From a virus (lineage: Duplodnaviria > Heunggongvirae > Uroviricota > Caudoviricetes), in the IMG/VR virus record IMGVR_UViG_3300032321_001382: a stretch of DNA of 64,000 nucleotides; one strand, written 5' to 3'. How positions within the stretch are numbered: position 1 is the stretch's first letter; each line of letters opens with the position of its first letter. Shown piece by piece: positions 1 to 64,000 of the stretch. The translations under genes were made by a program, and so were the position numbers. Below the pieces are notes generated by a model that ran no database searches, was not told where the DNA came from, and saw only the letters and a program-made list of their open reading frames with translations.

Positions 1-179
1 AAGCACCGCCTCAGCCTCAGCCTCAACAAGCGCCCCCGCCACCACCTCCTAGTGAGCCAGTTTATTCTGCTCCACCAGAAGAAGATTTTAGTGTAATTAG
101 CGAATCTCCAAATAAAGGAAATGGTATCAAGCCAGATATTATTGTAGCACCAAAAAGAAGAGGCAGACCAAAAGCATAA
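1..179 (+). CDS. 3' end of upstream gene (partial): Pro-rich tail with an AT-hook-like RRGRPK motif
   Basis: Frame starting at nt 3 reads APPQPQPQQAPPPPPSEPVYSAPPEEDFSVISESPNKGNGIKPDIIVAPKRRGRPKA, stop TAA at 177-179. The AT-hook core GRP is flanked by R/K. Confidence 0.5.
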   Translation, partial: APPQPQPQQAPPPPPPSEPVYSAPPEEDFSVISESPNKGNGIKPDIIVAPKRRGRPKA

Positions 180-181
180 TC

Positions 182-994
182 ATGGGTAGAGAACCAAAAT
201 TACTTGTAGCCATTGGCAAAAAAGGAGTTGGAAAATCTTATACAACAGAAAAGATGATTCAAAGCTATGTAGTTGGCAATCCCGCTAAAGGAGTACCAGC
301 CCGTAGAGTATTGATATTGGACGTAAATGATGAATATGTTAATTACAAGGCTATAAGGATACAAGATATCACACTATTTTCTGTACATCCTATGATTGAG
401 GTTAGGAGAATTAGACCCTTTTTGGATGATGGTAAAAAAATGACTCTTGATGATATTGCGCAAACACTTTTTATTATTTTGGATACTTTTAGAAATGGCT
501 TGCTGTTAATAGAAGATGTAAATAAATATATTAGTGACTTTATGCCAAATGACTTAACTGGTGCTATTTGTACTAATAGACATATAGGAGTTGACATTAT
601 ATTGCATTATCAATCTATTGGACGTATTACATCAAAAGTTTGGCAGAATGTTAATATAATTAGATTACATAAGTTTACAGATACCGTTAAGAAACACAAA
701 CATAAGTTTGAAGATAAGTTTGAGTATCTATCTATTTGTGAGGCAATGATTAATCATAAGTACGAACAAGGAGAAAAGCACTTTTATTTATATGCAGATA
801 TAGATAACGACAAGATTTATGGTCCATTCACAGATGCTGATATGGAATTCGCTGTAAATGCATTTCTACAACAGAATTATAACAACTTAATTAACCCAAT
901 ATTGAATTCTAGAGACGATATGGGTAAGAAAATACACACACCTCAGACTGCAATCGCAGATATGAAAAAAAGGTTGATGAATTACAAAAAATAA
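182..994 (+). CDS. P-loop NTPase with deviant Walker A (GKKGVGKS); ParA/MinD- or Zot/packaging-ATPase-like
   Basis: 270-aa ORF. N-terminal VAIGKKGVGKSYTT resembles the deviant Walker A of ParA/MinD. A hydrophobic stretch followed by D (VLILDVND) could be Walker B. Confidence 0.55.
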   Translation: MGREPKLLVAIGKKGVGKSYTTEKMIQSYVVGNPAKGVPARRVLILDVNDEYVNYKAIRIQDITLFSVHPMIEVRRIRPFLDDGKKMTLDDIAQTLFIILDTFRNGLLLIEDVNKYISDFMPNDLTGAICTNRHIGVDIILHYQSIGRITSKVWQNVNIIRLHKFTDTVKKHKHKFEDKFEYLSICEAMINHKYEQGEKHFYLYADIDNDKIYGPFTDADMEFAVNAFLQQNYNNLINPILNSRDDMGKKIHTPQTAIADMKKRLMNYKK

Positions 995-1448
995 AATACT
1001 TAATTTCAAGGTATTTTATATACAATTAATGCAATTGCATTCAAAATCAACCATTTACATTGACAATATAGTCGCTATACCTATTCCGTTTGTTTTCAAA
1101 CATGATTAAATTTGGTCTTGGAATTGTTCTTGTTATATGTCGGGTTTTATGTTATTATTTAAAACAAAGGTTTGTACCTATTTTAAAATTTTAACCCAGA
1201 GCTCATCCATATTAAAGAAGAGGTAGGTAAAAGTTCTTAATTGATAAGTTTTTGAATAAATAGTTTTTGAAAATTATTTAGTATATAAGACTTAAAGCTT
1301 AAAAATAATAACTACTAATTTTTAAGAAACAAAACCAAAGAGTTGAAGGTTTAAAATTTATTGTTTTTTAATGTTGACATTCAAGAAATGAAAAATTGCC
1401 CCCTAAGACAAAGAAAACAAATATTTAAAACAAACAAAATTTAACAAA

Positions 1449-2165
1449 ATGTCACAAGTACGTAATTACTTAAACATGGCTAAGAATCAAGCAAACGAAA
1501 ACTATATGAGTTTTGCTGGAAATCAACAAGCCCAATTCGGAAACAACATGGGTGGAATGAGAACTTCTACTCCAGTTTATGCTAACGCAACTGGCGGTAA
1601 CAACGCTCCTCAGTCTCAACCTTACATTATCACTGTATCTAACGCTTCTGCAACTGCAGTTAGCAACTTCGATGTATTAGGTGCTTACACTTACATCAAT
1701 GGTGGTACTGGTACTTATTCTAATGGTTCATTAACTATTGGTAACGTAACAATTAGCTCTGCTATTTCTAACGTAACTTACCAACAATTCTTGTACCAAT
1801 CAATGAACCAACCTTTCTCTGTAGGTTTAACTTACATCGAGTTAGTATCTGGTTCTAGCTCTCAAATTACTCAGACTTTCACCTTGAATACTCAAGATGC
1901 GAATGGTAATCAAATGTTAAGAACAATCGTTCCAACAATTGACCCTTACCAACAACAATCAACTATTGTTGCTGTTAAGCAATTGTATTCTATTGATGGT
2001 TATACTAAATTAACTTTCAATACAATCCAAGCTTCTTCTGTATTTAGAATTCACTTCTACCCAAGCACTAACATCAACTTAGCAGCTGGTTTAGGTGGTC
2101 AAGCAGTAGCTCAAAGCTATGGTAACCCTAACATCGTAGGTGTACCAACTTACATTCAAGGATAA
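1449..2165 (+). CDS. Gln/Asn/Ser/Thr-rich protein; candidate abundant virion structural protein
   Basis: 238-aa ORF preceded by a 450-bp AT-rich non-coding leader and followed directly by a strong rho-independent terminator. It is an isolated transcription unit with no TM segment and a composition typical of beta-sandwich structural proteins. Confidence 0.6.
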   Translation: MSQVRNYLNMAKNQANENYMSFAGNQQAQFGNNMGGMRTSTPVYANATGGNNAPQSQPYIITVSNASATAVSNFDVLGAYTYINGGTGTYSNGSLTIGNVTISSAISNVTYQQFLYQSMNQPFSVGLTYIELVSGSSSQITQTFTLNTQDANGNQMLRTIVPTIDPYQQQSTIVAVKQLYSIDGYTKLTFNTIQASSVFRIHFYPSTNINLAAGLGGQAVAQSYGNPNIVGVPTYIQG

Positions 2166-2187
2166 TCCACAAATGTAAATAATCAAG

Positions 2188-2230
2188 GAAGGGGCGATGG
2201 AGTTTCACCACTTTATTCGCCCCTTTTTTT
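2188..2230 (+). terminator. rho-independent terminator
   Basis: GGGGCGATGG...TTCGCCCC stem followed by TTTTTTT at 2224-2230. Confidence 0.75.
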
Positions 2231-2243
2231 AAATTTTGTCTTA

Positions 2244-2681
2244 ATGAACTTATACTTATATATTGCTCAAAATAATCCAGATGCGGCTTACGAAATTTGT
2301 AAGAAGTATGGATATTTTAATGTCAATTCAATAGAAGAGTTAGCAAATTGTTTACAAAGCATAGTTGCTGAAAATGGACAAGAGTGTTTAAAAGAAATTC
2401 TAGAGATACACCCAGAAAAAGAGGTTATCTTAGAAGTATTTGACTACAAAAAAAAAGTCAATGAAGTACCTTTAGAGGAGGTTCTTCAAAAAATATTTGA
2501 TAAAAATAAGCCAGTGGAAAAGGAAAAGAGCGAGGAGAAAAGTGATTGTGGTTGTATGAAAAGCGCAGATGCTACTCCAAGTACACCTAGTGCTCCATCA
2601 GTTTCTGTTAATCAAACAAACACTTATATTTTAGTAGGAGCTTTAATTGTTTCTTTGGCAATTATATCAATGAAAAAATAA
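2244..2681 (+). CDS. tail-anchored membrane protein; acidic N-domain, Pro/Ser/Thr linker, C-terminal TM
   Basis: 145 aa; C-terminal YILVGALIVSLAIISMKK hydrophobic anchor. Confidence 0.55.
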   Translation: MNLYLYIAQNNPDAAYEICKKYGYFNVNSIEELANCLQSIVAENGQECLKEILEIHPEKEVILEVFDYKKKVNEVPLEEVLQKIFDKNKPVEKEKSEEKSDCGCMKSADATPSTPSAPSVSVNQTNTYILVGALIVSLAIISMKK

Positions 2682-2686
2682 TAAAA

Positions 2687-3037
2687 ATGGAAAATGAACA
2701 AGTTATAGATTTAGTAAGAGGTTTATTTGTAAAAGTTATATCTTATGATAGGTTAGCTCTTGTTGATATTCTTAATAATGATGGATTCTCAATTAGCCCA
2801 AATGCTGATGAAGAAACATTAATTAATACATCATTAACTGCTATGCAAGTAAGTGAGAAATTTAGAGATGATTTATCTCAACTTATGATTAAATATGCAG
2901 ATTCTGGAACAAATTACAAATCTTTTGCTCCATATCAGAATGATTTAACAGAAAGTCTATCTCCACAAGAAATAATGGGTAATGAACAATTACCAGTAGA
3001 TGAAATTTTTTACAAAGCACCTTTATTTGCTAAATAA
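2687..3037 (+). CDS. acidic hypothetical protein
   Basis: 116-aa ORF packed tightly after the previous gene. Confidence 0.5.
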   Translation: MENEQVIDLVRGLFVKVISYDRLALVDILNNDGFSISPNADEETLINTSLTAMQVSEKFRDDLSQLMIKYADSGTNYKSFAPYQNDLTESLSPQEIMGNEQLPVDEIFYKAPLFAK

Positions 3038-3055
3038 AATAATAATAACACAAAT

Positions 3056-3397
3056 ATGACAAACGAATTTTTAAATCAAACTGGAACTACAGCAGCGGCA
3101 ACAACAACTTCAAAATCTCCTAATTGGTTAACTACCGCATTAGATACTGTGAAGTTTGGTGTTTCTACTTGGTCTGATGCTCAAAAAAGACAAGCAGAAG
3201 CCGATACAGCAGCTGCAGCTCTTAAGTTAGAAAACCTTAAATTAGCAGCTCTTAAACAAGAAGCTATTAATGCAGCAACAACTAGTACTAGTGTAGCTAC
3301 AAAGGTAAAATCTTATGGTATTCCTATCGCTATCACTGGCGTAGTAGTTGCTTTGGGAATTGCAACTTATTTCTACTTCAAAAAGAAAAAAGCTTAA
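3056..3397 (+). CDS. C-terminally anchored membrane protein with Ala-rich coiled segment
   Basis: 113 aa; C-terminal IAITGVVVALGIATYFYFKKKKA TM. Confidence 0.55.
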   Translation: MTNEFLNQTGTTAAATTTSKSPNWLTTALDTVKFGVSTWSDAQKRQAEADTAAAALKLENLKLAALKQEAINAATTSTSVATKVKSYGIPIAITGVVVALGIATYFYFKKKKA

Positions 3398-3398
3398 T

Positions 3399-3839
3399 AT
3401 GGCTAATGGCAAAATAGGAGTTGGTGCAACAATTGGCATAGTTGTCGCGGTTACTGCGGCGGTTGGTCTTGGTCTTTATTTTATTTTAAAGCCTAAAAAA
3501 ATTATTGCTGCAACACCAAGTACTGGTGGTTCTTCTATTAACGCTGCTCAAGTAGCCGCACTGCAAGCTCAATTAGAAAAAATGCAAGCTGATGCAATAG
3601 CAAGTCAAAATAATATTTCTAATCAACAAAAAGAACTAAACAAACAACAATTGAATAGTATTTTATTAGCTTTGGGTGGTAAAATAGCTAGTGCTGGAGT
3701 AGATAAATTGATTAATTCTTTTGGTAGTGGCAGCAAAAATAGTTACTTAGATACTAGTTTAGCAGATACGGCTCCAGATTATGTTACAGATTCTATTTGG
3801 ACTGATTCTAAATATGGTTATTTAAGTCCTTGGGGATAA
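3399..3839 (+). CDS. N-terminally anchored membrane protein (signal-anchor family)
   Basis: Track ORF 3348..3839 trimmed to the in-frame ATG at 3399, immediately after the upstream stop. Begins MANGKIGVGATIGIVVAVTAAVGLGLYFILKPKK. Confidence 0.55.
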   Translation: MANGKIGVGATIGIVVAVTAAVGLGLYFILKPKKIIAATPSTGGSSINAAQVAALQAQLEKMQADAIASQNNISNQQKELNKQQLNSILLALGGKIASAGVDKLINSFGSGSKNSYLDTSLADTAPDYVTDSIWTDSKYGYLSPWG

Positions 3840-3852
3840 AATTAAAATAATT

Positions 3853-4074
3853 ATGTACGCAAAGAAGTTCTTAAATGCTGTGAGTGAAGAGAAGTCGAAA
3901 AGTACGACCACTATCATCAATGACCTTACAAAAGGTACAATGACTGGAGCGGCAATAGGGGCTGGAATTGGAATTTATATAGGTTTTTCAAGAGATAAAA
4001 ACTTATTAATGACTGGATTTTTAGGAGCAATATTAGGAGGGGCTATATCAAGAATATTTATAGTTAAAAAATAA
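3853..4074 (+). CDS. small membrane protein (glycine-zipper TM)
   Basis: 73 aa; GAAIGAGIGIYIGF and GFLGAILGGAI hydrophobic segments. Confidence 0.5.
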   Translation: MYAKKFLNAVSEEKSKSTTTIINDLTKGTMTGAAIGAGIGIYIGFSRDKNLLMTGFLGAILGGAISRIFIVKK

Positions 4075-4080
4075 AAAAAA

Positions 4081-4284
4081 ATGGCAATACTTAGTAGTCA
4101 CAATTGTTTAACAAAAAAGTGCAATACTTGTTCTTTCTTTCAAATAGAGAGCACTAGTGTTGAATCATCAGCTAGCTCTGACACTATAGTTGCGGTTTGT
4201 AAACCAAATTATTTATTAATTGGAGGTTTAGTAGCATTAATTATAGCGTCACCAATAATTTATAAAAAATTAAAAAAATCATAA
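4081..4284 (+). CDS. small Cys-containing C-terminally anchored protein
   Basis: 67 aa; C-terminal LLIGGLVALIIASPIIYKK. Confidence 0.45.
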   Translation: MAILSSHNCLTKKCNTCSFFQIESTSVESSASSDTIVAVCKPNYLLIGGLVALIIASPIIYKKLKKS

Positions 4285-4285
4285 A

Positions 4286-4528
4286 ATGAACAAGGATACA
4301 AAAATATTATTAGGAGTTGCTGGTTTAGCACTATTAGGGTATTTTCTATGGGAAAAGTCATCAAAAGATGCAGCAAACGACACTACTAAAGCATACGCAA
4401 ATGCAAGTGGTAAGTCTGGAAGCCCTTGTTCTTTTAAGATGGATGGAGAGATTGTTAGTGGTACAAGAAGTGAATTAGACAATAAGTATTGTTTCACTAG
4501 CGATGGTAAAAGAGGTTTAGCAATTTAA
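4286..4528 (+). CDS. signal-anchor paralog family member (MNKDTKILLGVAGLALLGYFLWEK)
   Basis: N-terminal motif M-x-K-x-TK-[IM]-x-LG-(hydrophobic)-Y-[FY]-x-W-[KE]K shared with more than 10 other ORFs in the window; Cys-containing C-domain. Confidence 0.6.
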   Translation: MNKDTKILLGVAGLALLGYFLWEKSSKDAANDTTKAYANASGKSGSPCSFKMDGEIVSGTRSELDNKYCFTSDGKRGLAI

Positions 4529-4537
4529 AAAAAATAT

Positions 4538-4873
4538 ATGAACAAAAAAACAAAAATGGTATTAGGAGTTGCAGCAATAGGTGCTGTTGCTTATTATTTC
4601 TGGAAGAAGTCTAAGACTGCAGCATTCGCTAATCAATCTGGACCAATAGGTATTTACCCAACTATTTATGGCTCTGGTGCTGCCGCAGAAAAGGCTATTA
4701 GTAGTTGTACTTGGCTTAAAAGATGTTCAAATGGAAAAGCTTACTGTTTCAATACCCAAGATGCTTATAGCAATTTCAAATGTCCAGTAGGCAATGAAGA
4801 TGTTAGATATAATCAAGCAAGCGTACTTGCACCAAAACAAAATGTACAACAAGGACGTATTTCTGGAATGTAA
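4538..4873 (+). CDS. signal-anchor paralog family member (MNKKTKMVLGVAAIGAVAYYFWKK)
   Basis: Same N-terminal family motif; 111 aa; Cys-containing ectodomain. Confidence 0.6.
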   Translation: MNKKTKMVLGVAAIGAVAYYFWKKSKTAAFANQSGPIGIYPTIYGSGAAAEKAISSCTWLKRCSNGKAYCFNTQDAYSNFKCPVGNEDVRYNQASVLAPKQNVQQGRISGM

Positions 4874-4888
4874 TTAAAAATTTAATTT

Positions 4889-4934
4889 TAAACATAAAAA
4901 CAAACAAAATGAACAAAAAAACAAAAATGTGGTT
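4889..4934 (+). repeat. duplicated leader plus start segment (copy 1); copy 2 at 5387..5435
   Basis: taaacataaaaacaaacaaaatgaacaaaaaaacaaaaatgtggtt at 4889-4934 versus taaaaacataaaaaacaaacaaaatggacaaaaaaacaaaaatgtggtt at 5387-5435, a near-identical promoter/leader/N-terminus cassette on two paralogs. Confidence 0.7.
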
Positions 4935-5070
4935 AGGCGTAGGAGTAGTAGCAGTAGCTGCTTATTATTTCTGGAACAAGAAGAAACAATCAGATTCAGC
5001 AGCAGCAGCGGTAGCTCCAAAAGCATTTGCTAATATGACTGCTGGAGTACAAGGACCAGTAACAAAATAA
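4909..5070 (+). CDS. signal-anchor paralog family member, 53 aa (not in ORF track)
   Basis: Read manually: ATG at 4909 gives MNKKTKMWLGVGVVAVAAYYFWNKKKQSDSAAAAVAPKAFANMTAGVQGPVTK, stop TAA 5068-5070. Its leader and first codons duplicate those of the 5410 gene. Confidence 0.5.
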   Translation: MNKKTKMWLGVGVVAVAAYYFWNKKKQSDSAAAAVAPKAFANMTAGVQGPVTK

Positions 5071-5097
5071 TTAATTAACAATTAAAAATTAAAAAAA

Positions 5098-5223
5098 ATG
5101 GCAGACACAACAACAACAACAACTGGATTTTTCCAATCAGCAACTGGTATTGCTATCTCTTTAGGAGTATTATTTGTATCAGTTTGGGCTATTTCTAAAG
5201 CTTGGAAATCTGGACAAAAATAA
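5098..5223 (+). CDS. 41-aa membrane peptide (MADTTTTTTGFFQSATGIAISLGVLFVSVWAISKAWKSGQK)
   Basis: Manual read; ATG 5098, TAA 5221-5223; single TM. Confidence 0.35.
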   Translation: MADTTTTTTGFFQSATGIAISLGVLFVSVWAISKAWKSGQK

Positions 5224-5226
5224 ATT

Positions 5227-5385
5227 ATGGAAGTACCTAAAGCCTTAACATCGATAGGCGCAGTAGCTGGTTTATACTATGGAGTTACCAAGAACAAAGG
5301 TTTTTGGGGGACTGCTGGTTTTACTCTTTTATTTGCAATTGGAGGAGCGGCTCTAGGTAATTTCTATGAAGCTATTAAAAAATAG
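5227..5385 (+). CDS. 52-aa membrane peptide
   Basis: Manual read; ATG 5227, TAG 5383-5385; MEVPKALTSIGAVAGLYYGV...GFTLLFAIGGAALGNFYEAIKK. Confidence 0.35.
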   Translation: MEVPKALTSIGAVAGLYYGVTKNKGFWGTAGFTLLFAIGGAALGNFYEAIKK

Positions 5386-5409
5386 TTAAAAACATAAAAA
5401 ACAAACAAA

Positions 5410-6402
5410 ATGGACAAAAAAACAAAAATGTGGTTGGGCGCTGGTATTTTAGGTGTTGGCGCTTACTTGCTTTGGAAGAGTAAAAAAGCAGCTGCAGTAT
5501 CATCAGCTCCAGCTAATTTAGTTGGTTTTGATAGTGGAAGTTTCTATGAGCCTCATACCGCTAAATATGGTGTGGGTGAAGGAGTTTTCGCTAATCAAAC
5601 TGGTGGAATGATTAATTCTAACGAAGTAGTAGGCGGACACGCTGGAGTAGACAATCAAGGAATTTTTGCTAATCAAACTGGCAAAAGAGGTTCTGTATTT
5701 GTAGGTCCTTTAGACCAAGGTACATATGGACCATTTAATGATTCTACTCGTGGAAATAGAGTATTTCCTACAGTATATGTACCTTCAGATTCTACCTCTA
5801 AGAAAATGAAATTTGTTAGCCAAGATGGTACAAGCTTCTTTGATGTACAAGGTGGTCGTCAAGGAATTTTCGCTAATCAAACTGGAGCTAGTGAAAGCTT
5901 TTACGATGTAAGAGGTGGACACGCTGGTGTACATGGTCAAGGAATCTTTGCTGATGCTACTGGTGTAGATACAAAAAACCTTGGAAAATTAACAAATAGA
6001 AAAGGATTTGCTAATCAACCTTTTAACTTTGGTGGAACAATGCCTTTTGCTGCAGAAATTGGTGATAATGAAAAATTTGCTAATGCTGGAGGAATTTTAG
6101 ACAAAGCTAAAGCAGCTTGGAAAGCTAATAAATATTTACCTCAGTGGGGTACAGAAGCTACTTCTACTAAATTTACTGGTGAAGTTGGCGATAATGAAAA
6201 ATTTAATGCTACTGGTGGAAGAACTACTCCTATTCATACCATGAATGCTGCTGGAACTGGTTCAAAATTCTTTGATGTTCAAACGGCAAAATATGGTGAT
6301 AACCAAGGAGTATTTGCTGCAGCAGAAAAGATGAACGCTAGTGGAAAGGAAGGTGGTTTAATAAACGTTCCATCTGTACGTCAGGCTTGGGTTAATAGAT
6401 AG
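5410..6402 (+). CDS. signal-anchor paralog with internal GIFANQTG and EIGDNEKF(A/N)A(T)GG repeats
   Basis: 330 aa. N-terminal MDKKTKMWLGAGILGVGAYLLWKSKK. Five or more copies of G(I/V)FANQTG (an NQT sequon) and two copies of E(I/V)GDNEKF. Confidence 0.65.
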   Translation: MDKKTKMWLGAGILGVGAYLLWKSKKAAAVSSAPANLVGFDSGSFYEPHTAKYGVGEGVFANQTGGMINSNEVVGGHAGVDNQGIFANQTGKRGSVFVGPLDQGTYGPFNDSTRGNRVFPTVYVPSDSTSKKMKFVSQDGTSFFDVQGGRQGIFANQTGASESFYDVRGGHAGVHGQGIFADATGVDTKNLGKLTNRKGFANQPFNFGGTMPFAAEIGDNEKFANAGGILDKAKAAWKANKYLPQWGTEATSTKFTGEVGDNEKFNATGGRTTPIHTMNAAGTGSKFFDVQTAKYGDNQGVFAAAEKMNASGKEGGLINVPSVRQAWVNR

Positions 6403-6476
6403 TATTTTTTAAAATTAATTAGAAATAAGTTACTAGGGTTTACCAATCTTAGTAACCTATATTTCTATATCCATAT

Positions 6477-6668
6477 ATGAAAAAGAAAAACATTTTATTA
6501 GTAGGGGTATTGGCTTTAGGGTCATACCTTTTTTGGCGTTATAGCAAAACCAAGAAAAACTTCTCTGGTTTCCCAAAATCTACGTATAAAGAGGAGCCAG
6601 TTCAAGATATTTTATATAAATTTGGGATGCCTGAATTTGGCAAACCAGAATATATAATAAAAAATTAA
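6477..6668 (+). CDS. signal-anchor paralog family member (MKKKNILLVGVLALGSYLFWRYSKTKK)
   Basis: 63 aa with the family N-terminal motif. Confidence 0.5.
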   Translation: MKKKNILLVGVLALGSYLFWRYSKTKKNFSGFPKSTYKEEPVQDILYKFGMPEFGKPEYIIKN

Positions 6669-6672
6669 AAAA

Positions 6673-7008
6673 ATGGAAAAATCTGCAAACAAAAGATGGA
6701 AGGAAAGTGGTTCAACTTTGACCTTTAAAGAGTGGATTGACAGAGAAAATAAAAAAAATGAGCCTTTTGAGGGGGATTTTATCCCATTTAAACAAGAGGA
6801 AATCGCTATGGTTAATGCTGTTGGAAGCGACTCAATAAGTCAAACTATTGAAGCTGCAAAACAAGATTTGATTGATGCAAGTGGTTATAAATCAGCATCT
6901 AGCAAATCAAATGTATTAGGATTAAACAAAGGGGTTTTAGTATTCTCGACTTTATTAATAGTCGGTTCATTATCATATTACTTCTATCAAAAATATAAAA
7001 AGAAATAA
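6673..7008 (+). CDS. C-terminally anchored protein
   Basis: 111 aa; C-terminal VLVFSTLLIVGSLSYYFYQKYKKK. Confidence 0.5.
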   Translation: MEKSANKRWKESGSTLTFKEWIDRENKKNEPFEGDFIPFKQEEIAMVNAVGSDSISQTIEAAKQDLIDASGYKSASSKSNVLGLNKGVLVFSTLLIVGSLSYYFYQKYKKK

Positions 7009-7292
7009 TGTTAGAAAAAAAGCATATATTTTTATTGGGCGTTGTTGCTATTGGCGTATTAATATATATTAATTCCAATAAAAAATTAGAAATGGTTATG
7101 GTTGAAGTTGAAGAACCATCTAAAACAGCAGAAAAAAAATCTTTTGATAGCGCTACTTTACCACTTACATTAATGCCACCAACTAGACTTGGAGATGGCG
7201 AGCAGCTACCAAATAATAATATTAAAAAGAACTTCTCTTCAATACTTAATTTAAAACCAAGATTGGATAAATTATCTAATAATTTCTTATGA
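7008..7292 (+). CDS. N-terminally anchored small protein
   Basis: 94 aa; HIFLLGVVAIGVLIYINS TM. Start overlaps the upstream stop (TAATG). Confidence 0.45.
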   Translation: MLEKKHIFLLGVVAIGVLIYINSNKKLEMVMVEVEEPSKTAEKKSFDSATLPLTLMPPTRLGDGEQLPNNNIKKNFSSILNLKPRLDKLSNNFL

Positions 7293-8071
7293 TAGTAAAA
7301 GTACCTACCAGATACGAGGAGTTAACTTTAATTATAAAGGTACTTACTCACGAACCAGCTAAGATTAGAATTAAGGTTATTGATGACGCTCAAGTTGATA
7401 CATCATTTACTGATAGATTTAAGACCGTAGATGGCGAAAGCATATTCTACGTAAGGATGCCAGTAAGTCCTCAAAATGCTTTAGTATATATATACAATGA
7501 AGATAATGGTAACTTAATGCAAGATGAAGATGACACATTTGAGGTAGAATCTATAACAAAAGGAGCTTTAGAGAAGAAATTAGATGTAATTGACTTCTCA
7601 AATACTGATGTAAGAAGCTTTGTAAACTTCGCTACTAGATTTTCTTATAATGCTGGTACTTTACCAAGCGGTACTTACGTAAGTGATGATAGAAAATTTG
7701 TAATTAAATATTTGCCACTTATTGAAGATAATGGAAAAGAGCAATCAACTCCAGCTAGAATAGATATTACTAATGGAAATATTGAAATATCTAAAAAACA
7801 ATTTGTAAAATTTACCGTTCCTAATAGAATGGCAATTTTATTGCATGAGTTTTCTCACGTATATCTAAATGATAATGTAGATGATGAAGTAGAAGCTGAT
7901 TTAAATTCATTATTAATATATTTAGGTTTAGGTTATCCAAGAATAGATGCTTTTGAGGTGTTTGCTAAAACATTTATGAACGCACCTAGTAAGCAAAATA
8001 AAGATAGATACGATAAAATAAAAGGCTTTATAGATAATTTCGAAAACCATAATACATACTTGTACGACTAA
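7289..8071 (+). CDS. putative zinc metallopeptidase (HExxH)
   Basis: 260 aa; AILLHEFSHVYLNDNVDDEVE contains HEFSH plus downstream acidic residues (zincin-like). Lies directly upstream of the lytic transglycosylase. Confidence 0.5.
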   Translation: MIVKVPTRYEELTLIIKVLTHEPAKIRIKVIDDAQVDTSFTDRFKTVDGESIFYVRMPVSPQNALVYIYNEDNGNLMQDEDDTFEVESITKGALEKKLDVIDFSNTDVRSFVNFATRFSYNAGTLPSGTYVSDDRKFVIKYLPLIEDNGKEQSTPARIDITNGNIEISKKQFVKFTVPNRMAILLHEFSHVYLNDNVDDEVEADLNSLLIYLGLGYPRIDAFEVFAKTFMNAPSKQNKDRYDKIKGFIDNFENHNTYLYD

Positions 8072-8073
8072 TA

Positions 8074-8784
8074 ATGGCATATACTAAACTTACCATAAGA
8101 ATACCAGAGGTCAATAAGACCTATGCAAACTATTCTACTCCTAGTGGTAAGCAATCTAATGTGCAACTTGTCAAAAAAATAGACAACAATTATGGTAGTA
8201 TAATAGAAAAGTGGGGGAAAGTATTTGATATACCAAAAGGTGTTTTAATTGCATTTATAGCAACAGAAAGTGGTGGTCGTCAAGGATTATATAATTTTTG
8301 TTGTTATGGACTCATGCAAGTATCTCCAGATATTGTATGGGAATATCCATTAAGATGGTCTGGTACAGTATCTACTCCACTACCGCAAGAGGTAAAAAAT
8401 ATATTAAATAGTAAAGCATCTGGTATATTAACGGCTAAAAATTTCAGCTCTACTTTAGATAATAAAATTAAAAAAGCATTATTAGATGATGCTAGTTTTA
8501 ATATTATGTGTGGGACTATGTGTTTGAGATGGCTAATAGAGAGGTTTTCAAACTTTTTAACTGGAGGTCAGCTTAATAAAGCAATTATAGGATATAATTC
8601 AGGTGCATATTCTACTCATATAAATACATTTGTTGCGGGAATCAGAACTCCTAATAAGATACCAAAAGATACTACAACATTTGTAAATAATAGCAGTATA
8701 CCTCGTGAAACAAAAAATTATTTAATTAAAATGTTGGGGGTAGATGGATATATGAGTTTAATTTATAAAGATAAAGTTATATAG
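8074..8784 (+). CDS. lytic transglycosylase (SLT domain)
   Basis: 236 aa; FIATESGGRQ...YGLMQVSPD...IIGYNSGAY matches the SLT family ES / GLMQ / YNxG motif series. Confidence 0.7.
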   Translation: MAYTKLTIRIPEVNKTYANYSTPSGKQSNVQLVKKIDNNYGSIIEKWGKVFDIPKGVLIAFIATESGGRQGLYNFCCYGLMQVSPDIVWEYPLRWSGTVSTPLPQEVKNILNSKASGILTAKNFSSTLDNKIKKALLDDASFNIMCGTMCLRWLIERFSNFLTGGQLNKAIIGYNSGAYSTHINTFVAGIRTPNKIPKDTTTFVNNSSIPRETKNYLIKMLGVDGYMSLIYKDKVI

Positions 8785-8786
8785 CA

Positions 8787-9044
8787 ATGAATAAAAAAAT
8801 TATAATTATAACTTCGTCTGTATTAGGAGCAGCTATATTGGGATTTTTTGCATATAGACTATATTCTAGGTGGAATAAAGAAGTAATAAGCGATGGCAAC
8901 ACTACTATTTTGGTTTCAAAAAATGAACCTAGTAATGTTGAAGTAGTTGATTCTTCTGGAGAAGCTATTGGAGATGTTAAAGAAACAACATATCCAGAAG
9001 ACTTACAACAATTTGAAATTCAAAGCGGAATGGGAGACTATTAA
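8787..9044 (+). CDS. N-terminally anchored small protein
   Basis: 85 aa; IIIITSSVLGAAILGFFAYRLY TM. Confidence 0.45.
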   Translation: MNKKIIIITSSVLGAAILGFFAYRLYSRWNKEVISDGNTTILVSKNEPSNVEVVDSSGEAIGDVKETTYPEDLQQFEIQSGMGDY

Positions 9045-9056
9045 AATATATATATT

Positions 9057-9581
9057 ATGAAAGGAGATACAATTAAATATTACAATGGCTTACCACAATG
9101 GGCAAGAGGAATCGTTGTCGTTGGTGGATTAGTTATTGGATACATAGCAGTAAATGCTGTTATTAAAAAAATAACACAAAACAAAAAAGATGCATCTGCT
9201 CTACAAGAAATAAGTACAGCTAGTGGAGACTTAAACTCTGTTATTGCTAGTGGTACAAATCCTACTTTGAATAATTCTCAACTAGAGGCTATGTCAAGTG
9301 CTATAATTGAGGCATCTAATGGTTGTGGAACGGATAATAATATGATTTTTGCAACATTTTCAAAGATTAAAAACGATGCTGATATATTATCTTTTATTAA
9401 AGTTTTTGGATTAAGAAAAAAGACTAGATGTCCTTTTACTTCTGATACTATGGAAAGCTTTTGGTCTAATTATACTACTCCAATGTCTTTATCGGCTATG
9501 GTTAATAGTGAGTTAGACACAACTGAAATTCAAAAAATTAATGATGGATTTTTAGCAAAAGGAATGAAATATCAATTTTAA
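9057..9581 (+). CDS. N-terminally anchored protein
   Basis: 174 aa; WARGIVVVGGLVIGYIAVNAVI TM. Confidence 0.5.
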   Translation: MKGDTIKYYNGLPQWARGIVVVGGLVIGYIAVNAVIKKITQNKKDASALQEISTASGDLNSVIASGTNPTLNNSQLEAMSSAIIEASNGCGTDNNMIFATFSKIKNDADILSFIKVFGLRKKTRCPFTSDTMESFWSNYTTPMSLSAMVNSELDTTEIQKINDGFLAKGMKYQF

Positions 9582-9591
9582 AAAAAATATT

Positions 9592-9894
9592 ATGGTAAAT
9601 TTTATTGATGAAGAAGGCTATGTGATTCCAGAACCTCCAATTCCAGAAGAAATGCATCCTTATGACCCTATAGATGATAGTTGGTTAAAAAGAATGACAG
9701 ATTCTGGTGTAGTTCGTCCTGATGATTTAATTACACCTACTCCTATGGCAGTATCTTCAGCGGTTGAAACACCTCCTCAAGTAGAAACTATCTTAGGAAA
9801 TGGGTTAACAAATTCTCAGAAATGGTCTTGGGTAATAGGTCTTACTTTTGCGGCTTGGGCTTTATTATATTGGTCTCAAAAAAAATCAAATTAA
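9592..9894 (+). CDS. C-terminally anchored acidic/Pro-rich protein
   Basis: 100 aa; C-terminal WSWVIGLTFAAWALLYWSQKK. Confidence 0.5.
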   Translation: MVNFIDEEGYVIPEPPIPEEMHPYDPIDDSWLKRMTDSGVVRPDDLITPTPMAVSSAVETPPQVETILGNGLTNSQKWSWVIGLTFAAWALLYWSQKKSN

Positions 9895-10349
9895 TGTCAA
9901 AAAGTACAACTTTAATAGTAGCGGCTATAGGTTTGGGTGGATTAGGCTATTTCCTTTATAAAAAAGGGTTATTTTCTAACAAATCGGCAACTTCAGTAGT
10001 GACAGATACTAAAGTAACACCAAATCCCGCCCCAAATCCAACTATAAAAAACCCTATAACTTGCCCTAGTGGTTCTAAGTTGCAGTTGGTGGACATTAAT
10101 TGTAATGGTGCTGATTGTGAGGTGCATTGTGTGGCAATACCAGCCCCTCCAGAGAGAAAAATAATGCCAATAGACCCAATAGTAAATATGTACCCAATAG
10201 ACCCTATTGAGGTTGTAATAGACCCTTATGTTGGTAAGCCATCTTTACAGAATCAAGTTCCAGTAACTACATACACAAACGACCCATTTATTAATAATAA
10301 CAATAATTGGTCAGTGAATAAGAATCTTAATCAATTATTATATTTATAA
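9894..10349 (+). CDS. signal-anchor paralog family member (MSKSTTLIVAAIGLGGLGYFLYKKG) with PIDP repeats
   Basis: Track ORF 9822..10349 trimmed to the ATG at 9894, which overlaps the upstream stop as TAATG. Cys-containing ectodomain with PIDPI repeats. Confidence 0.55.
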   Translation: MSKSTTLIVAAIGLGGLGYFLYKKGLFSNKSATSVVTDTKVTPNPAPNPTIKNPITCPSGSKLQLVDINCNGADCEVHCVAIPAPPERKIMPIDPIVNMYPIDPIEVVIDPYVGKPSLQNQVPVTTYTNDPFINNNNNWSVNKNLNQLLYL

Positions 10350-10358
10350 AATAAAAAA

Positions 10359-10715
10359 ATGGAAAAAAATACAAAAATAATACTAGCAATTGCAGTAGGC
10401 GGATTGGGATATTATCTTTATAAAAAAGGATTTTTCTCAAAAAAAACAGCTAATACATCAGTGGTGACAACACCAGAAGCCGTTTCAGAACCAACATATC
10501 CAATGGGTATTGGAAAAGATGGCTCTAAATTCCCATTATCTGAAGGAGATTATGTTGCTAATGGACAAGAAACTGCTATTTTATATGGTGGCGAATTAAG
10601 ACCTATAACAGCGGCGTATGCAGCAAAATATGCGGGTGGAACTTGGGAAAGAACTAAGATTTTAGATAATATTGTATATAGTAGTATACCTCGTGGAGCG
10701 GTATTAGACGCATAA
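10359..10715 (+). CDS. signal-anchor paralog family member (MEKNTKIILAIAVGGLGYYLYKKG)
   Basis: 118 aa; the leader and N-terminus (LYKKGFFSKKTA) are near-duplicates of the upstream paralog. Confidence 0.55.
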   Translation: MEKNTKIILAIAVGGLGYYLYKKGFFSKKTANTSVVTTPEAVSEPTYPMGIGKDGSKFPLSEGDYVANGQETAILYGGELRPITAAYAAKYAGGTWERTKILDNIVYSSIPRGAVLDA

Positions 10716-10725
10716 TTTATAAAAA

Positions 10726-11226
10726 ATGAAAAAAGGTCTGACAGCATTGGCAATAGTTGGAGGTATATCCTTATTTGGATATGCTATTTATAGGTATTTT
10801 GTAAAACAAGTTGATTTATTAAAAGAATTCAGCTGGAAAGTCATTGATTTTAGTTTCGATGTGGCAGATTTGCAAGTTATAAAAGGGGTTATTAAATTTA
10901 GATTTGCAAGTATTGCTGACCTAGAACTAACAATTAGCAAATTTTACTTGGATGTTTATATAAATGGTGATAGAGTTGGTTATATTGAGGATGTAAGTAC
11001 ATTTATCATACCAGCACAAGGATATAACGATATACCATTTTCATATACTATTAATCCTCAATATGTTATAAAGAATATAGTAGATATTTTAGCTTACTCA
11101 ACTAAGTTAAAAGATGCTATTATAACCTTTGATGGATATGCTCAAGTAAAGAGTGGATTTATTAGTGCAACAATTCCAATAAAAAGTAATTGTTCTGTAA
11201 AAAATATGGAGTGTACAATGGCTTAA
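10726..11226 (+). CDS. N-terminally anchored protein
   Basis: 166 aa; LTALAIVGGISLFGYAIYRYF TM. Confidence 0.5.
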   Translation: MKKGLTALAIVGGISLFGYAIYRYFVKQVDLLKEFSWKVIDFSFDVADLQVIKGVIKFRFASIADLELTISKFYLDVYINGDRVGYIEDVSTFIIPAQGYNDIPFSYTINPQYVIKNIVDILAYSTKLKDAIITFDGYAQVKSGFISATIPIKSNCSVKNMECTMA

Positions 11227-11286
11227 ATATGATATAATTATCGTATTTTAGCAACACATATTAGTGAAATTAAAAAAAGTATAAAA

Positions 11287-11715
11287 ATGATAGATTTTAT
11301 CCAAAAAGAAACTAAAGAAATTATGTATAAGTGTTGCGAGAGATACGCAAAACAGAAGGTAAGGGGAGTACAAAGTGTTCAGTTGATACTAGGATTAGAT
11401 GAGAAGGGGAATACTTATACGATGTGTGAAGATTATGTGAGAAAAGAAAACTATGACATATTGCAAGTTCTTGGTGTTCCCGTTGACTTTTTAGGTTATA
11501 GTCAATTAGCGCCTCCTTTCATACTAAAGTCTTTAGTTAGATTTTCGGAAGAGTACAAAATACCATTAGAAAAAACTCTAGTGATGTGTGTACCAACAAA
11601 AAACGAGAAAGGCAAAAATGATATTTTGCTTTTTGTATATAAGGGTAATGAATATGTTAAAACCATAAACTTTGATGACTTGTTTAGGGAAGAAGACTTT
11701 GAGTTGCCGACATAA
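11287..11715 (+). CDS. hypothetical protein
   Basis: 142-aa ORF with no recognisable motif. Confidence 0.45.
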   Translation: MIDFIQKETKEIMYKCCERYAKQKVRGVQSVQLILGLDEKGNTYTMCEDYVRKENYDILQVLGVPVDFLGYSQLAPPFILKSLVRFSEEYKIPLEKTLVMCVPTKNEKGKNDILLFVYKGNEYVKTINFDDLFREEDFELPT

Positions 11716-11732
11716 AATAAAAATAAAATAAA

Positions 11733-11996
11733 ATGACATTTTTTACTAAAACATTAACTGAAGGAACATTCGTATTATCAGCATCTGAAGGAGCAAGCAT
11801 GATTAGTATTCAACCACAGACATCCTCTAGTTGTACTTTCATAGGAAGTGGTACATACAATGGCGCATCTTCATCTGCAATAACAATAAGTAATAATAAT
11901 ACTCTTACAATAAGCTCTTCTAGTCCAACTTCACCTCTTAATGGTATTACCATTACATGGGTAAGTGGAACTATTGATATTATTGTAGGATTTTAA
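11733..11996 (+). CDS. Ser/Thr-rich small protein immediately upstream of the giant fibre gene
   Basis: 87 aa; S/T-rich. Confidence 0.45.
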   Translation: MTFFTKTLTEGTFVLSASEGASMISIQPQTSSSCTFIGSGTYNGASSSAITISNNNTLTISSSSPTSPLNGITITWVSGTIDIIVGF

Positions 11997-12006
11997 AATA
12001 TAAAAA

Positions 12007-15000
12007 ATGGCATTAACTAATTTTGGATTTACTAGTGGTGGTTGTGGAATAGATTGTGTAGGGTTAACCTCTGTGGGTTTAACTACACCAAGTGCATTTT
12101 GTGTACCCAATTCTCCATTGACAGCAAACGGCAATTTGAATTTATGTGGTGCTGGTTCTGCAACTCAATATATTAGAGGAGATGGTACCTTAGCCGATTT
12201 TCCAAATATTGGTGGGGGTGGTGGAGAGGTATTCTTTTTTAATGGCAATACTTCTCAAGGTTCTATTGGTGGAAATACATATTATCAATTAGGTACTACT
12301 GCTGGTACTGGCGCTGCTGCTAATTTTTCAGTTACTGGAGATGCGGTTTTAGCTAGATTTATCACAAATGCGAATGTTCCAAATCAAATTTTAATGCCAG
12401 CGGGTAACTGGTTCTTTTCTGCATATTTCTCAGTAACAAGTAGTGCAAGCAACCCAATTGTAACAGCTACTATTCAAAAATATAATGGTGCTACATTTAC
12501 AACATTAGCAACATCTACATCGGAAGTCATTACTAATGGAACTGGTATTGAAATATATAATTTTGCAGCTTCTATTGCTGATAGTGCTCTATTAGCTACA
12601 GATAGAATAGCAATTACATTTACTACTTCTAGTACTAGTGGTAGTACAATGACATTGTATACTGAAAATTCTCATATAAGTCAAGTTGTAAGTACTTTCC
12701 CAACAGGAATATCTACTTTAAATGGATTGACTTGCAATTCTCAAAATTTTTGTACAACTACTTGTGGTACAGATTTTACAATATGTTCTAGTGGGTCAAC
12801 TCATTGTTGGAATATTCCAAATGCCTCTTGTACATCAAGAGGTTTATTAAGTTGTACCGACTATGCTTCGTTTGCATCAAAACCAATCGTTGTTGGTTCT
12901 GGATGCAATTCTACATTAAGATGTGGTGTTAATAATTTAGCTTGTGGTATTGCTAGTGCCTCTTTAGGTGGATGCAATAATACTGCTAGTGGAAATTATT
13001 CATTTGTAGGTGGTGGTTTTTGTGTTAATGCGGTTGCATTAAATTCAACAATAGGAGGGGGTAGTACAATTTTAGCTAGTGGATGTGGTTCAGCAATTCT
13101 AGGTGGTAAAAGTAATACGGCTAGTGGAAATTACTCAGCTATTTTAGGTGGTCAATGTAATACAGCATCAGCTGCATTTAGTGGTGCATTTGGTTGCAAC
13201 TTAACTGCTTGTAATGCTTGTACTTTTTATACAAATAATTTATGTGCTTGTGGTAGCTTATATACTTCTGCAGTAACTAGTGGTTGTGCAGCTTGTGTTT
13301 CTACTAATGGTCAAATTATTGGGTATACTCCAACGGTTGCAACCCCAGCTATTATAGTTGTAGGGGCTGGAGCTAATTCTACAATTAGGTGTGGTGTTAA
13401 TAATACTGCTGCTGGAATTGCTGCCGCTGCTTTAGGTGGATGTAATAATTCAGCTGTTGGGGCTAATACATTTGTAGGTGGCGGTAATTGTAATATTGCT
13501 TGTAACGCTTGTAGTATTGTTGTTGGTGGTCTATCTAACATATCTTGTGCCGCTTATTCATTCATAGGTGGTGGTAATCTTAATTGCACTGACACTGGGG
13601 TTGCCGCAGTTGTTGTTGGTGGTACGAGTAATTCAGCCCCTAGTGCTTGTACATTTATAGGTGGAGGTCAAGGCAATTCAACTCAAGGTATATATTCATC
13701 TATAACTGGCGGTTATCTTAACACAACTAATGGCGCTTGTTCAAATGTAGGTGGTGGATTTAATAACATAGCTAGATGTGCGCTTTCAAGCGTATTAGGT
13801 GGAACTGGTAACACAGCTTGTGCAAACTGTTCAGTTGTATTAGGTGGTTCTAATAACGCAACACGAGAAACTGGAGCATTTTCTGCCGTATTAGGTGGAA
13901 GTGGTAATCAGGCTTGTTGCAATTATACTGCCGTATTTGGATGCAATATGTGTAATACACAGCCTTGTACTTTTATGGCTAACAACTTTGTTGTTGGCGA
14001 CTTTGTTGGTTGTGGTGGGTGTTCTTTAGCCTTAGATGCTAATGGAAAAATATGCCTTGGTGCGGCTGCATCTCCTTCAATTATAGTTGCTGGTGCTGGA
14101 GCTAATTCAACAATAAGATGTGGTGTTAATAATACTGCTGCTGGCATTGCTGGTGCTGCATTAGGTGGATGTAATAATTCAGCTATTGGGGTAAATGGAT
14201 TTGTAGGTGGCGGTAATTGTAATATTTCTTGTGGTGCTTGTTCTTCAGTATTAGGTGGATTTACTAATAAAGCTTGTGGGGCTTTTTCAAGTGTAGGTGG
14301 TGGTAGAAGTAACACATCAACTGGATGTGATTCATCAATAGGTGGTGGTGCTAGTAACACAGCTAGTGCTTATAGGTCAACAATAGGTGGTGGTGGTTCT
14401 AATACAATCAATAGTGGTACTGCAACAACAATTGGTGGTGGTAGAAGTAATACTATTACAACTGGATTTGGTGATTCAACAATTGCGGGTGGTAGAAGTA
14501 ATACAATCTCTTCTACATACGGCTCAACAATAGGTGGAGGTTGTTCTAATGTAATAAGTGGTAGTAGTTCAGTAATAAGTGGAGGTTATGGTGGTAATAC
14601 CGCTTCTACATATACAGTGATTGGTGGTGGTCTTTATAATTGTATAGGCGGTACTGGAGCTTGGGGTGCTGTACTTAGTGGTGTGAATAATTGTATGTGT
14701 GCTGGTAATGTATTTTCAGTAATTGGTGGTGGTAATGCACATATTATTTGTAATAGTGTTTGTGGTGGAGCGATATTTGGTGGTAAAGCAAATACGGCAT
14801 CGTGTAATTATTCTTCTATATTAGGAGGTTTAACTAATAGAACTGATGGAGTTTACTCTGCTGTATTAGGTGGTTGTAACAATACGGCATCTTGTAATTA
14901 TACTGGTGTATTTGGTTGTAATTTATGCAATACGCAAGCGTGTACATTTATGTCTAACAACTTTGTTGTAGGCGACTTTGTAGGCTGTGGTGGTTGTTCA

Positions 15001-18000
15001 CTTGCCTTAGATGCTAATGGTAAAATGTGTATTGGAGCAGCTGCTTCTTCTATTATAGTTGTAGGTGCTGGAACTAATTCTACGGTTAGATGTGGTGTTA
15101 GTAATTCAACTTGTGGTACTGCTAGTGCGGCACTAGGTGGGTGTAATAATTCTGCTTCAGCAAATTATGGATTTATAGGTGGGGGTAATTGTAATAGTGC
15201 AGCTGGAACATTTTCTGCCGTAGTTGGTGGGTGTAATAATTGTGCAGCTAGTAATAGAGATTTCGTTGGTGGTGGTAGTGGTAACACAGCATCAGGAACT
15301 TATAGTTTTGTTGGTGGTGGGTGTAATAATTCAGTTAGTGTCTGTGGAAGTAATTCCGTTATAGTTGGTGGACAAAACAATAGTGCAACTGGTGGTAGAG
15401 GATTTGTTGGCGGTGGTTTATGTAACACTTCATCAGGAAATTGTTCTTTTGTAGGTGGTGGATTTACTAATATAGCTTGTGGAGTTTTTTCATTCGTAGG
15501 TGGGGGTTGTAATAACACAGCTTATGGAAGTAGGTCAACAATAGTTGGTGGATGTTGTAACATAATTTGCGGTTTTAATTCATTTATAGGTGGCGGTGCT
15601 TTAAACACTACAATAGATTCTACTTCAACAATTGTGGGGGGTTCAAATAATTTACTTGCTTGTGCTATTTCATTTATAGGTGGAGGTAATTGTAATGTAA
15701 GTTGTCAATTTCAATCAGTTATAGTTGGTGGTACTCAAAACATAATTGGTAGTAATTTCAATCATTGTCATTCATTTATAGGTGGAGGTAATTTTAATTT
15801 AGTTTGTGGCACAGCTTCTAGTGTAGTTGGTGGTTGCTGCAATAGTGCTTGTAATACTCATTCTGCCGTATTAGGTGGGTGTGGTAATAATGCATCTTGT
15901 AATTACACTGGTGTATTTGGTTGTAATATGTGTAACACACAGCCTTGTACTTTTATGTCTAACAACTTTGTTGTAGGCGACTTTGTAGGATGTGGTGGGT
16001 GTTCTTTAGCTTTAGATGCTAATGGTAAAATGTGTATTGGAGCTGGTGGTGGTGGTGGAATTATAGTTTTAGGTGCTGGATGCAATTCTACTTTAAGATG
16101 TGGTGTCAATAATGCCACTAGTGGTGCATATAGTGGTGCTCTTGCTGGTACTTGTAATGTAGTTTCTGGAGCTTGTTCATTTATAGGAGGAGGAAAAATA
16201 AACACAAGTAGTAATTCATATTCTTCAGTTTTAGGTGGTTTATGTAATTGTGCTGGAGGATTTGGAAGTTCAACTGTCAGTGGTTATAAAAATTGCTCTA
16301 CTGGTAGATATGCTACTATTTTAGGAGGTAATCAAAATACTAACTCTTCATATTATTCATCAATAGCTGGTGGACAACAAAACTTAATATCAAATAGTTA
16401 TAATTCAAATACTGGTGCGGGGTACTATAATCGAATTATTGATTCAAACTTTAGTGTTGTTGCGGGAGGTTATATAAATCAAATTTTTTCATCAATCCAA
16501 AGTGGTATTTTAGGTGGTGGTAGAAATAGAATATGTTGTGGTTGTGTAAACTCTACGATTAGTGGGTATTATGGCTGTCTAAATAATAGTAGTTTTGGAC
16601 AAATTGGCTCTGGTTCTTACAATTGTCAACAATGTGCTTGTAGAAGTACAATTTTAAATGGATGCTATAATAAAATAGGTGGTACTGGTGGTTGTTGCAC
16701 TTTAAATTCCTTAATTGGTGGTGGTGCTTGTAATATTATTTGTTATAGTGATGGTGGTTGTTTTTCTCCAACTTGTAATACTTCTTATGGCGCTATTTTA
16801 AATGGTTGTAATAATAACACTTTTGGTAATTACTCACTAATAGGTAATGGTCTTTGTAATATAGTAAATACTTCATCTTCTTTAACAAATTATGCTGTAT
16901 TAAATCAATGTGTTACTAGTTTTTGCGTTAGTGGTGATTATACTACTCAGTTTTGTGCTGGAAAATGTATAATATTAACTGGTGGTACTGGTGGTTGTAA
17001 TTCATTTGTATGCAATACATCTTCTACATTCTATTTAAGTGGTGATGAGACTTCAACATATATACCTTCTGTTAGACCAGTAATTTTCTATAGTACAATT
17101 AATCCAACTTTTAACTTGTATTGTACTACTGGTTTTAGTAATGATATTTGTGTTTTTGGAGATGTTACTTGTGACTTAACTCAATGGCAAAGATGTGTTT
17201 TATTTTGTAATACAATAACTGGATGTAATTGTGGTAGTTTAGCAATTAATGGTGTAGCTTCTGGATATGGAGGAAATACTTGTTATGTTGGTCCTTATAC
17301 TGAAATTTATGTACCAGCTGGAGTTGATTCTTCATTATATGATACAGTAACATTATGTCAATATATATCTGGTAGTGGATGTGTAACTGCCTCAAGTTTT
17401 GATGGAACAAATACAGCTATAACTGCATCAAACTTTTATGCTGGTGTAAATACTTGTTATAATTGTGTAAATTATTTACCATTTAATACTTGTGTTCCAG
17501 TATCAAGTTCATCTTTTGATTGCGTAAATACTTGTGTTACAATATCTGGTTATTTGTATTGTACTGGTATTTATTCCAATGCAAGCATTTGTTCAGTAAC
17601 TGCTAGTAATTATTCTAGTGTAATAAATGGACAATGTAATATTGTAAGTGGTAACTACTCTACAGCCAATGGATTATGTAATAATGTAAGTGTAAATTAT
17701 TCAAGTGCATTTGGTTGTAATTTATGCAACACTCAGGCTTGTACTTTAATGGCTAACAACTTCGTTATTGGTGACTTTGTAGGCTGTGGTGGATGTTCTT
17801 TAGCTTTAGATGCTAATGGTAAAATGTGTATTGGAGCTGGTGGAGGCGGTGGTGGAATCATCATTGCTGGTAGTGGAACTGATTCTACATTAAGGTGTGG
17901 TGTTGGTAACACTGCAAGTGCAATTGGTAGTGCTTCTTTAGGTGGTTGTAACAACACTGCTAGTGGATGTTATTCATTTGTAGGTGGTGGACAATGTAAT

Positions 18001-21000
18001 ATTGCGAATGCTTGTAATTCTATTATTGTAGGTGGGTGTTGTAATTCACTAAACTATGCTTGTGGTGCATTTATTGGAGGTGGGTATTGTAATTCAAGTA
18101 ATAGTGAATGTTCTGTAATAAGTGGTGGTTATTGCAATGAAATATTATGCAGTAGTAATTCTAATATAAATGGTGGTTTTTGCAATATTATAAATAATTC
18201 TTCTACTAATTCATCAATATTAGGTGGTAGTGGTAATATAGCTTGTGGCGCTTATACTGGTGTATTTGGATGTAACTTAACCAATTGTCAGGCTTGTACG
18301 TTTATGTCTAACAACTTTGTTGTAGGCGACTTCGTTGGTTGCGGTGGATGTTCACTTGCCTTAGATGCTAGTGGTAAAATGTGTATTGGTGCTGGTGGCG
18401 GAGGTGGTGGTATCATTATTTTAGGTACTGGAACTTCTTCTACTATAAGATGTGGGGTTTGTAATGATGCTTTTGGTAATGGTGGTTCTTCATTAAGTGG
18501 ATGTTATAACATTAGTTGTGGTGATTACAATATAATAGGTGGTGGTAAATGTAACCAAACAACTAGTGGTCTTTATAATGTGATAGTTGGTGGTACTCAA
18601 AACTGCGTTTCTGCTTTTGTTAATACAGCCTTCATAGGTGGTGGTCAAGGAAATCAAGTTAATGGAAGTAATGGTACTGTTGTTGGCGGAACTTTCAATT
18701 CTTCTGTTTGTGATGCATTTGTGGGTGGTGGTAATGCTAACACCGCAAGTGGACAATATAGTATAATTGTAGGTGGTCATCAAAACGGTGCTCTTTGTAA
18801 TCACGCATTTATTGGTAGTGGTAACAATCATTTTAATTGTGGTTGTAACTCGGTTATAGTTGGTGGTGCTGAACACCTTGTTTGTGGAAATTATGCATTT
18901 GTAGGTGGTGGTTTATGTAACTCAGCTTGTGGAAATTGTTCAATTGTAGTTGGTGGTTGTAATAATACAGCTTCTTGTAATTATAGTTCAATAGTAGGCG
19001 GACATAATAATATTTCATCAAATCAACATTCTTTTGTTGGAGCTGGTGATTTTAATATTTCTTGTGGTGATTCATCATCAGTAGTTGCTGGTAGATGCAA
19101 TTGTGCTACTTGTGGATATGCTTTTGTTGGTGCTGGTCTTTGTAATACTGCTAGTGGTTGCGCTTCTTCTATTATTGCTGGTAGCGTAAACACTGCAAGC
19201 GGATATTATTCAACAATTAGTGGCGGATATTTAAACACTGCAAGTGCAGCTTATTCAACAATTAGTGGTGGTCATAGTAATATTGCTTCTGGATGCCACA
19301 CATTTATTGGGGCTGGTGATTTTAACTGTGGTTTAAATTACCAATCAATAGTCGTTGGTGGTCAATGCAACATTTCTTGTGGAGATTTTGCATCTATTGT
19401 TGGTGGTTTATGTAATATATCAAGTGGAACTTATTCATCTGTAGTTGGTGGCGGTACAAATAGTGCTAGTGGAGGTTATTCATTCATTGGTGGTGGGTGC
19501 GCTAACTCAGTAATTTGTGGTAATTCTAGTGTTGTAGGAGGTAGTAATAATACAAATTGCCAATCACTTTCGTTCATTGGTGGTGGTCTACTTAATACAA
19601 TAAATATAAATTTAACTGAGTCTAGTTCAGTTCTTGTTGGTGGACAATCTAATACACTTAATGGAAATGCTGCTGTTATTGTAGGTGGTCAATGTAATAC
19701 GACTTGTGGTAATTGTTCATTTGTAGGTGGTGGTAGTGGGAATACGGCATTATGTGATTATAGTGGTGTATTTGGATGTAACTTATGTAACACTCAGGCT
19801 TGTACGTTTATGTCTAACAACTTTGTTGTTGGTGACTTTGTAGGTTGTGGTGGATGTAATTTAGCTTTAGATGCTAATGGGAAAATGTGCCTTGGTGCTG
19901 CTGTATCTGCTTCTATTATAATTTTAGGTTCTGGATGTAATTCTACTTTAAGATGTGGTGTAAATAATTTATCTTCTGGTGTTGCTAGTGCCTCTTTAGC
20001 TGGTTGTAATAACATAGCTAGTGCATTTTATACATTTGTCGGTGGTGGGTGTTGTAACTTGGCTTGTGGTAATTTCTCATCAATTTTGGGTGGATTCTGC
20101 AATACAGCTTCTGGTTATTATGCTGGAGTATATGGTTGTAACTTAACAAATACTCAGTCTTGTACATTTATGTCAAACAACTTTGTTGTTGGTGACTTTA
20201 TACCTAATGGTGGATGTGGATGTGTAGTAAGTATAGATATTAATGGTAAAATGTGCTTACAAGCAGCTTGTGGTGGCGGTGGTGGTGTAAGTCAAATCAC
20301 TGCTGGAACTGGTATTACTATAAGTCCAGCTTGTGGAACTGGTAATGTAACTATTTGTTCTACTGGAAGTGGACCAATGGTATCAGGAAGTGGTTATTGC
20401 TCAATATATGGTAATGGAGGTAGTAATTCAGCTAATGGAAATTATGCATTTGTTGGTGGTGGTCAAGGTAATAATGTAACGGGTCCATACACTACAATTG
20501 GTGGTGGTAGAAGTAATTCTATATCAGTTAGTTTTGGTGATTCAACAATTGCTGGTGGTAGAGGGAATAATATTTATGACAATGCATCAACAATTGGTGG
20601 TGGATGTTCTAATGCTATATGTAGTCCTAGTTCTGTAATTTCTGGTGGTTATGGTGGATGTACTTCTTCTGCATATACGGTAATAGGCGGTGGTCTTTAT
20701 AATGTAGTAGGCGGTGGTGGTGCTTGGGGTGCGGTATTAAGTGGTGTGTCAAATTGTATGTGTGCTGGTAATGTATTCTCGGTAATTGGTGGTGGTAATG
20801 CACATATTATTTGCAATAGTGTTTGTGGTGGAGCCATATTTGGTGGTAAAGCAAATACAGCATCTTGTAATTATTCTGCTATATTAGGTGGTTTAACTAA
20901 TAGAACTGATGGAGTTTACTCTGCTGTATTAGGTGGTTGTAACAATACGGCATCTTGTAATTATACTGGTGTATTTGGTTGTAACTTATGTAACACTCAG

Positions 21001-23748
21001 GCTTGTACATTTATGGCTAACAACTTCGTTGTTGGTGATTTCGTTTCAAGTGGTGGATGTGGTTGTAATGTTAGTATTGATGCAAATGGTAAAATGTGTT
21101 TACAATCTGCTGCTGCTGCTAGCGTAATGAACGTTGGTTGTGGAACTTGCTCTATTGTTGGTAGTGGTTGTGGTAATCTTGCTTGTGGTGCTTGTTCATT
21201 TGTAGGTGGTGGACAATTTAACACAGCAGTTTGTGGTTTTTCTACAATTAGTGGGGGATATTGTAACGCTGCTAGTGGAAATAATTCATTTATAGGAAGT
21301 GGTGAATGTAACTTAGCTGGCGCTTCTAATTCAATTGTAGTTGGCGGTAGTTGTAATACAGCTTGTGGAAATTGTGCAATTGTAGTAGGTGGTTTTAATA
21401 ACCAATCAACTTGTTGTTATTCATTCATTGGTGGTGGAAATTGTAATTTATCTTGTGGATGTTCCTCATATATAGGTGGTGGTTCAGAAAACACCGCTAG
21501 TGGTAAATACTCTGTCATAAATGGTGGTTGTAATAATACTGCAAATTTCTTAGGAACTGTAGGTGGTGGTTCTTGTAACACTGCAAGTTGTTACTCAACC
21601 ATAGGTGGAGGTCGTATAAATACTGCTTATCAATATTCTACTATTGCTGGGGGTAATGGAAATACAGCTTGCAATGGTTCATTCGTAGGTGGTGGTAATA
21701 CTAATAGTGCTAGTGGATGTTATGGATTTATAGGTGCTGGTAGAAACAACATAGATTGTGGTCTTTGTTCTTCAATCGTAGGTGGATGTTTTAACTTTAC
21801 TTGTTGTAATGGTACATTTATAGGTAGTGGAAGCTGTAATATAGCTTGTGGAAATTGTTCAATTGTAGTTGGTGGTTGTAATAACCTATCAACTTGTTGT
21901 TATTCATTCGTTGGTGGTGGTGAGTGTAATATATCTTGTGGAGATTACTCAGCTGTATTAGGTGGTCAATGCAACATTGTTGCTGTACCTTATGCAGCGG
22001 TATTTGGTTGTAATGTTTGTAATTTGAATAGTTGCACTTTTGCTGCCAATAACTTCACAGTTCAAGACTTCTGCGCTTGTGGTGGATGTGGTTGCAATGT
22101 GAGTATTGACGCTACTGGTAAACTTTGCTTACAAGCTGGTGGTGGCGGTGGTGGTGTTATGGCTGCTGGTACTGGAATTTGTTCTATTGTTGGTAGTGGG
22201 GATAATAATATAGCTTGTGGAAATTGTTCTTTTGCTGGTGGTGGTTGTAATAACCAATCAACTTGTAATTATTCATTTATAGGCGGTGGTGAATGTAATA
22301 TATCTGGTGATTGTAATTCATTCATAGGAAATGGTTTTTGTAACACAGCTAGTGGTAAATATGCTGTAGTGGTTAGTGGTTGTTGTAATAGTGCTTACAA
22401 TCTTGGATTTGTAGGTGGCGGAACTTGTAATATAGCTTGTAATTATGCAACAATAGGTGGTGGTCGTTACAATAATGCTTCAGGTAATAGTTCATTCGTA
22501 GGTGGTGGAGATAGTAGTAATGCATCAGGATTCTTTTCAGTTGTTAGTGGTGGACTTAGTAATACCTCTAGTGGATGTTATTCTGCTATCGTAGGTGGAT
22601 GTTGCAACTTTACTTGTGCGTGTAATTCATTTATTGGTGGAGGTCAAAACAATACAGCTTGTGGAAATTGCTCATTTGTAGGGGGTGGTTGTAATAATCA
22701 AGCTACTAATGACTATTCAATAGTTGTAGGTGGTGATTGTAGTTATTCTTGCGGGTCTCGTTCAGTTGTAGTTGGTGGTTGTAATAACGTAGCAAGTTGT
22801 GTATCTTCATTCGTAGGTGGTGGTCAATATAATACATCTAGTTCATGTTTTTCATTCATAGGAAATGGATGTTGTAACACTGCTAGTGGTAAATATGCTG
22901 TTGTAGTAAGTGGTAAAAATAATAGTGCTAATTATCTTGGATTTGTAGGTGGTGGATGTTGCAACACAGCTAGTTGTTATTCAATTGTCGTTGGAGGTCG
23001 TTGTAATACAGCCCAGCCTTATAGTTATGTAATAGGTGGTTTTGCAAATACTGCTTGTTGTAGTGGATTCATTGGTAGTGGTACTACAAATACTACTTTA
23101 GGTTCACTTTCATTTGTAGGTAGTGGGTGTTGCAATACAGCTAGTTGTAATTATTCATTCGTTGGTAATGGTGCATTTAATATTGCTTCAGGATGCGAAG
23201 CATTCATAGGAAGTGGATATTGTAACACTGCTTGCGGAAATTGTTCAGCTATATTAGGTGGATGTAATAACGTAGCTAGTGCTGCTTGGAGTGGTGCATT
23301 TGGTTGCAACTTAAATGCTTGTAATGCTTGTACATTCTATACTAATAACATCTTCTCTTGTGGTGATATTTATGCTACTGGTAACATAACTGCTTGTTCT
23401 GATTCTAGGGTTAAAGAAAACATAAGACCAATTGAGAATGTATTATCTAGAATTAATTGTTCAAGAGGTGTTGTATATGATAGAATTGACACTAAGGCTA
23501 AGAATGAAATTGGTTTCATTGCTCAAGAATTAGAGGTTAACTTCCCAGAACTTGTTAAATCTGATAATGGAGATAATAAGTTTGTAAACTACCAAAGTGG
23601 TGTTGCCGTAGTATTTGAGGGATTAAAAGAGCAACAAAAAATTATTAACAAACAAGGTGAGACTATTACTAAACAAGGTGAGGAAATAAAGCAACTTAAG
23701 GCTGATGTTATAGAACTTAAAACTATAATCAATGGCTTTACCAAGTAG
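12007..23748 (+). CDS. giant (3913 aa) Cys/Gly-rich repeat fibre or spike protein with C-terminal Peptidase_S74 intramolecular-chaperone domain
   Basis: One uninterrupted 11.7-kb ORF. Hundreds of 14-16-aa repeats of the type GGG.CN.ASG.YS.VGG (Hep_Hag / YadA-head-like). Repeat blocks are separated by about 11 copies of a conserved module of roughly 50 aa, GVFGCNLCNTQACTFMSNNFVVGDFVGCGGCSLALDANGKMC. The C-terminus SDSRVKENI...IGFIAQELEVNFPELV is the S74 autoproteolytic chaperone signature. Confidence 0.85.
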   Translation: MALTNFGFTSGGCGIDCVGLTSVGLTTPSAFCVPNSPLTANGNLNLCGAGSATQYIRGDGTLADFPNIGGGGGEVFFFNGNTSQGSIGGNTYYQLGTTAGTGAAANFSVTGDAVLARFITNANVPNQILMPAGNWFFSAYFSVTSSASNPIVTATIQKYNGATFTTLATSTSEVITNGTGIEIYNFAASIADSALLATDRIAITFTTSSTSGSTMTLYTENSHISQVVSTFPTGISTLNGLTCNSQNFCTTTCGTDFTICSSGSTHCWNIPNASCTSRGLLSCTDYASFASKPIVVGSGCNSTLRCGVNNLACGIASASLGGCNNTASGNYSFVGGGFCVNAVALNSTIGGGSTILASGCGSAILGGKSNTASGNYSAILGGQCNTASAAFSGAFGCNLTACNACTFYTNNLCACGSLYTSAVTSGCAACVSTNGQIIGYTPTVATPAIIVVGAGANSTIRCGVNNTAAGIAAAALGGCNNSAVGANTFVGGGNCNIACNACSIVVGGLSNISCAAYSFIGGGNLNCTDTGVAAVVVGGTSNSAPSACTFIGGGQGNSTQGIYSSITGGYLNTTNGACSNVGGGFNNIARCALSSVLGGTGNTACANCSVVLGGSNNATRETGAFSAVLGGSGNQACCNYTAVFGCNMCNTQPCTFMANNFVVGDFVGCGGCSLALDANGKICLGAAASPSIIVAGAGANSTIRCGVNNTAAGIAGAALGGCNNSAIGVNGFVGGGNCNISCGACSSVLGGFTNKACGAFSSVGGGRSNTSTGCDSSIGGGASNTASAYRSTIGGGGSNTINSGTATTIGGGRSNTITTGFGDSTIAGGRSNTISSTYGSTIGGGCSNVISGSSSVISGGYGGNTASTYTVIGGGLYNCIGGTGAWGAVLSGVNNCMCAGNVFSVIGGGNAHIICNSVCGGAIFGGKANTASCNYSSILGGLTNRTDGVYSAVLGGCNNTASCNYTGVFGCNLCNTQACTFMSNNFVVGDFVGCGGCSLALDANGKMCIGAAASSIIVVGAGTNSTVRCGVSNSTCGTASAALGGCNNSASANYGFIGGGNCNSAAGTFSAVVGGCNNCAASNRDFVGGGSGNTASGTYSFVGGGCNNSVSVCGSNSVIVGGQNNSATGGRGFVGGGLCNTSSGNCSFVGGGFTNIACGVFSFVGGGCNNTAYGSRSTIVGGCCNIICGFNSFIGGGALNTTIDSTSTIVGGSNNLLACAISFIGGGNCNVSCQFQSVIVGGTQNIIGSNFNHCHSFIGGGNFNLVCGTASSVVGGCCNSACNTHSAVLGGCGNNASCNYTGVFGCNMCNTQPCTFMSNNFVVGDFVGCGGCSLALDANGKMCIGAGGGGGIIVLGAGCNSTLRCGVNNATSGAYSGALAGTCNVVSGACSFIGGGKINTSSNSYSSVLGGLCNCAGGFGSSTVSGYKNCSTGRYATILGGNQNTNSSYYSSIAGGQQNLISNSYNSNTGAGYYNRIIDSNFSVVAGGYINQIFSSIQSGILGGGRNRICCGCVNSTISGYYGCLNNSSFGQIGSGSYNCQQCACRSTILNGCYNKIGGTGGCCTLNSLIGGGACNIICYSDGGCFSPTCNTSYGAILNGCNNNTFGNYSLIGNGLCNIVNTSSSLTNYAVLNQCVTSFCVSGDYTTQFCAGKCIILTGGTGGCNSFVCNTSSTFYLSGDETSTYIPSVRPVIFYSTINPTFNLYCTTGFSNDICVFGDVTCDLTQWQRCVLFCNTITGCNCGSLAINGVASGYGGNTCYVGPYTEIYVPAGVDSSLYDTVTLCQYISGSGCVTASSFDGTNTAITASNFYAGVNTCYNCVNYLPFNTCVPVSSSSFDCVNTCVTISGYLYCTGIYSNASICSVTASNYSSVINGQCNIVSGNYSTANGLCNNVSVNYSSAFGCNLCNTQACTLMANNFVIGDFVGCGGCSLALDANGKMCIGAGGGGGGIIIAGSGTDSTLRCGVGNTASAIGSASLGGCNNTASGCYSFVGGGQCNIANACNSIIVGGCCNSLNYACGAFIGGGYCNSSNSECSVISGGYCNEILCSSNSNINGGFCNIINNSSTNSSILGGSGNIACGAYTGVFGCNLTNCQACTFMSNNFVVGDFVGCGGCSLALDASGKMCIGAGGGGGGIIILGTGTSSTIRCGVCNDAFGNGGSSLSGCYNISCGDYNIIGGGKCNQTTSGLYNVIVGGTQNCVSAFVNTAFIGGGQGNQVNGSNGTVVGGTFNSSVCDAFVGGGNANTASGQYSIIVGGHQNGALCNHAFIGSGNNHFNCGCNSVIVGGAEHLVCGNYAFVGGGLCNSACGNCSIVVGGCNNTASCNYSSIVGGHNNISSNQHSFVGAGDFNISCGDSSSVVAGRCNCATCGYAFVGAGLCNTASGCASSIIAGSVNTASGYYSTISGGYLNTASAAYSTISGGHSNIASGCHTFIGAGDFNCGLNYQSIVVGGQCNISCGDFASIVGGLCNISSGTYSSVVGGGTNSASGGYSFIGGGCANSVICGNSSVVGGSNNTNCQSLSFIGGGLLNTININLTESSSVLVGGQSNTLNGNAAVIVGGQCNTTCGNCSFVGGGSGNTALCDYSGVFGCNLCNTQACTFMSNNFVVGDFVGCGGCNLALDANGKMCLGAAVSASIIILGSGCNSTLRCGVNNLSSGVASASLAGCNNIASAFYTFVGGGCCNLACGNFSSILGGFCNTASGYYAGVYGCNLTNTQSCTFMSNNFVVGDFIPNGGCGCVVSIDINGKMCLQAACGGGGGVSQITAGTGITISPACGTGNVTICSTGSGPMVSGSGYCSIYGNGGSNSANGNYAFVGGGQGNNVTGPYTTIGGGRSNSISVSFGDSTIAGGRGNNIYDNASTIGGGCSNAICSPSSVISGGYGGCTSSAYTVIGGGLYNVVGGGGAWGAVLSGVSNCMCAGNVFSVIGGGNAHIICNSVCGGAIFGGKANTASCNYSAILGGLTNRTDGVYSAVLGGCNNTASCNYTGVFGCNLCNTQACTFMANNFVVGDFVSSGGCGCNVSIDANGKMCLQSAAAASVMNVGCGTCSIVGSGCGNLACGACSFVGGGQFNTAVCGFSTISGGYCNAASGNNSFIGSGECNLAGASNSIVVGGSCNTACGNCAIVVGGFNNQSTCCYSFIGGGNCNLSCGCSSYIGGGSENTASGKYSVINGGCNNTANFLGTVGGGSCNTASCYSTIGGGRINTAYQYSTIAGGNGNTACNGSFVGGGNTNSASGCYGFIGAGRNNIDCGLCSSIVGGCFNFTCCNGTFIGSGSCNIACGNCSIVVGGCNNLSTCCYSFVGGGECNISCGDYSAVLGGQCNIVAVPYAAVFGCNVCNLNSCTFAANNFTVQDFCACGGCGCNVSIDATGKLCLQAGGGGGGVMAAGTGICSIVGSGDNNIACGNCSFAGGGCNNQSTCNYSFIGGGECNISGDCNSFIGNGFCNTASGKYAVVVSGCCNSAYNLGFVGGGTCNIACNYATIGGGRYNNASGNSSFVGGGDSSNASGFFSVVSGGLSNTSSGCYSAIVGGCCNFTCACNSFIGGGQNNTACGNCSFVGGGCNNQATNDYSIVVGGDCSYSCGSRSVVVGGCNNVASCVSSFVGGGQYNTSSSCFSFIGNGCCNTASGKYAVVVSGKNNSANYLGFVGGGCCNTASCYSIVVGGRCNTAQPYSYVIGGFANTACCSGFIGSGTTNTTLGSLSFVGSGCCNTASCNYSFVGNGAFNIASGCEAFIGSGYCNTACGNCSAILGGCNNVASAAWSGAFGCNLNACNACTFYTNNIFSCGDIYATGNITACSDSRVKENIRPIENVLSRINCSRGVVYDRIDTKAKNEIGFIAQELEVNFPELVKSDNGDNKFVNYQSGVAVVFEGLKEQQKIINKQGETITKQGEEIKQLKADVIELKTIINGFTK
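14431..14990 (+). repeat. 560-bp intragenic duplication inside the giant fibre gene (copy A; copy B at about 20491..21050)
   Basis: Protein segments TIGGGRSNTITTGFGDSTIAGGRSN...GGLYN.(I/V)GG.GAWGAVLSGV.NCMCAGNVFSVIGGGNAHIICNSVCGGAIFGGKANTASCNYS.ILGGLTNRTDGVYSAVLGGCNNTASCNYTGVFGCNLCNTQACTFM are almost identical between the two positions, and the DNA is nearly identical over several hundred bp. Confidence 0.75.
23398..23745 (+). other. Peptidase_S74 intramolecular chaperone domain (C-terminus of giant fibre)
   Basis: SDSRVKENIRPIENVLSRI...VYDRID...EIGFIAQELEVNFPELV, then a coiled-coil tail. Confidence 0.8.
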
Positions 23749-25888
23749 TGGACCACTCAGTTTTCAAGATATTGCTACAGAATTAGGGGTTAATCCCCCT
23801 CTTTCTTTAGAGGCTATGAGTACAACTGCTGGGTTTACAGCGCCCTTTGCTGTTACTGATTTTTATGGTTATAGTGGAGCTGCTCCTGATGTGGTAACAA
23901 GTGGACTAGTTTTATATTTAGATGCTGGTCAAACAACTAGTTATTCTGGAAGTGGTAGTACATGGACTGATTTAAGTGGTTATGGAAATAATGCAACACT
24001 AGTTAATAATCCGACATTTAGTAGTTCTTATGGGGGTAACCTTGAATTTCCTTATTCAAATGTTTATGGTCAAATTAATGATGCAGCTAGCTTACAATTT
24101 GGCACTGGTGATTTTACTATTAGTTTATGGGAGTATCCAATAGTAGTAAATGATGGAAGTAATCAAAGGACTATACTATCTAAAAACTATACTGGCTTTG
24201 AAATATTTATTTATCAATCTATTCTTAGAGGATATTTTGGTGGTGTCAATCAACTTGAAGGCACAACAACATTAACGGCTAATATTTGGTATAATTTTGT
24301 ATTTGTAAGAAGTGCTGGTGTAATTACTTCTTATATAAATACTATACAAGATGGACAATATGCGTATGCGGGTGATGTTAGTAATATAGGTACGGGTCTA
24401 TATATAAATATAAGACCATCTACACCATATTATGGAAATCAAAATATGTCAAATATTTTACTTTACAATAGAGCATTAACTAATGCTGAAGTTGTTCAAA
24501 ACTACAATGCTTTTGCTTCTCGATTCAGTTATACACCTTTGCCAATTACCTCTGGATTAACATTATTATTAGATGCCGAAAATACTTCTAGTTATTCTGG
24601 AAGTGGAACAAGCTGGAATGATGTAAGTGGTAATAACAATAATGGTACATTTAATGTTGCCCCAACATACAATGCTGGTGGTTATTTTCAACTAAATGGA
24701 ACTGAACTTGTACAAAGTTTCCCAAGTAGCATATCTCAAACATTGAGTTCAAAAACTATAATAGTATGGTTTAATATAGCAGATACTACTAGAAGAGGTT
24801 TAATTGCAACTAGAGATAGTAATAGTAATGGTGGATGGGCATTTGTTGTAAATAGAACTGCTACTGGAAATCTAACTTTTTTCAATGTAGCTGGTGGTGG
24901 TTTAATTGAAAAAGCGGGTGGAATAACCCCTTCTAATTGGTATATGGCTACACTAACATATAACTATTCTACACTCGAGGCTGAATTATTTGTAAATGGA
25001 ATATCAGTAGGTACTCAATCCTCTTTAGGCGCTGGTAGTAATGTTGCATTTAATGGAGTAGTTGCTGCTGAACAAGAAAATGATTTTGGAGGAGCATTTG
25101 CGGGAGGATATAGTATAGTTAACATATACAATAGAGTTTTAACTTCATCTGAAATCATATTCAACTATAATGCTTATGCCTCTAGATTTAATTTGACACC
25201 AATTCCCGTTAGTCCAATACAAGATGGATTAGTATTATATTTGAATGCAAGTAACCCTTCAAGTTATTCAGGAAGTGGTACAACTTGGTATGATTTAAGC
25301 CCTAGTGGAAATAATGTATCATTAACTAATGGACCAACTTATAGTAGTTCTAATGGTGGATATTTAGAATTTAATGGATTTAGTCAATATGGTGTTTTAT
25401 CCAATCCAGCAGCTCTTCCTATTGGTAATGAAATGTCTATGGGTTTTTGGTCTTATGGTTTAAGTGTAGCAAATACATATTTGTTTTGTGGTTTAGGGGT
25501 TGGTAATAGAACTGTAAATGTACATTTACCTTGGGGCGATTACAATGTTTATTGGGATTGTGGAAATTCTGGAGGTTCGTTTAACAGACTATCCACATAT
25601 CTAGGTTCAAGCTATCAAGGATGGCATTATTGGATGTTTACCAAAAATGCCTCTACTGGTATTATGAACATATATAAAGATGGTGTATTATTAATATCAG
25701 GAGGTGGATATGTTTATACAATTAACCAAAGTGATTATGCTACAATAGCTAAAGCTGGTCCTAGTGCTCCTGAATATTGGAATGGTTATTTAGCTCAAGT
25801 TCAAGTATATAATAGAGAATTGAGTGCTGGGGAAGTAGTAACTAACTATAATATTTCTGCATCCCAATATGGATTAACACCAATTTAA
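23732..25888 (+). CDS. three-fold LamG/concanavalin-A-like lectin-domain protein (candidate distal receptor-binding protein)
   Basis: 718 aa. Three repeats begin L(V/T)L(Y/L)LDA..(T/P)SSYSGSG(S/T).W.D(L/V)SG.(G/N)NN. and end with a YNR.L(T/S)..E(V/I)..NYNA.ASRF tail typical of the Laminin_G_3 jelly roll. The start overlaps the giant ORF by 17 nt in another frame. Confidence 0.7.
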   Translation: MALPSSGPLSFQDIATELGVNPPLSLEAMSTTAGFTAPFAVTDFYGYSGAAPDVVTSGLVLYLDAGQTTSYSGSGSTWTDLSGYGNNATLVNNPTFSSSYGGNLEFPYSNVYGQINDAASLQFGTGDFTISLWEYPIVVNDGSNQRTILSKNYTGFEIFIYQSILRGYFGGVNQLEGTTTLTANIWYNFVFVRSAGVITSYINTIQDGQYAYAGDVSNIGTGLYINIRPSTPYYGNQNMSNILLYNRALTNAEVVQNYNAFASRFSYTPLPITSGLTLLLDAENTSSYSGSGTSWNDVSGNNNNGTFNVAPTYNAGGYFQLNGTELVQSFPSSISQTLSSKTIIVWFNIADTTRRGLIATRDSNSNGGWAFVVNRTATGNLTFFNVAGGGLIEKAGGITPSNWYMATLTYNYSTLEAELFVNGISVGTQSSLGAGSNVAFNGVVAAEQENDFGGAFAGGYSIVNIYNRVLTSSEIIFNYNAYASRFNLTPIPVSPIQDGLVLYLNASNPSSYSGSGTTWYDLSPSGNNVSLTNGPTYSSSNGGYLEFNGFSQYGVLSNPAALPIGNEMSMGFWSYGLSVANTYLFCGLGVGNRTVNVHLPWGDYNVYWDCGNSGGSFNRLSTYLGSSYQGWHYWMFTKNASTGIMNIYKDGVLLISGGGYVYTINQSDYATIAKAGPSAPEYWNGYLAQVQVYNRELSAGEVVTNYNISASQYGLTPI

Positions 25889-25971
25889 AATATTGGGCTA
25901 TAAAATAATCAAAATTTCGTATATTTACACTATATTTTAACAATATATTTTAACAATAAAAAACAAATAAA

Positions 25972-26199
25972 ATGGCAGATTTAACACCCTTAGAATTAGA
26001 ATTACAAGCAGTTGAAGCTCAAATTGAAGCTGCAAGACAAGCTAAAATGGAAGCATTTATGGCTAAAATAGAAGCGGAGAAAAAAGCTAAAGAAGATGCT
26101 GAAGCAGCAAAAAGCCAAGAGCAAAAAGATGCTGAATTAGCAGCTGTAATTGCTGAAAAAAAAGCTCATTTAGCTCAAATTCAAGAAGAATTAGCGTAA
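25972..26199 (+). CDS. small Ala/Glu/Lys-rich coiled-coil protein
   Basis: 75 aa, entirely helical heptad-like; followed by a hairpin terminator. Confidence 0.5.
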   Translation: MADLTPLELELQAVEAQIEAARQAKMEAFMAKIEAEKKAKEDAEAAKSQEQKDAELAAVIAEKKAHLAQIQEELA

Positions 26200-26204
26200 A
26201 TAAT

Positions 26205-26235
26205 TAGCCTAGAAATAGGCTACTTATATTATTTT
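26205..26235 (+). terminator. hairpin terminator candidate
   Basis: TAGCCTA-GAAA-TAGGCTA perfect 7-bp stem followed by a T-rich run (cttatattatttt). Confidence 0.45.
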
Positions 26236-26255
26236 AAACAAAAAAATGAAAATAA

Positions 26256-26801
26256 ATGGAATATGTATATTATGTTGATAATCAACAAGTAAAAGAAGAA
26301 CAAGAAATTAAATTATTAAAAGTTTATAATAATCACAACGAGGAAATTGATGGTAAAATAGTCGCTTTTTGGATTAAAGAAAATGCTTTACCTAACTACG
26401 AAGAAGAATTTTTACAATCAAGAATTAATGACGTAGTATATGTCTGTCTTGATAGTTCAAATGATGAAATAGTGGGTGTTTGTTCTGGAAATAGCGTTTA
26501 TTTTGAGCAATTAAGAAACTATTTCTTTTATTTAAGAATATTTGTTGCTGAAAAGTGGAGGGGTAATAATAGGAATGTAGCTATAAACTTATATTATGGC
26601 ACATATGACCTATTAAATGAGCTTAAGGTGTTTAATCTACAAAATATTGTAGGTATTCTTATAGTTTATGAGAGTGAGCATTTAAACAAAGTAATTAATT
26701 ATTACCACTCAGAAAAGTATAGAAACCAAGTATTAGTAGGGTTTACAGATAAAAATGAACAAATAAGAATAACTTATTTCAATGATGTTAAAATGTTTTA
26801 G
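26256..26801 (+). CDS. hypothetical protein
   Basis: 181-aa ORF. Confidence 0.5.
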   Translation: MEYVYYVDNQQVKEEQEIKLLKVYNNHNEEIDGKIVAFWIKENALPNYEEEFLQSRINDVVYVCLDSSNDEIVGVCSGNSVYFEQLRNYFFYLRIFVAEKWRGNNRNVAINLYYGTYDLLNELKVFNLQNIVGILIVYESEHLNKVINYYHSEKYRNQVLVGFTDKNEQIRITYFNDVKMF

Positions 26802-26804
26802 TAT

Positions 26805-27488
26805 ATGTTAGGATTTTTTATAAAGACGCTCTCTCATCTGTTGTTATTCTATATCATAGTAATATCAATAGCGTATGCTTTATTAATATCTAATGGTACG
26901 TTACAATCAAAATATAAGCATCTTGTTAGAGAGTTTAAATATTCTGTATTAAGTCTCTTATTATTTAGTGTAATAGCTACTATTTTATATGAAACTAAAT
27001 TATTAAATTATACTACGCTATATTATAATATTAGTGAACATGGTTGGTTTTACTATTTTGGTATAATACCTATAATATTTCTTATATATGACTTTTATTT
27101 TTATCTCACACATATCTTAATGCATCATAAAAAATTATTTAATTTCTTTCATTTAACTCATCATAAATCTAAAGAGATTTCTCCCATGTCTGCTTTATCT
27201 ATGGACCCATTAGAAGCAATTATTAATCATGGAGCTTTACTTTTATTATTTTTATTATTTCCAATACATACATCTCATGTTTATTTATGGGTAGCAGTAA
27301 CAATAACTTATACTACTTATCTTCATTTAGGAACAGAGATATTTTCAAATAAATTCTTACAAACTAAGCTTGGAAAATTAATTAATACTACTACAACTCA
27401 TTCACAACATCACCTAAAATTTAAAGGTAATTATGGTTTTTATACTTTAATTTGGGATAAATTATTTAAAACAGAAAGAAATGCCTAA
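26805..27488 (+). CDS. fatty acid hydroxylase / sterol desaturase superfamily membrane enzyme (histidine boxes)
   Basis: 227 aa with several TM segments and the His boxes HILMHHKKLF, FHLTHHKSK and THSQHHLKFKGNYG, which match the di-iron HxxHH motifs of the FA_hydroxylase family. Confidence 0.65.
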   Translation: MLGFFIKTLSHLLLFYIIVISIAYALLISNGTLQSKYKHLVREFKYSVLSLLLFSVIATILYETKLLNYTTLYYNISEHGWFYYFGIIPIIFLIYDFYFYLTHILMHHKKLFNFFHLTHHKSKEISPMSALSMDPLEAIINHGALLLLFLLFPIHTSHVYLWVAVTITYTTYLHLGTEIFSNKFLQTKLGKLINTTTTHSQHHLKFKGNYGFYTLIWDKLFKTERNA

Positions 27489-30400
27489 TGTACCTATATC
27501 CAGTTTACCATTTACTAGTTCGGTAAATCCAACTGCCTTAGTACCCATAGTTCAAAATGGGATTACTTGCTCTACCTATGCTTGCTTATTAGGAAGTGGT
27601 GGAGGCGGAGGTGGTGGTAATGTTACTTGTTTAGTAGCTGGAAGTGGAGTTATTTTGAGTCCAACGACTGGTGTGGGTGTAGTAACAGTTACTAGTACGG
27701 GTAGTGGCTCAAGTGGTTCAAGTGGCTCTGCTGGAACAAGCGGCTCGAGTGGATTGTCTTTTGGTACAAGTGGTACAAGTGGTTTATCTTTTGGTACAAG
27801 TGGTACAAGTGGCGCAAATGGTACAAGCGGCTCAAGCGGGTCGAGTGGAATAAATGGTTCTAGTGGACAAACATTTGGTACAAGCGGAACTAGTGGTTTA
27901 TCTTTTGGTTCTAGTGGTACTGCTGGTACAAGTGGTTTATCTTATGGTACAAGTGGGACTAGTGGAGCTAATGGAACGAGTGGTTCTAGCGGTTCTAGTG
28001 GTTTCTCTTATGGTACAAGTGGAACTAGTGGTTTATCTTTTGGTTCTAGTGGTACAAGTGGTTTATCATTTGGTACTAGTGGTACTAGTGGCTCAAGTGG
28101 GTCTAGTGGCTCTAGTGGTACAACTTTTGGTTCTAGTGGTACATCTGGTTTATCTTATGGTACTAGTGGTACATCTGGTAGTTCAGGCTCTAGTGGTGCT
28201 ACTTTTGGTACTTCTGGTTCTTCAGGCACTTCTGGCTCTAGTGGATTAAGTTTTGGAACAAGTGGTACATCTGGCTCTAGTGGTACAACTTTTGGTACTA
28301 GTGGTACTAGCGGTACTAATGGTTCTAGTGGGTCAAGCGGTTTATCTTATGGTACAAGTGGAACAAGTGGCTCAAGTGGAGCTGCTGGTACTAGTGGTTT
28401 TACATATGGCACTAGTGGAACTAGTGGTTCGAGTGGAGCTGATGGAACTAGTGGAGAGACATATGGTACAAGTGGAACTAGTGGTTCGAGTGGAGCTGCT
28501 GGAACTAGTGGACAGACATATGGCACTAGCGGAACTAGTGGCTCAAGTGGAAGAAATGGCTCAAGTGGAACTAGCGGTTCAAGTGGAATTTCATTTTTCG
28601 GAACAACAAGTGGAACTAGCGGTACAAGTGGCTCAAGTGGAGCTGCTGGAACTAGTGGAGAAACATATGGTACAAGCGGCACTAGCGGGTCAAGCGGGAC
28701 CAGTGGCTCGAGTGGAACTAATGGCTCAAGTGGGACTAATGGCTCAAGCGGGACTAGCGGGACTAGTGGCTCGAGTGGGACGACTGGGACTAGCGGTTCA
28801 AGTGGTTCTGCTGGAACTAGTGGATTGTCTTTTGGCACAAGTGGAACTGCGGGAACCAGTGGAGAAACATTTGGTACAAGCGGTACTAATGGTACAAGTG
28901 GCACTAGTGGGTCTAGCGGGTCTAGTGGCTCCAGTGGTTCGAGTGGCTCGAGTGGGACTAGCGGGACTAGCGGTACAAGTGGTTCGAGTGGCTCGAGTGG
29001 TTCAAGTGGTTCGGCGGGAACGAGCGGTGCTACATTTGGAACAGCAGGAACCAGTGGTTCGAGTGGCTTAAGCGGTACAAGTGGTGTTAATGGATTAAAT
29101 GGTACAAGTGGTGTTAATGGTACAAGTGGCGTTAATGGTGTTAATGGTACAAGTGGGTTAAATGGAACGAGTGGCGTTAATGGAACGAGTGGGTTAAGCG
29201 GTACAAGTGGTTCTAGTGGTTCTAGTGGCTCAAGTGGTTCTGCTGGAACTAGTGGAGCAACATTTGGTTCAAGCGGTACAAGTGGCGTTGGAGGTATATT
29301 AATACTTGGTTCTGGTGCTAATTCTACAGAAAGATGCGGCGTTAATAATACGGCATCTGGCGCTTATTCATTCGCTGGCGCTGGTCAATGCAATATTGCT
29401 TGTGGTTGTGGTTCTTCAGTTATAGGTGGTCAATGTAATAGTGCTTGTGGAGCATTTACTGGTGCATTTGGTTGTAACCTTACTAATACACAAGCTTGTA
29501 CATTTATGGCTAACAACTTTGTTGTTGGTGACTTTATATCTTTTGGTGGATGTGGATGTGGTGTTAGTATAGATAATAGTGGAAAGTTATGCTTACAAGC
29601 TGGCGGAGGTGGCGGCGGTGGTGGTATAATAGTACTTGATAGTGGATGTAACTCATCTGTAAGATGTGGTGTAGGTAATTCAGCTACAGGAGCTTATTCA
29701 TTCGCTGGTGGTGGTCAATGTAATACTGCTTCAGGTAACTGCTCATTTGTTGGTGGTGGTTTTTCTCACTCAAATTGTGGCGTTTATTCTACAATAGTAG
29801 GGGGTCTTTGTAATTTAGCTTGTGGTGCTTGTAATGTATTTATAGGTGGTGGTATATGTCATAGTGCGTTAGCTGCTTCTACTACAATTGTAGGTGGGGT
29901 ATGTAATTATACTTGTGGAGCACATTCTTTCATAGGGGGTGGATTTGGTAATCGCACTCTAGCTCTTTGTTCAACTATTGTGGGAGGTTGTTGTAATTTT
30001 ATACTTGGCGGAACTTCTTATGGTTTCATAGGTGGTGGAAGTAATAATTGTGTCGCATATAGTACATCTCAAGGAAATTATGGAGTAGTCGTAGGTGGTA
30101 ATGGTAACACTGCTGGACCTAATTCTGCTGTAGTAGGTGGAAGTGGTAATACCGCTAGTACTTATAATATGTTTATAGGTGGTGGTGTTAATAATAAAAT
30201 ATGTGCAGACCATCAAAACGGTGTTATTGTTGGAGGTTGTGCTAATATAATATATCGTGGTTACAATAACTTTATAGGCGGTGGTCAAGCAAATTTTATT
30301 TGTGTTCCCACATTTGGTAGTGCATTTGGAACTTTAGTGGGTGGTTGCACAAATTGTATGTGTGGTCAATGTGGTTTTATTGGAGGTGGTGCTAAAAATC

Positions 30401-31743
30401 TTGTAGGAGCTTCTGCTAATGGTGGAGTTGTAGTAGGTGGTTTATGTGGTACAGCAAGTGGAGCTTATTCAGCCATAGTTGGTGGTCAAACTAACATAGC
30501 AAGTGCGACAAATTCTTTTGTAGGTGGTGGTCGTTGTAACTGCGCTACTGGTCTTTGTGCCGCTGTTTTAGGTGGTCAATGTAATACAGCAAGTGGTTGT
30601 TATTCTAATGTAGCTAGTGGATGTAAAAATACAGCAAGTGGTCGATATGCTGGTGTAGGAGGTGGTAAAGATATTCTTAATCAAGGTGGTTATAGTTTTA
30701 TAGGTAGTGGAATTAGTAATTGTACTGGTTCAAACTTAAATTTATATGCTTTTATAGGTTCTGGATTTGCAAATTGCGTTACTGGACCTTGTTCACTTGT
30801 TGCTGGTGGTGGTAGCAACTCAGCAAGTGGATATCATACAGCCATACTTGGTGGTCGTAATAATATATCCAGTGGTGCTTGTAGTGCTATTGTTGGTGGA
30901 TGCGCTAATTCATCTACTACTGCATTTAGTTTTGTAGGTGGTGGATGTAATAATATTGCTTGTGGTGCTGCAGCTACTATATCTGGCGGTTATTGTAACA
31001 GAGCAAGTGGAGCTTGTTCTACTATATCTGGTGGTTATGGCAACCTAGCAAGTGGTGGATGGTCAACTGTCGCTGGTGGTAATAGTAATGCTGCTTGCAC
31101 TTTTAATAATATTTTTGTAGGTGGTGGTGCTAGTAATAAAGGAAATTCTGCTGGAGCAACAATTGTAGGAGGTATTTTTAATTGTAGTGTAACTGGTATT
31201 TATACCTCTATTTTAGGTGGTGCTAGTAATACGGTATGTGGTGCTTGTTCTGCAATATTAGGTGGTTCTGGAAATATAACAACTGCAGCATTGAGTGGTG
31301 CATTTGGATGTAATGTTAACAATATTACAGCTTGTTCATTTATGTCTAACCAATTAATAGCTTGTAATATATTTGGAGCTGGGGCTATTTGTGCTGACGC
31401 AAATGGTGTAATTGTTCCAGTAGTTTCAGATAGCAGATTAAAGACAAATATTTGTCCTTTAAATTCTGGAATGGATAAGGTATCATTATTAAATCCAGTT
31501 AGCTTTGAATGGAAAGATGAATTTAAAAAATCAAATGGAATTGATAGACAAATAGGCTTTATCGCTCAAGAAGTTAAAGAGGTAGTACCAGAGGCGGTAT
31601 TTGTTACAACAAGTGGTAATTTTGGATTAAATGATAGCCCTATTGTAGCACTATTGACCAAGGTTGTTCAAGACCAAGAAAAAAGAATCAATACTTTAGA
31701 AAAAAGAGTAGAAAATCTAGAGTTTTTAATGAAAAATAAGTAA
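27481..31743 (+). CDS. 1420-aa fibre protein: collagen-like Gly-X-Y region, then Cys-rich Hep_Hag-like repeats, then C-terminal Peptidase_S74 chaperone domain
   Basis: About 530 aa of G(T/S)SG(S/T)(S/A/N)G triplets with periodic LSFG/TFG/TYG interruptions, including roughly 25 perfect GVN/GTS/GLN triplets. Downstream come the same linker module (GAFGCNLTNTQACTFMANNFVVGDFISFGGCGCGVSIDNSGKLC) and repeat type as the giant gene. The C-terminus is SDSRLKTNICPLN...IGFIAQEVKEVVPEAVF. Confidence 0.85.
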   Translation: MPNVPISSLPFTSSVNPTALVPIVQNGITCSTYACLLGSGGGGGGGNVTCLVAGSGVILSPTTGVGVVTVTSTGSGSSGSSGSAGTSGSSGLSFGTSGTSGLSFGTSGTSGANGTSGSSGSSGINGSSGQTFGTSGTSGLSFGSSGTAGTSGLSYGTSGTSGANGTSGSSGSSGFSYGTSGTSGLSFGSSGTSGLSFGTSGTSGSSGSSGSSGTTFGSSGTSGLSYGTSGTSGSSGSSGATFGTSGSSGTSGSSGLSFGTSGTSGSSGTTFGTSGTSGTNGSSGSSGLSYGTSGTSGSSGAAGTSGFTYGTSGTSGSSGADGTSGETYGTSGTSGSSGAAGTSGQTYGTSGTSGSSGRNGSSGTSGSSGISFFGTTSGTSGTSGSSGAAGTSGETYGTSGTSGSSGTSGSSGTNGSSGTNGSSGTSGTSGSSGTTGTSGSSGSAGTSGLSFGTSGTAGTSGETFGTSGTNGTSGTSGSSGSSGSSGSSGSSGTSGTSGTSGSSGSSGSSGSAGTSGATFGTAGTSGSSGLSGTSGVNGLNGTSGVNGTSGVNGVNGTSGLNGTSGVNGTSGLSGTSGSSGSSGSSGSAGTSGATFGSSGTSGVGGILILGSGANSTERCGVNNTASGAYSFAGAGQCNIACGCGSSVIGGQCNSACGAFTGAFGCNLTNTQACTFMANNFVVGDFISFGGCGCGVSIDNSGKLCLQAGGGGGGGGIIVLDSGCNSSVRCGVGNSATGAYSFAGGGQCNTASGNCSFVGGGFSHSNCGVYSTIVGGLCNLACGACNVFIGGGICHSALAASTTIVGGVCNYTCGAHSFIGGGFGNRTLALCSTIVGGCCNFILGGTSYGFIGGGSNNCVAYSTSQGNYGVVVGGNGNTAGPNSAVVGGSGNTASTYNMFIGGGVNNKICADHQNGVIVGGCANIIYRGYNNFIGGGQANFICVPTFGSAFGTLVGGCTNCMCGQCGFIGGGAKNLVGASANGGVVVGGLCGTASGAYSAIVGGQTNIASATNSFVGGGRCNCATGLCAAVLGGQCNTASGCYSNVASGCKNTASGRYAGVGGGKDILNQGGYSFIGSGISNCTGSNLNLYAFIGSGFANCVTGPCSLVAGGGSNSASGYHTAILGGRNNISSGACSAIVGGCANSSTTAFSFVGGGCNNIACGAAATISGGYCNRASGACSTISGGYGNLASGGWSTVAGGNSNAACTFNNIFVGGGASNKGNSAGATIVGGIFNCSVTGIYTSILGGASNTVCGACSAILGGSGNITTAALSGAFGCNVNNITACSFMSNQLIACNIFGAGAICADANGVIVPVVSDSRLKTNICPLNSGMDKVSLLNPVSFEWKDEFKKSNGIDRQIGFIAQEVKEVVPEAVFVTTSGNFGLNDSPIVALLTKVVQDQEKRINTLEKRVENLEFLMKNK
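27700..29290 (+). repeat. collagen-like Gly-X-Y coding repeat (low-complexity DNA)
   Basis: ggt/ggc/gga appears every 9 nt with act/agt/tct/agc in between; spurious antisense ORFs overlap it. Confidence 0.7.
31426..31740 (+). other. Peptidase_S74 intramolecular chaperone domain (C-terminus of second fibre)
   Basis: SDSRLKTNI...SFEWKDEF...RQIGFIAQEVKEVVPEAV. Confidence 0.8.
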
Positions 31744-31768
31744 TTTCGAGTACAAAATAAATTAAAAT

Positions 31769-32089
31769 ATGTTAGTAGCAAAAATTAATCCAGCCGTAAA
31801 ATTGGCTAAACAAGACGACTTATTTAACGTATCATCAGTTGAAGTTGATAGCATCCTTGTCGCAGCTAGACCCTATGTATTAGGTTCTAAAGAAGTAAAT
31901 TTTGAAGTTCTTTTTGGTAATGTTGGCACTTCAGAAGAAACTGGAGAAAAACAATTCGTTAGCCTAAGTTCTCAACAAGTTTTATTAACAGCTGAGGAAA
32001 TTGGCGAGTGGGGTACAGATGATACAATTATATTAACAGCAGTTGCTGCAAAATTAGGTACATCTATAGAGTCTTCAGAACTATTTTAG
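31769..32089 (+). CDS. hypothetical acidic protein
   Basis: 106-aa ORF. Confidence 0.5.
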   Translation: MLVAKINPAVKLAKQDDLFNVSSVEVDSILVAARPYVLGSKEVNFEVLFGNVGTSEETGEKQFVSLSSQQVLLTAEEIGEWGTDDTIILTAVAAKLGTSIESSELF

Positions 32090-32109
32090 TAACAATAAAG
32101 CGAAAATAA

Positions 32110-32982
32110 ATGAATATTATATTCCAAATTTCTGGTGGAATTGGTAAATCTATTACATCCACAGCAGTCTGTAAAGCAATAAAAAAGAAATATCCAAACG
32201 ATAAATTAATCGTTGTTACTGGTTATCCAGATGTATTTACTAATAGTAAAGATGTAGATATGGCTTTTGGCTTTGGTCAAGAAGGCTATTTCTATACAAA
32301 ATACATAGAAAATCAAGATGTAAAAATAATGGCTTTAGAGCCATACGTAGTAACAGAGCACGTTCAACAAAAAGAACACCTTATCGAAACGTGGTGTAAA
32401 CTATGTGATGTGCCTTACAATGGAGAGCAGCCAGAGGTGTTTATAAACGATAGAGAGCGCTCTTTCTTCCAAGAAAAATATAAAAGTGATAAGCCAATTT
32501 TGTTAATGCAAACAAATGGCGGAGCAGAACAACAACAAGTAAAATACTCTTGGGCAAGAGATATTCCTCGCCATGTAGTAGATGCAGTTGTTAATGAATT
32601 CAGAAATGATTATAATATAGTTCATATTAAAAGAGAAGACCAATATGGTTTTGATGGCACTTTTGCAGTAACAGACAACTATAAAGGAATATCTGTTTTA
32701 ATCGAAATGAGCGAGAAAAGATTATTCATGGATAGTTTTGCTCAACACACTGCAGCGGCTATAAATAAGCCATCTACCGTTCTTTGGATAGCCAATACCC
32801 CAAAAGTATTCGGATATGAATTACATGAAAATATTGTATCAAATCCATTTACTGCTAAAGGAGATTTAAAGAATAGTTTTTTTGGAAAATTTAATATTGT
32901 TGGAGCTTTAGAAGAATTTCCTTACAAAAACGAATTAGAAATATTCGATGTAGAAAAAGTAATTGCTTCTCTTAAAAAATAG
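32110..32982 (+). CDS. GT9-family (heptosyltransferase-like) glycosyltransferase
   Basis: 290 aa. N-terminal MNIIFQISGGIGKSITSTAVCKAIKKKYPNDKLIVVTGYP resembles the ALGD-type N-terminus of LPS heptosyltransferases. The C-terminal region carries a DS..QHTAAA block. Confidence 0.5.
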   Translation: MNIIFQISGGIGKSITSTAVCKAIKKKYPNDKLIVVTGYPDVFTNSKDVDMAFGFGQEGYFYTKYIENQDVKIMALEPYVVTEHVQQKEHLIETWCKLCDVPYNGEQPEVFINDRERSFFQEKYKSDKPILLMQTNGGAEQQQVKYSWARDIPRHVVDAVVNEFRNDYNIVHIKREDQYGFDGTFAVTDNYKGISVLIEMSEKRLFMDSFAQHTAAAINKPSTVLWIANTPKVFGYELHENIVSNPFTAKGDLKNSFFGKFNIVGALEEFPYKNELEIFDVEKVIASLKK

Positions 32983-32987
32983 CATTT

Positions 32988-33155
32988 TGTAGGGTGGTGA
33001 AATAGAGGGAACTTCCCTTATGGCAAACACACCCACTCGTCTCGTGGGCGCAGATAACGAAATAGAAAAGTAGTAAGGGGTTGACCACCAGCTTGCAAGC
33101 ATAACTGCTACTTTCCGAATCGCTGCTTGAAGGTTCGACCCCTTCTCCTACAGCC
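32988..33155 (+). ncRNA. tRNA-like / tmRNA-like structured RNA
   Basis: The 5' TGTAGGG (32988-32994) pairs with the 3' TCCTACA (33146-33152) as a 7-bp acceptor stem, followed by discriminator G and CC. Next to it lies a canonical T-arm GAAGG-TTCGACC-CCTTC (33129-33145). About 130 nt intervene, containing ATG GCA AAC...GAA AAG TAG TAA, a short reading frame ending in a tandem stop. The RNA sits in an intergenic gap just upstream of a bidirectional terminator. Confidence 0.4.
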
Positions 33156-33197
33156 TTCCCTATAGTCTCAGTATTATAGGTCTGCTCCTTATGGGAG

Positions 33198-33226
33198 AAA
33201 AAAAAGCCCCTTGATTGGGGTTTTTT
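33198..33226. terminator. bidirectional rho-independent terminator
   Basis: AAAAAAAA-GCCCC-TTGATT-GGGG-TTTTTT. It lies between the + strand tRNA-like RNA and the minus-strand tRNAs. Confidence 0.75.
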
Positions 33227-33231
33227 AATTG

Positions 33232-33302
33232 ATGCTTCACTAAGATTCGAACTTAGACTAAGAGAACCAAAAACTCTGGTGCTACCATTACACTATGAAG
33301 CA
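33232..33302 (-). tRNA. tRNA, anticodon UUG (Gln) by my fold; imperfect anticodon stem
   Basis: Minus-strand sequence TGCTTCA-TA-GTGT-AATGGTA-GCAC-C-AGAGT-TTTTGGT-TCTCT-TAGT-CTAAG-TTCGAAT-CTTAG-TGAAGCA-T. It has a good acceptor, D arm and T arm (TTCGAAT loop) and one T-T mismatch in the anticodon stem. Confidence 0.5.
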
Positions 33303-33308
33303 TTATTG

Positions 33309-33395
33309 CGGAAGGTCAGGGATTCGAACCCCAGATACCATTTCTAGTATGCTAGTTTTCAAGACTAGTGCATTCAACCGCTCTGCCAACCTTCC
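33309..33395 (-). tRNA. tRNA-Ser (anticodon UGA), class II with long variable arm
   Basis: Minus-strand sequence GGAAGGT-TG-GCA-GAGCGGTTGAA-TGC-A-CTAGT-CTTGAAA-ACTAG-CATACTAGAAATGGTATC-TGGGG-TTCGAAT-CCCTG-ACCTTCC-G. 87 nt, with a 3-bp D stem and an 18-nt variable arm typical of tRNA-Ser. Confidence 0.8.
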
Positions 33396-33396
33396 T

Positions 33397-34005
33397 TTAT
33401 TTCCTTTTAACATACAAGCAATCAAATTGAAAATCCCAACATCTTTTCTTATCAACTAGCGAAAAACCCCTATCTAAAAGATATTTATTTATCTCACTAT
33501 CTATTTTTTGATTTTCAAAACAAACTCTCTCTTCCGTTTCGATTTGTATAGCTTTTATTTCATTTATCTTATCACCTAGACCATCTAAAACCTCATATCC
33601 ATGACCCTCTACATCAATTTTAATTAAATCAATTTGGAAATCAAAGGTATCTAGTCTTATAGACTTTACTATATTTTTCTCATATTCTAGATTGTCAACA
33701 TGAAAGGATTTTTTTATAGAAGAAATACCTCTAAGTAGTTCGTTGTCAGACACAACTGATAAAAATTCTATCTCACCATTTTCATTAGAAGCAGCTACAT
33801 TGTATACTTTATACTTATAATTATCAATTATGTTATTATATGACTTTACATCAGCTTCTATTATGTGACAATTTTCAGTATTTAAATTCCAATACTTGGA
33901 AACATAATCAGTATCCTTACCATCTCTGCTACCTACCTCCATAAAAGAAGTTGGTTTAAAATAAGGTTTTAATATATCTGTAAGTTGTCTTAAGTCGTTT
34001 CTCAT
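33397..34005 (-). CDS. FkbM-family methyltransferase
   Basis: 202 aa; SFMEVGSRDGKDTDYVSKYW matches the FkbM SAM-binding block (f.DiGAn.G). Confidence 0.55.
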   Translation of the reverse strand: MRNDLRQLTDILKPYFKPTSFMEVGSRDGKDTDYVSKYWNLNTENCHIIEADVKSYNNIIDNYKYKVYNVAASNENGEIEFLSVVSDNELLRGISSIKKSFHVDNLEYEKNIVKSIRLDTFDFQIDLIKIDVEGHGYEVLDGLGDKINEIKAIQIETEERVCFENQKIDSEINKYLLDRGFSLVDKKRCWDFQFDCLYVKRK

Positions 34006-34622
34006 TTTGATTGTATATTGGATTCAAACTCTTTATTTTGAACTATTGTATCAAATGGAATTACAATCCTAGTATTATATAGACCACTTTGGTTTGAATT
34101 CAAACTCATATGCTGTAATATTTTAGCATAAAAATTATCTATTTCCATACCACTAGGTATAGCCATATTAATTATATCATCATATATTTTATGTTTTAAA
34201 GCATAAGCATGAGCGCAAACAATTTGGTTTCTGAAAAAATTCTCTACCAATCCTCCAAAATATAATAAATCCCAATCATTAAGAATAGATTCGTTTAGCC
34301 CTAGTATTTTACTTGGATTATCTAAAATTTGTACATCATCTTCTAGAATTAAAATTTTGCCATATCCTTTTTCCTTTGCTATTTTAACTATTCCCAAATG
34401 AGAAGCACGACACCCTAAAGAGTTTAAAATATACTTATCATCTATTTTGTTAAAATTCCTCCAATACTTAGGTTCTGGTATCTCTGTAAAGCTAATAGCA
34501 TCAAACCTTTCAAAGTTTGTTATACCAAATTTATCAAACTGCGCTAATAGGTTATTTTTCCTATTAACATCTTTTGCTAAATTTATATAAAATATTTTGT
34601 CAAAATACTTATTAATGTCCAT
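34002..34622 (-). CDS. glycosyltransferase family 25 (LPS/LOS-type)
   Basis: 206 aa; MDINKYFDKIFYINLAKDVNRKNNLLAQFDKFGI...FDAI is the GT25 N-terminal signature. Its start overlaps the upstream gene. Confidence 0.65.
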   Translation of the reverse strand: MDINKYFDKIFYINLAKDVNRKNNLLAQFDKFGITNFERFDAISFTEIPEPKYWRNFNKIDDKYILNSLGCRASHLGIVKIAKEKGYGKILILEDDVQILDNPSKILGLNESILNDWDLLYFGGLVENFFRNQIVCAHAYALKHKIYDDIINMAIPSGMEIDNFYAKILQHMSLNSNQSGLYNTRIVIPFDTIVQNKEFESNIQSK

Positions 34623-35443
34623 TATTTGCTATATCTAAAGTATTTAAAAAACCATTCGTGATTAGTGTAAATCCAATCACATACTTCTTTGGTTAATAAT
34701 GCTTTGGCTTTAGAAGGAGTCAACTTAAGTTGTTTTCTAATAGTGTGGTCTCCAAAAGCTCCATAAACCTCATCATCTTCTTTAGTAACTTGTTCAATAT
34801 TATCAAAATCGTGTTTAAAGTGTGTAATACCTAAATATTGATAAATCTTAGTCATGGTACTATCTGGATAAAGGCATAAATCCTCATATTTTATAAATAA
34901 AATCTTAGCATCATTTCCAGTTCGGATGATTTCTTGTAATCTTTCAATAGCCATACCCACTGGAGGATTCTGTAGCCAAAAGTCGATACGCTTAGGAACC
35001 GTTGTGGCTTGACCAGTTGACCAATTCACAATTCCTTGGCTCTTTTCTGGATTTTTTCTAAAATTACCCTCCATAGAAGCAAAAACATCTCTCAAATCCC
35101 TAACCATACAAATAATCTTAGGTTCTTCACCTCTAATGCTTGTAAGAAAATCGAAATGAATACCCCAACCTCTGCTTTTGTCAATAACATACTTTTTATC
35201 AGTAATAGAATTATAGAAAGCATCCATACCCTCTTTGCAAAAGGCTGTATAACCCTTTTTCATTAGTTCTTTGTCTTGGGCAATAAATTCTGGTGATGTG
35301 CTATAATTCTCTCTAGCAGCAAAAATAAGCTCTAAAACACCACTCGTAGGAGTTGCGTAAATATCTGGATTTTGTGCTAAAATGTTCTGAAGCATTGTGC
35401 TTCCAGCTCTAGGTAGTGAGCTTTGAAAAAATAAATTTTCCAT
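34622..35443 (-). CDS. PAPS-dependent sulfotransferase
   Basis: 273 aa; 5'-PSB-like LPRAGSTML and 3'-PB-like MVRDLRDVFASM motifs. Confidence 0.7.
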   Translation of the reverse strand: MENLFFQSSLPRAGSTMLQNILAQNPDIYATPTSGVLELIFAARENYSTSPEFIAQDKELMKKGYTAFCKEGMDAFYNSITDKKYVIDKSRGWGIHFDFLTSIRGEEPKIICMVRDLRDVFASMEGNFRKNPEKSQGIVNWSTGQATTVPKRIDFWLQNPPVGMAIERLQEIIRTGNDAKILFIKYEDLCLYPDSTMTKIYQYLGITHFKHDFDNIEQVTKEDDEVYGAFGDHTIRKQLKLTPSKAKALLTKEVCDWIYTNHEWFFKYFRYSK

Positions 35444-35726
35444 AATGTAGTTTCGCTTTAAAAAATGATTAATTTTACTACACGAAAGTAAAAATAAAAT
35501 ACCATAAAAGGAAATAAATTATGAAAAAAGTTGACATTCGTTTTAACACCAATTTCCCATCTAGAAGCCAATACGAATGGCGTGTATTAATTAATGGAGA
35601 TGGGGTTTCTATTCTTACATTGTTTCCTATACTACAGCTACATTTATTGAGGGTCATGGTATGAAATGGCACTTATCTACAGAAGCAAATGAAATAGAGA
35701 TTGATAACTCTTTAATTACCAACAAA

Positions 35727-36803
35727 TTAGCTATTATTAAGTAAGTGTTCTATATCAGTTAATACCCTATCTAGAGATATTTTCTTATGACACTCGAATT
35801 GTCTAGGTGTATCCTCATGCTCTGGACACCAATTCCAATCTCCTTTGTTAAATTTGAATAATTCATTGTTCCAACATCCATTACATATGCTTGTATCACT
35901 TATTCTGGTACAATCTGACTGAAATTCATGTGTATTTACCGAGAAGTTGGAAATCATCACAACCTTTTTATTTAAAGCCCAAGAAAGCCAAGACAATCCG
36001 CTTGATAAGCCAATAAAGAACTCTGAGTGATGTATTATATTGCTTACATTTTGTATTGACTTATCTTCTATATTAACAATATTTTTAAACTCGTTTTTCT
36101 CCATAGAAACCTCAATTACCTTATATCCTCTTTCATTTAATGAGTCAATTAATTCCTGCCAATAGTACCAAAGTTTACATTGGGATGTAGAAAAGGTAGA
36201 TATAGCTATATATTTCTCTTTTATAGGGCGCTCCATTACTTCAAAATCTACATATGGTTTAATTTCCTTAAATGGAATATTTAAAATATTTGTTGCGTTT
36301 TTTTGTAAGGGGATAGTGGATGGATTTACTGGTTCTTTTTTATCATCGTAAAACCAACCTAACTCGAATCCAGCATGAATATTTTCTATTAACTCTCCTT
36401 TTTCAGTAAAATTTATATGTGGATATTTGTTACGAAATAGATTATTATGAAAACATGATACAATAACATCACATTTGTAAAAATTTCTAAACTCTTCGCA
36501 ATAAGGCATCCAAGCTATAGTATCACCTAATGAACTACTTTCAAAATTTATAAGCACTCTTTTACCTTGAATTTCATCCTTTATACTTATTTTTTTTACA
36601 AAATTACCCTCAAATGTCACTAAAACAAAAATATCAGAAAAGTACTTTTTATCTAATCTAGCCCAACTACTCGGTTTTAACTTTGTTTGATAAATTATTT
36701 CATTCTTCTCTAAAAAACAAACATCGTATTCCCTATCTAACCCACCATCATTAAGTATTTCAAAAAATAAACCATCTACATGATGAATATTATATGTAAT
36801 CAT
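35727..36803 (-). CDS. GT9-like glycosyltransferase with C-terminal Cys4 cluster (resembles autotransporter protein-heptosyltransferases)
   Basis: 358 aa. KRVLINFESSSLGDTIAWMPYCEEF is an ALGD-type N-motif, and FFIGLSSGLSWLSWALNKKVVMI matches the DSG..HLA block. The C-terminus carries a CNGCW...WCPEH...FECH cysteine cluster. Confidence 0.5.
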   Translation of the reverse strand: MITYNIHHVDGLFFEILNDGGLDREYDVCFLEKNEIIYQTKLKPSSWARLDKKYFSDIFVLVTFEGNFVKKISIKDEIQGKRVLINFESSSLGDTIAWMPYCEEFRNFYKCDVIVSCFHNNLFRNKYPHINFTEKGELIENIHAGFELGWFYDDKKEPVNPSTIPLQKNATNILNIPFKEIKPYVDFEVMERPIKEKYIAISTFSTSQCKLWYYWQELIDSLNERGYKVIEVSMEKNEFKNIVNIEDKSIQNVSNIIHHSEFFIGLSSGLSWLSWALNKKVVMISNFSVNTHEFQSDCTRISDTSICNGCWNNELFKFNKGDWNWCPEHEDTPRQFECHKKISLDRVLTDIEHLLNNS

Positions 36804-37840
36804 TTATATAAGTTTAAATATTTTTCTTTAGTTAATCTAGAGGATACATTATTGTCAAACTTTGTCACGCTAGAATACATATAAGACAATGATTTACAAA
36901 CATTTATCCAATCATATTTTAATCTAGATTTACTCATTTCGTATACCCATACATCATAGTTTCCAATTATATGTTTTATACCATCAATTAGGCACATAGT
37001 CATTAAAGAGCCAGATGGTAATGGTTCCTGAATTACATACATACCATCAATATCTTTTGTACCCTTGTAAGTACCAACGATGGGTAAACAACAACTAGCT
37101 GATTCCAATAATGTCAAATTTGGATGACCAGCTTCTAAAAAAGAAGGATGTAAAAATATTGTGTGTTCTTTATATATATCTAAAAGTTCATTTTCAGTTG
37201 GGTTATTATCTATAATTCTTAGATTGCTATATTCTAATAGGTCTTTATGCAAATCAAAAAATTGTTTATTTGCTTGGGCTCCTACTATTGTTATGGGCAA
37301 GTTTAATTCTTTTGCAGCATTTATTCCATGTATAAAACCCTTTCTATCAATACTTTGGTCTCCAGCTAATCCATTATTAGCTACCATAAGTAATTTATGG
37401 TTTACATAATCATTTTTAAAACTTGGAGTAAAAAAGCTAGTGTTTACGCCATGTGACAAGTAAAATAATTTATCTGTTTCTTCAAAATATTGAATTAAAT
37501 GCTCTGCGTGTGTTATTGAGAATATAGAACCTTTCATAGCTTCTAAATTTTGCTTGTATACGTCACTATCTTTTCCATACCATTCTGTGTGGTGGTCATG
37601 CAATGAGAAAATATATGGTATATTACGACTTTTTGCCTCTAAGCATAGATTAGCCATATGTATATGAACTATGTCATATTCCATTGGTCTGATATCGTTT
37701 AGGTACTTAATATCAACACTATGTCCTAGTTCTTCAAAAGAACTTTTATATTCTCTTATAATTTTCTCAACAGCTCCCCAACCCATTTCCCCAATAGGTT
37801 TAATTGGAATCATTCCCGTTTGCAATTGGCAAATTCTCAT
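36800..37840 (-). CDS. GT4-family (GT-B) glycosyltransferase
   Basis: 346 aa; the C-terminal FLHPSFLEAGHPNLTLLESASCCLPIVGT matches the GT4 E-x7-E region. Confidence 0.65.
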   Translation of the reverse strand: MRICQLQTGMIPIKPIGEMGWGAVEKIIREYKSSFEELGHSVDIKYLNDIRPMEYDIVHIHMANLCLEAKSRNIPYIFSLHDHHTEWYGKDSDVYKQNLEAMKGSIFSITHAEHLIQYFEETDKLFYLSHGVNTSFFTPSFKNDYVNHKLLMVANNGLAGDQSIDRKGFIHGINAAKELNLPITIVGAQANKQFFDLHKDLLEYSNLRIIDNNPTENELLDIYKEHTIFLHPSFLEAGHPNLTLLESASCCLPIVGTYKGTKDIDGMYVIQEPLPSGSLMTMCLIDGIKHIIGNYDVWVYEMSKSRLKYDWINVCKSLSYMYSSVTKFDNNVSSRLTKEKYLNLYK

Positions 37841-40527
37841 ATAAATGTTTTTTCTTGTTTATCAATAAGTGAATATCCATTCAATTGTGTCGTTATCCTA
37901 TGCTTCAAAATACCCATCTTGTATGGAGATTTTTTAAAAATAGTATTGAAATATATATCAGCAGCATCCCATTTGTGAGTCCTCAATGTTTCAAACAACC
38001 ATTTTTTAGTATATTTTGGGAACATAATACATTGTAAACCAATTATCTTGTCGGTAATAAACAATAAATCTTGATTAGGTATTTCTTCAATTACATTTGA
38101 CTGCAACCACCCATGCTCTAAAGTTCTAGTATCTCCAAATGACATATAACCAATATTGTTTTTAGTAACAATTTTCAAAGAATTACTTATTATATCTATA
38201 AACTCATTTATAGTACTTTCTATTAAACAATCTCCCTCACAAACTATAAGAAAATCTTCGTCATCGAACTCTGTTAATATAGCATTTTTAAAAGATTCGT
38301 AACACCCATAATGAGAGGGTGTAAGAGCTGTTCCAATTTCCTGAATGCGATTTTCTTCAAATAAAAACATAGATACGCAAGCTGGTCTTAAACAATTACC
38401 CCTTGGTGGCAAATCGCTATATGGCTCGTTTGTGTGTAATACATACTCCCATCCAAAATCCTTAACTCTTTCTAAAGACTCTTTGCTTATTTTATGCTTT
38501 TCATCATTAAGTGTAGTTTGAATATGGACTAATTTTATTTTTGGCATTTTATTTTTATGCTTGAAGCTTCCAGTTTTATCGTAATCATTTATATTTTTTT
38601 CATTCATTAAATATTTTTCAACTTTATATATGTCATCTCCATCGTAAAACTCTAGTATTATTTCAATTTCTTTTCCATCATAATAAAACTCTTTTTTAAA
38701 CTCCCTAGTCTTATTTATTTGGAAACTATTATTGTAAAACTCTAATCCATTTTCTTTCATTGTAACATTTATCTTCCTTTCATCTATGTTATAAGTAAAA
38801 AAGTAAAACATATATTTATTTACAAACTCAATAGGCAAAATTGAGTAGTACTCTGAATTTGAAGCTACGCCAACACCGCTATTGGTTAAAAATGTATCTT
38901 GTTCATTTTCAATAAGATGAACGTCATTTTCATTAAATGATAATACCTTCTTAACTAGATAATCTTCTAAAAAATTCTGAGCTCCAATATTTTCACAAGC
39001 ACGATTGTAAGACTCTGCATCTCTTACATTATCAAAATTGTGTAAAAAGAAATCAACGCTAAAAGTCATTCCATTTGTTTGTATACCTCTTCCAAATGGC
39101 GTAGCTAGTGTTCCCAAATAGGCTTGACATTTGCCAGATTCTATATAACTAAGAGATTCATTTATAGTAGCTAAGTCATCCTCATGTACAACAACATCAT
39201 AGGTATTATAAAAGAAACGCCTATATCCAAGCTCCCTTGCTAGTTTGGCTCCATTGTACATATTGGTGAGAACAGTTAATGATTGATTGCTATTCTTTAA
39301 TCCATTGATATTTATATCAACCTCGTATTCATTATTGTAATTAAAAAACTTTGTATAAAAACTATGATGCGTCAAGGGATTATTCGCGTCATATACATAA
39401 TAATCAACCATTTTTTGTATTTCTAAATCCACGGGGTAATGTGAAACAAGCATTATCTTCCTTTCTAATTTATAAAGACTTTGTATTGTATCCTTAGTAA
39501 GCTGAACCCTACTTTTTAAATTAGGATAAGTACCAATTATAATAAGCTCTTCTCCATTTACCTTGGGCTTTGGGTTAGTGATTCTCAATATAATATTAGA
39601 ATCCTCCTTCAAATCATCAACTAAAAAATTGAAATTATGCTCATTATTATACCTATTCAAATAAACATCTAGATTAAATAATAGCTTAGGTACATCATCA
39701 AATTTTATTGCCTCTTTGATAACTATTGGGTTTAGTTCTTTGTTATACTTGTCGCCCCTAGATGGAAATAAAAACAAATCGCAAGCCCTAATAAATTCTT
39801 CGGTATCATCTCTTTCTCCCCAAATGATACAATTACTTGGCTTATTATTCATTAGTGGCTGCCAATAACTTGAAAAATTTTCAGCAGTATTACCTAGAAA
39901 ATGAAATTTAATTTTGTAATCTTCTAAACTTTTAGCCAATTCAAATGCATATTTCTGATTCTTTCTAGGGGTAAATAATCCAATAACAACAACGTGCTTA
40001 TAATCGTCTTGCAGTCCTAGTATTTTTCTACTTTCTTTTCTATCTCTATTATATTTATCTACTGGGTACTCTATCAAACTTGTAGGAACATCAAAATCTC
40101 TATATTTTAATAACGTATAAGGACTTACAAAAACAAACTCATCTGGTAAAAAAACCTTGTCTTCAACTTTAAAGCTAGAGTCATGTGTCGTTTCAACTAT
40201 CTTGTATGTCCTATCTTTTTTATATATCAATTTAGCAATCTCACTATCCATAAACATTTCAGGAAACTCCTCCATAGCAATAACGCTTGGATTATATGCT
40301 TGTATTATATTGACTATTAGGCTCTTATCTTCTCCTAGGGAAATAAAGTGGTCGTTTCCGATTAAATCTATAATACGATTTCTTTGTACTATAAAAGTAT
40401 TCGATAGGAAGCTGTACTCTATCAATAATATTTCAAAATCATCTTTTAATAATTCGATTTTATTGGCTGTCACTTGTGGAGCACCGCCAGTTGAACAATG
40501 TGGGGTTATAACTAAAAGTTTTTTCAT
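37837..40527 (-). CDS. 896-aa multidomain glycosyltransferase (N-terminal GT-B-like plus additional domains)
   Basis: N-terminal MKKLLVITPHCSTGGAPQV is Rossmann-like; large central and C-terminal regions follow. It is translationally coupled to flanking glycosyltransferases through 4-nt overlaps. Confidence 0.55.
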   Translation of the reverse strand: MKKLLVITPHCSTGGAPQVTANKIELLKDDFEILLIEYSFLSNTFIVQRNRIIDLIGNDHFISLGEDKSLIVNIIQAYNPSVIAMEEFPEMFMDSEIAKLIYKKDRTYKIVETTHDSSFKVEDKVFLPDEFVFVSPYTLLKYRDFDVPTSLIEYPVDKYNRDRKESRKILGLQDDYKHVVVIGLFTPRKNQKYAFELAKSLEDYKIKFHFLGNTAENFSSYWQPLMNNKPSNCIIWGERDDTEEFIRACDLFLFPSRGDKYNKELNPIVIKEAIKFDDVPKLLFNLDVYLNRYNNEHNFNFLVDDLKEDSNIILRITNPKPKVNGEELIIIGTYPNLKSRVQLTKDTIQSLYKLERKIMLVSHYPVDLEIQKMVDYYVYDANNPLTHHSFYTKFFNYNNEYEVDININGLKNSNQSLTVLTNMYNGAKLARELGYRRFFYNTYDVVVHEDDLATINESLSYIESGKCQAYLGTLATPFGRGIQTNGMTFSVDFFLHNFDNVRDAESYNRACENIGAQNFLEDYLVKKVLSFNENDVHLIENEQDTFLTNSGVGVASNSEYYSILPIEFVNKYMFYFFTYNIDERKINVTMKENGLEFYNNSFQINKTREFKKEFYYDGKEIEIILEFYDGDDIYKVEKYLMNEKNINDYDKTGSFKHKNKMPKIKLVHIQTTLNDEKHKISKESLERVKDFGWEYVLHTNEPYSDLPPRGNCLRPACVSMFLFEENRIQEIGTALTPSHYGCYESFKNAILTEFDDEDFLIVCEGDCLIESTINEFIDIISNSLKIVTKNNIGYMSFGDTRTLEHGWLQSNVIEEIPNQDLLFITDKIIGLQCIMFPKYTKKWLFETLRTHKWDAADIYFNTIFKKSPYKMGILKHRITTQLNGYSLIDKQEKTFI

Positions 40528-41459
40528 ATAATTTCTAATATTTTATTAAATACTTGTTCTGTTGATGGGTGACATTCATATGTCTTTTTGTTTTCTAAGC
40601 ATCCTATAAGTGGGGGAACTCCTTGAATATCGCCCCATTGCTTAACTCCATGCTTCATATTAGAGGCACATTCCAAATTACACGAACCACGAACATAATT
40701 GTATTTGTAGGTTTGACTTAATTTTCTATATGGAGCTCTAAATTCTGGCTTTATAGAAGAGCCTAAATGTATAATATTAGAATCAGTTGTTCCAGCTAAA
40801 TGTAATAAACCAGAGTCCATGGTTACAAAACAAGAAGCCTTGTCAATAAGATTCCAGCAATCAGAAATTGATGTTTTATTCATAAGATTCAATCCATTTT
40901 CTATACTAAAATTAAAAACTGGCTTTTCAACATCAAAAAACCCCATCTCTTTTGAGTCTTTCCCAATAGAGACAACGCTAATACCATTATCATTAAGCAT
41001 TTTCGTCAACAACATCCAATTTATATCTCCCCAAGTTCTACTTTCCCAAGTACTTACTGGGTGTATTAGAACATATCTATCTGGTATTGTGATATTTAAC
41101 TCTTCAATAGGACGATAAAAACACTCTAACTCGTCTTTACCTAGCATAAATCCCAAGCTGATTGCATGAAATTGTCTAATATCTATCATATTGTGCTTGT
41201 ACTCAATCCCCTTTTCATTTTTACCACCAATATTGTAAAATGAATTATGTACTATGTAATTTTTATTTATATAATCCATATTTACCGAGCTTATTTTTAA
41301 ACTTTTATCTACATAGATATTGTTTTTAAATAGCTCTGGCATTAAAGATAGTATGGTTATCTTTTGTTCGTAAGATTCTGATAATTTTTTAATAGTTGGA
41401 GTTGAGCAAATCAAGTCTCCAAGTCCCTTGCACTCACCTAGATTTAAACAAACTTTCAT
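40524..41459 (-). CDS. GT9 heptosyltransferase-like glycosyltransferase with C-terminal Cys cluster
   Basis: 311 aa. LIHPVSTWESRTWGD...DSGLLHLAGTTDSNIIHLGSS is the classic GT9 C-domain. The C-terminal region carries CNLECAS...C...YECH. Confidence 0.65.
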   Translation of the reverse strand: MKVCLNLGECKGLGDLICSTPTIKKLSESYEQKITILSLMPELFKNNIYVDKSLKISSVNMDYINKNYIVHNSFYNIGGKNEKGIEYKHNMIDIRQFHAISLGFMLGKDELECFYRPIEELNITIPDRYVLIHPVSTWESRTWGDINWMLLTKMLNDNGISVVSIGKDSKEMGFFDVEKPVFNFSIENGLNLMNKTSISDCWNLIDKASCFVTMDSGLLHLAGTTDSNIIHLGSSIKPEFRAPYRKLSQTYKYNYVRGSCNLECASNMKHGVKQWGDIQGVPPLIGCLENKKTYECHPSTEQVFNKILEII

Positions 41460-41554
41460 TTAAAATTTTTTTTACTTTCGCATAAGCTAAATAAATTGCT
41501 TATTATATACAAAGATAATGAATAGTTTATTATATTTGCACATTATTTATACAT

Positions 41555-41932
41555 ATGAAAATAGAAATAAGCACTGGAGAAGCACTAGATAGGTTATCGA
41601 TATTGAAAATAAAGTCTACCAAAATAAAAGACCAAAATAAATTAATAAATGTTATAAACGAGTATACATATCTAAAAAATGTAATATATCAAGAGCTTCT
41701 TCTGGATGAGGAAAACAACTTTTTTATATCACTATATAATATCAATAATCTTTTATGGGAAGTCGAGGATGAGTTAAGAAGATTAGAAGTTGATATGATT
41801 TTTAATGATAAATTTATTAATTTCGCCAGAGAGGTTTATAAACTAAACGACCAAAGAGCAAAAATAAAAAAAGATTGTAATGTTTTTCACAAATCAACAT
41901 TTGTTGAAGAAAAGTCTTACAATCATATGTAA
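41555..41932 (+). CDS. hypothetical protein
   Basis: 125-aa ORF at the strand switch. Confidence 0.45.
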   Translation: MKIEISTGEALDRLSILKIKSTKIKDQNKLINVINEYTYLKNVIYQELLLDEENNFFISLYNINNLLWEVEDELRRLEVDMIFNDKFINFAREVYKLNDQRAKIKKDCNVFHKSTFVEEKSYNHM

Positions 41933-41964
41933 ATAATTGATTTACAATTAAATATGAAAATAAA

Positions 41965-42408
41965 ATGATAATATTACTTTATGGGCAACCAGCCTCTGGA
42001 AAAACTACACTCTCCAACGAATTGATGAGAATTTACGATAAGGAAGACGCTATTCAAATAGATGGCGATAAGTGGAGAGATGTTACAAAAAATAAAGATT
42101 ATAGCAAAGAAGGTAGAAATCGCAACCTAAAAGGTGCTTTTGATATGGCTATATACTTAGAAAGGGCTGGTTATATGCCAATTTTAAGCTTTGTAACACC
42201 CTATGAAGAATATAGGAAATACTTGGCAGAAAATAGCAATAAACTTATTGAAATATACTTGTTTTATAATGAAAGCGTAGATAGAGGTAGAAATGATTTT
42301 TTTGCAAAAGACTTTGAAAAACCATCCAAGGACTTTTTAGCATTAAATACCTCTTTGTTTTCAGTAGAACAATGTGTTAATGAAATAATTAACTATATTA
42401 AAATTTAA
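41965..42408 (+). CDS. cysC: adenylylsulfate (APS) kinase
   Basis: 147 aa. LLYGQPASGKTTLS (P-loop) and IDGDKWRD...SKEGRNRNLKGAFDMAIYLERAGYMPILSFVTPY align motif-for-motif with the CysC blocks LDGDNVR...S..DR.ENIRR..EVA....AG.....AFISP. Confidence 0.7.
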   Translation: MIILLYGQPASGKTTLSNELMRIYDKEDAIQIDGDKWRDVTKNKDYSKEGRNRNLKGAFDMAIYLERAGYMPILSFVTPYEEYRKYLAENSNKLIEIYLFYNESVDRGRNDFFAKDFEKPSKDFLALNTSLFSVEQCVNEIINYIKI

Positions 42409-42414
42409 TAATAT

Positions 42415-42813
42415 ATGTGGGAAAATAAAGTTTATGTAAAAAGTAGTTTAATGCCAAAGGCAACCCAATATGCACTATTTATTGGAAGATGGCAACCACT
42501 GCATGATGGTCACAAAGCTCTTTTTCAACAAGTCTTGGATAGAGGAGAAAGTGTTTGTATAGCTATAAGGGATGGGGAAACAAACGAAAAAAATCCGTTT
42601 ACTCCACAAGAGGTTTTAGAGAAAATATCAGAATATTATAAAGACAATATCGTTTCAGGAAAAGTCAAAGTCATTATCATACCAGATATTTGTAGCGTTA
42701 ACTTTGGAAGAGGGGTAGGTTATGATATCATAGAGCATATTCCCCCATCAGAAATAGCAGACATTAGCGCAACTAAGGTGCGTGAAGAAATGCGTAAAAA
42801 AGGTGAATTATGA
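42415..42813 (+). CDS. cytidylyltransferase-family nucleotidyltransferase (TagD-like, HxGH)
   Basis: 132 aa; FIGRWQPLHDGH is the (T/H)xGH motif and the C-terminal ADISATKVREEM matches ISTTxIKEEI of glycerol-3-phosphate cytidylyltransferase. Confidence 0.65.
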   Translation: MWENKVYVKSSLMPKATQYALFIGRWQPLHDGHKALFQQVLDRGESVCIAIRDGETNEKNPFTPQEVLEKISEYYKDNIVSGKVKVIIIPDICSVNFGRGVGYDIIEHIPPSEIADISATKVREEMRKKGEL

Positions 42814-43031
42814 GCTTAGGAGTAGATAAAAAACGACATATTGCCAAGACTATTAGTTATAGGGTTTTAAGCACCCTAATTGGCTTTTTAATAATGTGGG
42901 CTATCAGTGGCTCGCTTAAGGTTGGAGCCGCCTTTGGAGTGGCTGAAATCGTCTATAAACCCATACAATACTATATCCATGAAAGGATATGGTATAAATA
43001 CATCAAATTCGGGTTAAAAAATAAAAAATAA
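42810..43031 (+). CDS. DUF2061-like small membrane protein
   Basis: 73 aa; KTISYRVLSTLIGFLIMWAISGSLKVGAAFGVAEIVYKPIQYYIHERIWYK matches the DUF2061 pattern. By my recollection this family is often encoded next to sulfate-activation genes. Confidence 0.5.
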   Translation: MSLGVDKKRHIAKTISYRVLSTLIGFLIMWAISGSLKVGAAFGVAEIVYKPIQYYIHERIWYKYIKFGLKNKK

Positions 43032-43109
43032 GTAAAAAAAATAGCCTTATTTTTGCTAATATACCCTAATTTAGTGGTATAATATTATTTTTATATCAAA
43101 ATGTAAGAT

Positions 43110-43397
43110 ATGGCGGTAGAAGTTGCTCAGTTAGAAGCGAAAGTCGAGGTATTGACTACGCAAGTTAATGTTATGAATGCTAGTCTAAAGAACATGGACG
43201 ACAATGTAAAAGAGCTATATACAGCCCTTGTAGGTAATAAGCATTTTGGTCAAGAAGGAGCTATAAAAAGGATTGAAAACCTTGAAGAAACCCATGAACA
43301 ATGGAAAACAAAAGTTAACTGGATGTATGGCTATATTTTTGGTATTGCCAGTATTGCTACAATTGTAGTTGAATTCCTTAAAGCAAAATTTAAATAG
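43110..43397 (+). CDS. coiled-coil protein with C-terminal TM (holin-like candidate)
   Basis: 95 aa; C-terminal WMYGYIFGIASIATIVVEFLKAKFK. Confidence 0.4.
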   Translation: MAVEVAQLEAKVEVLTTQVNVMNASLKNMDDNVKELYTALVGNKHFGQEGAIKRIENLEETHEQWKTKVNWMYGYIFGIASIATIVVEFLKAKFK

Positions 43398-43853
43398 ATG
43401 AAAAAAATTGATAAAAGAGTTTGGTGGTCTTTGCCTATTTTATTAGGCATTTATTTAGTTTTCAGACAATACTCTAAAAACAAACCAGCTGTATCGCAAC
43501 CAACGCTTCCATCTGATATTATAAAAACAATAAACAAAATTTCAGCTAATCCAGTTTACTCAAGCAGTTATCCATTAAAAAATGGTAGCAGAGATACTGG
43601 TTCTCCAATTGTGCCAAAAGGATTAGTTGTTGAACTCCAAAAGCTTATAAATCAAAGAGGTTATGTACCTAATTCTTCAGGCATATTAGCTTATACGAAG
43701 TTAAATGAGGATGGTATATTTGGTCCTAAAACTCAAGATGCAGTTTATTTTTGGACTGGTAAAAAGACTATTGATGATGAATCTGATTTATCTATCTTGA
43801 GCGATGCACTTGTTAATAAGTTGCCATTCTCTAATACCCAAATTTTATACTAA
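43398..43853 (+). CDS. N-terminally anchored peptidoglycan-binding domain protein (PG_binding_1-like)
   Basis: 151 aa; LVVELQKLINQRGYVPNSSGILAY...EDGIFGPKTQDAVYFW matches the PG_binding_1 consensus (LQ..L...GY......DGIFGP.T..AV..FQ). Confidence 0.65.
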   Translation: MKKIDKRVWWSLPILLGIYLVFRQYSKNKPAVSQPTLPSDIIKTINKISANPVYSSSYPLKNGSRDTGSPIVPKGLVVELQKLINQRGYVPNSSGILAYTKLNEDGIFGPKTQDAVYFWTGKKTIDDESDLSILSDALVNKLPFSNTQILY

Positions 43854-43865
43854 AAAACTCAAAAA

Positions 43866-44207
43866 ATGTCTCTATCAGATACTTTACAACAATTAATCCA
43901 ATCTGGAATTCAAGTAGCAGCATATTCTACAAATGTTGCTAATAGTGGTGTATCTACAGCTGACACATTAAAGAATCAATTATATGCTAATTCAGCAAAA
44001 ATTCAATCATTGATTAACAAGATATTAGAGAAGGGTGGTATTGTTACTCAAGATGAAGTAAATGCTTTAGATGAGCAAATTAGAATTGCAAAATTAAAAG
44101 CCTTACAAGCAGAATCTAAAATGTCAACAAACAAATATGCAATATATGTAATTGCTGGACTTGCTGTAGTTGGAGCTATTTGGTATTACACTTATAAAAA
44201 GATATAA
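43866..44207 (+). CDS. C-terminally anchored coiled-coil protein
   Basis: 113 aa; C-terminal YAIYVIAGLAVVGAIWYYTYKK. Confidence 0.5.
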   Translation: MSLSDTLQQLIQSGIQVAAYSTNVANSGVSTADTLKNQLYANSAKIQSLINKILEKGGIVTQDEVNALDEQIRIAKLKALQAESKMSTNKYAIYVIAGLAVVGAIWYYTYKKI

Positions 44208-44208
44208 A

Positions 44209-44553
44209 ATGAATAAGATTTTAGTAAAATGGGTTTTAATATTTGGTGGTGGATTATTAGGATTTACTTTGTTCAAACCCAAAAAGCAAACTTTAATAGC
44301 TGCAAACACTAGCGTTGATAGTTCTGCTGATAAATCATTCGATGATACAGAGTCTGATATTAAACCCACCGTAGAAAATGCAGAAATAGTTGCAAGGGCT
44401 TATGGAGCAGCTATGCAAAATAATGAACCAAATGCGACCCTTTCGGAATTAAATAAAGAATGCATGAAAGATTATGGCTTACGATGCTATATGGACAAGG
44501 GCGGTAAATTAGTGGTTTGTGATAAATCTGGTGATATTATATTAAAAAAATAG
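44209..44553 (+). CDS. signal-anchor paralog (MNKILVKWVLIFGGGLLGFTLFKPKK)
   Basis: Track ORF 44170..44553 trimmed to the in-frame ATG at 44209, directly after the upstream stop. Confidence 0.5.
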   Translation: MNKILVKWVLIFGGGLLGFTLFKPKKQTLIAANTSVDSSADKSFDDTESDIKPTVENAEIVARAYGAAMQNNEPNATLSELNKECMKDYGLRCYMDKGGKLVVCDKSGDIILKK

Positions 44554-44554
44554 A

Positions 44555-45841
44555 ATGGCTAATGAGACCTCACTATCGGCTGCATCCCAAGGTTTAGGTG
44601 ATGTAAACATAAACTTGTTTATAAGAAATAATAGAAATTATATACAAGGAGTCGGTGTTATGGGTCAAGGTGGCGGAACTTCTGTCAATGCCAATATTGA
44701 ATATAGATGGAATTTTACCAATTTTGTTTTTAATACTACCCTTCCATATACTGCAATCCTTCAATATAGGGGTGTAGGTGCAACAATTTATAATACTATT
44801 CAAGTCGTTGTTAATGGAACTGATGTAGAGGCTGTTGCTTCAGCACTTAACAGAACACTAATTAGTCAGTTTAATACATATACAGATGCTGGACAAACTT
44901 ATTTAAGTACATACAACAACAAAACAGAATTTAATACATTATACCTAGTTAACCAAGTACCTGATAATATAGCGGATTACATGGTTACTGAAGATGGCTT
45001 GTATATGGTAACCGAAAGTGGTGAACTTTTAATTACACAAGATGTTTCTACAAATGAATTCTTAGTTGAGGTTGTTGTTTATCCAACCGATGACCCAGCA
45101 GTTTTGGTTTATATTCAAGAAGGAGGTGGAGGTGGAACTGGTGGTGTAACTTATGGTCAAGTTGTATCATCTTATGGACAAAATAATTATGATGTTAAAG
45201 GTCTATACATATATTCTCCAAATCAACAACAATTAAATAAGCCAATATCTTATTCATCATATGATGCTCAGGGTAATGCTCAGGTAATAGCTATACCTAA
45301 TGTTTTAAATCCAAATCAAATAGTACCATCTTCACTAGTTGATTTATCTCAATTTGACGGTTCTATTATATTAGATGGTCAGTCTCAAATAAACACACAA
45401 GTTTTACCATTTAATAGTTTACAAATAAAATTCTTGTCTAAAGAAATTGCTAGTAGTGCTGATTTAAGTAATAACTTTTTAGATATGGAAGAAATAACTG
45501 GTACTAAATTCTTTGAGCCACAAGGCGGTGATATTAGTGAGTTTGAAAGAAAAGATGCAGAAATTATAAATGCAATACCAGAAGAGGTTACAAATAGAAC
45601 TCAATTACAAAAATTTAAAACTAATATTAGGAATAATAATGAACCACAAAATAATGGAGATTTAGAATTGGATATATTTAAAGATATATTTAAATCTAAT
45701 ATAAATAAAAAAGGAAAAGAAAATAAATTAAAGTCGGAATCATTAACTAACTTATTGTCAAGTGATTATGTTCCAGTATTATTAATAGGTGTTATCACAT
45801 TTGCTACCTTTATGGCAATTTACAATAAAGATAAAGGATAG
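44555..45841 (+). CDS. hypothetical 428-aa protein, N-terminal beta-rich domain, C-terminal TM
   Basis: Long ORF; C-terminal VPVLLIGVITFATFMAIY anchor; Gly-rich GGGGTGG linker. Confidence 0.55.
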   Translation: MANETSLSAASQGLGDVNINLFIRNNRNYIQGVGVMGQGGGTSVNANIEYRWNFTNFVFNTTLPYTAILQYRGVGATIYNTIQVVVNGTDVEAVASALNRTLISQFNTYTDAGQTYLSTYNNKTEFNTLYLVNQVPDNIADYMVTEDGLYMVTESGELLITQDVSTNEFLVEVVVYPTDDPAVLVYIQEGGGGGTGGVTYGQVVSSYGQNNYDVKGLYIYSPNQQQLNKPISYSSYDAQGNAQVIAIPNVLNPNQIVPSSLVDLSQFDGSIILDGQSQINTQVLPFNSLQIKFLSKEIASSADLSNNFLDMEEITGTKFFEPQGGDISEFERKDAEIINAIPEEVTNRTQLQKFKTNIRNNNEPQNNGDLELDIFKDIFKSNINKKGKENKLKSESLTNLLSSDYVPVLLIGVITFATFMAIYNKDKG

Positions 45842-45842
45842 C

Positions 45843-46055
45843 TTAATTTAAGCTTGCTCTAGCATCATGGTCTATAACGTGCAAATAATATTGCTTAGTT
45901 GCAGAGATAACACAATCTGAGAAAAACTTATTATTACACATAGCACTATATATCATGCTAGTGAGTGTATCCTTTGAAGCTAATACATCAACTTCAACAG
46001 CATCTCTCCCATCAACATCCATCATACTTAACTTTATATAATCCTTATCTAACAT
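45843..46055 (-). CDS. small hypothetical protein
   Basis: 70-aa ORF, the first gene of the minus-strand block. Confidence 0.4.
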   Translation of the reverse strand: MLDKDYIKLSMMDVDGRDAVEVDVLASKDTLTSMIYSAMCNNKFFSDCVISATKQYYLHVIDHDARASLN

Positions 46056-46087
46056 AATATATATTTATGGTTTAAAATTAATGAATT

Positions 46088-46861
46088 TTAATAATAAACC
46101 TCATTAATTAGCGGAAATTCTGCCCTTACTTCGCATTTTTCAAATAAAGGGCATTCTATACATTTTCTATAGTTTGGGTAAGCTTTAAATCCCTCAAACA
46201 ACTCTTTTTCTATACCATTTTTAACCTTATCTATATTTACTTGATGAAAAAAGTATCTATCCTCGTCAACGTGCTGTCTGACAATTTTCATATCATTAGG
46301 ATTCTTACTATTAAAAATGAAATAATAAAATGGGATGTCGTCAATTCCTAAAATCTCTTTAGCTAACATCTTATAGTGTACACCTTGCATCATTAAATTA
46401 TCTTTTTCAGATAAGCTATCCAAGTCCCATCCAAGTTCGTTCCATTTATCGTCTATAAGACCAGAGTATTTCAAATCGATTATACAAACCTCTTTATTCC
46501 ATTCGGCTAAAATATCTAAAACACCACTTTTTTCTTCATTCTGAAGTGTAAAACCCTTTTCCAATATCTTTATGTCATAATGAGCTATTATTTTTTTAAA
46601 CAACTCCACAGCTTGAACTATTCTCTTATATGGTTCTTTCAATTCTTTTTTTAATGTGTATTCTGGCTGTGGTATTTCTCCACTTTTTGGTAAAGAACCA
46701 GTAGCAAGGTATTCGAAATAAATACCCTCTTGCATAGATGGGCTTGTTACAAAAGGAAGATTTCTATCTATATACTTGGCTTTGAATAACAAGCCACATA
46801 GCTTTTCGCTTTTATATTCACTATATCCTTTGATTAAGGATTGGGATATTTTCACATTCAT
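46088..46861 (-). CDS. PD-(D/E)XK nuclease, Cas4/RecB-like with Cys cluster
   Basis: 257 aa; GVLDIL...VCIIDLKYSG...QGVHYK resemble the D / (D/E)xK / QxxxY motifs. One N-terminal Cys (KLCGLL) plus the C-terminal CIECPLFEKC (Cx2Cx5C) matches the Cas4-type Fe-S pattern. Confidence 0.55.
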   Translation of the reverse strand: MNVKISQSLIKGYSEYKSEKLCGLLFKAKYIDRNLPFVTSPSMQEGIYFEYLATGSLPKSGEIPQPEYTLKKELKEPYKRIVQAVELFKKIIAHYDIKILEKGFTLQNEEKSGVLDILAEWNKEVCIIDLKYSGLIDDKWNELGWDLDSLSEKDNLMMQGVHYKMLAKEILGIDDIPFYYFIFNSKNPNDMKIVRQHVDEDRYFFHQVNIDKVKNGIEKELFEGFKAYPNYRKCIECPLFEKCEVRAEFPLINEVYY

Positions 46862-46871
46862 ACTTTTATTT

Positions 46872-47120
46872 TTAACTTGGAGAAATAACTATGTAATAAC
46901 TTTTTTCATCTAGCTTATAAGTCCTATTCCAGAACTCCATAATGTCTTTTCTTTGCTTGGTGCTTGTAAATCTTCTATGAGCCACTTGGTTCATATTAAA
47001 ATCAAGTAAAGCAACGTAACCATGACTTTTATTAATTCTCATTTTCTCTATATCATCATTAATTATCTTCATTATCTTCATATTTTTTAAATTCCCATAA
47101 TGGTACCCATCCCTTTCCAC
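46872..47120 (-). CDS. small hypothetical protein (start uncertain)
   Basis: 82-aa ORF overlapping the upstream ORF; an internal Met may be the true start. Confidence 0.35.
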   Translation of the reverse strand: MERDGYHYGNLKNMKIMKIINDDIEKMRINKSHGYVALLDFNMNQVAHRRFTSTKQRKDIMEFWNRTYKLDEKSYYIVISPS

Positions 47121-47355
47121 CCCATACGTGCTCTACATTATCTATTATTTTTGATGTTTGTCCAAATATAGGCAGAGTTAATGTTTCTGAAATTATTGGA
47201 ATGTTATGTAGTTTTGGATTATTAAGAATAAAATCCCTTAAGAATGTTCTAGCTTGCTTTCTATTAAAAGCTTCTATAGTAACTATTTCATCACTATTAT
47301 AAAACTTGTATTTATAGAAACGCAATACGTATTTCTCTACTGGGTATCTAATCAT
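47059..47355 (-). CDS. hypothetical protein
   Basis: 98-aa ORF. Confidence 0.4.
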   Translation of the reverse strand: MIRYPVEKYVLRFYKYKFYNSDEIVTIEAFNRKQARTFLRDFILNNPKLHNIPIISETLTLPIFGQTSKIIDNVEHVWGGKGWVPLWEFKKYEDNEDN

Positions 47356-47389
47356 ACCGCAAATATATGTATATTATCTTAGGAAATAA

Positions 47390-47683
47390 TCAAAGAATGT
47401 CACTTTTTTTCTTTAGGCTATCTTTTAACGAAACCATAACACTACTTTCTTTAAGTTTTTCTTCGTTTTCAAACTCGTGTTTTTTGCAAAGGTAAAAATC
47501 TTTTGTAATAGGGTATACAGTTGGCTGTAGTGTGAATGCAAAGTATAAAGCCTCTATCTTGCAGTATCCAAGCGGCTTTTCGCCACCAAGCTGAATATCA
47601 CCCTTCCAATGTTTACAATTAAAACATCTTCTTATAATCGGGTATCCATTTTTATTTAAATATGTCGCTAAGTGTTCTACCAT
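47390..47683 (-). CDS. small Cys/His-containing protein (possible zinc-binding)
   Basis: 97 aa; CFNCKHW...YCK...CKKHEF. Confidence 0.4.
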   Translation of the reverse strand: MVEHLATYLNKNGYPIIRRCFNCKHWKGDIQLGGEKPLGYCKIEALYFAFTLQPTVYPITKDFYLCKKHEFENEEKLKESSVMVSLKDSLKKKSDIL

Positions 47684-47703
47684 CTTTATTTAGTTAAATA
47701 AAA

Positions 47704-48414
47704 TTACACTAATTGCTTCATATACAAGTCTTTTTCTTTAAAAAAATCCCTAACTATTTTTCTATTATATTGTGTGTCAATATAATATATACAATCAGTC
47801 TTATAGCAAAGAAAGTCTTTTCCAAGCTTTTTCTTAACCTGATTCATATACTTATAGCAAGTAAGTCTAATAAGCTTGTATACATCTTTAAGCTGGTCAT
47901 CACCATATACAATCTTATATTCATCTATAATCTTGCCATTTTTAATCTTTTGGTATTTTTTATTAGCACCCATAGTACTCAATGCAGCCAGCCTAACAGC
48001 CTTAAAATCATCATTTAGACCTTTATTATATGTATTATCGCTAATTACACCTAGATTATAGGATATACGCCAATAAGCGTGATTTAGGTCTGTAGCAGTT
48101 ATCTTACCAAATAGGTCTTCGTTAAGCTCCTTATTATATTCAATTTGACCATATTTGGTTGGAAGTTTTATAGTATTGGTTTTCAAAAACTCTTTGACAT
48201 CCTTTCTTACCATACCAAAAAGAAACATACCTTTTTTAAAAGCCATTTGTCTTTTCTTATCCATACAAGGGAATATGTATGAGTTATGACCCCATACTAT
48301 TTCATTAGTAAAAGTTCCCTTTTTAATAAGTCCATTTGCTTTTTCCTCAATCATTCTTTTGAAAATAAAATCTTCACTAGTTTTTGAGGTATAAGTAACA
48401 CTCTTGTTTTTCAT
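47704..48414 (-). CDS. hypothetical 236-aa protein
   Basis: Long ORF with good coding texture and no motif I recognise. Confidence 0.5.
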   Translation of the reverse strand: MKNKSVTYTSKTSEDFIFKRMIEEKANGLIKKGTFTNEIVWGHNSYIFPCMDKKRQMAFKKGMFLFGMVRKDVKEFLKTNTIKLPTKYGQIEYNKELNEDLFGKITATDLNHAYWRISYNLGVISDNTYNKGLNDDFKAVRLAALSTMGANKKYQKIKNGKIIDEYKIVYGDDQLKDVYKLIRLTCYKYMNQVKKKLGKDFLCYKTDCIYYIDTQYNRKIVRDFFKEKDLYMKQLV

Positions 48415-49328
48415 TATCCACCAAATTCTTTGGTTATTTTCTCTAAGTTCTTATCGTATTGTAATTTAGTCAATTTACCTTGAGCATAATATTTCTCTAG
48501 TAATTCTGCTGCTTTAATAAATCTCTTATTAAAAGCATTAATAGTATTTATATTAGGCTTTTTAGCTTTAGCAACACGCTTTGCTACAACAGAGAATTCT
48601 TTAATATTTTTATCTAATGTTTTTCTAGCTCTTCTCCTACTATCTTTTTTAGACTTTAATCTTTTTATCCTATCCTCAATTATGTTTTTTACCTGAGTTT
48701 TTTTACTTCTAGTTTCTCTGGTTTTTGGTAGGTTAAAACTGACACTTTCCGTTTCTCCTTGAGGTTGTTGGTTACCTTTTTTATCAATCAAAAACAATAC
48801 AAAGTCTAAGTAATAGTTTTCTGGAGTACCATCGTTTTTCTTTCTAGGTCTAAGTTTCTTGTATCCAGAGAAAATAAACTTACCGCTACTATTATCAGCA
48901 TCTGGTCTTATTTCTTCAACTATTTGCCTAACCCCATTTCTACCATATTCATAGTTTCTTGTATTAAAAATTCTAGTTTCTCCATATTCTCCAGCTGTAA
49001 CTTTAACATAAACACAATCTGGCACCAATTCACTAATAGTCTCATCTAGTGCATACCACTCTACAAAAGCAAATTCACTAGGGTCAATATAATTAAGGTC
49101 GCATATCTCTTTAGGTGGAACTTTTTCAATTTCCGTAATTATTATACTCCTAAGAGGTTTAATTTTAATTTTATACTTAGGGACTCCCTTGTATTGAGGC
49201 ATTATAACCCTCTTAATTATCTCTCGCCTAAGCTTTAGGGATAATTTATTCTCTTCTGGTAGTTTATTATTTAATTTTGTAAACTCTTTAAGAATCCGAT
49301 TATATGTAGTGGGTTTCCTCTTGGTCAT
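48414..49328 (-). CDS. Lys/Arg-rich 304-aa protein (DNA-binding candidate)
   Basis: Long ORF with a very basic C-terminal half (KKTQVKN...KSKKDSRRRARK). It lies downstream of the excisionase-like gene. Confidence 0.5.
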   Translation of the reverse strand: MTKRKPTTYNRILKEFTKLNNKLPEENKLSLKLRREIIKRVIMPQYKGVPKYKIKIKPLRSIIITEIEKVPPKEICDLNYIDPSEFAFVEWYALDETISELVPDCVYVKVTAGEYGETRIFNTRNYEYGRNGVRQIVEEIRPDADNSSGKFIFSGYKKLRPRKKNDGTPENYYLDFVLFLIDKKGNQQPQGETESVSFNLPKTRETRSKKTQVKNIIEDRIKRLKSKKDSRRRARKTLDKNIKEFSVVAKRVAKAKKPNINTINAFNKRFIKAAELLEKYYAQGKLTKLQYDKNLEKITKEFGG

Positions 49329-49336
49329 TTTTAAGG

Positions 49337-49525
49337 TTAGTTTGATTGCTCTTCAATCCAATTCTTAATTTTTTGCTTATCAAACAAAACCTTTCCACCA
49401 ACCTTATTGAATGGAATTTTCTTTTTACTAACTAATGAGTAAATATGAGACTCTGACAATCTTAGCCATTTCGCCAGTTCACGAACCGTTAATAAATCAT
49501 CTAAAATTGCTGTACTCATAATCAT
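49337..49525 (-). CDS. excisionase/AlpA-family helix-turn-helix DNA-binding protein
   Basis: 62 aa; LLTVRELAKWLRLSESHIYSLVSKKKIPFNKVGGKVLF matches the HTH_17 / Xis pattern (L.T..E.A..L..S..T.Y.L...G.IP..K.G....F). Confidence 0.65.
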   Translation of the reverse strand: MIMSTAILDDLLTVRELAKWLRLSESHIYSLVSKKKIPFNKVGGKVLFDKQKIKNWIEEQSN

Positions 49526-49844
49526 TATTTTATGTGGGGGGACAACAAATTTAATTAAAACAAATGTACTTATTACTAAACACCAAAAATAAATACAAAA
49601 TAGTTGTAATGCATTGATTTATATACCCTTATATGTTTTTATCTGTCATTATTATTCTTGTAAATAAGTATTTTTAACTTTATCAAATACTTGGACAAAA
49701 CTTTTTGATTGAAAAATCTGACCCCTCCATTTAATAACTTTAATTTTACTAGTATTACTTTTCATTTCAACAATTTTGGCTTCTTTTTTGAAATTTTCAT
49801 AATGCACTTTTTCTTTTGCACTCCTATTCATATCTTATTAATTT

Positions 49845-50114
49845 TTAATATACTCTATCTTCTATTTCCACTTGGTCTGATTCAATTTTCTCTAATAAAG
49901 CTATCTCATCCTTTGTCAATCTGCTAGTAATATCAATTTCTTTACCTAAAAATTTAATGACAACCTTTATAATTTCGTTGGATAATTCTTCTTGGTCAAT
50001 AAAGGTATGCAATCCATGACATTCTTCCTCTCTTATACTAGAAGAATAAGTGACTTCTTTTTCAACATTTACTAAAGTGTAGTAATTCAAGTAGATAGAT
50101 TCCATGTTTGACAT
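49845..50114 (-). CDS. small acidic hypothetical protein
   Basis: 89-aa ORF. Confidence 0.4.
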   Translation of the reverse strand: MSNMESIYLNYYTLVNVEKEVTYSSSIREEECHGLHTFIDQEELSNEIIKVVIKFLGKEIDITSRLTKDEIALLEKIESDQVEIEDRVY

Positions 50115-50119
50115 TTTTT

Positions 50120-50791
50120 TTAAATTTTATTGTTAAATGGTATAGTGAATTTTTCTAATAATGGAACGTTGCCCCATTTGTCAATATATCTTTGCCTATT
50201 GTATCTCATAGATAAGTTAACCAAATCTGGGGCTTTCTCATATGTTTGACTAACTAGTGCATCTTTTGGATTCAATTGATTATTTACTTCATGTTGTAAG
50301 CCATGCAGCTTTAATCTATACATATAATCGCTATCCTCAAAATAAGCTGGGAAAAAACCTTCATCAAACTCACCTATGTACTCGTACAAGTCTTTGTTAA
50401 TTAAAATTACAGACCAATTTAACTCAGATTGAACCAATCCAACCTCGCTCATTTCTATACACATATTAACTCTTGTATTACCATATCCCAAGTAAACATC
50501 ATCATTAATAATTAAAGCCCAATCTTGTTTTGCAAAAATTAATCTACAGAGCTTATTCCAAGATGCAGCAACACCAATGTTTTCTTTTTGATTATGTACG
50601 TAAATCTGTACGTTTTCTTCTAAATTACTTAGACCTTGATTACCATTATCAATAATATGAATATCTATATCTTTAAAATCTTTTAGGTACTTTTCAATTG
50701 ATGGTAGTAATAGGTCTGCTCTATTAAGTGTGGGTATTCCTATTGAGAACATAATATAAGTTTTTTTTAAAAAAAGGGGCGGGAAACACAA
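50120..50791 (-). CDS. GT2-family (GT-A fold) glycosyltransferase
   Basis: 223 aa; MFSIGIPTLNRADLLLPSIEKYL and the IINDDVYLG DxD-like region. Confidence 0.55.
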   Translation of the reverse strand: MCFPPLFLKKTYIMFSIGIPTLNRADLLLPSIEKYLKDFKDIDIHIIDNGNQGLSNLEENVQIYVHNQKENIGVAASWNKLCRLIFAKQDWALIINDDVYLGYGNTRVNMCIEMSEVGLVQSELNWSVILINKDLYEYIGEFDEGFFPAYFEDSDYMYRLKLHGLQHEVNNQLNPKDALVSQTYEKAPDLVNLSMRYNRQRYIDKWGNVPLLEKFTIPFNNKI

Positions 50792-50806
50792 TAACCCACC
50801 CCCCTA
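50768..50806 (-). terminator. rho-independent terminator (minus strand) with flanking A/T runs, possibly bidirectional
   Basis: Minus strand reads GGGGGGTGGGTTATTGTGTTTCCCGCCCC followed by TTTTTTT; it lies downstream of the 51028..51549 gene. Confidence 0.5.
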
Positions 50807-51027
50807 GAACGAAAAAACACAAACAAACAAACAAACGATGTGCGCTTTGTTAATTCCAATGCAAATATATTCAATTATGTTTAAATTCCAAATATAATTT
50901 ACAAATTGCATGAATTTTTCTGATATTTCATGCACTTTAACTACACTTTAACAATAAATAAAAAAGCCGCTAAGATTTTACCCTAGCGACCTCTTATTTA
51001 CTAACCAAAACCAGCAGTAACCAGCTG

Positions 51028-51549
51028 CTATTCTTTAAAAACAGTAAACATTTTTGTGGTAACTATTCTACCAAAATAAACTTTATGTATAACCAATCCC
51101 ATATCGTCACACTCGTTTTTCAATGCATTTTTAATCCTTGTCAAAGTTGTTTTCTTTTTAATATCCTCCCAATCACAATCTGTTAAATAATCGGCTATAA
51201 TTCCTCTAGCTATGTCGTGAATATTACCAGCAGCCTCGTTAGCCTCTAATAAATACTTTTTAGGGTCTACTATATCAAATTTAATGATAGGTTCAACGCT
51301 AACTTGTTTATTATCTAGTGTAGTAATATTAACGGGATTTACATGGAAAGTATCTATAGTTCTTATTACTTTATAAATCTCATCTATTAATGGAAATTTA
51401 AAATTAACACCAACACTTAAATCTTTTTTATATTTACCAAGTCTCAATAATACACCAGATTCAAAATCCCTTACTATAAAAATAGGTGATAGATAATCAA
51501 TTCCTTTTTCGGCAATCCATTCAAAAAATTTAATTAATCCATCTACCAT
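51028..51549 (-). CDS. hypothetical 173-aa protein
   Basis: ORF with good coding texture, terminator downstream. Confidence 0.5.
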   Translation of the reverse strand: MVDGLIKFFEWIAEKGIDYLSPIFIVRDFESGVLLRLGKYKKDLSVGVNFKFPLIDEIYKVIRTIDTFHVNPVNITTLDNKQVSVEPIIKFDIVDPKKYLLEANEAAGNIHDIARGIIADYLTDCDWEDIKKKTTLTRIKNALKNECDDMGLVIHKVYFGRIVTTKMFTVFKE

Positions 51550-51553
51550 AAAA

Positions 51554-51742
51554 TTAGGATTTTAAAATAAACTCATCTGGTCTATCGATTTCTTTTGGTT
51601 CTATAATTTTATATCCACCCCTAATCTTGGCTAACATTTTTCTTATGCTATCCTCTTCTACATATATTTCAGTAACTCTTTTAATAAGAAATACTTCTTG
51701 TTCTGATAATGACATTTTGTAAAAGTTTTTCGGCAGTCTCAT
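51554..51742 (-). CDS. small hypothetical protein
   Basis: 62 aa, tightly packed. Confidence 0.4.
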   Translation of the reverse strand: MRLPKNFYKMSLSEQEVFLIKRVTEIYVEEDSIRKMLAKIRGGYKIIEPKEIDRPDEFILKS

Positions 51743-51743
51743 C

Positions 51744-52730
51744 CTAATGAATTTTGTTGTTTATAATTCTTTTATTATCTACAGCAAAGCTACCATCCTT
51801 TTCTACAAGTATATGAGCAAAACCTAAATTATGTTTAGTGTTATGTGGGTCATAATCTGGTGCTAATGTACATAAACATCCAACACTCCAACAAGATATA
51901 GGTTCTTCTTTAATTGTAGTTTCACTATGATTAGATGTAGTGTGAACATGACCAATCATCATTGAACTTTTTGCTCTCATAAACACACCCCTTGCAGCAT
52001 TTACTGGAGCCATAAAACCCCTTACTATAGTATGTCCATGAGCCATGTGTAGCTTTCCAGCCCTCAAGATAATGTTTTGGTCGTAAAAATCAATATTATA
52101 TTTTTTCAAGTTTAATCTTTGAGGAAGCCTATAATATTCATCATTAAACAATACGGGAGCTTTTTTCATTAAATATCTTACATACCAATTATCGTGATTG
52201 CCTTCAATCCATACGATATGAGCTTTTGGGAAAAGTGTTCTTAAGTGGGAAAATAAAATTTCAGCATATTCAAACCAATCTCTTACATCGTCTGAACTTG
52301 GTGGAGGAGAATCGTGACTAGTAAATGGAGTATTATCTAGAATATCTCCACCCAATACAATACAATTAATCTTTTTATCTTTACCATATTGTGTTGCTAA
52401 ATTTATAGCATCAATATCATGATTGGGTAAGTGAATATCACTCATCCATAAAATATTATTAGAGCTAACTGGCAAATCAACAAAAATTCTTTGTTTACTT
52501 ATAGATGGAGGTAAATCTGGTGTATGAGTAATTACATCTTGTCTTAAAACTTTTTTACCGTTCTTGGTAGTGCCTAAACTTCCAGTTGCACTTCTTACGA
52601 AAGTTCGAGCATCTTCTTGGTCTTTGTAAATAGCTGGATGGTCATTAAAAAGTTTTGCTGCGATTGAAGACTTAGAGATGGATGGGAATTTTTTAACGTA
52701 CTGAGCCGCTAATTCGGTTTTGTGTGCCAT
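51744..52730 (-). CDS. calcineurin-like metallophosphoesterase
   Basis: 328 aa; ILWMSDIHLP (DxH), NCIVLGGDILD (GDxxD), VWIEGNHDNW (GNH[DE]) and MAHGH form the canonical metallophosphoesterase motif series. Confidence 0.7.
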   Translation of the reverse strand: MAHKTELAAQYVKKFPSISKSSIAAKLFNDHPAIYKDQEDARTFVRSATGSLGTTKNGKKVLRQDVITHTPDLPPSISKQRIFVDLPVSSNNILWMSDIHLPNHDIDAINLATQYGKDKKINCIVLGGDILDNTPFTSHDSPPPSSDDVRDWFEYAEILFSHLRTLFPKAHIVWIEGNHDNWYVRYLMKKAPVLFNDEYYRLPQRLNLKKYNIDFYDQNIILRAGKLHMAHGHTIVRGFMAPVNAARGVFMRAKSSMMIGHVHTTSNHSETTIKEEPISCWSVGCLCTLAPDYDPHNTKHNLGFAHILVEKDGSFAVDNKRIINNKIH

Positions 52731-52791
52731 TTTATTTTTGTTTAGGTTAGTTTCACTATCAATAACGCAACAAATCTAAGAAAATTGTTTA

Positions 52792-53097
52792 TTATTTCAA
52801 CATTTTTATTGTATTTGTTTTCCTAATCTCAATATGTTCATCATTTTCATATAACAAAAGGCACTTTAATTCTCGTAATTCATTGTAACCCAATTTTATT
52901 TTCTTATCGCCAATCTTTATTTTAATTTTATCTCCATTATCCTCTAGTTTAGCGCAAACACTACCCTTAATTCCTTCACTCCAATCACTTGTATTTGAAT
53001 ACCTTAGCTCTATTATTCCATCATTTTCTACAATATCATAATCATAATCTAAATTATCGCCATGCATATCATTTTTAAGCCATACTTGATTTTTCAT
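52792..53097 (-). CDS. hypothetical protein
   Basis: 101-aa ORF. Confidence 0.4.
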   Translation of the reverse strand: MKNQVWLKNDMHGDNLDYDYDIVENDGIIELRYSNTSDWSEGIKGSVCAKLEDNGDKIKIKIGDKKIKLGYNELRELKCLLLYENDEHIEIRKTNTIKMLK

Positions 53098-53175
53098 ATA
53101 TTTTATTTTATTAATTTGTTTTTAATGTCATAGTATATAACCAGCAATATCAAAAAAATTGCCACAAATACACCT

Positions 53176-53562
53176 CTAATAATTTTCATTATCAATTCTT
53201 TTCTTTATATTAATCTGGTCTGTTATATAAGTAGGTCTTTTAATCTTATGAAAAAACCTGAATTTATTTTTACTAGGCATATCATCAATCATTAGATTAC
53301 AATGTTTACAAGCCATCCTTTGATTTTCAAGCATTTCCCTAAAAGGGTTATTTTCATTTTTTGGATATATATGTTCCAAAGTAGCCATATATAAAGGATG
53401 TCTCTTGCCTATTAAATCTTTTGGGTCTGGTTTTAATAAACAATCATCATTGCAATAACAGCATTTTCCACCTTGTATATTAAATAAAATCGTCAAATTA
53501 TCTCTTTTACTTTTTGAAACTACTTTACAAATTCTTGCTGAATTATTTTTTTGCGAGTGCAT
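53176..53562 (-). CDS. HNH endonuclease
   Basis: 128 aa; CCYCNDDC...ATLEHIYPKNENN...CKHCN fits the Cx2C...H...N...Cx2C HNH zinc-finger layout. Confidence 0.65.
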   Translation of the reverse strand: MHSQKNNSARICKVVSKSKRDNLTILFNIQGGKCCYCNDDCLLKPDPKDLIGKRHPLYMATLEHIYPKNENNPFREMLENQRMACKHCNLMIDDMPSKNKFRFFHKIKRPTYITDQINIKKRIDNENY

Positions 53563-53929
53563 ATATTTTGTATGTGCTGTTTTTTGTGTTAAATGTAATT
53601 ATATCCTCATTTTTAGTATAAGATTGTACTTGTGTTGTCATCCATTCAAAATTTCCATGGATAAAATCTACAATCAAACCTCTTCCAATACCAATATCAT
53701 CATGAGATTGTTTAAATGTACCATCCTCGTTCCACTCAATCCACTTTAGATTGTTACCATATTTAGTTAGTCCATCTCCCCTAACTATTTTATAAGCAAA
53801 CTTGGGTTTGCCACCATGCTCTTCACAAAATAAATCTTCTGTAAATCCAGTGTGAATAATTTTATTACACTTATGACATAGTGTAGCACCAATACCACCA
53901 TTGAATTTATGAATAGGTTTTATATCCAT
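53543..53929 (-). CDS. hypothetical protein with CHKCN...CEEH zinc-ribbon-like N-terminus
   Basis: 128-aa ORF. Confidence 0.45.
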   Translation of the reverse strand: MDIKPIHKFNGGIGATLCHKCNKIIHTGFTEDLFCEEHGGKPKFAYKIVRGDGLTKYGNNLKWIEWNEDGTFKQSHDDIGIGRGLIVDFIHGNFEWMTTQVQSYTKNEDIITFNTKNSTYKIYALAKK

Positions 53930-54114
53930 AGGTTTCTTTTAAAGAAATTAATAACACTAATAATCAAATCCATAACAGCTAAAAATGGCGCTAAAACCAA
54001 TACCATTAAGGTGTCTAATGCAGCTGTATCACCGATAGTTCCCTTATTTGCAGCTTTAGATAACTTAAATAAACAATAAATAACACTTGCTAAATAAAAT
54101 AATGTAAATAACAT
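53920..54114 (-). CDS. small two-TM membrane protein
   Basis: 64 aa, hydrophobic. Confidence 0.4.
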   Translation of the reverse strand: MLFTLFYLASVIYCLFKLSKAANKGTIGDTAALDTLMVLVLAPFLAVMDLIISVINFFKRNLWI

Positions 54115-54115
54115 T

Positions 54116-54430
54116 TTATAAATTTTTAATATTTTCTCTTACGTTTTCTGACATTTCTTTTCTTTCTTTATAATTACTACCCCTCAATAATGGGTTTTGT
54201 TCTTGAATTTTTCTTCTAGCTCTACTTATTGATTCAAAACTAGTTAGATTACCGCTAGACATATTTTTTAAAAAATCATAAGCCGACTTGTTTTGTAAAG
54301 CTTCTTTTCCACCTTCTTCATAAAAATAATAAGTAGCGACTAATAAGTTATCACTATCCCTAGTTTTTGGATTCCTTATGAGTAATTCCTCTACTATTGA
54401 TTTAACATCTTTTAAATTTTCAAAATTCAT
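54116..54430 (-). CDS. hypothetical protein
   Basis: 104-aa ORF. Confidence 0.45.
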   Translation of the reverse strand: MNFENLKDVKSIVEELLIRNPKTRDSDNLLVATYYFYEEGGKEALQNKSAYDFLKNMSSGNLTSFESISRARRKIQEQNPLLRGSNYKERKEMSENVRENIKNL

Positions 54431-54597
54431 AGTTTTAATTTTTAAAATAATCTAATAATGATTCTTTAATTTTTTGTGCTTCGTAATTTTCGATTTTATT
54501 TATATTATCTCTACAATCTGTATAACTCTTATATACATCTGTTTTATCATTAAAAAGTTCTTTTTTCTCTGCTTTATAATAACAATAATAATTTTGG

Positions 54598-54894
54598 TTA
54601 TACTTTACTTGAAATATTTTCACCTTTGCTATAGAATTTTTTAACATATTCGCTACCACTAGTTACTTCTGCGTTTTCTTTTAACTCTGCTTGTAAAAAT
54701 CCAAAGTCAAATGCAGCAGATAGAATGCTAGCCTCAATATCGTAAGAGTTTTTAAGTAAATTAATCATAGTATCAACATTCAAGGTGTAGTCATAATCCT
54801 TGAATTTTTCATCTTTTGATAAGATTTCTTTGGTTTGCAAGATAATGTCAATTAACTCTTGCATCGGTGTTTTGTGGATGTTTTGGTTTTCCAT
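54598..54894 (-). CDS. hypothetical protein, first gene of the minus-strand operon
   Basis: 98-aa ORF adjacent to a 250-bp divergent intergenic region; the overlapping 54435..54659 ORF is an alternative. Confidence 0.4.
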   Translation of the reverse strand: MENQNIHKTPMQELIDIILQTKEILSKDEKFKDYDYTLNVDTMINLLKNSYDIEASILSAAFDFGFLQAELKENAEVTSGSEYVKKFYSKGENISSKV

Positions 54895-55147
54895 TTATTT
54901 TCGTTTTGGTTTTTAATTTAATGCGTTGTTTTGGCTGACGCACCCCAGCTCCTTTAGGGGGATTAGTAGTATGTTTTTATTTTCTACATCAAAGATATGT
55001 ATATTATATCAAACAATAACAAATAATTGTTAAAATTATCTTAATTTTTTATGATAAAAAGCATATGCAAACACTAAAATATGGTAAATATGAATTATTT
55101 TTGATATTATTCCGAAAATTGGAATATTTTATGTATAAACGTCAAAA

Positions 55148-57772
55148 ATGAGTAAATATAGAAATTTTGCACCTTCAAGATTTGTACCAGTAGAAGAACC
55201 TGCTGTTTTTGATGATTATATTGACAATACTTATGAATTACAAGTAGCTCAAGCTAATACCTATGCACAAGAACTTGCTAACCAACAAGCAGCACAATTA
55301 GCTTACGAACAAAGAGTGGCAGCTGAAGCTGAAGCCGCAGCAGCGGAAAATCTAAGATTAGAACAAGAGTTAATAAACATAATTGCGGAAAGACAAAGAC
55401 GAGCCGAACTTCAAGCAGCAATTGATGCACAAGCTGCAAGAGATGCACAAGCCATTAGAGATGCACAAGCCGCAGAGGCGGCTCGACAATATCAAATGTA
55501 TATTACTCAGCTAGCTTTAGCCGCAGCAGCAGCAAAAGCAGAGGCTGATAGGATTGCCGCCGCAGATAGAGCCGCAGCGTTAGCAGCAGAAAAAGCAGCA
55601 GCAGATAAGATAGCAGCCGAAATAGCCGCAGCCGCAGCAAAGGCAGCTGCCGATAAAAAAGCAGCCGATGAAGCAGCCGCAGCCGCAAAAGTAATTGCTG
55701 ATAAGAAAGCAGCCGATGATGCAGCCGCAGCAAAAGCAGCAGCTGATAAACTAGCAGCCGATTTATTAGCAGAAGAAGTTGCCTTAGCAAAAACAATTGC
55801 AGATAGAAAAGCAAGAATAGATGCCGCAGCCGCAGCAAAAGTAATTGCTGATAAGATAGCAGCTGATGAAGCAGCAGCCGCAGCCGCAAAAATCATTGCT
55901 GATAAAAAGGCAGCAGATGAAGCAGCCGCCGCTGCAAAAGTTATCGCCGATAAGAAAGCAGCAGATGAAGCAGCCGCCGCAAAAGTGATTGCCGATAAAC
56001 TAGCAGCTGATTTGTTAGCAGCACAACTTGCAGCAGAACAAGCTGCAATAGATAAAGCTGATGCTCTTAAAGCAGCTACAGCCGCTGCAGCAAAGTTATT
56101 AGCAGCAGAAAAAGCAGCATGGGTTAGATATGAATGTCCAGATGGATTTACTTTAGATGCTAATAATCAATGCGTTGCAATTGTGGTTTGCAATGTAGAT
56201 TATACATGGAATGGCACTGATTGTGTAAAATATGATGCTACAATTACATATACTTGCCCTTCGGGATATAGTTTAGGCACTGACAATAAATGCAAGGCTG
56301 ACTTTACTTGTGCAGCAACAGATACTTGGAATGGTGAGAAATGCGTGCCTTATGTAAAACCAGATTATGTTAGATATATCTGTGATTTGGCTGGATACGT
56401 TATGGATGCTAATGGAAAATGTGTTAAAGATGTTACTTGTGCAGATGGATTTACTTTTGATGGGAAAGAGTGTGTAAAATTCACACAAGTATGGATACCA
56501 GATTTAGTTTGCGATACTGGGTTTACTATGAACAAGGATGGCAAATGCGTTAAAGATGTAACTTGTAAAGATGGGGAAACTTTCGATGGCGAAAAGTGTA
56601 TCAAATATGTTATTCCCGATTATACAAGATATGTTTGTGATGTTGCTGGATATACAATGGATGCTAATGGTAAATGCGTTAAAGAAATCACTTGCAAAGA
56701 TGATGAAACTTTTGATGGAAAGGCTTGTGTTAAATTTGTAAAAGTTTGGACTCCGAATCTTGTTTGCGATGCTGGTTATACTCTTTTACCTGAATTAATG
56801 TTGAGTGGAAGGGTCTATCAAGAAGCTAAATGTGTTAAAGACGTAACTTGTAAAGAGGGTGAAACCTTTGATGGAGAAAAATGTATCAAATATGTAATTC
56901 CTGATTATACAAGATATGTTTGTGATGAAGGATATACAATGGATGCTAATGGCAAATGTGTTAAAGAAATCACTTGTGCAGATGATGAAACTTTTGATGG
57001 AAAGGCTTGTGTTAAATTCGTAAAAGTTTGGACCGCCAATCTTGTTTGTGATGAAGGATACACAATGAACAAAGATGGTAAATGTGTTAAAGATGTAGTT
57101 TGTAAAGATGGATATACTTTTGATGGAGAGAAATGTATTGAATATGTAGTTCCAGCTTATACAAGATATGTATGTGATGAAGGATATATACTAAATATTG
57201 ATAATAAATGCGTAAAAGAGGTTGCTTGCGCAGATGGATTTACATTTGATGGTAAAGAGTGTGTTAAATATACCGCCGTATGGACTGCTAATCTTGTTTG
57301 CGATGAGGGATATACAATGAACAAAGATGGTAAATGTGTTAAAGATGTCACTTGTAAAGATGGATATACTTTTGATGGAGAGAAATGTATTGAATATGTA
57401 GTTCCAGCTTATACAAGATATGTATGCGATGAAGGATATACATTAGATGCTGACAACGATTGTGTTAAAGAAGTAACTTGTGACGATGATTACACTTGGG
57501 ATGGAAAAAAATGTGTTGAATATATTTCTGATGCAAAATGCAAGGAGGGATACACTTGGGATGGCAAAGATTGTATTGCTTGTCCAGAAGGATTTGCGTT
57601 TAATGATGATTTAGAGTGCGTAGAAACTATAGAAACAACAACATCTACTTGCCCAGATGGGTATGAATTTAATAAAGAGGGTAAATGTATTAAAAGTACA
57701 ACAACAATAATACTCACTTGCCCAGACAATTATGTATTGGCTGATGATAAATTATGTTACCCTAAAAAATAA
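55148..57772 (+). CDS. 874-aa surface protein: Ala-rich coiled coil plus about 12 tandem Cys-containing repeats of roughly 40 aa
   Basis: Residues about 20-320 are AAADK(K/I)AADEAAAAAKVIADKKAAD heptad-like repeats. Residues about 330-874 are repeats of the type Y(T/V)RYVCDEGYTMDANGKCVKE(I/V)TC.DG.TFDG.KC(V/I).(F/Y)V with near-identical DNA copies. Confidence 0.75.
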   Translation: MSKYRNFAPSRFVPVEEPAVFDDYIDNTYELQVAQANTYAQELANQQAAQLAYEQRVAAEAEAAAAENLRLEQELINIIAERQRRAELQAAIDAQAARDAQAIRDAQAAEAARQYQMYITQLALAAAAAKAEADRIAAADRAAALAAEKAAADKIAAEIAAAAAKAAADKKAADEAAAAAKVIADKKAADDAAAAKAAADKLAADLLAEEVALAKTIADRKARIDAAAAAKVIADKIAADEAAAAAAKIIADKKAADEAAAAAKVIADKKAADEAAAAKVIADKLAADLLAAQLAAEQAAIDKADALKAATAAAAKLLAAEKAAWVRYECPDGFTLDANNQCVAIVVCNVDYTWNGTDCVKYDATITYTCPSGYSLGTDNKCKADFTCAATDTWNGEKCVPYVKPDYVRYICDLAGYVMDANGKCVKDVTCADGFTFDGKECVKFTQVWIPDLVCDTGFTMNKDGKCVKDVTCKDGETFDGEKCIKYVIPDYTRYVCDVAGYTMDANGKCVKEITCKDDETFDGKACVKFVKVWTPNLVCDAGYTLLPELMLSGRVYQEAKCVKDVTCKEGETFDGEKCIKYVIPDYTRYVCDEGYTMDANGKCVKEITCADDETFDGKACVKFVKVWTANLVCDEGYTMNKDGKCVKDVVCKDGYTFDGEKCIEYVVPAYTRYVCDEGYILNIDNKCVKEVACADGFTFDGKECVKYTAVWTANLVCDEGYTMNKDGKCVKDVTCKDGYTFDGEKCIEYVVPAYTRYVCDEGYTLDADNDCVKEVTCDDDYTWDGKKCVEYISDAKCKEGYTWDGKDCIACPEGFAFNDDLECVETIETTTSTCPDGYEFNKEGKCIKSTTTIILTCPDNYVLADDKLCYPKK

Positions 57773-57779
57773 TTAATAT

Positions 57780-59012
57780 ATGTTACCAATAATAATAGCG
57801 GCAGCTGCAGTAGGAGCTGCAATGGTTTCTTCAAATAAATCTATAGCTAAACAAGTAATAAGCAAAGACCCAATTATAGACCCGATTCCAGACCCGATTC
57901 CAGACCCGATTCCAGACCCAATTATAGACCCGATTCCAGACCCGATTCCAGACCCGATTCCAGACCCTATTCCAGACCCAATTCCAGACCCAATTATAGA
58001 CCCAATTATTGGCACTAAACCAATTGATTTAGAATCTATTACAACAGATATAGTTGATGCAACTACGAGCAAATCATCTACGACCAAAAAGGGTTCTGTT
58101 GTTATTGGTGCATTAGACAAAGGCTCTTTTGGAAAAGTTAAGAAAGGTTCTTTAATTATACCTCCTCTAGATAAGGGCGAATTTGTTCCAGATAAACCAA
58201 AACTTAAAGGTTCATTAATTATACCTCCTTTAGATAAGGGAAGTTATGGCGCTCCTAGGAAAAAGGGTTCATTAATTATACCTCCTTTAGATAAGGGCGA
58301 ATTTGTTCCAGACCCTCCAAAGTTAAAGGGTTCTGTTATTGTTCTTCCACTAGACAAGGGTTCATATAATACCGCTAAAAAGAAAGGCAGTGTTTATGTA
58401 GCTCCATTAGATAAGGGAGAATTCGTTGCAGACAAACCAGTCTTAAAAGGTTCTGTTATTGTTCTTCCATTAGATAAAGGTTCATACAATACTGCTACAA
58501 AAAAGGGTAGTGTTTATGTAGCTCCATTAGACAAGGGTGAATTTGTTCCAGATAAACCAGTCTTAAAAGGTTCTGTTATTGTTCTTCCACTAGATAAGGG
58601 AGTATATACAAAACCGAAATTAAAAGGTTCTATTCAAGTTGGTGCATTAGATAAAGGAGAGTTTGTTTCAACTAGAGTGCCAGTTGGAACTATTATACAA
58701 TTACCAGTAATAACCAATCCTCCAGCTAGAGTAAAAACTGGTTCAGTGATTATTCCTCCATTAGACAAAGGAGAATTTGGAGCAGCATCAACTGGTGCAA
58801 CCACTGGTGGTGTTAGTGGTGGAGGCGGTGGTGGTGGAACTAGTGGTGGTGGATGGAGTGGTGGTGGCACTGCGGGCGGAGGTGGATTTGGTGGTGGAGG
58901 TGGAAGTTCATTCGTATTCGATTGGATTTGGTTTCCAACATCAAGTGGAAGAAAAGGTTCTATTGAAATTGGCGAATTAACTGGAGAATTTGATAAAGCA
59001 GAACAAAAATAA
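57780..59012 (+). CDS. 410-aa N-terminally anchored repeat protein: (DPIP)n tract, ten KGS(L/V)I(I/V)(P/L)PLDKG(E/S)(F/Y)... repeats, Gly-rich tail
   Basis: MLPIIIAAAAVGAAMVSS anchor. There are about 12 copies of a 12-bp unit encoding DPIP, then tandem repeats of roughly 22 aa with diverged DNA, then GGVSGGGGGGGTSGGGWSGGGTAGGGGFGGGGG. Confidence 0.7.
   Translation: MLPIIIAAAAVGAAMVSSNKSIAKQVISKDPIIDPIPDPIPDPIPDPIIDPIPDPIPDPIPDPIPDPIPDPIIDPIIGTKPIDLESITTDIVDATTSKSSTTKKGSVVIGALDKGSFGKVKKGSLIIPPLDKGEFVPDKPKLKGSLIIPPLDKGSYGAPRKKGSLIIPPLDKGEFVPDPPKLKGSVIVLPLDKGSYNTAKKKGSVYVAPLDKGEFVADKPVLKGSVIVLPLDKGSYNTATKKGSVYVAPLDKGEFVPDKPVLKGSVIVLPLDKGVYTKPKLKGSIQVGALDKGEFVSTRVPVGTIIQLPVITNPPARVKTGSVIIPPLDKGEFGAASTGATTGGVSGGGGGGGTSGGGWSGGGTAGGGGFGGGGGSSFVFDWIWFPTSSGRKGSIEIGELTGEFDKAEQK
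57867..58010 (+). repeat. 12-bp tandem repeat (gacccgattcca, DPIP) x12
   Basis: Direct reading of 57867-58010; variants use gacccaatt / gaccctatt. Confidence 0.8.
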
Positions 59013-59417
59013 ATGATAAATAAAACAAATACATTAATAGGGTTAGGTCTAATAGGCTTAACATACTTATTTATTAAAAAAAATAAAAAGGCAAGTTTTA
59101 TGGGGATAAATGATACTTTTGAGGGGTTTTCAAAGATAAGAGGAGAGGGTGCTTCAAAAATAGCAGATAATGCTAAAGAAAAAGGTGGTTTGTCTATATT
59201 GACATATTATCACTTTGTAGTAAAAGAGCCTTATTACAAAAAAGCACAAGAAGGAAAACTAGATTTAGTAAAATCTAAAAAAGAATTGAAACAATTAGTT
59301 GAAGAATTATACCAAGGTATTAATGATATGAGTATTAAACAAATAGCATTTCAGAAATTAGTTGGTAAAATTGAGGTTCTAGGGGAATTATTGATAGAGG
59401 ACAAAGAAGTATCATGA
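59013..59417 (+). CDS. N-terminally anchored hypothetical protein
   Basis: 134 aa; TLIGLGLIGLTYLFIKK TM. Confidence 0.5.
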   Translation: MINKTNTLIGLGLIGLTYLFIKKNKKASFMGINDTFEGFSKIRGEGASKIADNAKEKGGLSILTYYHFVVKEPYYKKAQEGKLDLVKSKKELKQLVEELYQGINDMSIKQIAFQKLVGKIEVLGELLIEDKEVS

Positions 59418-59601
59418 AAGAGACATTAAGTAAAAATTTAAAGCCAATAATAGTCGTAATGGGCATAATTGTATTGGTTTTAATAGCAAAAAAGGTAATA
59501 AATGAAAAAAATTAAAGTAACATTAGGCTTGTTGTTAAGTGGAATAGTTGGATACTTAATATGGAAACCTAAAAATACAATAGAGAAAGTAAGCGAAAAA
59601 A

Positions 59602-60018
59602 ATGGATATACAACCAAAGAAGAAACTAATTGATAGACTAAATACTGGTGATATATTATATACTTCTTGTTCTGACTATCCAATTTGCTACCATCTAGGA
59701 ATAGTAGTAAATGATGAAAAAGGGAAAAGGATATATCACAATTCGCCAGAGAACAAAAATAGGTTTGGTGGAAGCATAGTTTGCGAAAGCTATGATACCT
59801 TTACCAAAAATAGACAAGTTCTCAAGATTATAGAAAGTAAAGTTTCTAAAGAGAAAATAATTGAAGTGTCTCGCAAGTGTAAGAAAGAAACTTGGGATAC
59901 ATTCTTTTTTAATTGTGAAGACTATGTACTAGAAATAGTAGATGGTCATAGAAGGTCGGACTTGAGGGATACTTTTAAAATAGCAGCATTAGGAATATTA
60001 ATTATAGTTTTTATATAA
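59602..60018 (+). CDS. LRAT/NlpC-P60-like permuted papain-fold protein
   Basis: 138 aa; YHLGIVV (His box) and FNCEDYV (NCEHF-like Cys box) in LRAT order; C-terminal TM AALGILIIVFI. Confidence 0.45.
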   Translation: MDIQPKKKLIDRLNTGDILYTSCSDYPICYHLGIVVNDEKGKRIYHNSPENKNRFGGSIVCESYDTFTKNRQVLKIIESKVSKEKIIEVSRKCKKETWDTFFFNCEDYVLEIVDGHRRSDLRDTFKIAALGILIIVFI

Positions 60019-60028
60019 TAACACAAAA

Positions 60029-61627
60029 ATGGCAAACGAGAAAAAAATACAATTATTACTAGCAGCTGGTGTAGGCGCTTTATTGCTATACACCTATTCT
60101 AAATATAATACTTTAAAGAAATTAGGTACACCAACTGGTGGAGGAAATGGTGATGGCACAACTGGTGGTGGTAATACTGGTGGCACTGGTGGTGGCACTG
60201 GTGGTGGCACTGGTGGTGGCACTGGTGGTGGAATTGGTGGTGGCACTGGTGGCACTGGTGGTGGCACTGGTGGTGGCACTGGTGGTGGCACTGGTGGCAC
60301 TGGTGGTGGAATTGGTGGTGGCACTGGTGGTGGAACTGGTGGTGGAACTGGTGGTGGAACTGGTGGTGGTGGAACTGGTGGTACTGGTGGAGGAGGTACT
60401 GGTGGAGGAGGTGGAAATACTGGAAACACTGGAGGTCTTACTTTAAATGATTTAGGTCTTGGAGGAGCTAATGCCGCTGCATTAAAAGCTGCCGCTGATA
60501 AAGCCGCCGCCGCAAAAGCTGCTCTAGCTGCTGCACAAGCTGGTGCGTTAAAATATGCGGCAGATAAAGCTGCTGCAGAAAAGGCTGAAGCAGATAAAGC
60601 TGCTGCTGATAAATTAGCAAACGCAAAAGCACTTGCAGATAAACTATTAGCTGATAAGCTTGCCGCAGAAAAAGCTGCCGCAGAAAAAGCCGAAGCTGAT
60701 AGACTTGCCGCAGAAAAAGCTGCCGCTGACAAGGTTATTGCCGATAGACTTGCCGCAGAAAAAGCCGAAGCTGATAGACTTGCCGCAGAAAAAGCTGTAA
60801 AAGAACAAGCGGCTGCTAAAAAACTTCTACTTGCTAGACAAGCTGAAATAGATTCAGCTAATCTAGCTGCTATAACTTATTCTCAATCTATTGTTGCTGG
60901 TACTGCTCAAAGAATTGCTAATCAAGAAGCAGCACAAGCAACCTATTATGCTTCACAAGATAAATATAATCAAATTCTACAAGCCTTAGCTATTCAAGCT
61001 ATTACAGCTTCTAAAGATGCTGATTCAAATAAAGTGATTGCAGACAAAGCTGCTGCTGATGCTGCTGCTAAAGCTGCTGCTGATGCCGCTGCTAAAAAAG
61101 CCGCTGATGATGCTGCTGCTTTAGCCGAGATTGAAAGAAAAGCTGCCGAAGAAGCTGCTGCTAAAGCTGCGGAAGAAAAAGCAAAAGCAGAAAAAGAAGC
61201 CGCAAAGGGTACTATAATGGACTTTGGTCCATGCTCAAGGGGTGTATTTCGTCAGAATAGTTTTGCGATAATAAATGGTCCAGAAGGTGCCTTGTTCAGT
61301 ATAAGAGCTATAGTACCTACAAAAGATACAGATGAATTATTAGTAAATGAAACGCTTGATGCTAATGGAAGTGTAGATTCTAGAGTAGTTGCTTATAATC
61401 CTGATTTATATAATGTTAAAAAAGCAGCTACTTGGGATGATGCTTGTTTAACTGAAACGACAGATTATAGTGGTTCCACTGGCAGTGGTGGTGGAGGTGG
61501 TGGTAGTTATACAAGTGGGGGTGGTCCTAGATTTGCACCTATAAAAATGGAATTTACATCAAATAAAAGTAAAAAAAGGGTTACAATAGATGTATCAGAA
61601 GGTACATATCAAGGCACAATGAAATAA
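60029..61627 (+). CDS. 532-aa N-terminally anchored protein: (GGGT)n tract, Ala/Lys/Asp coiled coil, globular C-domain
   Basis: Family-like N-terminus MANEKKIQLLLAAGVGALLLYTY. About 70 aa of GGGTGGGTGGT. Then AADKAAAEKAEADKAAADK(L/V)(A/I)..K heptads. Confidence 0.7.
   Translation: MANEKKIQLLLAAGVGALLLYTYSKYNTLKKLGTPTGGGNGDGTTGGGNTGGTGGGTGGGTGGGTGGGIGGGTGGTGGGTGGGTGGGTGGTGGGIGGGTGGGTGGGTGGGTGGGGTGGTGGGGTGGGGGNTGNTGGLTLNDLGLGGANAAALKAAADKAAAAKAALAAAQAGALKYAADKAAAEKAEADKAAADKLANAKALADKLLADKLAAEKAAAEKAEADRLAAEKAAADKVIADRLAAEKAEADRLAAEKAVKEQAAAKKLLLARQAEIDSANLAAITYSQSIVAGTAQRIANQEAAQATYYASQDKYNQILQALAIQAITASKDADSNKVIADKAAADAAAKAAADAAAKKAADDAAALAEIERKAAEEAAAKAAEEKAKAEKEAAKGTIMDFGPCSRGVFRQNSFAIINGPEGALFSIRAIVPTKDTDELLVNETLDANGSVDSRVVAYNPDLYNVKKAATWDDACLTETTDYSGSTGSGGGGGGSYTSGGGPRFAPIKMEFTSNKSKKRVTIDVSEGTYQGTMK
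60135..60440 (+). repeat. 12-bp tandem repeat (ggtggtggcact and variants) encoding (GGGT)n
   Basis: Direct reading; the antisense strand yields spurious PPPVPPPV ORFs. Confidence 0.8.
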
Positions 61628-61650
61628 TAAAATATATTTAAAACACAAAT

Positions 61651-63375
61651 ATGGAAAAAAACACAAAAATTTTAATAGGAGCTGGTGCATTAGCATTAGC
61701 CTATTATTTATATAATGCAAGTAAAGCTACGGCAGCTGTTACTCCAATTGGCACAATGCCAATGCCAATGCCACCAGTAGTTACAACCCCAGTGGCTCCA
61801 GTGGTTACAACTCCAGTGGTTCCAGTGGTTACAACTCCAGTGGTTCCAGTGGTTACAACCCCAGATACAAATAGTGTATTTACACCTTCTTGGGTTACAA
61901 CTCCAGTGGTTACAACTCCTGATACAGTTCCAGTAACTGGTTGGATTTGTCCAGATGGCAGTTATCAACAAGATTGGGTTTACGAAAAAGCTTGTGCTGG
62001 GCATAGTTTAGCAGATAAAGTTGTTGCAGATAAAGTGGTTCCAGTAACTGGTTGGATTTGTCCAGATGGCAGTTATCAACAAGATTGGGTTTACGAAAAA
62101 GCTTGTGCTGGGCATAGTTTAGCAGATAAAGTTGTTGCAGATAAAGTGGTTCCACCTGATGTTTATATTAATGATGTTACAGCTAAAGCTAAAGCAAGAG
62201 AAGAGGCAATAGCCGCTCAAATTGCCGCCGATGAAGCTGCTGCTTTTTTTGCACAAGAAGAAATAGATAGACTTGAATCAGCTCGACTTTACGAAGAAGA
62301 AAGCGCTCGTATGAGAGCTAGGGATAAAGCTAACCAATTAGCTTATCAAACATACTTAGCAGAAATAGCCGCAAAAACTGCTGCTGACAAAGCTGCTAGT
62401 GATAAAATCATTGCCGAGAGAATAGCCGCAGATAAAAAAAATGCTGATGAATTTGCTGCTCAAGAGGCTGCTAGACAAAAAGCTTACAATGATTATATAA
62501 AATCTACACAAACTTGTCCAGAATTCTATGAGTATTCTGTAACAGAAAATAGATGTGTGTCTTCTTATAGTATACAAAATGATAAAGTAACAGCATTAGC
62601 TAAACAAGGACAAGGTTTTATCATGCGTGATATGAATAGAAGAGACCCACAAGTAACCTTAGTTAAGACTTGTCCAGCTGGATATGTAGCTACTTATGAA
62701 AAAGTAATAGGTGAAGGCGCTCCTCAATATATGAAAGATATTAATTGTAGAGCTGCATCTTCTTTAAGCTATCAAGAATTAGAATTACAAGCTAGGTTAG
62801 ATGCTGGTATGGCTCAAACTTCAGATGGAAATTGGCATCTTACTGCCGCTGCTGCTGCTACTGCACAATCTAAAATAGATGCCACAAATGCTGCCGCAGC
62901 TAAACTTGCATTATATACACCTAGACAAAATAATATTAATAACAATATATGTGCAGTTGGTACTGATGGATGGATTAATAACCCTTATTCCACAACAAAT
63001 TTTTCATTGAGTGAATATATTGGTAGATTCAAAGTAACAGCAAGTGAATTAACTACAGCAAGAGCTAGTTGTCCAAATTCAGTATATTCATCAGGCAGAA
63101 TAGCAAATGGTGCTTCAAAAGCATATTTAAGTGAAACTGAAAAAGTTGATATTGATAATAAATTAGGTTATAAACCTTATGAAGCACCAATTACATCAGG
63201 CGCTACAACGGGAGGTAATGTAATGACAGAACCTACAACAAAACCTTGTACACTTATATATTCAAATTGTAATCTTCCGCAAAGATATGAAACAATACAA
63301 ATACCATGGAATGCAGATTGTAGCACATATCAACCACCACTGCCTATGTGCGCACCACCACAACAATGGATTTAA
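61651..63375 (+). CDS. 574-aa signal-anchor paralog with (PVVTT)n tract, duplicated 37-aa Cys module and coiled coil
   Basis: N-terminal MEKNTKILIGAGALALAYYLYN family motif. There is a 30-bp tandem PVVTTPVVPVV repeat and a perfect 111-bp tandem duplication encoding VPVTGWICPDGSYQQDWVYEKACAGHSLADKVVADKV. Confidence 0.7.
   Translation: MEKNTKILIGAGALALAYYLYNASKATAAVTPIGTMPMPMPPVVTTPVAPVVTTPVVPVVTTPVVPVVTTPDTNSVFTPSWVTTPVVTTPDTVPVTGWICPDGSYQQDWVYEKACAGHSLADKVVADKVVPVTGWICPDGSYQQDWVYEKACAGHSLADKVVADKVVPPDVYINDVTAKAKAREEAIAAQIAADEAAAFFAQEEIDRLESARLYEEESARMRARDKANQLAYQTYLAEIAAKTAADKAASDKIIAERIAADKKNADEFAAQEAARQKAYNDYIKSTQTCPEFYEYSVTENRCVSSYSIQNDKVTALAKQGQGFIMRDMNRRDPQVTLVKTCPAGYVATYEKVIGEGAPQYMKDINCRAASSLSYQELELQARLDAGMAQTSDGNWHLTAAAAATAQSKIDATNAAAAKLALYTPRQNNINNNICAVGTDGWINNPYSTTNFSLSEYIGRFKVTASELTTARASCPNSVYSSGRIANGASKAYLSETEKVDIDNKLGYKPYEAPITSGATTGGNVMTEPTTKPCTLIYSNCNLPQRYETIQIPWNADCSTYQPPLPMCAPPQQWI
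61927..62148 (+). repeat. perfect 111-bp tandem duplication (2 copies) inside the coding sequence
   Basis: ccagtaactggttggatttgtccagatggcagttatcaacaagattgggtttacgaaaaagcttgtgctgggcatagtttagcagataaagttgttgcagataaagtggtt occurs at 61930 and again at 62041 with no mismatch. Confidence 0.85.
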
Positions 63376-63403
63376 ATAAATAAAAACAAAAAAGTAAATA
63401 AAA

Positions 63404-63967
63404 ATGGAATCAAAAACAAAAAAAATATTAATTACAACTGGTATAATAGGTGCTCTTAGTTTTGTAGCATATAAGTTATTAGCTAAAGGAAATAATATAT
63501 TACCAACAAATTCGAGTTCTTCACCAATACCTCCTTCAACAGAAGGAACAATGCAAGCACCTCCTATTGAGGATATATCAATTTATAGTGATAGCGAAAT
63601 AAAGGCTGCCGCTGATAAAGCTGCCGCTGCTATCGCTGCAAATAATGGTATTAAATACACTTCAGCAGAATTAGCGGATTTATTACAACAAGACTTCAAT
63701 GGTAATGGTACAAATTGGGCTGCTGGTTCACATGGTGGTGTAGTTGGTGTTCTTTTGCAATTAAATTCTGATGCAGACTTTGATAGTTTAAATACTGCCT
63801 ATGGAGTTAGAACTATTAAAGCTGGTATATTAAAGAGTTTATTTACAAAACCCTATGTGGGAGATATGAATGGAGCCTTTAATAGTGAACTTACTCAAAA
63901 AGAAATAGCTTCTGCTAATGAAATTTTAAGTAAAAAAGGTGTTACTAGACGTATAACTATTATTTAA
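63404..63967 (+). CDS. signal-anchor paralog family member (MESKTKKILITTGIIGALSFVAYKLL)
   Basis: 187 aa with the family N-terminal motif. Confidence 0.6.
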   Translation: MESKTKKILITTGIIGALSFVAYKLLAKGNNILPTNSSSSPIPPSTEGTMQAPPIEDISIYSDSEIKAAADKAAAAIAANNGIKYTSAELADLLQQDFNGNGTNWAAGSHGGVVGVLLQLNSDADFDSLNTAYGVRTIKAGILKSLFTKPYVGDMNGAFNSELTQKEIASANEILSKKGVTRRITII

Positions 63968-64000
63968 TGAATAAAGTTATAACATTAGGTGGCGTTATAA

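Follow-up and report, generated by a model that had tools for sequence, protein, structure and literature searches.

A TibC/Aah-type glycosyltransferase cassette beside giant fibre genes suggests fibre modification in an uncultured freshwater phage

Introduction

What does a phage modify with an ~11-kb island of glycosyltransferase, methyltransferase and sulfation genes that lies beside its giant fibre genes? The question is raised by a 64,000 nt stretch (the window) of an uncultured freshwater phage (IMGVR_UViG_3300032321_001382, Caudoviricetes). Phage glycosyltransferases often modify DNA (also stated in PMC10202952), and tail-fibre-linked glycosyltransferases of aquatic myophages have been read as host O-antigen modifiers (PMC7029224). 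An earlier sequence-only reading proposed that this island decorates the fibres. From comparative genomics, we consider it probable, though by no means certain, that the island is a two-module toolkit with which the phage would modify its own fibres post-translationally.

Results

Pfam and NCBIfam profile searches confirmed the family memberships of most island genes. The island consists of two separable modules: a BAHT cassette (module B) and a sulfation and methylation module (module A). The cassette spans 6.4 kb (~35525..41950), delimited as an insertion/deletion with respect to two colinear relatives, L087 and L086, in which the gap falls exactly at the cassette position (blastn, tblastn and junction alignment). 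Since a colinear relative with 80-86% identity to the window lacks the whole cassette, the latter is dispensable. Module A (minus strand: FkbM, GT25, SULT; plus strand: APSK, NT, DUF2061) is also found without the cassette, so the two modules need not modify one glycan. An island built as a single unit was rejected, the mobile cassette being inserted in the separate sulfation and methylation module.

Within module B, the DUF6165 gene (41555..41932, plus strand; Pfam 47 bits) is transcribed divergently from the genes of GT9b, an 896-aa glycosyltransferase, GT4 and BAHT, whose coding regions overlap at start and stop codons; these four genes are probably translationally coupled. DUF6165, present in 34 loci, belongs to the core of the cassette but was absent from the earlier gene list; a PDB search with it gave no informative match.

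BAHTs act in the cytoplasm as protein O-glycosyltransferases and are not LPS enzymes. Judged by its profile score, the product of 35727..36803 (minus strand) is a bona fide member of this TibC/Aah family, with 247.3 bits against TIGR04414 (hepto_Aah_TibC; equivalog cut-off 200 bits), and it matches the TibC crystal structure (4RB4/4RAP) with E=6e-44. TibC residues D110, T226, K230 and W305 (roles taken from PMC4358343) are conserved as Asp94 (catalytic), Thr206, Lys210 and Trp272. The four-cysteine cluster that had been likened to the TibC iron finger is indeed present, Cys307/310/326/338 aligning with TibC Cys339/342/358/370, and the key residues are invariant in an alignment of 13 phage homologues. 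We propose this BAHT as the initiating enzyme.

GT9b (40524..41459, minus strand; Pfam GT9 54.7 bits) is a BAHT paralogue that reaches only 36 bits with TIGR04414; its place in the TibC/Aah class comes from profile alignment (hhalign 96.9% probability, E=1.6e-10, cysteines aligned). The cysteine string quoted for it by the earlier reading is likewise present, and its four invariant cysteines (260/264/287/296) align with the iron finger, whereas the N-terminal beta-barrel is missing, and LPS heptosyltransferase II and TibC models score about equally. Two of the three GT9 proteins claimed by the sequence-only reading are thereby retained. The third, p290 (32110..32982, plus strand; phrog_8954, E=1e-8), is not: this conserved protein has no Pfam or NCBIfam match, reaches hhalign probabilities of 44% with the GT9b profile (75 residues aligned) and 0.5% with that of BAHT, and carries a lysine where GT9 has the catalytic aspartate. 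It may be a degenerate GT-B/GT9-like protein, and its homologues adjoin the sulfation module in relatives.

The FkbM, GT25, sulfotransferase, 896-aa glycosyltransferase, APS kinase, DUF2061 and GT2 assignments were also upheld by profiles. The 896-aa enzyme (37837..40527, minus strand; Pfam; 49 loci) comprises an N-terminal GT4 domain (1-318), an alpha/beta region (325-540), a beta-sandwich (555-655) and a C-terminal alpha/beta region (660-890) with an EGD motif. In Foldseek, its AF2 model (pLDDT 81) matched BshA, PimB' and WaaG (E=1e-10) as well as two tandem GT-A enzymes, COLGALT1 and LH3 (E=2e-9); the modelled C-terminal part appears to resemble these collagen glycosyltransferases with low TM-scores (0.16-0.3), and the match may reflect generic GT-A folds. 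The GT-B glycosyltransferase at 36800..37840 (minus strand; 42 loci) resembles GT4 (Pfam Glycos_transf_1, E=2e-5), but with 24.4 bits for a gathering score of 26.4 it is GT4-like only below threshold; it is fused to a BAHT domain in L023, L028 and L045. GT25 (34002..34622, minus strand; Pfam 51.4 bits) is kept together with SULT and FkbM in L086 and L087. GT2 (50120..50791, minus strand; Pfam 28.6 bits) lies outside the island, and related loci show no homologue.

In module A, the FkbM-family methyltransferase (33397..34005, minus strand; Pfam 48.8 bits, TIGR01444 42 bits) is proposed to O-methylate a sugar; other phages have FkbM domains in fusion with BAHT, GT9b or sulfotransferase. Downstream of its gene lie tRNA-Gln(TTG) and tRNA-Ser(TGA) (33231..33395, minus strand; ARAGORN, Rfam); in the fibre genes, the codons TCA and CAA occur 180 and 82 times, respectively. 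The PAPS-type sulfotransferase SULT (34622..35443, minus strand; Sulfotransfer_3 61 bits, Sulfotransfer_1 55.6 bits) weakly matches NoeE, a carbohydrate sulfotransferase, and co-occurs with APS kinase in 15-16 loci. This kinase, APSK (41965..42408, plus strand), is short (147 aa), has a P-loop and a DGD motif (Pfam APS_kinase 48.9 bits; NCBIfam matches below cut-offs) and is predicted to make PAPS from APS. Always coupled to it is NT (42415..42813, plus strand; 132 aa; CTP_transf_like 27.8 bits; GRWQPLHDGH and ISATK motifs), previously taken for a TagD-like cytidylyltransferase but closest to archaeal-type NMN adenylyltransferases; sulfate adenylylation is its proposed, unproven role. DUF2061, a small membrane protein (42810..43031, plus strand; Pfam 63.4 bits; co-occurrence), ends the sulfation operon, and the SULT-APSK-NT-DUF2061 order is conserved in three other phage contigs.

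Both fibres are of the trimeric type with a C-terminal Peptidase_S74 chaperone. Fibre 2 (27481..31743, plus strand; 1420 aa; Pfam Collagen 137 bits, Peptidase_S74 61.6 bits) contains at residues 71-650 (nt 27691-29430) a collagen-like (G-T/S-S)n tract, of which Ser+Thr make up 49%, followed by Cys-rich GGxxN repeats and the chaperone (nt 31426-31599), and has sub-threshold similarity to Scl2 and Lcl, two collagen-like adhesins. Fibre 1 (12007..23748, plus strand; 3913 aa, 8.5% Cys) has no NCBIfam match and consists of ~15-aa repeats (xSxVxGGxxNxAxG) grouped in ~10 larger modules. The idea of beta-helical, AIDA-like fibres was not sustained: the BAHT target repeat TIGR04415 (strand-loop-strand, AIDA-type) is absent from both (bacterial positive control 450 bits), and the beta-solenoid modelled by AF2 for one fibre-1 module has a pLDDT of only 70 and nothing better than E=0.1 in the PDB. 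Nor do N-x-S/T sequons point to the substrate, BAHTs being O-glycosyltransferases; the ‘hundreds’ announced amount to 125 and 28 in fibres 1 and 2, only ~1.4x the compositional expectation in fibre 1.

The cassette recurs in 52 IMG/VR contigs (31 groups) and has more than 2,600 metagenomic homologues. It is not unusual for a phage, as had been supposed, but rare only among cultured ones (4 of 50,697 records). The GT9b-GT896-GT4-BAHT order is the same in most of the 52 loci, whose remaining genes are mostly unrelated to those of the window. By composition, 17 of 26 groups have a giant ORF rich in Gly, Ser and Thr downstream of the cassette and convergent with it. Where 5 kb of flank or more is available, 19 of 24 dereplicated phage locus groups have ORFs with (G-T/S-X)n runs, again convergent with the cassette. 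The runs are present solely in fibre-type ORFs and absent from the upstream 10 kb of the loci, except in Mel-JY01, which adds one short borderline run; five groups with good flanks have no GTS-type ORF. Collagen-like fibres with Peptidase_S74 and P4H-like 2OG oxygenases recur beside the module. The Cys-rich repeats occur only in the window and a few relatives, most partner fibres having 0-0.5% Cys; the conserved partner is the Gly-Thr-Ser collagen-like tract. Other loci carry GT4-BAHT, GT4-BAHT-FkbM, GT9b-FkbM and FkbM-sulfotransferase gene fusions; the Mel-JY01 fusion protein is annotated as one 1226-aa CDS.

The same BAHT branch occurs in chromosomes of Methylobacter luteus, Methylobacter sp., Methylococcales and gamma- and betaproteobacterial MAGs. 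There, the genes flanking BAHT encode small (GTS/GSS)n proteins, either secreted or lipoproteins, and not autotransporters; they lie no more than ~1.1 kb away, and on one side or both no more than ~160 bp. The neighbourhoods are of the housekeeping kind and not LPS clusters, and these partners are simple and without solenoid repeats. As an exception, a Trinickia BAHT homologue adjoins an AIDA-repeat autotransporter. Because the bacterial neighbours are (G-T/S-S)n proteins and the fibres lack the AIDA-type repeat, the GTS tract of fibre 2 is the likeliest substrate; we propose it as the main acceptor, with fibre 1 as a possible secondary one.

Discussion

During infection, BAHT would place a first sugar, probably a heptose drawn from the host nucleotide-heptose pool, on fibre Ser/Thr hydroxyls in the host cytoplasm, most likely along the 580-residue tract of fibre 2. 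The glycan would then be lengthened by GT9b, GT4 and the 896-aa enzyme with its three catalytic-type domains. From module A, GT25 may add a further sugar, FkbM O-methylate and SULT sulfate it, with the phage APS kinase as the local source of PAPS and NT perhaps as that of APS. We infer the acceptor from gene neighbourhood only, and likewise infer the sugars, the step order and the role of NT.

Fibre decoration is supported by BAHT membership, fibre synteny, bacterial (GTS)n pairings, gene fusions, the COLGALT1/LH3 likeness and the lack, in profile searches of the island, of a flippase, polymerase, ligase or polyprenyl-phosphate priming enzyme. It is weakened by fibres devoid of the BAHT target repeat, the Arg286 and thumb differences described below, the lack of ADP-heptose synthesis genes in the 64-kb window, the cassette-less relative, the five groups without a GTS-type ORF and module A occurring without module B. 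What survives of the earlier proposal is thus its conclusion, carried by synteny, GT4/BAHT/FkbM fusions and bacterial pairings, but not its beta-helix and sequon argument.

The main rival, which we hold to be unlikely, is modification of the host envelope: heptose, other sugars, methyl and sulfate would be added to the LPS core, O-antigen or capsule, possibly to shut out competing phages from superinfection or to keep progeny from re-adsorbing, and the fibre region would merely be a hypervariable ‘host recognition cluster’. GT9, GT4, GT25 and GT2 are indeed classic LPS-core/O-antigen families, the GT9b scores fit either target, the cassette is accessory as an arms-race gene set would be, and pelagimyophage fibre-linked glycosyltransferases have been published as host O-chain modifiers (PMC7029224). 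However, the anchor enzyme scores as a protein-targeting BAHT equivalog with an iron finger, shared by GT9b, and an N-terminal region; bacterial members of its branch pair with (GTS)n proteins outside LPS clusters; membrane-associated export and ligation genes are absent from the island; and the rival does not explain why, in unrelated phages, Ser/Thr-rich fibre genes lie strictly next to the cassette and convergent with it.

Quite improbable is a non-fibre acceptor, whether the capsid, another virion protein (e.g. the LamG protein at 23732-25888) or a host or secreted protein, and equally an acceptor in the Cys-rich beta-solenoid repeats instead of the GTS tract. Known phage virion glycosylation, according to what was reportedly found in 2023, concerns capsid and tail-tube proteins of mycobacteriophages. 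Putative capsid glycosylation is mentioned elsewhere (PMC11256854), TibC acts on a beta-helix (PMC4358343), reminiscent of the modelled fibre-1 solenoid, and the groups without nearby GTS-type ORFs would fit as well. Yet the partner conserved across loci is a Gly/Ser/Thr-rich tract, the bacterial partners are plain (GTS)n proteins, and capsid genes of the virus were looked for and none identified. Finally, glycosylation of phage bases against restriction, however common among phage glycosyltransferases, is highly improbable, since the island has no hydroxymethylase or base-modifying enzymes, we know of no DNA substrates for the BAHT, sulfotransferase, FkbM and GT25 families, and fibre synteny and the bacterial pairings would be left unexplained.

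Decoration of the phage's own fibres, the reading that we favour, invites comparison with TibC. The phage BAHT possesses the iron finger and N-terminal region that are absent from LPS heptosyltransferases. On the other hand, TibC Arg286, which contacts the adenine, is replaced by Val253, and the beta-hairpin thumb, which TibC needs for its dodecamer, is ~10 residues shorter, so that donor and oligomeric state may differ from those of TibC. If our reading is true, these phage fibres would be coated with modified sugars, a feature not previously described for phage fibres.

Gene content of the island

ORF calling and profile searches of the window bore out nearly the whole gene list of the sequence-only reading, which had proposed that this island (32110–43031) glycosylates and sulfates the giant fibres of the virus. 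The genes form a minus-strand run and a divergent plus-strand operon, and both fibre genes lie upstream of the island. The run has two blocks, within each of which the genes overlap at their start/stop codons. One holds GT9b (40524–41459), an 896-aa glycosyltransferase (GT896; 37837–40527), a GT4-like enzyme (36800–37840) and a TibC-like enzyme (35727–36803), named BAHT here for the TibC/Aah type of protein O-glycosyltransferase. A 283-bp gap (35444–35726), at the left junction of the BAHT cassette, separates BAHT from the second block, namely the sulfotransferase (SULT; 34622–35443), GT25 (34002–34622) and the methyltransferase FkbM (33397–34005). The run ends, still inside the island, with tRNA-Ser(TGA) and tRNA-Gln(TTG) (33231–33395, minus strand). 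The plus-strand operon encodes DUF6165 (41555–41932), a short APS kinase (APSK; 41965–42408), a 132-aa nucleotidyltransferase (NT; 42415–42813) and DUF2061 (42810–43031). A scan for promoters and terminators performed no better than on shuffled sequence, and an Rfam search found nothing beyond the two tRNAs; these may help to translate the Ser-rich fibres, since TCA occurs 180 times and CAA 82 times in the two fibre genes combined. The 283-bp gap contains a possible 47-codon plus-strand ORF from about 35526 and a 64-codon GTG-initiated ORF on the minus strand.

The product of 32110–32982 (plus strand; p290) had been taken for a third GT9 enzyme, an assignment that the searches do not support: it has no Pfam or NCBIfam match at E ≤ 0.1, its PDB sequence search returned no match, and its hhalign probabilities are 44% for GT9b, across 75 residues, and 0.5% for BAHT.

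A TibC-type enzyme and its paralogue

The protein encoded at 35727–36803 matches the NCBIfam equivalog TIGR04414 (hepto_Aah_TibC) with 247.3 bits (E = 2.3e-73, cut-off 200) over model positions 37–373 of 374, and the sequence of the TibC crystal structure (4RB4) with E = 6e-44 (phmmer). Judged by its sequence, it is a genuine member of the BAHT family. In TibC, Asp110 is the catalytic base, Thr226 and Lys230 are β-phosphate ligands and Trp305 contacts the heptose (PMC4358343); the corresponding residues, Asp94, Thr206, Lys210 and Trp272, do not vary among 13 diverged phage homologues. The four cysteines that coordinate iron in TibC (Cys339/342/358/370; PMC4358343) correspond to Cys307/310/326/338, with the identical spacing C-x2-C-x15-C-x11-C, and are invariant across the phage and bacterial homologues compared (13 diverged phage homologues). 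The cysteine clusters previously noticed in this protein and in GT9b indeed both align with the TibC finger and would form a putative iron finger.

Other parts of the enzyme depart from TibC. Arg286 of TibC, which contacts adenine N1 and gives ADP-sugar specificity (PMC4358343), aligns with Val253; an arginine never occurs at this position within the clade of the window enzyme. The residue is V, I, T, C or A in the phage clade and Methylobacter, and Arg in TibC, Trinickia and some gammaproteobacterial MAGs. The β-hairpin thumb of TibC, with its hydrophobic tip Phe265/Val266, is needed for the dodecamer (PMC4358343); in the window clade this segment is about ten residues shorter (gaps of 6 + 3 + 1) and retains one hydrophobic residue, which makes a dodecamer doubtful. 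In the region of the N-terminal β-barrel, the alignments with TIGR04414 and TibC begin at residues 32 and 45, respectively; Pfam TibC_1st has no match in the window protein and a weak one (E = 5e-4) in the fused homologues from loci L001 and L045. A rough neighbour-joining tree places TibC and the Trinickia enzyme in a small clade of their own, apart from the phage and (GTS)n-linked sequences. The JGI pipeline automatically labels these genes 'autotransporter strand-loop-strand O-heptosyltransferase'; our literature search for a phage BAHT or TibC, for a BAHT linked to collagen-like proteins and for collagen-like proteins with a heptosyltransferase returned no relevant report.

GT9b reaches 36 bits against TIGR04414 (cut-off 200) and lacks the N-terminal barrel. 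It aligns with the BAHT profile in hhalign with 96.9% probability (E = 1.6e-10), its four invariant cysteines and the Asp of its LGD motif falling on the BAHT finger and catalytic base. By these alignments it is a BAHT-related paralogue rather than an equivalog.

The AlphaFold model of GT896 (36-sequence alignment, pLDDT 81) is predicted to comprise four parts: a GT4-type GT-B domain, two more α/β domains and a β-sandwich. Foldseek relates the modelled N-terminal domain to BshA, PimB' and WaaG (E about 1e-10); for the rest of the model its matches are COLGALT1 and LH3, collagen glycosyltransferases of tandem GT-A type (E about 2e-9, with low TM-scores). For the middle and C-terminal domains, profile searches against Pfam and PDB were empty and only the structure model gave leads. 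A profile search of DUF6165 against PDB gave only a chance hit of coiled-coil type.

Collagen-like fibres as the genetic partner of BAHT

Fibre 2 (27481–31743, plus strand; 1420 aa) matches Pfam Collagen with 137 bits and Peptidase_S74 with 61.6 bits, and fibre 1 (12007–23748, plus strand; 3913 aa) matches Peptidase_S74 with 44.4 bits; this intramolecular chaperone domain ends both proteins. Residues 71–650 of fibre 2 contain 31% Gly, 32% Ser and 16% Thr (GTSGTSGLSFGTSGTSG...), or about 283 hydroxyl side chains, and almost no Lys or Pro, the GTS repeats being Pro-free. Neither fibre matches TIGR04415, the BAHT target repeat, or Pfam AIDA, for which the Trinickia control scores 450 and 272 bits. 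The N-x-S/T sequons on which the sequence-only reading had laid weight number 153, modestly above compositional expectation.

At phage loci, BAHT typically converges with a giant ORF of 250–2,300 aa whose Gly + Ser + Thr content is 40–75%; this applies to 17 of the 26 groups that have 3 kb or more of flank. A stricter regular-expression search for runs of G-(T/S/A/N)-(S/T/A/G/N) triplets was positive in 19 of the 24 groups whose flanks extend for 5 kb or more. The tracts are confined to fibre-type ORFs, bar one short borderline run in Microcystis phage Mel-JY01, and lie on the downstream side of BAHT, Mel-JY01 excepted; within the window, fibre 2 alone carries them. The Cys-rich repeats, stressed in the sequence-only reading, are peculiar to this phage and a few relatives, and the GTS tracts are the conserved partner.

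Several observations concern the fibre genes themselves. Fibre 1 has 8.5% Cys, in regular repeats of about 15 aa; for a protein synthesised in bacterial cytoplasm this is extraordinary and implies extensive disulfide or metal cross-linking after release. One of its modules was predicted to be an all-β solenoid (pLDDT 70), and a fold search with it against PDB gave nothing below E = 0.1. Between the fibre genes, 23732–25888 (plus strand) encodes a 718-aa protein with three Laminin_G_3/concanavalin-like lectin domains, a candidate carbohydrate-binding receptor protein. It is followed by 26805–27488 (plus strand), a protein of the fatty-acid hydroxylase/sterol desaturase family (PF04116, 88 bits), a membrane di-iron enzyme unusual for a phage; its stop codon overlaps the start of fibre 2, to which it appears to be translationally coupled.

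We scanned 185,579 species genomes for BAHT homologues and found 28 loci. The low-GC MAG contigs among them, which have the module in its phage form, probably represent phage DNA that was binned wrongly. Where the context is genuinely chromosomal, the homologue occurs alone, as in Methylobacter luteus, where mfd and glycolate-oxidase genes lie on either side, in another Methylobacter, in a Methylococcales MAG and in several gamma- and betaproteobacterial MAGs. At ten chromosomal loci, small ORFs for secreted proteins or lipoproteins, composed mostly of (GTS/GTA/GSS)n tracts, lie no more than about 1.1 kb from BAHT, and no more than about 160 bp from it on at least one side; the rest of these ten 21-kb loci is free of such tracts. 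Examples lie at about 8440–8930 and 11175–11870 in L065, L068, L069 and L084, at 8914–9777 in L066, at 7282–8232 in L070 and at 11121–11435 in L073. BAHT with one or two (GTS/GSS)n proteins thus appears to be an undescribed two- or three-gene cassette of methanotrophs and other proteobacteria. In Trinickia, the gene that comes next is that of a classical AIDA-repeat autotransporter, the source of the 450-bit TIGR04415 match. Taken together, the phage and bacterial pairings suggest, on comparative grounds, that this BAHT branch has Gly-Thr/Ser-Ser repeat proteins as its substrate class.

A mobile cassette within a separate module

The island had no megablast match among 50,697 phage records. 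Among these deposited genomes, four have a BAHT homologue: Mel-JY01 and three megaphage assemblies. IMG/VR holds 52 such contigs (31 dereplicated groups, 34–60% identity) and a metagenome protein collection 2,662 homologues at E ≤ 1e-10; this collection includes the BAHT protein of the window itself (100% identity), encoded on a contig of about 120 kb in the metagenome labelled KRAE22-1. When every ORF of the window was compared with the BAHT loci by tblastn, the conserved syntenic core proved to be DUF6165 plus GT9b–GT896–GT4–BAHT (BAHT at 53 loci, GT896 at 49, GT4 at 42, DUF6165 at 34 and GT9b at 31), and almost none of the remaining genes was common to these loci. In several lineages the activities are fused into single polypeptides (GT4–BAHT, GT4–BAHT–FkbM, GT9b–FkbM and, on a T4-like contig, FkbM–sulfotransferase), which is strong evidence that the enzymes work on one product.

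Two loci from other metagenomes, L087 and L086, are colinear with the window, L087 at 80–86% nucleotide identity with proteins about 90% identical. Both match from p290 through FkbM–GT25–SULT and resume at APSK–NT–DUF2061, and window positions from about 35525 to 41950 are wholly absent from both; 82 bp (4471–4552) separate the sulfotransferase and APS kinase genes of L087. The BAHT cassette is therefore a discrete 6.4-kb insertion/deletion within a separate sulfation/methylation module, and it is mobile among uncultured freshwater phages. Between close phages from the KRAE22-1 and GROS21-1 samples it is an exact presence/absence polymorphism, and L086 has a second sulfotransferase at the spot where the window has the cassette.

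In other phages, P4H-like 2OG-Fe(II) oxygenases and collagen-plus-S74 fibres of about 430 aa adjoin the module. Arrays of two to four such oxygenases occur in L085 (683–6611, a T4-like myophage contig), in L014 (4002–5311) and at other loci, and these arrays and the FkbM–sulfotransferase fusion recur beside glycosylation/sulfation genes and collagen-like fibres. This proximity suggests that in other phages the fibres may additionally be modified by hydroxylation.

As for the virus, no capsid, portal, terminase or tail genes were recognisable in positions 1–12000 or in the 10 kb upstream on the same contig, which hold many small ORFs plus SLT, Peptidase_M15_3 and PAP2; the putative structural genes had almost no matches in PHROGs and Pfam. 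None of the large proteins matched PHROGs or any of the 50,697 phage genomes, and two large window proteins had no match in these records by tblastn; 182–994 carries only a weak HerA/FtsK-type (DUF87) ATPase signal, and PDB sequence searches with this ATPase-like protein and a 330-aa protein were empty or non-significant. The virus could be very divergent or non-tailed; it is not T4-like, since PHROG and INPHARED gave no matches to T4 core genes. At 55148–57772 (plus strand) lies the gene for an 874-aa protein, rich in Cys (5.9%), that has matches to cEGF, Sushi, TIL and DUF5874, eukaryotic-type extracellular modules in a phage genome.

Activated sulfate

The sulfotransferase scores 61.1 bits against Pfam Sulfotransfer_3 (cut-off 27) and 55.6 bits against Sulfotransfer_1 (cut-off 22). 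The APS kinase, short at 147 aa, scores 48.9 bits against Pfam APS_kinase (cut-off 21.1), has a GQPASGKTT P-loop and a DGD motif, and falls under the NCBIfam equivalog cut-off (49 versus 139 bits). No canonical ATP sulfurylase (Sat or CysDN) is encoded in the window. NT is a protein of the adenylyltransferase superfamily with HxGH and ISATK motifs and 4,882 standalone homologues. It had been called TagD-like; its nearest relatives are archaeal-type NMN adenylyltransferases, and it co-varies with the APS kinase and not with BAHT; for these reasons we reject a TagD- or RfaE-type enzyme of a heptose pathway. Nor is it a recognisable ATP sulfurylase, its PDB profile matches being NMNATs. NT is strictly linked to APSK, and its invariable position after the kinase gene suggests that it may make APS; this linkage makes it a candidate substitute for ATP sulfurylase. 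The order SULT–APSK–NT–DUF2061 recurs in L087 and L086 and in an unrelated T4-like myophage contig, where it adjoins four 2OG-Fe(II) oxygenases.

Proposed pathway and its implications

The feature is real, and we propose that BAHT-type protein glycosylation has been retargeted to collagen-like fibres and combined with methylation and sulfation. In the best-supported reading, which we consider rather probable, BAHT would initiate O-glycosylation on the Ser/Thr-rich collagen-like tract of the fibre in the host cytoplasm; GT9b, GT4 and GT896 would extend the glycan, GT25 would add another sugar, FkbM would methylate it and the sulfotransferase would sulfate it with PAPS from the phage kinase. Established by the analysis are the family memberships, the conservation of key residues, the synteny, the gene fusions and the modularity; we infer the acceptor, the sugars, the order of these steps and the function of NT. 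The main alternative is that the cassette modifies host LPS or O-antigen, as in the published reading of the fibre-linked glycosyltransferases of pelagimyophages (PMC7029224). It leaves both the BAHT-specific features and the bacterial (GTS)n pairings unexplained, and we regard it as unlikely.

Beyond fibre glycosylation in this phage, a joint reading of all of the loci is possible, and we offer it tentatively. An unrecognised BAHT branch may be dedicated to collagen-like (Gly-Thr/Ser-Ser)n proteins and not to autotransporters, occurring in bacteria as a two-gene pair. In many freshwater phages it would form a mobile five-gene cassette that, with the methylation/sulfation module, coats virion fibres with O-glycans bearing methyl and sulfate groups; these would be the first phage fibres made of sulfated glycoprotein. 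NT would then be a minimal non-canonical sulfate adenylyltransferase, allowing PAPS to be made in hosts without assimilatory sulfate activation. The receptor-binding fibres of phages are generally regarded as bare protein. If a common class of aquatic phages uses enzymes of its own to glycosylate, methylate and sulfate these fibres, models of host range, adsorption and particle stability would change, as would those of grazing or immune recognition, and fibre-linked glycosyltransferases would no longer be read by default as 'auxiliary metabolic genes' acting on host LPS. The BAHT family, known only from pathogen autotransporters, would gain a new substrate class, which also occurs in cultivable bacteria (Methylobacter), so that the hypothesis can be tested directly. 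Close phages that differ in whether they carry the 6.4-kb cassette provide a natural experiment, and the SULT–APSK–NT–DUF2061 operon may hide a new route to activated sulfate.

Comparison with known systems

Mycobacteriophage-encoded glycosyltransferases modify the structural proteins of the phage itself (capsid and tail tube) in the host cytoplasm. That system differs in glycosyltransferase families, targets, hosts and scale, and is not known to have a methylation/sulfation module. The 'host recognition clusters' of pelagimyophages and cyanomyophages are also hypervariable parts of the genomes of aquatic phages and mix tail-fibre genes with several LPS-type glycosyltransferases; unlike in the window, GT8 is named as the dominant family and no BAHT, sulfotransferase or PAPS genes are reported (PMC7029224).

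BclA of the Bacillus anthracis exosporium is collagen-like and carries O-linked oligosaccharides made by rhamnosyltransferases and an anthrose pathway (for example PMC6222408 and PMC10050317). By analogy, the fibre system would share with it a trimeric surface filament, a collagen-like G-X-Thr tract, O-glycans with a methylated sugar at the end and clustered glycan genes. The enzyme families differ, BclA involves neither a BAHT nor sulfation and it is a spore rather than a viral protein, so the analogy is functional only. Chloroviruses and mimiviruses likewise encode multi-enzyme glycan machinery for their surface fibres and capsids (reviewed in PMC9614988), but their hosts are not bacterial. 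Animal collagen glycosylation by GT25 COLGALT1 and LH3 uses GT25-family and tandem GT-A architectures on collagen-like substrates, as would be the case here; the two enzymes are the closest tandem GT-A matches of the GT896 model, and 2OG oxygenases accompany the module in other phages. Hydroxylysine-linked glycosylation is impossible on the fibre-2 tract because it has almost no Lys or Pro. Unlike in the giant-virus and animal systems, the initiating enzyme here would be a BAHT, in a bacterial host.

The closest relatives are TibC/TibA and Aah/AIDA-I of E. coli (PMC4358343), with which the phage BAHT shares fold and family, passing the equivalog HMM. The catalytic Asp, the β-phosphate-binding Thr/Lys, the sugar-contacting Trp and the four-Cys finger are common to both; as with TibC/TibA, the gene adjoins that of a long repetitive surface protein and, like TibC, the enzyme is presumably cytoplasmic and O-glycosylates Ser/Thr. 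In contrast to TibC, the adenine-contacting Arg286 is replaced by Val/Ile/Thr and the thumb is shortened. The partner is a fibre or collagen-like (G-T/S-S)n protein without the TIGR04415 repeat and not an autotransporter. Unlike TibC and Aah, the phage BAHT is virus-encoded amid four to five more glycosyltransferase domains, a methyltransferase and a sulfotransferase, which implies an oligosaccharide rather than mono-heptosylation.

Follow-up and report, generated by a model that had tools for sequence, protein, structure and literature searches.

The window analysed here, a 64,000-nucleotide stretch of a Caudoviricetes virus (IMG/VR record IMGVR_UViG_3300032321_001382), carries on its plus strand, at positions 32988-33155, a tRNA-shaped phage RNA gene that lies between convergent units and beside minus-strand genes for tRNA-Gln and tRNA-Ser. 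Judged from its sequence and from those of its relatives, the element is real: positions 32988-33154 encode an RNA of ~167 nt that derives from a class II (long-arm) tRNA, combines an aspartate-type anticodon loop with an 80-nt variable arm, and is no tmRNA. An earlier note on this DNA had correctly placed it in a gap between convergent units, next to a terminator, of the kind that houses phage small RNAs and tRNAs. Past the 3' end lies a trailer hairpin, CCUAUAG-UCUCAGUA-UUAUAGG (33159-33180, plus strand), which may or may not belong to the mature RNA and which falls inside a 43-nt insertion that is absent from the relatives in alignment A1. The motif UCUCAGU of the trailer loop matches what relatives carry as the loop of the hairpin in their D loop. 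Further along, a terminator-like hairpin, AAAAAAAA-GCCCC-TTGATT-GGGG-TTTTTT, set between a run of A and a run of T (33198-33226, no strand assigned), was read in the sequence and, as a predicted terminator, can serve both convergent units; a simple terminator scanner made no call for it, and equivalent hairpins come after the element in relatives.

The window RNA folds as a complete cloverleaf, as read from the sequence, with an acceptor stem of 7 bp, a D stem of 3 bp, an anticodon arm of five pairs and a 7-nt loop, and a canonical T arm, and it carries two structured expansions, a hairpin within the D loop and a variable arm that ends in a three-way junction (all coordinates on the plus strand). 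The 5' strand of the acceptor stem, UGUAGGG (32988-32994), in which U1, G2 and U3 are conserved, pairs with UCCUACA (33146-33152) through six Watson-Crick pairs and G7.U66. It is followed at 32995-33031 by U8, G9, the D arm and an A at position 26 (33031), in a pattern like that of tRNA-Leu. The D stem, GUG/CAC (32997-32999 with 33028-33030), covaries in the larger set of relatives, and the D loop, AAAU...GGCAAA, carries A14, A15, G18, G19 and A21 together with the hairpin GAGGGA-ACU-UCCCUU (33005-33019; 15-18 nt), a constrained fold. In the anticodon arm (33032-33048), all five pairs of the stem CCCAC/GUGGG covary, and the loop UCGUCUC presents G34, U35 and C36 at 33039-33041, U37 at 33042 and C38 at 33043. 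The 80-nt variable arm (33049-33128), drawn from the RNAalifold consensus, has U48 as its last base and consists of a basal helix, an internal loop with a conserved GAAAUAG, a helix of ~9 bp and the three-way junction, where a hairpin GGGGUUGACCACC (33077-33089) stands next to a palindromic one, GCUUGCAAGC (33091-33100). The T arm, GAAGG-UUCGACC-CCUUC (33129-33145), with G53-C61 and U54, U55, C56, R57 and A58, abuts the acceptor 3' strand, and the discriminator G73 (33153) is followed by C74 (33154) and C75 (33155), A76 not being encoded. The bases of the tertiary contacts are in place: U8, A14, A15 with U48, G18, G19, U54, U55, C56 and A58. The acceptor helix, adjoining T arm and discriminator G that the earlier note had recognized at 32988-33155 are thus all found in the sequence; its statement that a normal D arm and anticodon arm are lacking does not hold, as both are present, conserved and covarying.

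The single sequence alone proves nothing, since by our own rough estimate a 7-nt complement arises by chance within ~200 nt in 3-5% of cases, and minimum free energy folding gives a z-score of -1.15, with the T loop mis-paired with the variable arm. The window element scores below the Rfam tRNA gathering threshold (29 bits) and receives no default call from ARAGORN. What raises the element above chance is the comparative data, namely the covariation of the cloverleaf and a match to an independent covariance model (R1), which together counter the suspicion, offered beforehand as a possible refutation, that the acceptor and T-arm pairing is coincidental.

The element is a member of what is, on these comparisons, a large family, present in well over 100 viral contigs and in one soil bacterium, Mucilaginibacter segetis, which has two chromosomal copies (strain SD-g, locus L186, 5741-5857 and 5885-5997 on the minus strand); the members range in size from 92 to 177 nt. 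No description of the family was found in the literature searched, a coverage that most subscription journals fell outside. As for the host, there are hints that point to Bacteroidota. A BLAST search against 50,697 phage genomes returned no homologue, only T-arm matches to tRNAs, and exact-word scans of IMG/VR with the 3' end and a core 22-mer gave no match, while one of 12 matches in a metagenome exact-word scan was a true relative. In all 23 IMG/VR relatives of the upstream 290-aa gene, the element is absent within 3 kb; the element-bearing relatives came from closer relatives of the upstream protein, found by protein search. Altogether, relatives were gathered by three routes, anchored on the neighbouring gene, on a D-arm pattern and on a variable-arm pattern. 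In those anchored on the neighbouring gene, the element is kept where the flanks have diverged, and the acceptor and T stems covary.

Compensatory changes are seen in every helix among the relatives. Across 23 of them, the core cloverleaf is paired in 100% of cells, and 15 of its 20 pairs show compensatory changes (acceptor 6/7, anticodon 5/5, T stem 4/5); its covariation score is 0.448, as against 0.148 in shuffled alignments, none of 500 of which reach it. RNAalifold recovers the cloverleaf unaided. In the variable arm and the D-loop hairpin, pairing extends to 99.3% of cells and compensatory change to 14 of 28 pairs, a result again reached by 0 of 500 shuffles. The 7/5 geometry of acceptor and T stem fits all sequences with 100% pairing. 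In alignment A2, whose sequences had been selected for pairing beforehand, the columns of the tertiary bases are invariant; alignment A5, made by fitting to the model, shows conservation of U48 and of the T loop. The covariance model R1 was derived from 10 IMG/VR sequences, none of them from the lineage of the window. It matches 32988-33154 on the plus strand over its full length (model positions 1-173 of 173) with 154.4 bits and E = 2.7e-50; no ordinary tRNA reaches more than 40 bits against it.

Within this common framework the members differ considerably. The D stems of the larger set are ACG/CGU (20), GCG/CGC (18) or GUG/CAC (18), and the D loops, of 11-38 nt, either hold a hairpin of other sequence at the same place or have none. 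T loops read UUCRANN throughout, and the 51-63 pair is never G-C. The variable-arm module is present in more than 120 viral contigs and is the most conserved part in close relatives, in which its 80 nt are invariant; its apical hairpin is perfectly palindromic in each of three versions, GCUUGCAAGC, GCUGCAGC and GCCGGC. The short members have unrelated arms of 17-53 nt, yet they retain GUC, C38, G73 and C74, so that the conserved core of the family is the tRNA part and not the arm. ARAGORN calls two of these short members, L161 and L174, as tRNA-Asp(gtc), and the Rfam tRNA model gives L174 43 bits and one of the M. segetis copies 32.5 bits.

Family members lie ~5 nt past a tRNA-Ser gene, or at or overlapping the stop codon of upstream genes that vary, and a terminator usually follows 3' of them; the bases beyond C74 differ among relatives. 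Their tRNA shape and this setting suggest that the RNA would be co-transcribed with the upstream gene or the neighbouring tRNA, excised by RNase P and 3' tRNA-trimming enzymes, and completed by the CCA-adding enzyme, which would be needed because only C74 (in the window also C75) is encoded. A shared neighbour protein was searched for across different phage lineages and none was found, and the genes that recur near the element within one lineage either have no Pfam match or are sugar methyltransferases. Among the 30 window ORFs scanned there are no tRNA enzymes, aminoacyl-tRNA synthetases or integrase domains.

The identity of the tRNA part was examined in 68 distinct long members, a set anchored on the variable arm alone. 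G34, U35 and C36 are present in 68/68, C38 in 67/68, and G73 and C74 in 68/68; U1 and G2 are likewise found in 68/68, with A72 and C71 pairing with them in every case, and positions 1-3 are UGU in 64/68. G34, U35, C36, C38 and G73 are the sole invariant bases of the anticodon loop and acceptor end. Position 37 is always a pyrimidine (U in 62, C in 6), position 33 is U in 48, C in 16 and A in 4, and G10 is found in 39/68, the window included. The loci collected by the D-arm pattern fall into two classes that are never mixed: leucine anticodons always occur with A73 and G1, and GUC always with G73 (one T) and U1-A72 (one A-U). The bacterial aspartate identity set comprises G73, G10, G34, U35, C36 and C38 (PMC9976931), and the window has all six. 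It does not have two other features of tRNA-Asp, G1-C72 and a short (class I) variable loop, in place of which it carries U1-A72 and the 80-nt arm. As G34, U35, C36, C38 and G73 are strong aspartate determinants, the host aspartyl-tRNA synthetase (AspRS) most likely binds the RNA and probably charges it, a step to which the conservation of these bases points.

Whether such an RNA would serve the ribosome is another matter. In almost all decoding tRNAs, position 37 is occupied by a purine. The window has C33 and U37, not the U33 and purine 37 of a decoding elongator. EF-Tu binding was scored with the published three-base-pair T-stem model (PMC3239215). The family T stems score a predicted ddG of +0.5 to +2.1 kcal/mol, the window +0.7, and 17 distinct ordinary tRNA-Asp genes of the same loci -1.1 to 0.0, with no overlap, which makes predicted EF-Tu binding 1-3 kcal/mol weaker than for every ordinary tRNA-Asp in these loci; the +0.6 to +0.7 of most members is also found in ordinary Gln, Tyr and Val tRNAs. 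The 310-kb contig behind locus L093 encodes an ordinary tRNA-Asp(gtc) together with a family member. The constant pyrimidine 37, the dispensability of U33 and the weak predicted EF-Tu binding suggest that the RNA is probably kept out of ribosomal decoding. U33 is kept in 48/68, so many members may decode.

On the basis of these data, the explanation that we place first, and to which we give about an even chance of being right, is that the element encodes a tRNA-derived RNA that is processed like a tRNA and recognized by AspRS and that acts outside decoding, with the conserved variable arm as a specialized module. Such an RNA might act outside translation as an aspartate-carrying RNA, as an AspRS-binding RNA or as a stand-in for tRNA-Asp. 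Possible but doubtful is the more definite proposal of a dedicated non-translational tRNA of aspartate type, borne by phages of freshwater and soil bacteria and by at least one Bacteroidota chromosome, that is recognized by AspRS, stays off the ribosome and has a functional arm. Were that so, the RNA could feed aspartate to a tRNA-dependent non-ribosomal reaction or titrate a host factor directed at tRNA-Asp, and the arm could recruit a partner, dimerize via its palindromic loop or sense a ligand. Several points weigh against recognition by AspRS and a role outside decoding. It was in E. coli, T. thermophilus and yeast that the identity rules were established; U1-A72 stands where bacterial tRNA-Asp has G1-C72, and only 39/68 members keep G10; and no conserved protein partner emerged near the element from the search across phage lineages. 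AspRS, moreover, belongs to the class II enzymes and reaches its tRNA from the side of the variable loop, so the 80-nt arm might clash with it.

Among the alternatives, the one that survives best, unlikely as it is, takes the RNA for a working elongator tRNA-Asp that the phage provides to sustain the decoding of GAY codons, its odd positions 32, 33 and 37 and bulky arms serving to resist a host anticodon nuclease or modification enzyme that targets tRNA-Asp. Phage tRNAs with changes in the anticodon loop have been proposed to evade anticodon nucleases (PMC10264068), and since nucleases of the colicin E5 type require Y33-G34-U35 (PMC1635277), the A33 variants of the family would escape them. 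The complete cloverleaf with its tertiary bases, the invariant GUC, the U33 of 48/68 and of most short members, the tRNA-Asp scores of the short members and the location in tRNA arrays all agree with an elongator. It is harder to reconcile with a pyrimidine 37 in 68/68 and C33 in the window, with a predicted EF-Tu affinity 1.2-3.2 kcal/mol weaker than that of all 17 ordinary tRNA-Asp genes, with a normal tRNA-Asp already encoded in L093, and with a three-way-junction arm of 80 nt and, at the elbow, a hairpin in the D loop, neither of which has a known precedent among ribosomal substrates.

Charging with serine by SerRS is improbable in our estimation; it would place Ser at Asp codons or provide a Ser scaffold for tRNA-dependent conversion, as in the case of tRNA-Sec and allo-tRNAs. 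What SerRS requires, whatever the anticodon, is a long variable arm, G73 and G2-C71, and the RNA, with its class II body of leucine type, offers all three; G73 blocks LeuRS and TyrRS and, like G2-C71 and a large variable region, is part of the serine identity set (PMC9976931). C11-G24 occurs in the members whose D stem is ACG or GCG, the element is often 5 nt downstream of a tRNA-Ser, and GUC, as one of the three predominant anticodons of Ser-type (8/4) allo-tRNAs (PMC5389517), is an anticodon that the family has in common with them. The window itself, however, has U11-A24 and not C11-G24, and A72 where the bacterial serine set has C72. An irrelevant anticodon would leave the invariance of the AspRS contacts G34, U35, C36 and C38 unexplained, and deliberate mistranslation of Asp to Ser in more than 100 phages seems costly.

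The tRNA body might also be no more than a scaffold for processing and stability, never aminoacylated, with the variable-arm module as the active, protein- or RNA-binding or dimerizing, part. Such a module would fit the conservation of the arm, which among close relatives surpasses that of every other part, its presence in more than 120 contigs, its conserved purine-rich internal loop and its apical hairpin, palindromic in all three sequence versions, but the short members have unrelated arms and retain GUC, C38, G73 and C74, and the invariant G73 and C74 point to use of the 3' end; we assign this explanation a slim probability.

Very unlikely, in our view, is a tRNA gene split by one or two introns, a tRNA pseudogene in decay or a 3' tRNA remnant belonging to a phage attachment site. 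With the options -ps -i, ARAGORN returns a tRNA-Ser/Gly with a 93-nt intron at exactly 32988-33155, and the 3' 26 nt are identical to an M. segetis chromosomal copy, as expected for an attP core. The 93-nt-intron solutions were rejected, as their anticodon stem, GGGAA/UUUCC, is absent from the relatives, and so was the attP reading, in view of the conservation of the whole element and the lack of any integrase domain among the 30 window ORFs that were scanned. The expansions sit in the D loop and variable region, with covarying helices continuous with the cloverleaf; the inserts, of 15 and 80 nt, fall short of the size of a group I or II intron. A pseudogene or fragment is further contradicted by full-length conservation and compensatory changes across more than 100 contigs. 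The suggestion in the earlier note of a tRNA with a degenerate insert or intron was right as to the tRNA origin, the RNA being tRNA-derived with two expansions, and wrong as to their nature, as these are structured and conserved and lack the marks of an intron.

The same note had also seen a tmRNA-like layout, with GCA AAC ... GAA AAG TAG TAA as a tag reading frame. That frame is open, but the tag does not stand, as its amino acids are not conserved in relatives, the peptides of which (ANTPTRLVGADNEIEK, ANTLSSLDSVLTK and ANTLPCLGSVHKNYAFTNREHYK) are unrelated, nor is the AUG ahead of GCA conserved; 'GCA AAC' is D-loop sequence (GGCAAACAC) as in class II tRNAs of leucine type, the stretch that starts with G19-C20-A21, and 'GCA AAC AC', which takes in D-stem bases, also stands in ordinary phage tRNA-Leu genes. 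Checks of the kind that had been proposed gave negative results: the 3-70 pair, at which a G3-U70-like position was to be looked for, is U-A in the window (U-A in 21 and C-G in 2 of 23 relatives), ARAGORN in tmRNA mode makes no call at default, -ps or -ps80, and Rfam yields no tmRNA match at E up to 10, only noise and terminator-like matches. With a D stem and an anticodon arm in place and a tmRNA detected by no tool, the layout is not that of a tmRNA. A minimal or two-piece tmRNA-like RNA that adds the tag ANTPTRLVGADNEIEK on stalled ribosomes, as the enclosure of a GCA-started open frame with two stop codons by the acceptor/T-arm pair might suggest, can be dismissed as having a negligible likelihood, since 3-70 is never G.U, the D stem and anticodon arm are present, and the frame overlies covarying helices and encodes wholly different peptides in relatives.

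Comparison with known systems sets the RNA apart from each of them. The string TGGTGAAAT..GGCAAACAC in the element is what forms the D arm in ordinary tRNA-Leu genes of phages, with which it shares an identical D arm (UGGUGAAAU..GGCAAACAC), the 3-bp D stem, the A15-U48 pair, a variable arm between the anticodon and T arms and a setting in phage tRNA arrays; it differs from them in having G73 instead of A73 and GUC instead of a leucine anticodon. Normal class II variable arms are ~10-25 nt long, whereas those of the family measure 17-80 nt, and the D-loop hairpin and pyrimidine 37 are further departures from class II tRNAs. With bacterial tRNA-Asp the family shares G73, G34, U35, C36 and C38, invariant or nearly so, as well as G2-C71 and, in the window, G10, but the class II body, U1-A72, a pyrimidine instead of A at position 37 and a T stem predicted to be much weaker for EF-Tu are unlike it. 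Allo-tRNAs (8/4 and 9/3) are non-canonical long-arm tRNAs from metagenomes and phages, with an anticodon that mismatches the body type (Mukai et al., PMC5389517); GUC is among their commonest anticodons, and some have been proposed to act in regulation or as non-coding RNAs (PMC5389517). The long arm, the mismatch of anticodon and body and the common GUC recur in the family, which is distinguished by its 7/5 geometry, far larger arms, D-loop hairpin and conserved pyrimidine 37. In Staphylococcus, a non-proteinogenic tRNA-Gly, which provides glycine for building the cell wall, evades translation through T-stem pairs that lower its affinity for EF-Tu (PMC3239215). This cell-wall tRNA-Gly resembles the family in being an extra copy beside a normal isoacceptor and in the weak-EF-Tu signature, here predicted; it is, however, an ordinary tRNA in its dimensions and form and has a known acceptor enzyme, FemX/A/B, whereas no partner was found for the family. 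The species 1 RNA of T4 (rnaC, 139 nt) is likewise a stable phage RNA in a tRNA cluster, with an acceptor-like helix beside a canonical T arm (CCGGG-UUCGAAU-CCCGG), a body of ~100 nt and a function that is also unknown, but it is not similar in sequence to the element and shows no visible leucine-type D arm or GUC loop and no R1 match at E up to 1e-8; with no model match, rnaC and rnaD were rejected as homologues and are architectural analogues only. In tmRNA/SsrA, too, the acceptor stem and T arm are built from the two ends of a longer RNA, from which the element differs in the absence of G3.U70, the presence of an anticodon arm, an unconserved tag and no pseudoknots found.

The size and shape of tRNA are among the most constrained features in biology; known variable arms stop at ~25 nt, and tRNAs are not known to have hairpins inside the D loop. 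Here, an abundant family under strong purifying selection exceeds both limits while keeping the tertiary core and the bases read by AspRS intact. As standard annotation by ARAGORN and Rfam misses members, inventories of phage tRNAs undercount the family. If the RNA is charged and yet does not decode, it would be a second natural non-translational tRNA after the staphylococcal cell-wall tRNA-Gly, and a virus-borne one; if family members do decode, the limits of what the ribosome accepts as a tRNA would have to be redrawn. The two copies in the cultured Mucilaginibacter segetis open this question to bench testing.

The 7-bp acceptor pairing described in the earlier note (TGTAGGG at 32988–32994 with TCCTACA at 33146–33152, + strand) is present, its 3' strand directly abutting a canonical T arm (GAAGG-TTCGACC-CCTTC, 33129–33145) and being followed by G, C and C at 33153–33155. 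The setting proposed there also holds: a 290-aa gene (32110–32982) has its stop codon 5 nt upstream of the element, and downstream come a 43-nt trailer insertion peculiar to this phage, a terminator-like hairpin (33198–33226) and, on the minus strand, tRNA-Gln (33231–33302) and tRNA-Ser (33308–33395). By a rough estimate, a 7-nt complement occurs within 200 nt by chance in 3–5% of cases; in single-sequence folding the MFE is not unusual (z = -1.15), and a cloverleaf-constrained fold reaches -45.7 kcal/mol versus an MFE of -49.6. ARAGORN in default mode does not call the element, and the Rfam scan suggested earlier returned nothing meaningful at gathering score or at E up to 10. From the window sequence alone, the acceptor and T-arm observation is correct yet not compelling.

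The trailer contains a hairpin (CCUAUAG-UCUCAGUA-UUAUAGG, 33159–33180) whose loop carries UCUCAGU, a motif that in relatives forms the loop of the hairpin in the D loop (e.g. GGGUUGU-CUCAGUU-AUGACC in locus L024); because the window's own D-loop hairpin differs in sequence, the motif appears to have moved. Genes near the element encode glycosyltransferases, an FkbM methyltransferase and a sulfotransferase, and the element lies at the convergence point of a glycan-modifying block (32110–41459 and 50120–50791) that includes, besides the latter two, two GT9 heptosyltransferase-like, two GT1/GT4, one GT25 and one GT2 gene. The 290-aa gene is also annotated as GT9 heptosyltransferase-like by JGI, and in relatives an APS kinase and a radical-SAM/SPASM gene occur in addition. 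Elsewhere the window encodes an 874-aa ORF (55148–57772) with eukaryote-type extracellular repeats unusual in a phage (cEGF, Sushi/SCR, TIL, DUF5874), a 3913-aa ORF (12007–23748) and a 1420-aa collagen-like fibre protein with Gly-Thr-Ser repeats (27481–31743).

No homologue of the element was found in cultured phages, and 23 IMG/VR relatives of the 290-aa gene at 43–72% identity all lack it; contigs bearing it were reached through closer relatives of the protein (80–92% identity), and among these the upstream gene varies (a radical-SAM gene, a methyltransferase or the 290-aa gene itself). The four closest copies share an invariant 80-nt core and show compensatory changes in the acceptor (G5-C68 to A-U; G7.U66 to A-U or G-C) and the T stem (GAAGG/CCTTC to AGAGG/CCTCT or GGAGG/CCTCC). 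More distant copies on contigs L045 and L048 retain the 5' end TGTAGGG-TGGTGAAAT, the block GGCAAACAC, the T arm and 3' end, and a hairpin with an NNGTCTC loop whose stem is wholly different in each (CCCAC/GTGGG, CTATC/GATAG, CTTCC/GGAAG); the stretch from this hairpin to the T arm is swapped for unrelated, self-complementary sequence. Between element and terminator, both contigs carry a conserved block of ~130 nt with complementary ends (L045 ~4545–4680, L048 ~4010–4140; CCTACCTCTAwTAGTAGAAGTCGTAAGTAGCTAATACGATG ... AGAGTAGG), which has no meaningful match in Rfam and may be another small RNA.

Scanning IMG/VR with the D-arm pattern TGGTGAAAT-N(0-30)-TGGCAAACAC yielded at least 120 loci, and most of the matches listed are ordinary phage tRNA-Leu genes, in which the string runs uninterrupted as U8, G9, the stem GUG/CAC and the loop AAAUUGGCAAA. 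The D and anticodon arms that the earlier note thought missing are both there: the D loop is of leucine type, interrupted by an 18-nt insert with a hairpin (33005–33019), and position 26, the anticodon arm and the variable arm follow as in any class II tRNA. Because tRNA-Leu D arms share the string, the "GCA AAC" taken for the start of a tmRNA tag is G19-C20-A21 and the next bases of this loop. The preceding AUG is not kept (TATGGCA becomes CTCGGCA or CTTGGCA in the closest copies), the supposed tag peptide, ANTPTRLVGADNEIEK in the window, is ANTLSSLDSVLTK or ANTLPCLGSVHKNYAFTNREHYK in L045 and L048, and ARAGORN in tmRNA mode makes no call even at lowered thresholds. The tmRNA reading fails these direct tests, as the intron, pseudogene and attP readings fail those on relatives, arms and structure.

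Sorted without an anticodon requirement, the D-arm matches listed form two clean classes, one with leucine anticodons, A73 and G1, the other with GUC, G73 (T in one) and U1-A72 (A-U in one). A second IMG/VR scan, for the D-arm pattern plus GTC, gave 33 loci; from these and the neighbour-anchored set, 28 distinct members of 92–172 nt were parsed. Two 92-nt members, L161 and L174, are called tRNA-Asp(gtc) by ARAGORN, and L174 scores 43 bits with Rfam tRNA. One viral contig with a short member, L155, also bears a match to the Pistol ribozyme (RF02679, 9585–9645; 37.1 bits against a gathering score of 34.5).

In 23 sequences with inserts trimmed, the core cloverleaf has standard pairs in 100% of 460 cells, a percentage inflated because the parser demanded partial pairing; the compensatory counts are unaffected, both sides having changed in 15 of 20 pairs. 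Covariation is 0.448 versus 0.148 in shuffles (0/500), and slid registers pair at 42–56%. From a plain MAFFT alignment of 15 long members, RNAalifold recovered the entire cloverleaf unaided, together with a hairpin in the D loop and a variable arm of several helices: 4 basal bp, an internal loop in which GAAAUAG is invariant, a ~9-bp helix and two apical hairpins. Pairing in these added helices reaches 99.3%, and 14 of 28 pairs show compensatory changes (0/500 shuffles). The family covariance model R1, trained on ten IMG/VR sequences, none from the window's lineage, gave a single strong match in the 64-kb window, full length at 32988–33154 (+; 154.4 bits, E = 2.7e-50), and scored the window's two real tRNAs at 25 and 22 bits. 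Across the collected loci, long members scored 135–207 bits, short ones 58–106 and ordinary tRNAs at most 40; T4 rnaC was not matched. The element thus encodes a structured RNA of tRNA origin that is conserved, and its membership in a tRNA-derived family is very likely. An apical hairpin of the variable arm (33091–33100; same position in L172, L061 and L184) is a perfect palindrome in all three observed versions, GCUUGCAAGC, GCUGCAGC and GCCGGC, which suggests that self-complementarity is selected for, for instance to let the RNA dimerise or as a site acting in the DNA.

By itself, the word GGGTNGACCACCNGCTTGCAAGC from the variable arm matched more than 120 IMG/VR contigs, and R1 matches in 98 of 100 loci found by this word. 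Conservation was counted in 68 distinct full-length sequences (148–177 nt) chosen without regard to anticodon or D arm. G34, U35, C36, U1, G2, G73 and C74 occur in all 68, C71 and A72 pairing with G2 and U1; U48 is likewise always present, and C38 is found in 67. Position 37 always holds a pyrimidine (U in 62, C in 6), and position 33 need not be U (U in 48, C in 16, A in 4; C in the window). The D stem is ACG/CGU in 20 members, GCG/CGC in 18 and GUG/CAC in 18.

When bacteria were scanned with one genome for each species, the family turned up as two tandem copies in the Mucilaginibacter segetis SD-g chromosome (L186, 5741–5857 and 5885–5997, - strand; anticodon loops UUGUCGC and UUGUCCC), in a non-prophage context among ordinary genes (ComM-like, methyltransferase, acyltransferase, Lrp/AsnC regulator, RlmI-like), and as long copies on small contigs of one Bacteroidetes and one Alphaproteobacteria MAG. 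One M. segetis copy, alone among the collected loci, agrees in every base with the last 26 nt of the R1 match in the window (33129–33154); this is a possible pointer to the host lineage, or to phage and host copies having recombined. A Planctomycetota MAG (L181, 4716–4806) and a Gammaproteobacteria MAG chromosome (L187, ~2491–2589) hold leucine-type class II tRNAs with GUC in canonical loops (CUGUCAC, UUGUCAC) but with the leucine discriminator A73; these might place Leu at Asp codons, or they may represent a further variant of identity.

We infer that the invariant loop and end bases G73, G34, U35, C36 and C38 are the five strong aspartate determinants. G73 blocks LeuRS and TyrRS (PMC9976931). 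As read from sequence, a joint switch to GUC and G73 on a leucine-type body is what a change of identity to aspartate would require. Aspartate requires a tight-binding tRNA body. An EF-Tu affinity model using three T-stem pairs (PMC3239215) predicts +0.5 to +2.1 kcal/mol for family T stems (window, +0.7) and -1.1 to 0.0 for the 17 ordinary tRNA-Asp genes that these loci also contain. A further point against ordinary decoding is a 310-kb contig on which a family member occurs alongside a normal tRNA-Asp. Since the aspartate determinants are invariant, position 37 is a pyrimidine, U33 is dispensable and predicted EF-Tu binding is weak, we favour an AspRS-recognised, non-decoding RNA, giving the whole chain about an even chance.

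A nuclease-resistant tRNA-Asp that still decodes would fit the tRNA arrays, the U33 that most members retain and published proposals (PMC10264068, PMC1635277), but is unlikely, being at odds with both the pyrimidine at 37 and the EF-Tu prediction. Less probable still is charging with serine, which leaves the invariant GUC and C38 without explanation, although G73, G2-C71 and the long arm agree with it and it recalls allo-tRNA(GUC) (PMC5389517). We doubt to the same degree that the tRNA body is a pure scaffold for the arm, as arm conservation and the always-palindromic apical hairpin might indicate, given that GUC, G73 and C74 persist in short members whose arms are unrelated.

Judging by its shape and setting, the element's RNA would be processed like a tRNA. 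Family genes often lie 5 nt after tRNA-Ser, or at or overlapping the stop codon of the upstream ORF, and are usually last before the terminator; their CCA end is conserved at C74 only. In L026 and L045 (4403–4407) an upstream methyltransferase ORF runs into the acceptor strand (TGTAGGG) and takes its stop codon, TAG, from it. Message and tRNA-like RNA thus share bases, so that a cut by RNase P would fix the 3' end of the mRNA. No conserved partner protein was found beside the element. Possible end uses of the AspRS-recognised, non-decoding RNA that we favour would be as an Asp donor, in AspRS titration, or as a decoy or stand-in for a tRNA-Asp that is being attacked. Functionally it most resembles the non-proteinogenic tRNA-Gly of staphylococci, which evades EF-Tu to serve cell-wall synthesis (PMC3239215).

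Other phage RNAs (L148 3383–3502, 4374–4480 and 7096–7178; L093 8138–8277; L121 ~3027–3150) begin with the same leucine-type D arm and end in a T arm and acceptor stem, with unusual bodies of 107–140 nt, one having a GNRA hairpin in place of the anticodon arm; phage expansion of tRNA scaffolds may be a wider phenomenon. Rfam 15 holds no family matching the element, and a literature search, with most subscription journals outside its reach, found no description of the family. As a tRNA derivative the element is not categorically new; what is new, and would surprise specialists, is how large its variable arm is, that its D loop holds a hairpin, that position 37 is kept as a pyrimidine and how common it is in phages.

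What the first reader, a model, noticed from the sequence alone, without database searches (positions are those of the whole stretch)
41965..43031. Sulfate-activation and CDP-alcohol genes (cysC, TagD-like cytidylyltransferase, DUF2061) encoded by the virus
41965..42408 aligns block-for-block with APS kinase (P-loop, DGD, S..R.(E)NI(R/K), AG....(A/S)F(I/V)(S/T)P). With the sulfotransferase at 34622 it gives two of the three steps needed for sulfation: activation of APS to PAPS, then sulfotransfer. No ATP sulfurylase is visible, so the host presumably supplies APS.

The adjacent 132-aa HxGH / ISxTK(I/V)R protein is TagD-like. It could make a CDP-glycerol or CDP-ribitol donor, that is, teichoic-acid-like or phospho-polyol decoration.

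DUF2061 is a small membrane protein. By my recollection it is commonly syntenic with cysC or cysN in cellular genomes. Its presence here supports a functional sulfur-activation cassette rather than a stray kinase.
Basis: partly seen in the sequence, partly recalled or inferred. Interest (0 to 1): 0.7.

Follow-up and report, generated by a model that had tools for sequence, protein, structure and literature searches.

The report
Phage sulfate-activation cassette for sulfation
Three tightly packed phage genes (a short APS kinase, a tiny NMNAT-derived adenylyltransferase and the membrane protein DUF2061) form a widespread mobile cassette that most likely makes the sulfate donor PAPS for the phage's own sulfotransferases, and the tiny adenylyltransferase may be a previously unrecognised kind of ATP sulfurylase.

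Summary
The three ORFs are real and match the predicted Pfam families: PF01583, PF01467 and PF09834.

The 147-aa kinase is an APS-kinase-family enzyme. It keeps the APS-binding residues and has a shortened lid. Its five best structural matches are all APS kinases.

The 132-aa HxGH protein is not TagD-like. It descends from archaeal/NadM-type NMN adenylyltransferases and lacks the segment between strand 3 and the GY(D/E) strand.

Across more than 300 viral and metagenomic loci this nucleotidyltransferase is almost always next to an APS kinase or fused to one, in both orders. Some fusion partners are canonical full-length CysC. It is present at all 63 testable phage DUF2061 loci. Sulfotransferases are usually adjacent. 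Conventional ATP sulfurylase genes (cysDN or Sat) accompany it in only one locus.

Best reading: a portable sulfate-to-PAPS module serving phage glycan sulfation. The kinase role has high confidence. The nucleotidyltransferase as a minimal, non-canonical ATP sulfurylase has about 0.5 probability and rests on genomic inference only. The role of DUF2061 is unknown beyond its association with sulfate activation. Viral cysC itself is already known, but has been read as an assimilation gene.

The parts
41965..42408 (+). Short-lid APS-kinase-family P-loop kinase (147 aa), the proposed PAPS-forming step
42415..42813 (+). Minimal HxGH nucleotidyltransferase (132 aa) derived from the archaeal/NadM NMNAT lineage, a candidate non-canonical sulfate adenylyltransferase
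42810..43031 (+). DUF2061 small membrane protein (73 aa), with one hydrophobic stretch of about 33 residues flanked by strongly basic termini. Its start overlaps the nucleotidyltransferase stop (ATGA).
   Evidence: PF09834 at 2.7e-17. At least 85% identity across the 120 best hits. Downstream of the nucleotidyltransferase in 68/78 viral loci. All 63 testable DUF2061-anchored viral loci carry the nucleotidyltransferase. Lies in cellular cysQ-DUF2061-cysC-cysDN-sulfotransferase operons.
41555..41932 (+). DUF6165/DUF4254 protein (125 aa), first gene of the + strand unit and a recurrent neighbour of the cassette and of GT9 genes. Function unknown.
   Evidence: PF19662 at 2.2e-12 and PF14063 at 1.4e-6. 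Found again beside the cassette in L004, L008, L011, L037-L039 and L152.
34622..35443 (-). PAPS-dependent sulfotransferase (273 aa), the presumed consumer of the cassette's product
   Evidence: Sulfotransfer_3 at 2.3e-16 and Sulfotransfer_1 at 6.7e-15. Motifs PRAGST and RDLRDVFAS. 42-58% identical to sulfotransferases directly abutting the kinase in L001 and L007.
33397..41459 (-). Glycan-modification island: FkbM methyltransferase (33397-34005), GT25 (34002-34622), sulfotransferase, GT9 (35727-36803), GT4-like (36800-37840), 896-aa GT1-containing protein (37837-40527) and GT9 (40524-41459). It is divergent from the cassette.
   Evidence: Pfam hits. Similar islands accompany the cassette in L004, L008, L011, L032 and L036.

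Best explanation
The three genes are one translationally coupled unit. Together they form a mobile sulfate-activation cassette that supplies PAPS to phage-encoded sulfotransferases, which decorate a glycan built by the neighbouring glycosyltransferase and methyltransferase island.

Step 2, well supported: the 147-aa protein is a short-lid APS kinase that converts APS to PAPS.

Step 1, inferred: the 132-aa HxGH protein is an adenylyltransferase that evolved from NMN adenylyltransferase by losing the segment between strand 3 and the GY(D/E) strand. It most likely adenylylates sulfate (ATP + sulfate -> APS + PPi). On that reading it is a minimal, non-canonical ATP sulfurylase, and kinase plus nucleotidyltransferase form a split PAPS synthase. 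This is not a TagD-type CDP-alcohol synthase.

DUF2061 is a small membrane protein that belongs to sulfate-activation gene neighbourhoods in both cells and phages. Its exact role, whether sulfate supply at the membrane or anchoring of the enzymes, is inferred only.

Step 3: the sulfotransferase at 34622-35443, which has intact PAPS-binding motifs, transfers the sulfuryl group. The acceptor is unknown.
For: Kinase:
- The residues matching the APS-binding positions of Penicillium APS kinase are invariant across the family. That structural mapping is from my memory of the structure papers.
- Sulfotransferase genes abut the kinase in unrelated phage backbones. They were found in 41/53 testable NT-anchored loci.

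Nucleotidyltransferase coupling:
- The kinase lies upstream on the same strand in 77/77 testable viral loci, with a median gap of 9 nt.
- The kinase is adjacent or fused in 71/80 metagenome loci, in four arrangements.
- Fusions exist in both orders: phrog_10255 and the phage Salvo protein annotated 'kinase', plus P0366 and P0378.
- NT-CysC fusions have a canonical full-length APS kinase of 139-189 bits with a complete lid.

ATP sulfurylase slot:
- The neighbourhoods contain sulfotransferase, APS kinase and sometimes CysQ, every part of the PAPS cycle except ATP sulfurylase.
- cysD, cysN or Sat motifs are absent from 80/80 viral and 80/80 metagenome loci and from the window.
- The cellular O-antigen cluster L133 has cysQ, a sulfotransferase and an NT-APSK fusion, with no cysDN.
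- Cellular DUF2061 operons that do have cysDN lack the nucleotidyltransferase.
- The segment between strand 3 and the GY(D/E) strand of NMNAT does not align with the NT profile and is missing from the compact model. That is consistent with a very small second substrate.

DUF2061:
- Cellular synteny is shown.
- NT co-occurrence is 63/63.
- Conservation is very high.

The NT+DUF2061 pair without a kinase in a T4-like lineage still fits an APS-forming enzyme, because host APS kinase or APS reductase could use the product.
Against: - There is no biochemical evidence for any of the three proteins.
- The nucleotidyltransferase lacks the Sat-family signatures QxRNPxHxxH and GRDHAG. No Sat appears among the 60 profile hits shown of 71. 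Any ATP sulfurylase activity would therefore be an independent invention.
- In one cellular locus (L101, an Acidobacteriota MAG) the NT-CysC fusion lies directly beside cysD and cysN. There the nucleotidyltransferase is not needed as an ATP sulfurylase, although that copy has His in place of the near-invariant Arg99.
- In the Salvo, Sano and DLP_6 phages the kinase-NT fusion sits among early and nucleotide-metabolism genes with no detectable sulfotransferase or DUF2061.
- At least five loci with adequate flanks have the nucleotidyltransferase without a kinase. A T4-like lineage has NT+DUF2061 with neither kinase nor detected sulfotransferase within 6 kb.
- The virus-versus-cell bias confounds the apparent mutual exclusion of the nucleotidyltransferase and cysDN.
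- The kinase falls below NCBIfam equivalog cutoffs and lacks the canonical lid, so its specificity could have drifted.
Confidence: 0.55

Rival explanations
1. The kinase is CysC, the host supplies APS, and the 132-aa protein is an independent TagD-like cytidylyltransferase. It makes CDP-glycerol or CDP-ribitol for a teichoic-acid-like decoration.
For: PF01467 is the generic cytidylyltransferase-like family. The island contains many glycosyltransferases that could use an activated polyol. Cassettes without the nucleotidyltransferase exist (L001-L003, L013), so host APS can suffice.
Confidence: 0.08
2. The 132-aa protein is still an NMN adenylyltransferase serving NAD salvage or NAD reconstitution against host NAD-depleting defences. 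It only shares a variable genome region with the kinase.
For: The closest sequence and structure relatives are archaeal NMNAT, NadM and NadR. JGI names many members NMN adenylyltransferase. NadR-type proteins combine an NMNAT domain with a P-loop kinase domain. The kinase-NT fusions in Salvo and DLP_6 lie in early, nucleotide-metabolism regions.
Confidence: 0.08
3. Kinase and nucleotidyltransferase act together on a non-sulfur substrate. One option is a CoA-synthase-like route (adenylylate X-phosphate, then phosphorylate the 3'-OH). Another is a kinase-then-nucleotidyltransferase route to an NDP-sugar such as ADP-heptose for the two GT9 heptosyltransferase-like enzymes.
Confidence: 0.12
4. The cassette is an auxiliary metabolic module for assimilatory sulfate reduction, boosting host cysteine synthesis, as viral cysC has been interpreted in the literature. 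On this view it does not serve sulfation.
For: Published surveys file viral cysC under assimilatory sulfate reduction (bioRxiv 10.1101/2021.01.05.425418 and PMC10914622). The T4-like lineage carries NT+DUF2061 among classical auxiliary genes (Hsp20, UvdE, peptide deformylase) without sulfotransferases.
Against: In this window and in most related loci the kinase is next to PAPS-dependent sulfotransferases and glycan-modifying genes. No cysH, sulfite reductase or cysK was seen in the window.
Confidence: 0.1
5. The nucleotidyltransferase has another, unforeseen role in PAPS metabolism. It might be a regulatory or nucleotide-binding partner of APS kinase and DUF2061, or act on PAP or PAPS, rather than making APS.
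For: L101 shows the NT-CysC fusion together with cysDN in one cluster. DUF2061 is linked to the nucleotidyltransferase even more tightly (63/63) than to the kinase (44/63).
Against: The catalytic HxGH and ISxTxxR motifs and several arginines are invariant across hundreds of sequences, which argues for catalysis. No known HxGH-family reaction other than sulfate adenylylation fits the PAPS cycle; this last point is based on established enzymology.
Confidence: 0.07

Closest known systems
APS kinase (CysC, EC 2.7.1.25; Pfam PF01583)
   Different: It is only 147 aa. The lid (RDxKGLYKKAxxGEIxxFTG in canonical enzymes) is replaced by a shorter DRGRNxxFAxDFExP. Scores are below the NCBIfam equivalog cutoffs.
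Bifunctional PAPS synthase (animal PAPSS with APS kinase then ATP sulfurylase; bacterial Sat-CysC fusions such as Aquifex 2gks)
   Same: An APS kinase is coupled, by adjacency or by fusion in either order, to an HxGH-fold adenylyltransferase. It serves sulfotransferases.
   Different: The adenylyltransferase is about 130 aa instead of about 350-400 aa. It has no PUA-like domain and no QxRNPxHxxH or GRDHAG motif. It derives from the NMNAT lineage, not the Sat lineage. Its activity is unproven.
Archaeal/NadM-type NMN adenylyltransferase (e.g. M. jannaschii 1f9a)
   Different: The segment between strand 3 and the GY(D/E) strand is deleted. New invariant residues appear (R52, GRxVGY). It is never found with NadV or Nudix, and is coupled instead to APS kinase and DUF2061.
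Cellular sulfate-activation operons (Salinimicrobium cysQ-DUF2061-cysC-cysD-cysN-sulfotransferase; by my recollection also B. subtilis cysH-cysP-sat-cysC)
   Same: A membrane protein, a sulfate-adenylylating enzyme, an APS kinase and a sulfotransferase are encoded together. DUF2061 is shared.
   Different: The phage version replaces the two-subunit GTP-dependent CysDN with a single tiny nucleotidyltransferase. It lacks CysQ and is carried on diverse phage backbones.
Viral cysC auxiliary metabolic genes (Kieft et al. preprint 2021; COBRA paper, PMC10914622)
   Same: The same kind of phage-encoded cysC, reported in the preprint as coming almost entirely from marine and freshwater samples.
   Different: Those papers read cysC as assimilatory sulfate reduction. 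Neither mentions sulfotransferases, and the COBRA paper does not mention DUF2061. Neither was searched for the 132-aa nucleotidyltransferase.
TagD / glycerol-3-phosphate cytidylyltransferase
   Same: Same HxGH nucleotidyltransferase superfamily and a similar small size.

Membership tests
APS kinase (PF01583 / CysC) | Pfam gathering threshold | tested here: met
   48.9 bits against a cutoff of 21.1, E 9.3e-13, but only profile positions 4-108 of 152.
APS kinase (PF01583 / CysC) | NCBIfam equivalog or subfamily thresholds (TIGR00455, NF004041 and others) | tested here: not met
   49-50 bits against cutoffs of 127-244.
APS kinase (PF01583 / CysC) | P-loop, DGDxxR, and the aromatic/Arg/Asn and SFxSPY APS-binding positions | tested here: met
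   GQPASGKTT, IDGDKWR, Y46, R51, N54 and SFVTPY align to these positions in solved APS kinases. They are invariant in 26 family members. The residue roles are from my memory of the P. chrysogenum structure papers.
APS kinase (PF01583 / CysC) | Full mobile lid (RDxKGLYKKAxxGEIxxFTGIxxPYExP) | tested here: not met
   Replaced by the shorter DRGRNDFFAKDFEKP. Canonical lids are seen in the NT-CysC fusions for comparison. The model has low pLDDT (67-77) in this region.
APS kinase (PF01583 / CysC) | Fold closest to solved APS kinases | tested here: met
APS kinase (PF01583 / CysC) | Phosphorylates APS to PAPS | not testable with these tools
   Needs an enzyme assay or cysC complementation.
TagD-type glycerol-3-phosphate cytidylyltransferase | Closest relatives are GCT/TagD enzymes | tested here: not met
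Archaeal/NadM NMN adenylyltransferase | GRxQPxHxGH, NPFT and ISxTxxR motifs | tested here: met
Archaeal/NadM NMN adenylyltransferase | Curated family thresholds | tested here: not met
   NF002243 gives 41.3 bits against 127. TIGR01527 gives 33.9 bits against 181.
Archaeal/NadM NMN adenylyltransferase | Central segment that, by my recollection of the NMNAT structures, binds NMN | tested here: not met
   MJ0541 residues of about 63-109 do not align with the NT profile. The model goes from strand 84-90 to strand 105-109 with no intervening helix. The family is uniformly about 130 aa.
Sat-type ATP sulfurylase (PF01747) | QxRNPxHxxH and GRDHAG motifs and the PUA-like N-terminal domain | tested here: not met
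   The sequence has GRWQPLHDGH and FGRGVGY. There is no N-terminal domain, no Pfam hit, and no Sat among the 60 profile hits shown. It is therefore not a member of this family. The claim is only that it may work like one.
Sat-type ATP sulfurylase (PF01747) | HxGH Rossmann-like catalytic core | tested here: met
Sat-type ATP sulfurylase (PF01747) | Forms APS from ATP and sulfate | not testable with these tools
   Needs an assay or cysD/cysN complementation.
DUF2061 (PF09834) | Pfam gathering threshold | tested here: met
   63.4 bits against 23.1, covering profile positions 1-51 of 52.
DUF2061 (PF09834) | Synteny with sulfate-activation genes in cellular genomes | tested here: inconclusive
   Met in 3 cellular loci: Salinimicrobium twice and Ginsengibacter. 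Not met in 4 Pelagibacteraceae single-cell contigs. The sample is small.
PAPS-dependent sulfotransferase (partner gene 34622-35443) | 5'-PSB and 3'-PB PAPS-binding motifs | tested here: met
   PRAGST and RDLRDVFAS. Pfam Sulfotransfer_1 and Sulfotransfer_3.

The most novel reading that the evidence does not exclude
The 130-aa HxGH protein is a new, minimal class of ATP sulfurylase that arose from NMN adenylyltransferase. DUF2061 is its dedicated membrane partner that delivers sulfate. With a short APS kinase they form a portable three-gene sulfate-to-PAPS system that phages move between backbones. Some phages use it to sulfate glycans. T4-like phages that carry only NT+DUF2061 use it to raise APS supply in the host.
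Probability: 0.25. Interest if true: 0.85.

Novelty: new variant of a known kind. Interest (0 to 1): 0.66.

Why it matters
If the nucleotidyltransferase is an ATP sulfurylase, it would be a third, much smaller solution to sulfate activation, beside Sat and CysDN. It would also assign a pathway to a family of thousands of unannotated or mis-annotated proteins, currently labelled NMN adenylyltransferase, cytidylyltransferase or kinase. It would give DUF2061 its first functional context.

Independently of that, the synteny changes how viral cysC should be read. In these phages it sits beside sulfotransferase genes, so it probably feeds sulfation rather than cysteine assimilation. That matters when sulfur auxiliary genes are counted in viromes. 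It also points to sulfated glycans as a phage-controlled surface trait.

A 280-aa two-enzyme PAPS synthase would also be useful for in-situ PAPS regeneration in biocatalytic sulfation.

Tried and rejected
- DNA-level search of the cassette against GenBank phages found no match.
- TagD/CDP-alcohol reading: rejected on profile and fold ranking.
- NadR-like RNK+NMNAT reading: rejected because the kinase matches APS kinase far better than riboside kinase and because of the canonical CysC fusions.
- CoA-synthase-like reading: dephospho-CoA kinase is a poor match.
- ADP-heptose reading: GT9 is not a consistent neighbour and HldC ranks low.
- Unknown N-terminal domains fused to the nucleotidyltransferase (P0392, P0406, P0455) looked promising. 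By inspection they are Cys-rich, HNH-like homing-endonuclease-type sequences and are uninformative.
- The claim that kinase coupling is obligate was tested and weakened. At least five loci with adequate flanks, and a T4-like lineage, have the nucleotidyltransferase without a kinase.
- The simple claim that the nucleotidyltransferase replaces CysDN was tested and weakened by L101, where both occur together.
- Literature searches for DUF2061 function, for a small or NMNAT-like ATP sulfurylase, and for phage sulfation cassettes found nothing relevant.
- The promoter and terminator scan of the cassette was no better than shuffled sequence.
Full report
OBSERVATION. A 125-aa DUF6165/DUF4254 ORF (41555-41932) precedes them, and a holin-like ORF follows. 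The kinase and the nucleotidyltransferase (NT) are 6 nt apart. The NT stop and the DUF2061 start overlap as ATGA, so the three genes look translationally coupled. Pfam confirms all three predicted families: PF01583 at 9.3e-13, PF01467 at 3.2e-6 and PF09834 at 2.7e-17. On the opposite strand, 33397-41459 is a glycan-modification island. It holds an FkbM methyltransferase, GT25, a sulfotransferase, GT9, a GT4-like gene, an 896-aa GT1-containing protein and a second GT9. The sulfotransferase carries both canonical PAPS-binding motifs, PRAGST and RDLRDVFAS. The window is phage-like: giant Cys-rich ORFs, a Laminin_G_3 protein, holin-like and PG-binding-domain genes, and a weak terminase-like match.

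SYNTENY WITH SULFOTRANSFERASES. In unrelated phage contigs the short kinase directly follows one or two sulfotransferase genes (L001-L004, L007). L007 is a T4-like myovirus with gp13, gp15 and sheath genes. It has a methyltransferase-sulfotransferase fusion followed by kinase, NT and DUF2061 in the same order as the window. The cassette is therefore mobile between phage backbones.

COUPLING OF NT TO APS KINASE. PHROGs first showed that one 230-aa phage family (phrog_10255) covers the kinase with its N-terminal half and NT with its C-terminal half. This family is the protein annotated 'kinase' in Xylella phages Salvo and Sano and their Xanthomonas and Stenotrophomonas relatives; a similar fusion occurs in phage DLP_6. 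An exhaustive phmmer search of 1.84 billion representatives found 1276 relatives, many of them fusions. Pfam scans of ten of these showed three kinds of fusion. Some have a short APSK followed by NT (P0366, P0378). One has NT followed by a short APSK (P0477). Some have NT followed by a canonical full-length CysC of 139-189 bits over profile positions 1-150 of 152 (P0384, P0394, P0413, P0466). The alignment shows complete lids in those CysC halves and intact NT motifs. In 80 IMG/VR loci anchored on NT, the short kinase lies upstream on the same strand in 77 of 77 testable cases, with a median gap of 9 nt. DUF2061 lies downstream in 68 of 78, and a sulfotransferase is present in 41 of 53. None has cysD or cysN. 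In 80 metagenome loci seeded with the NT domains of the NT-CysC fusions, the kinase is adjacent or fused in 71. The arrangements are K>NT separate in 50, NT>K fused in 14, NT>K separate in 4, and K>NT fused in 3. None has cysD, cysN or a Sat motif.

DUF2061. The phage protein is very highly conserved, at 85% identity or more across the 120 best hits. It has one hydrophobic stretch of about 33 residues between strongly basic termini. A genome scan found cellular homologs. In two Salinimicrobium genomes the order is cysQ-like phosphatase, tandem DUF2061, full-length cysC (224 bits), cysD, cysN and a sulfotransferase. In Ginsengibacter the order is cysQ, DUF2061, cysC. In four Pelagibacteraceae single-cell contigs DUF2061 stands beside an alternative oxidase and an ABC-2 transporter, with no sulfur genes. 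No paper characterises DUF2061. In 63 testable DUF2061-anchored viral loci, NT is present in all 63 and the kinase in 44.

WHAT NT MOST LIKELY DOES. The recurrent neighbourhood contains a sulfotransferase, an APS kinase, sometimes the PAP phosphatase CysQ (L122, L133), and DUF2061. Every part of the PAPS cycle is there except the enzyme that adenylylates sulfate. NT is the one constant enzyme of unknown substrate. HxGH nucleotidyltransferases catalyse exactly this type of reaction, NTP + oxyanion -> NMP-X + PPi. Canonical ATP sulfurylase is itself an HxGH-fold enzyme that superposes on the model. Fusion of an adenylyltransferase to APS kinase in either order is the architecture of PAPS synthases. 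Loss of the segment between strand 3 and the GY(D/E) strand fits a very small second substrate. The cellular O-antigen cluster L133, on a 710-kb contig, has cysQ, glycosyltransferases, a sulfotransferase, an NT-APSK fusion and a Wzy-type gene, with no cysDN in the 20-kb locus. I therefore read NT as a minimal, non-canonical sulfate adenylyltransferase, and kinase plus NT as a split PAPS synthase. This is inference from genomic association and fold class. It is not a family membership, because the Sat signatures were tested and are absent.

EVIDENCE THAT CUTS THE OTHER WAY.
- In the Acidobacteriota contig L101 the NT-CysC fusion lies next to cysD and cysN and two sulfotransferase-glycosyltransferase fusions. 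A conventional ATP sulfurylase is already there. That NT copy has His for the near-invariant Arg99, which may or may not signify decay.
- The Salvo, Sano and DLP_6 fusions sit in early regions without a detectable sulfotransferase or DUF2061.
- At least five metagenome loci with adequate flanks have NT without a kinase. One abuts a Sulfotransfer_2 gene, and one has NT-DUF2061 with glycosyltransferase and methyltransferase genes. The others sit beside unrelated genes.
- Sixteen related loci from a T4-like lineage read Hsp20, UvdE, NT, sometimes a 2OG oxygenase, DUF2061, then peptide deformylase. They have no kinase or detected sulfotransferase within 6 kb. Their NT keeps every invariant residue.

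An APS-forming enzyme could still be useful alone, because host APS kinase or APS reductase could take the product. These cases nevertheless show that the coupling is not obligate. The apparent mutual exclusion of NT and cysDN is also confounded by most NT loci being viral.

COMPARISON WITH WHAT IS KNOWN. Viral cysC is an established auxiliary metabolic gene. The Kieft et al. preprint reports that marine and freshwater samples contained nearly all identified cysC. The COBRA paper reports 62 cysC genes in freshwater phage genomes, with high in-situ transcription. Both file it under assimilatory sulfate reduction. Neither mentions sulfotransferases, and the COBRA paper does not mention DUF2061. 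Neither was searched for NT. I found no paper describing a small or NMNAT-like ATP sulfurylase or a phage sulfation cassette. The kinase is therefore a new member of a known kind. The cassette as a sulfation-supply module, with a candidate non-homologous ATP sulfurylase and DUF2061, is a new variant of a known kind of system.

VERDICT. The cysC and sulfotransferase logic and the DUF2061 synteny hold. The TagD/CDP-alcohol idea does not. The statement that no ATP sulfurylase is present is true only for canonical enzymes. Confidence that the cassette supplies PAPS for phage sulfotransferases is about 0.85. Confidence that NT is the sulfate-adenylylating enzyme is about 0.5. Confidence that DUF2061 has a specific sulfate-supply role is about 0.2-0.3. 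Simple complementation of E. coli cysD, cysN and cysC mutants, together with a radiometric APS/PAPS assay, would settle the matter.

Noticed in passing
window 12007-23748 (+) and 55148-57772 (+): The giant 3913-aa ORF has 334 cysteines (8.5%), and an 874-aa ORF has 5.9% Cys. A batch Pfam scan of the window's other ORFs found cEGF (4e-17), Sushi/SCR (2.5e-15) and TIL (8e-8) domains. These are eukaryote-style adhesion modules in a phage, and the 874-aa ORF is the probable carrier. The giant ORF itself was not scanned.
   Followed up: partly
L285, L271, L282 and 13 related IMG/VR loci (e.g. L285:3601-7797): A T4-like phage lineage carries NT and DUF2061 without a kinase or detected sulfotransferase. 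They are embedded in an auxiliary-gene block: Hsp20, UvdE UV-endonuclease, NT, sometimes a 2OG-Fe(II) oxygenase, DUF2061, then peptide deformylase.
   Followed up: partly
P0392, P0406, P0455 (representative proteins, 321-378 aa): NT genes with a Cys-rich N-terminal extension that looks like an HNH-type homing endonuclease by inspection; Pfam found only the NT domain. This suggests a mobile endonuclease has inserted at or fused to the NT gene in some phages.
   Followed up: no
L005 (Xylella phage Salvo, record 15167-15913) and L006 (Stenotrophomonas phage DLP_6, record 129043-129774): Cultured phages encode a kinase-NT fusion among early and nucleotide-metabolism genes: MazG, a gene annotated cysteine dioxygenase, topoisomerase, an Fe(II) oxygenase and a Ser/Thr phosphatase. 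It is annotated only 'kinase' in Salvo and 'hypothetical protein' in DLP_6. No sulfotransferase or DUF2061 was detected nearby, so its use there is unexplained.
   Followed up: partly
window 41555-41932 (+); also L004, L008, L011, L037-L039, L152: A DUF6165/DUF4254 protein recurs next to the cassette and next to GT9 heptosyltransferase-like genes. Its function is unknown.
   Followed up: no
L101:7300-8259: The only locus where the NT-CysC fusion co-occurs with cysD and cysN (Acidobacteriota MAG). Its NT domain has His instead of the near-invariant Arg99. Two sulfotransferase-glycosyltransferase fusions of about 800-880 aa and an ABC-2 exporter lie alongside.
   Followed up: partly
window 26805-27488 (+), 33231-33395 (-), 28001-30000 and 60001-62000: A fatty-acid hydroxylase family gene (PF04116, 6.6e-25) lies in the phage. 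tRNA-Gln and tRNA-Ser lie at the end of the glycan island. Two GC-rich patches (0.46 and 0.43) stand out in a window otherwise at about 0.29-0.39 GC.
   Followed up: no
P0126, P0128, P0187, P0218, P0231: JGI labels some stand-alone 132-aa NT proteins 'adenylylsulfate kinase'. This may be annotation carry-over from NT-kinase fusions, so viral cysC counts based on such labels may include NT genes.
   Followed up: no
L018:4770-5273: In Salinimicrobium, DUF2061 is a tandem duplication in one 167-aa ORF (two Pfam stretches). This hints that the functional unit is at least a dimer.
   Followed up: no
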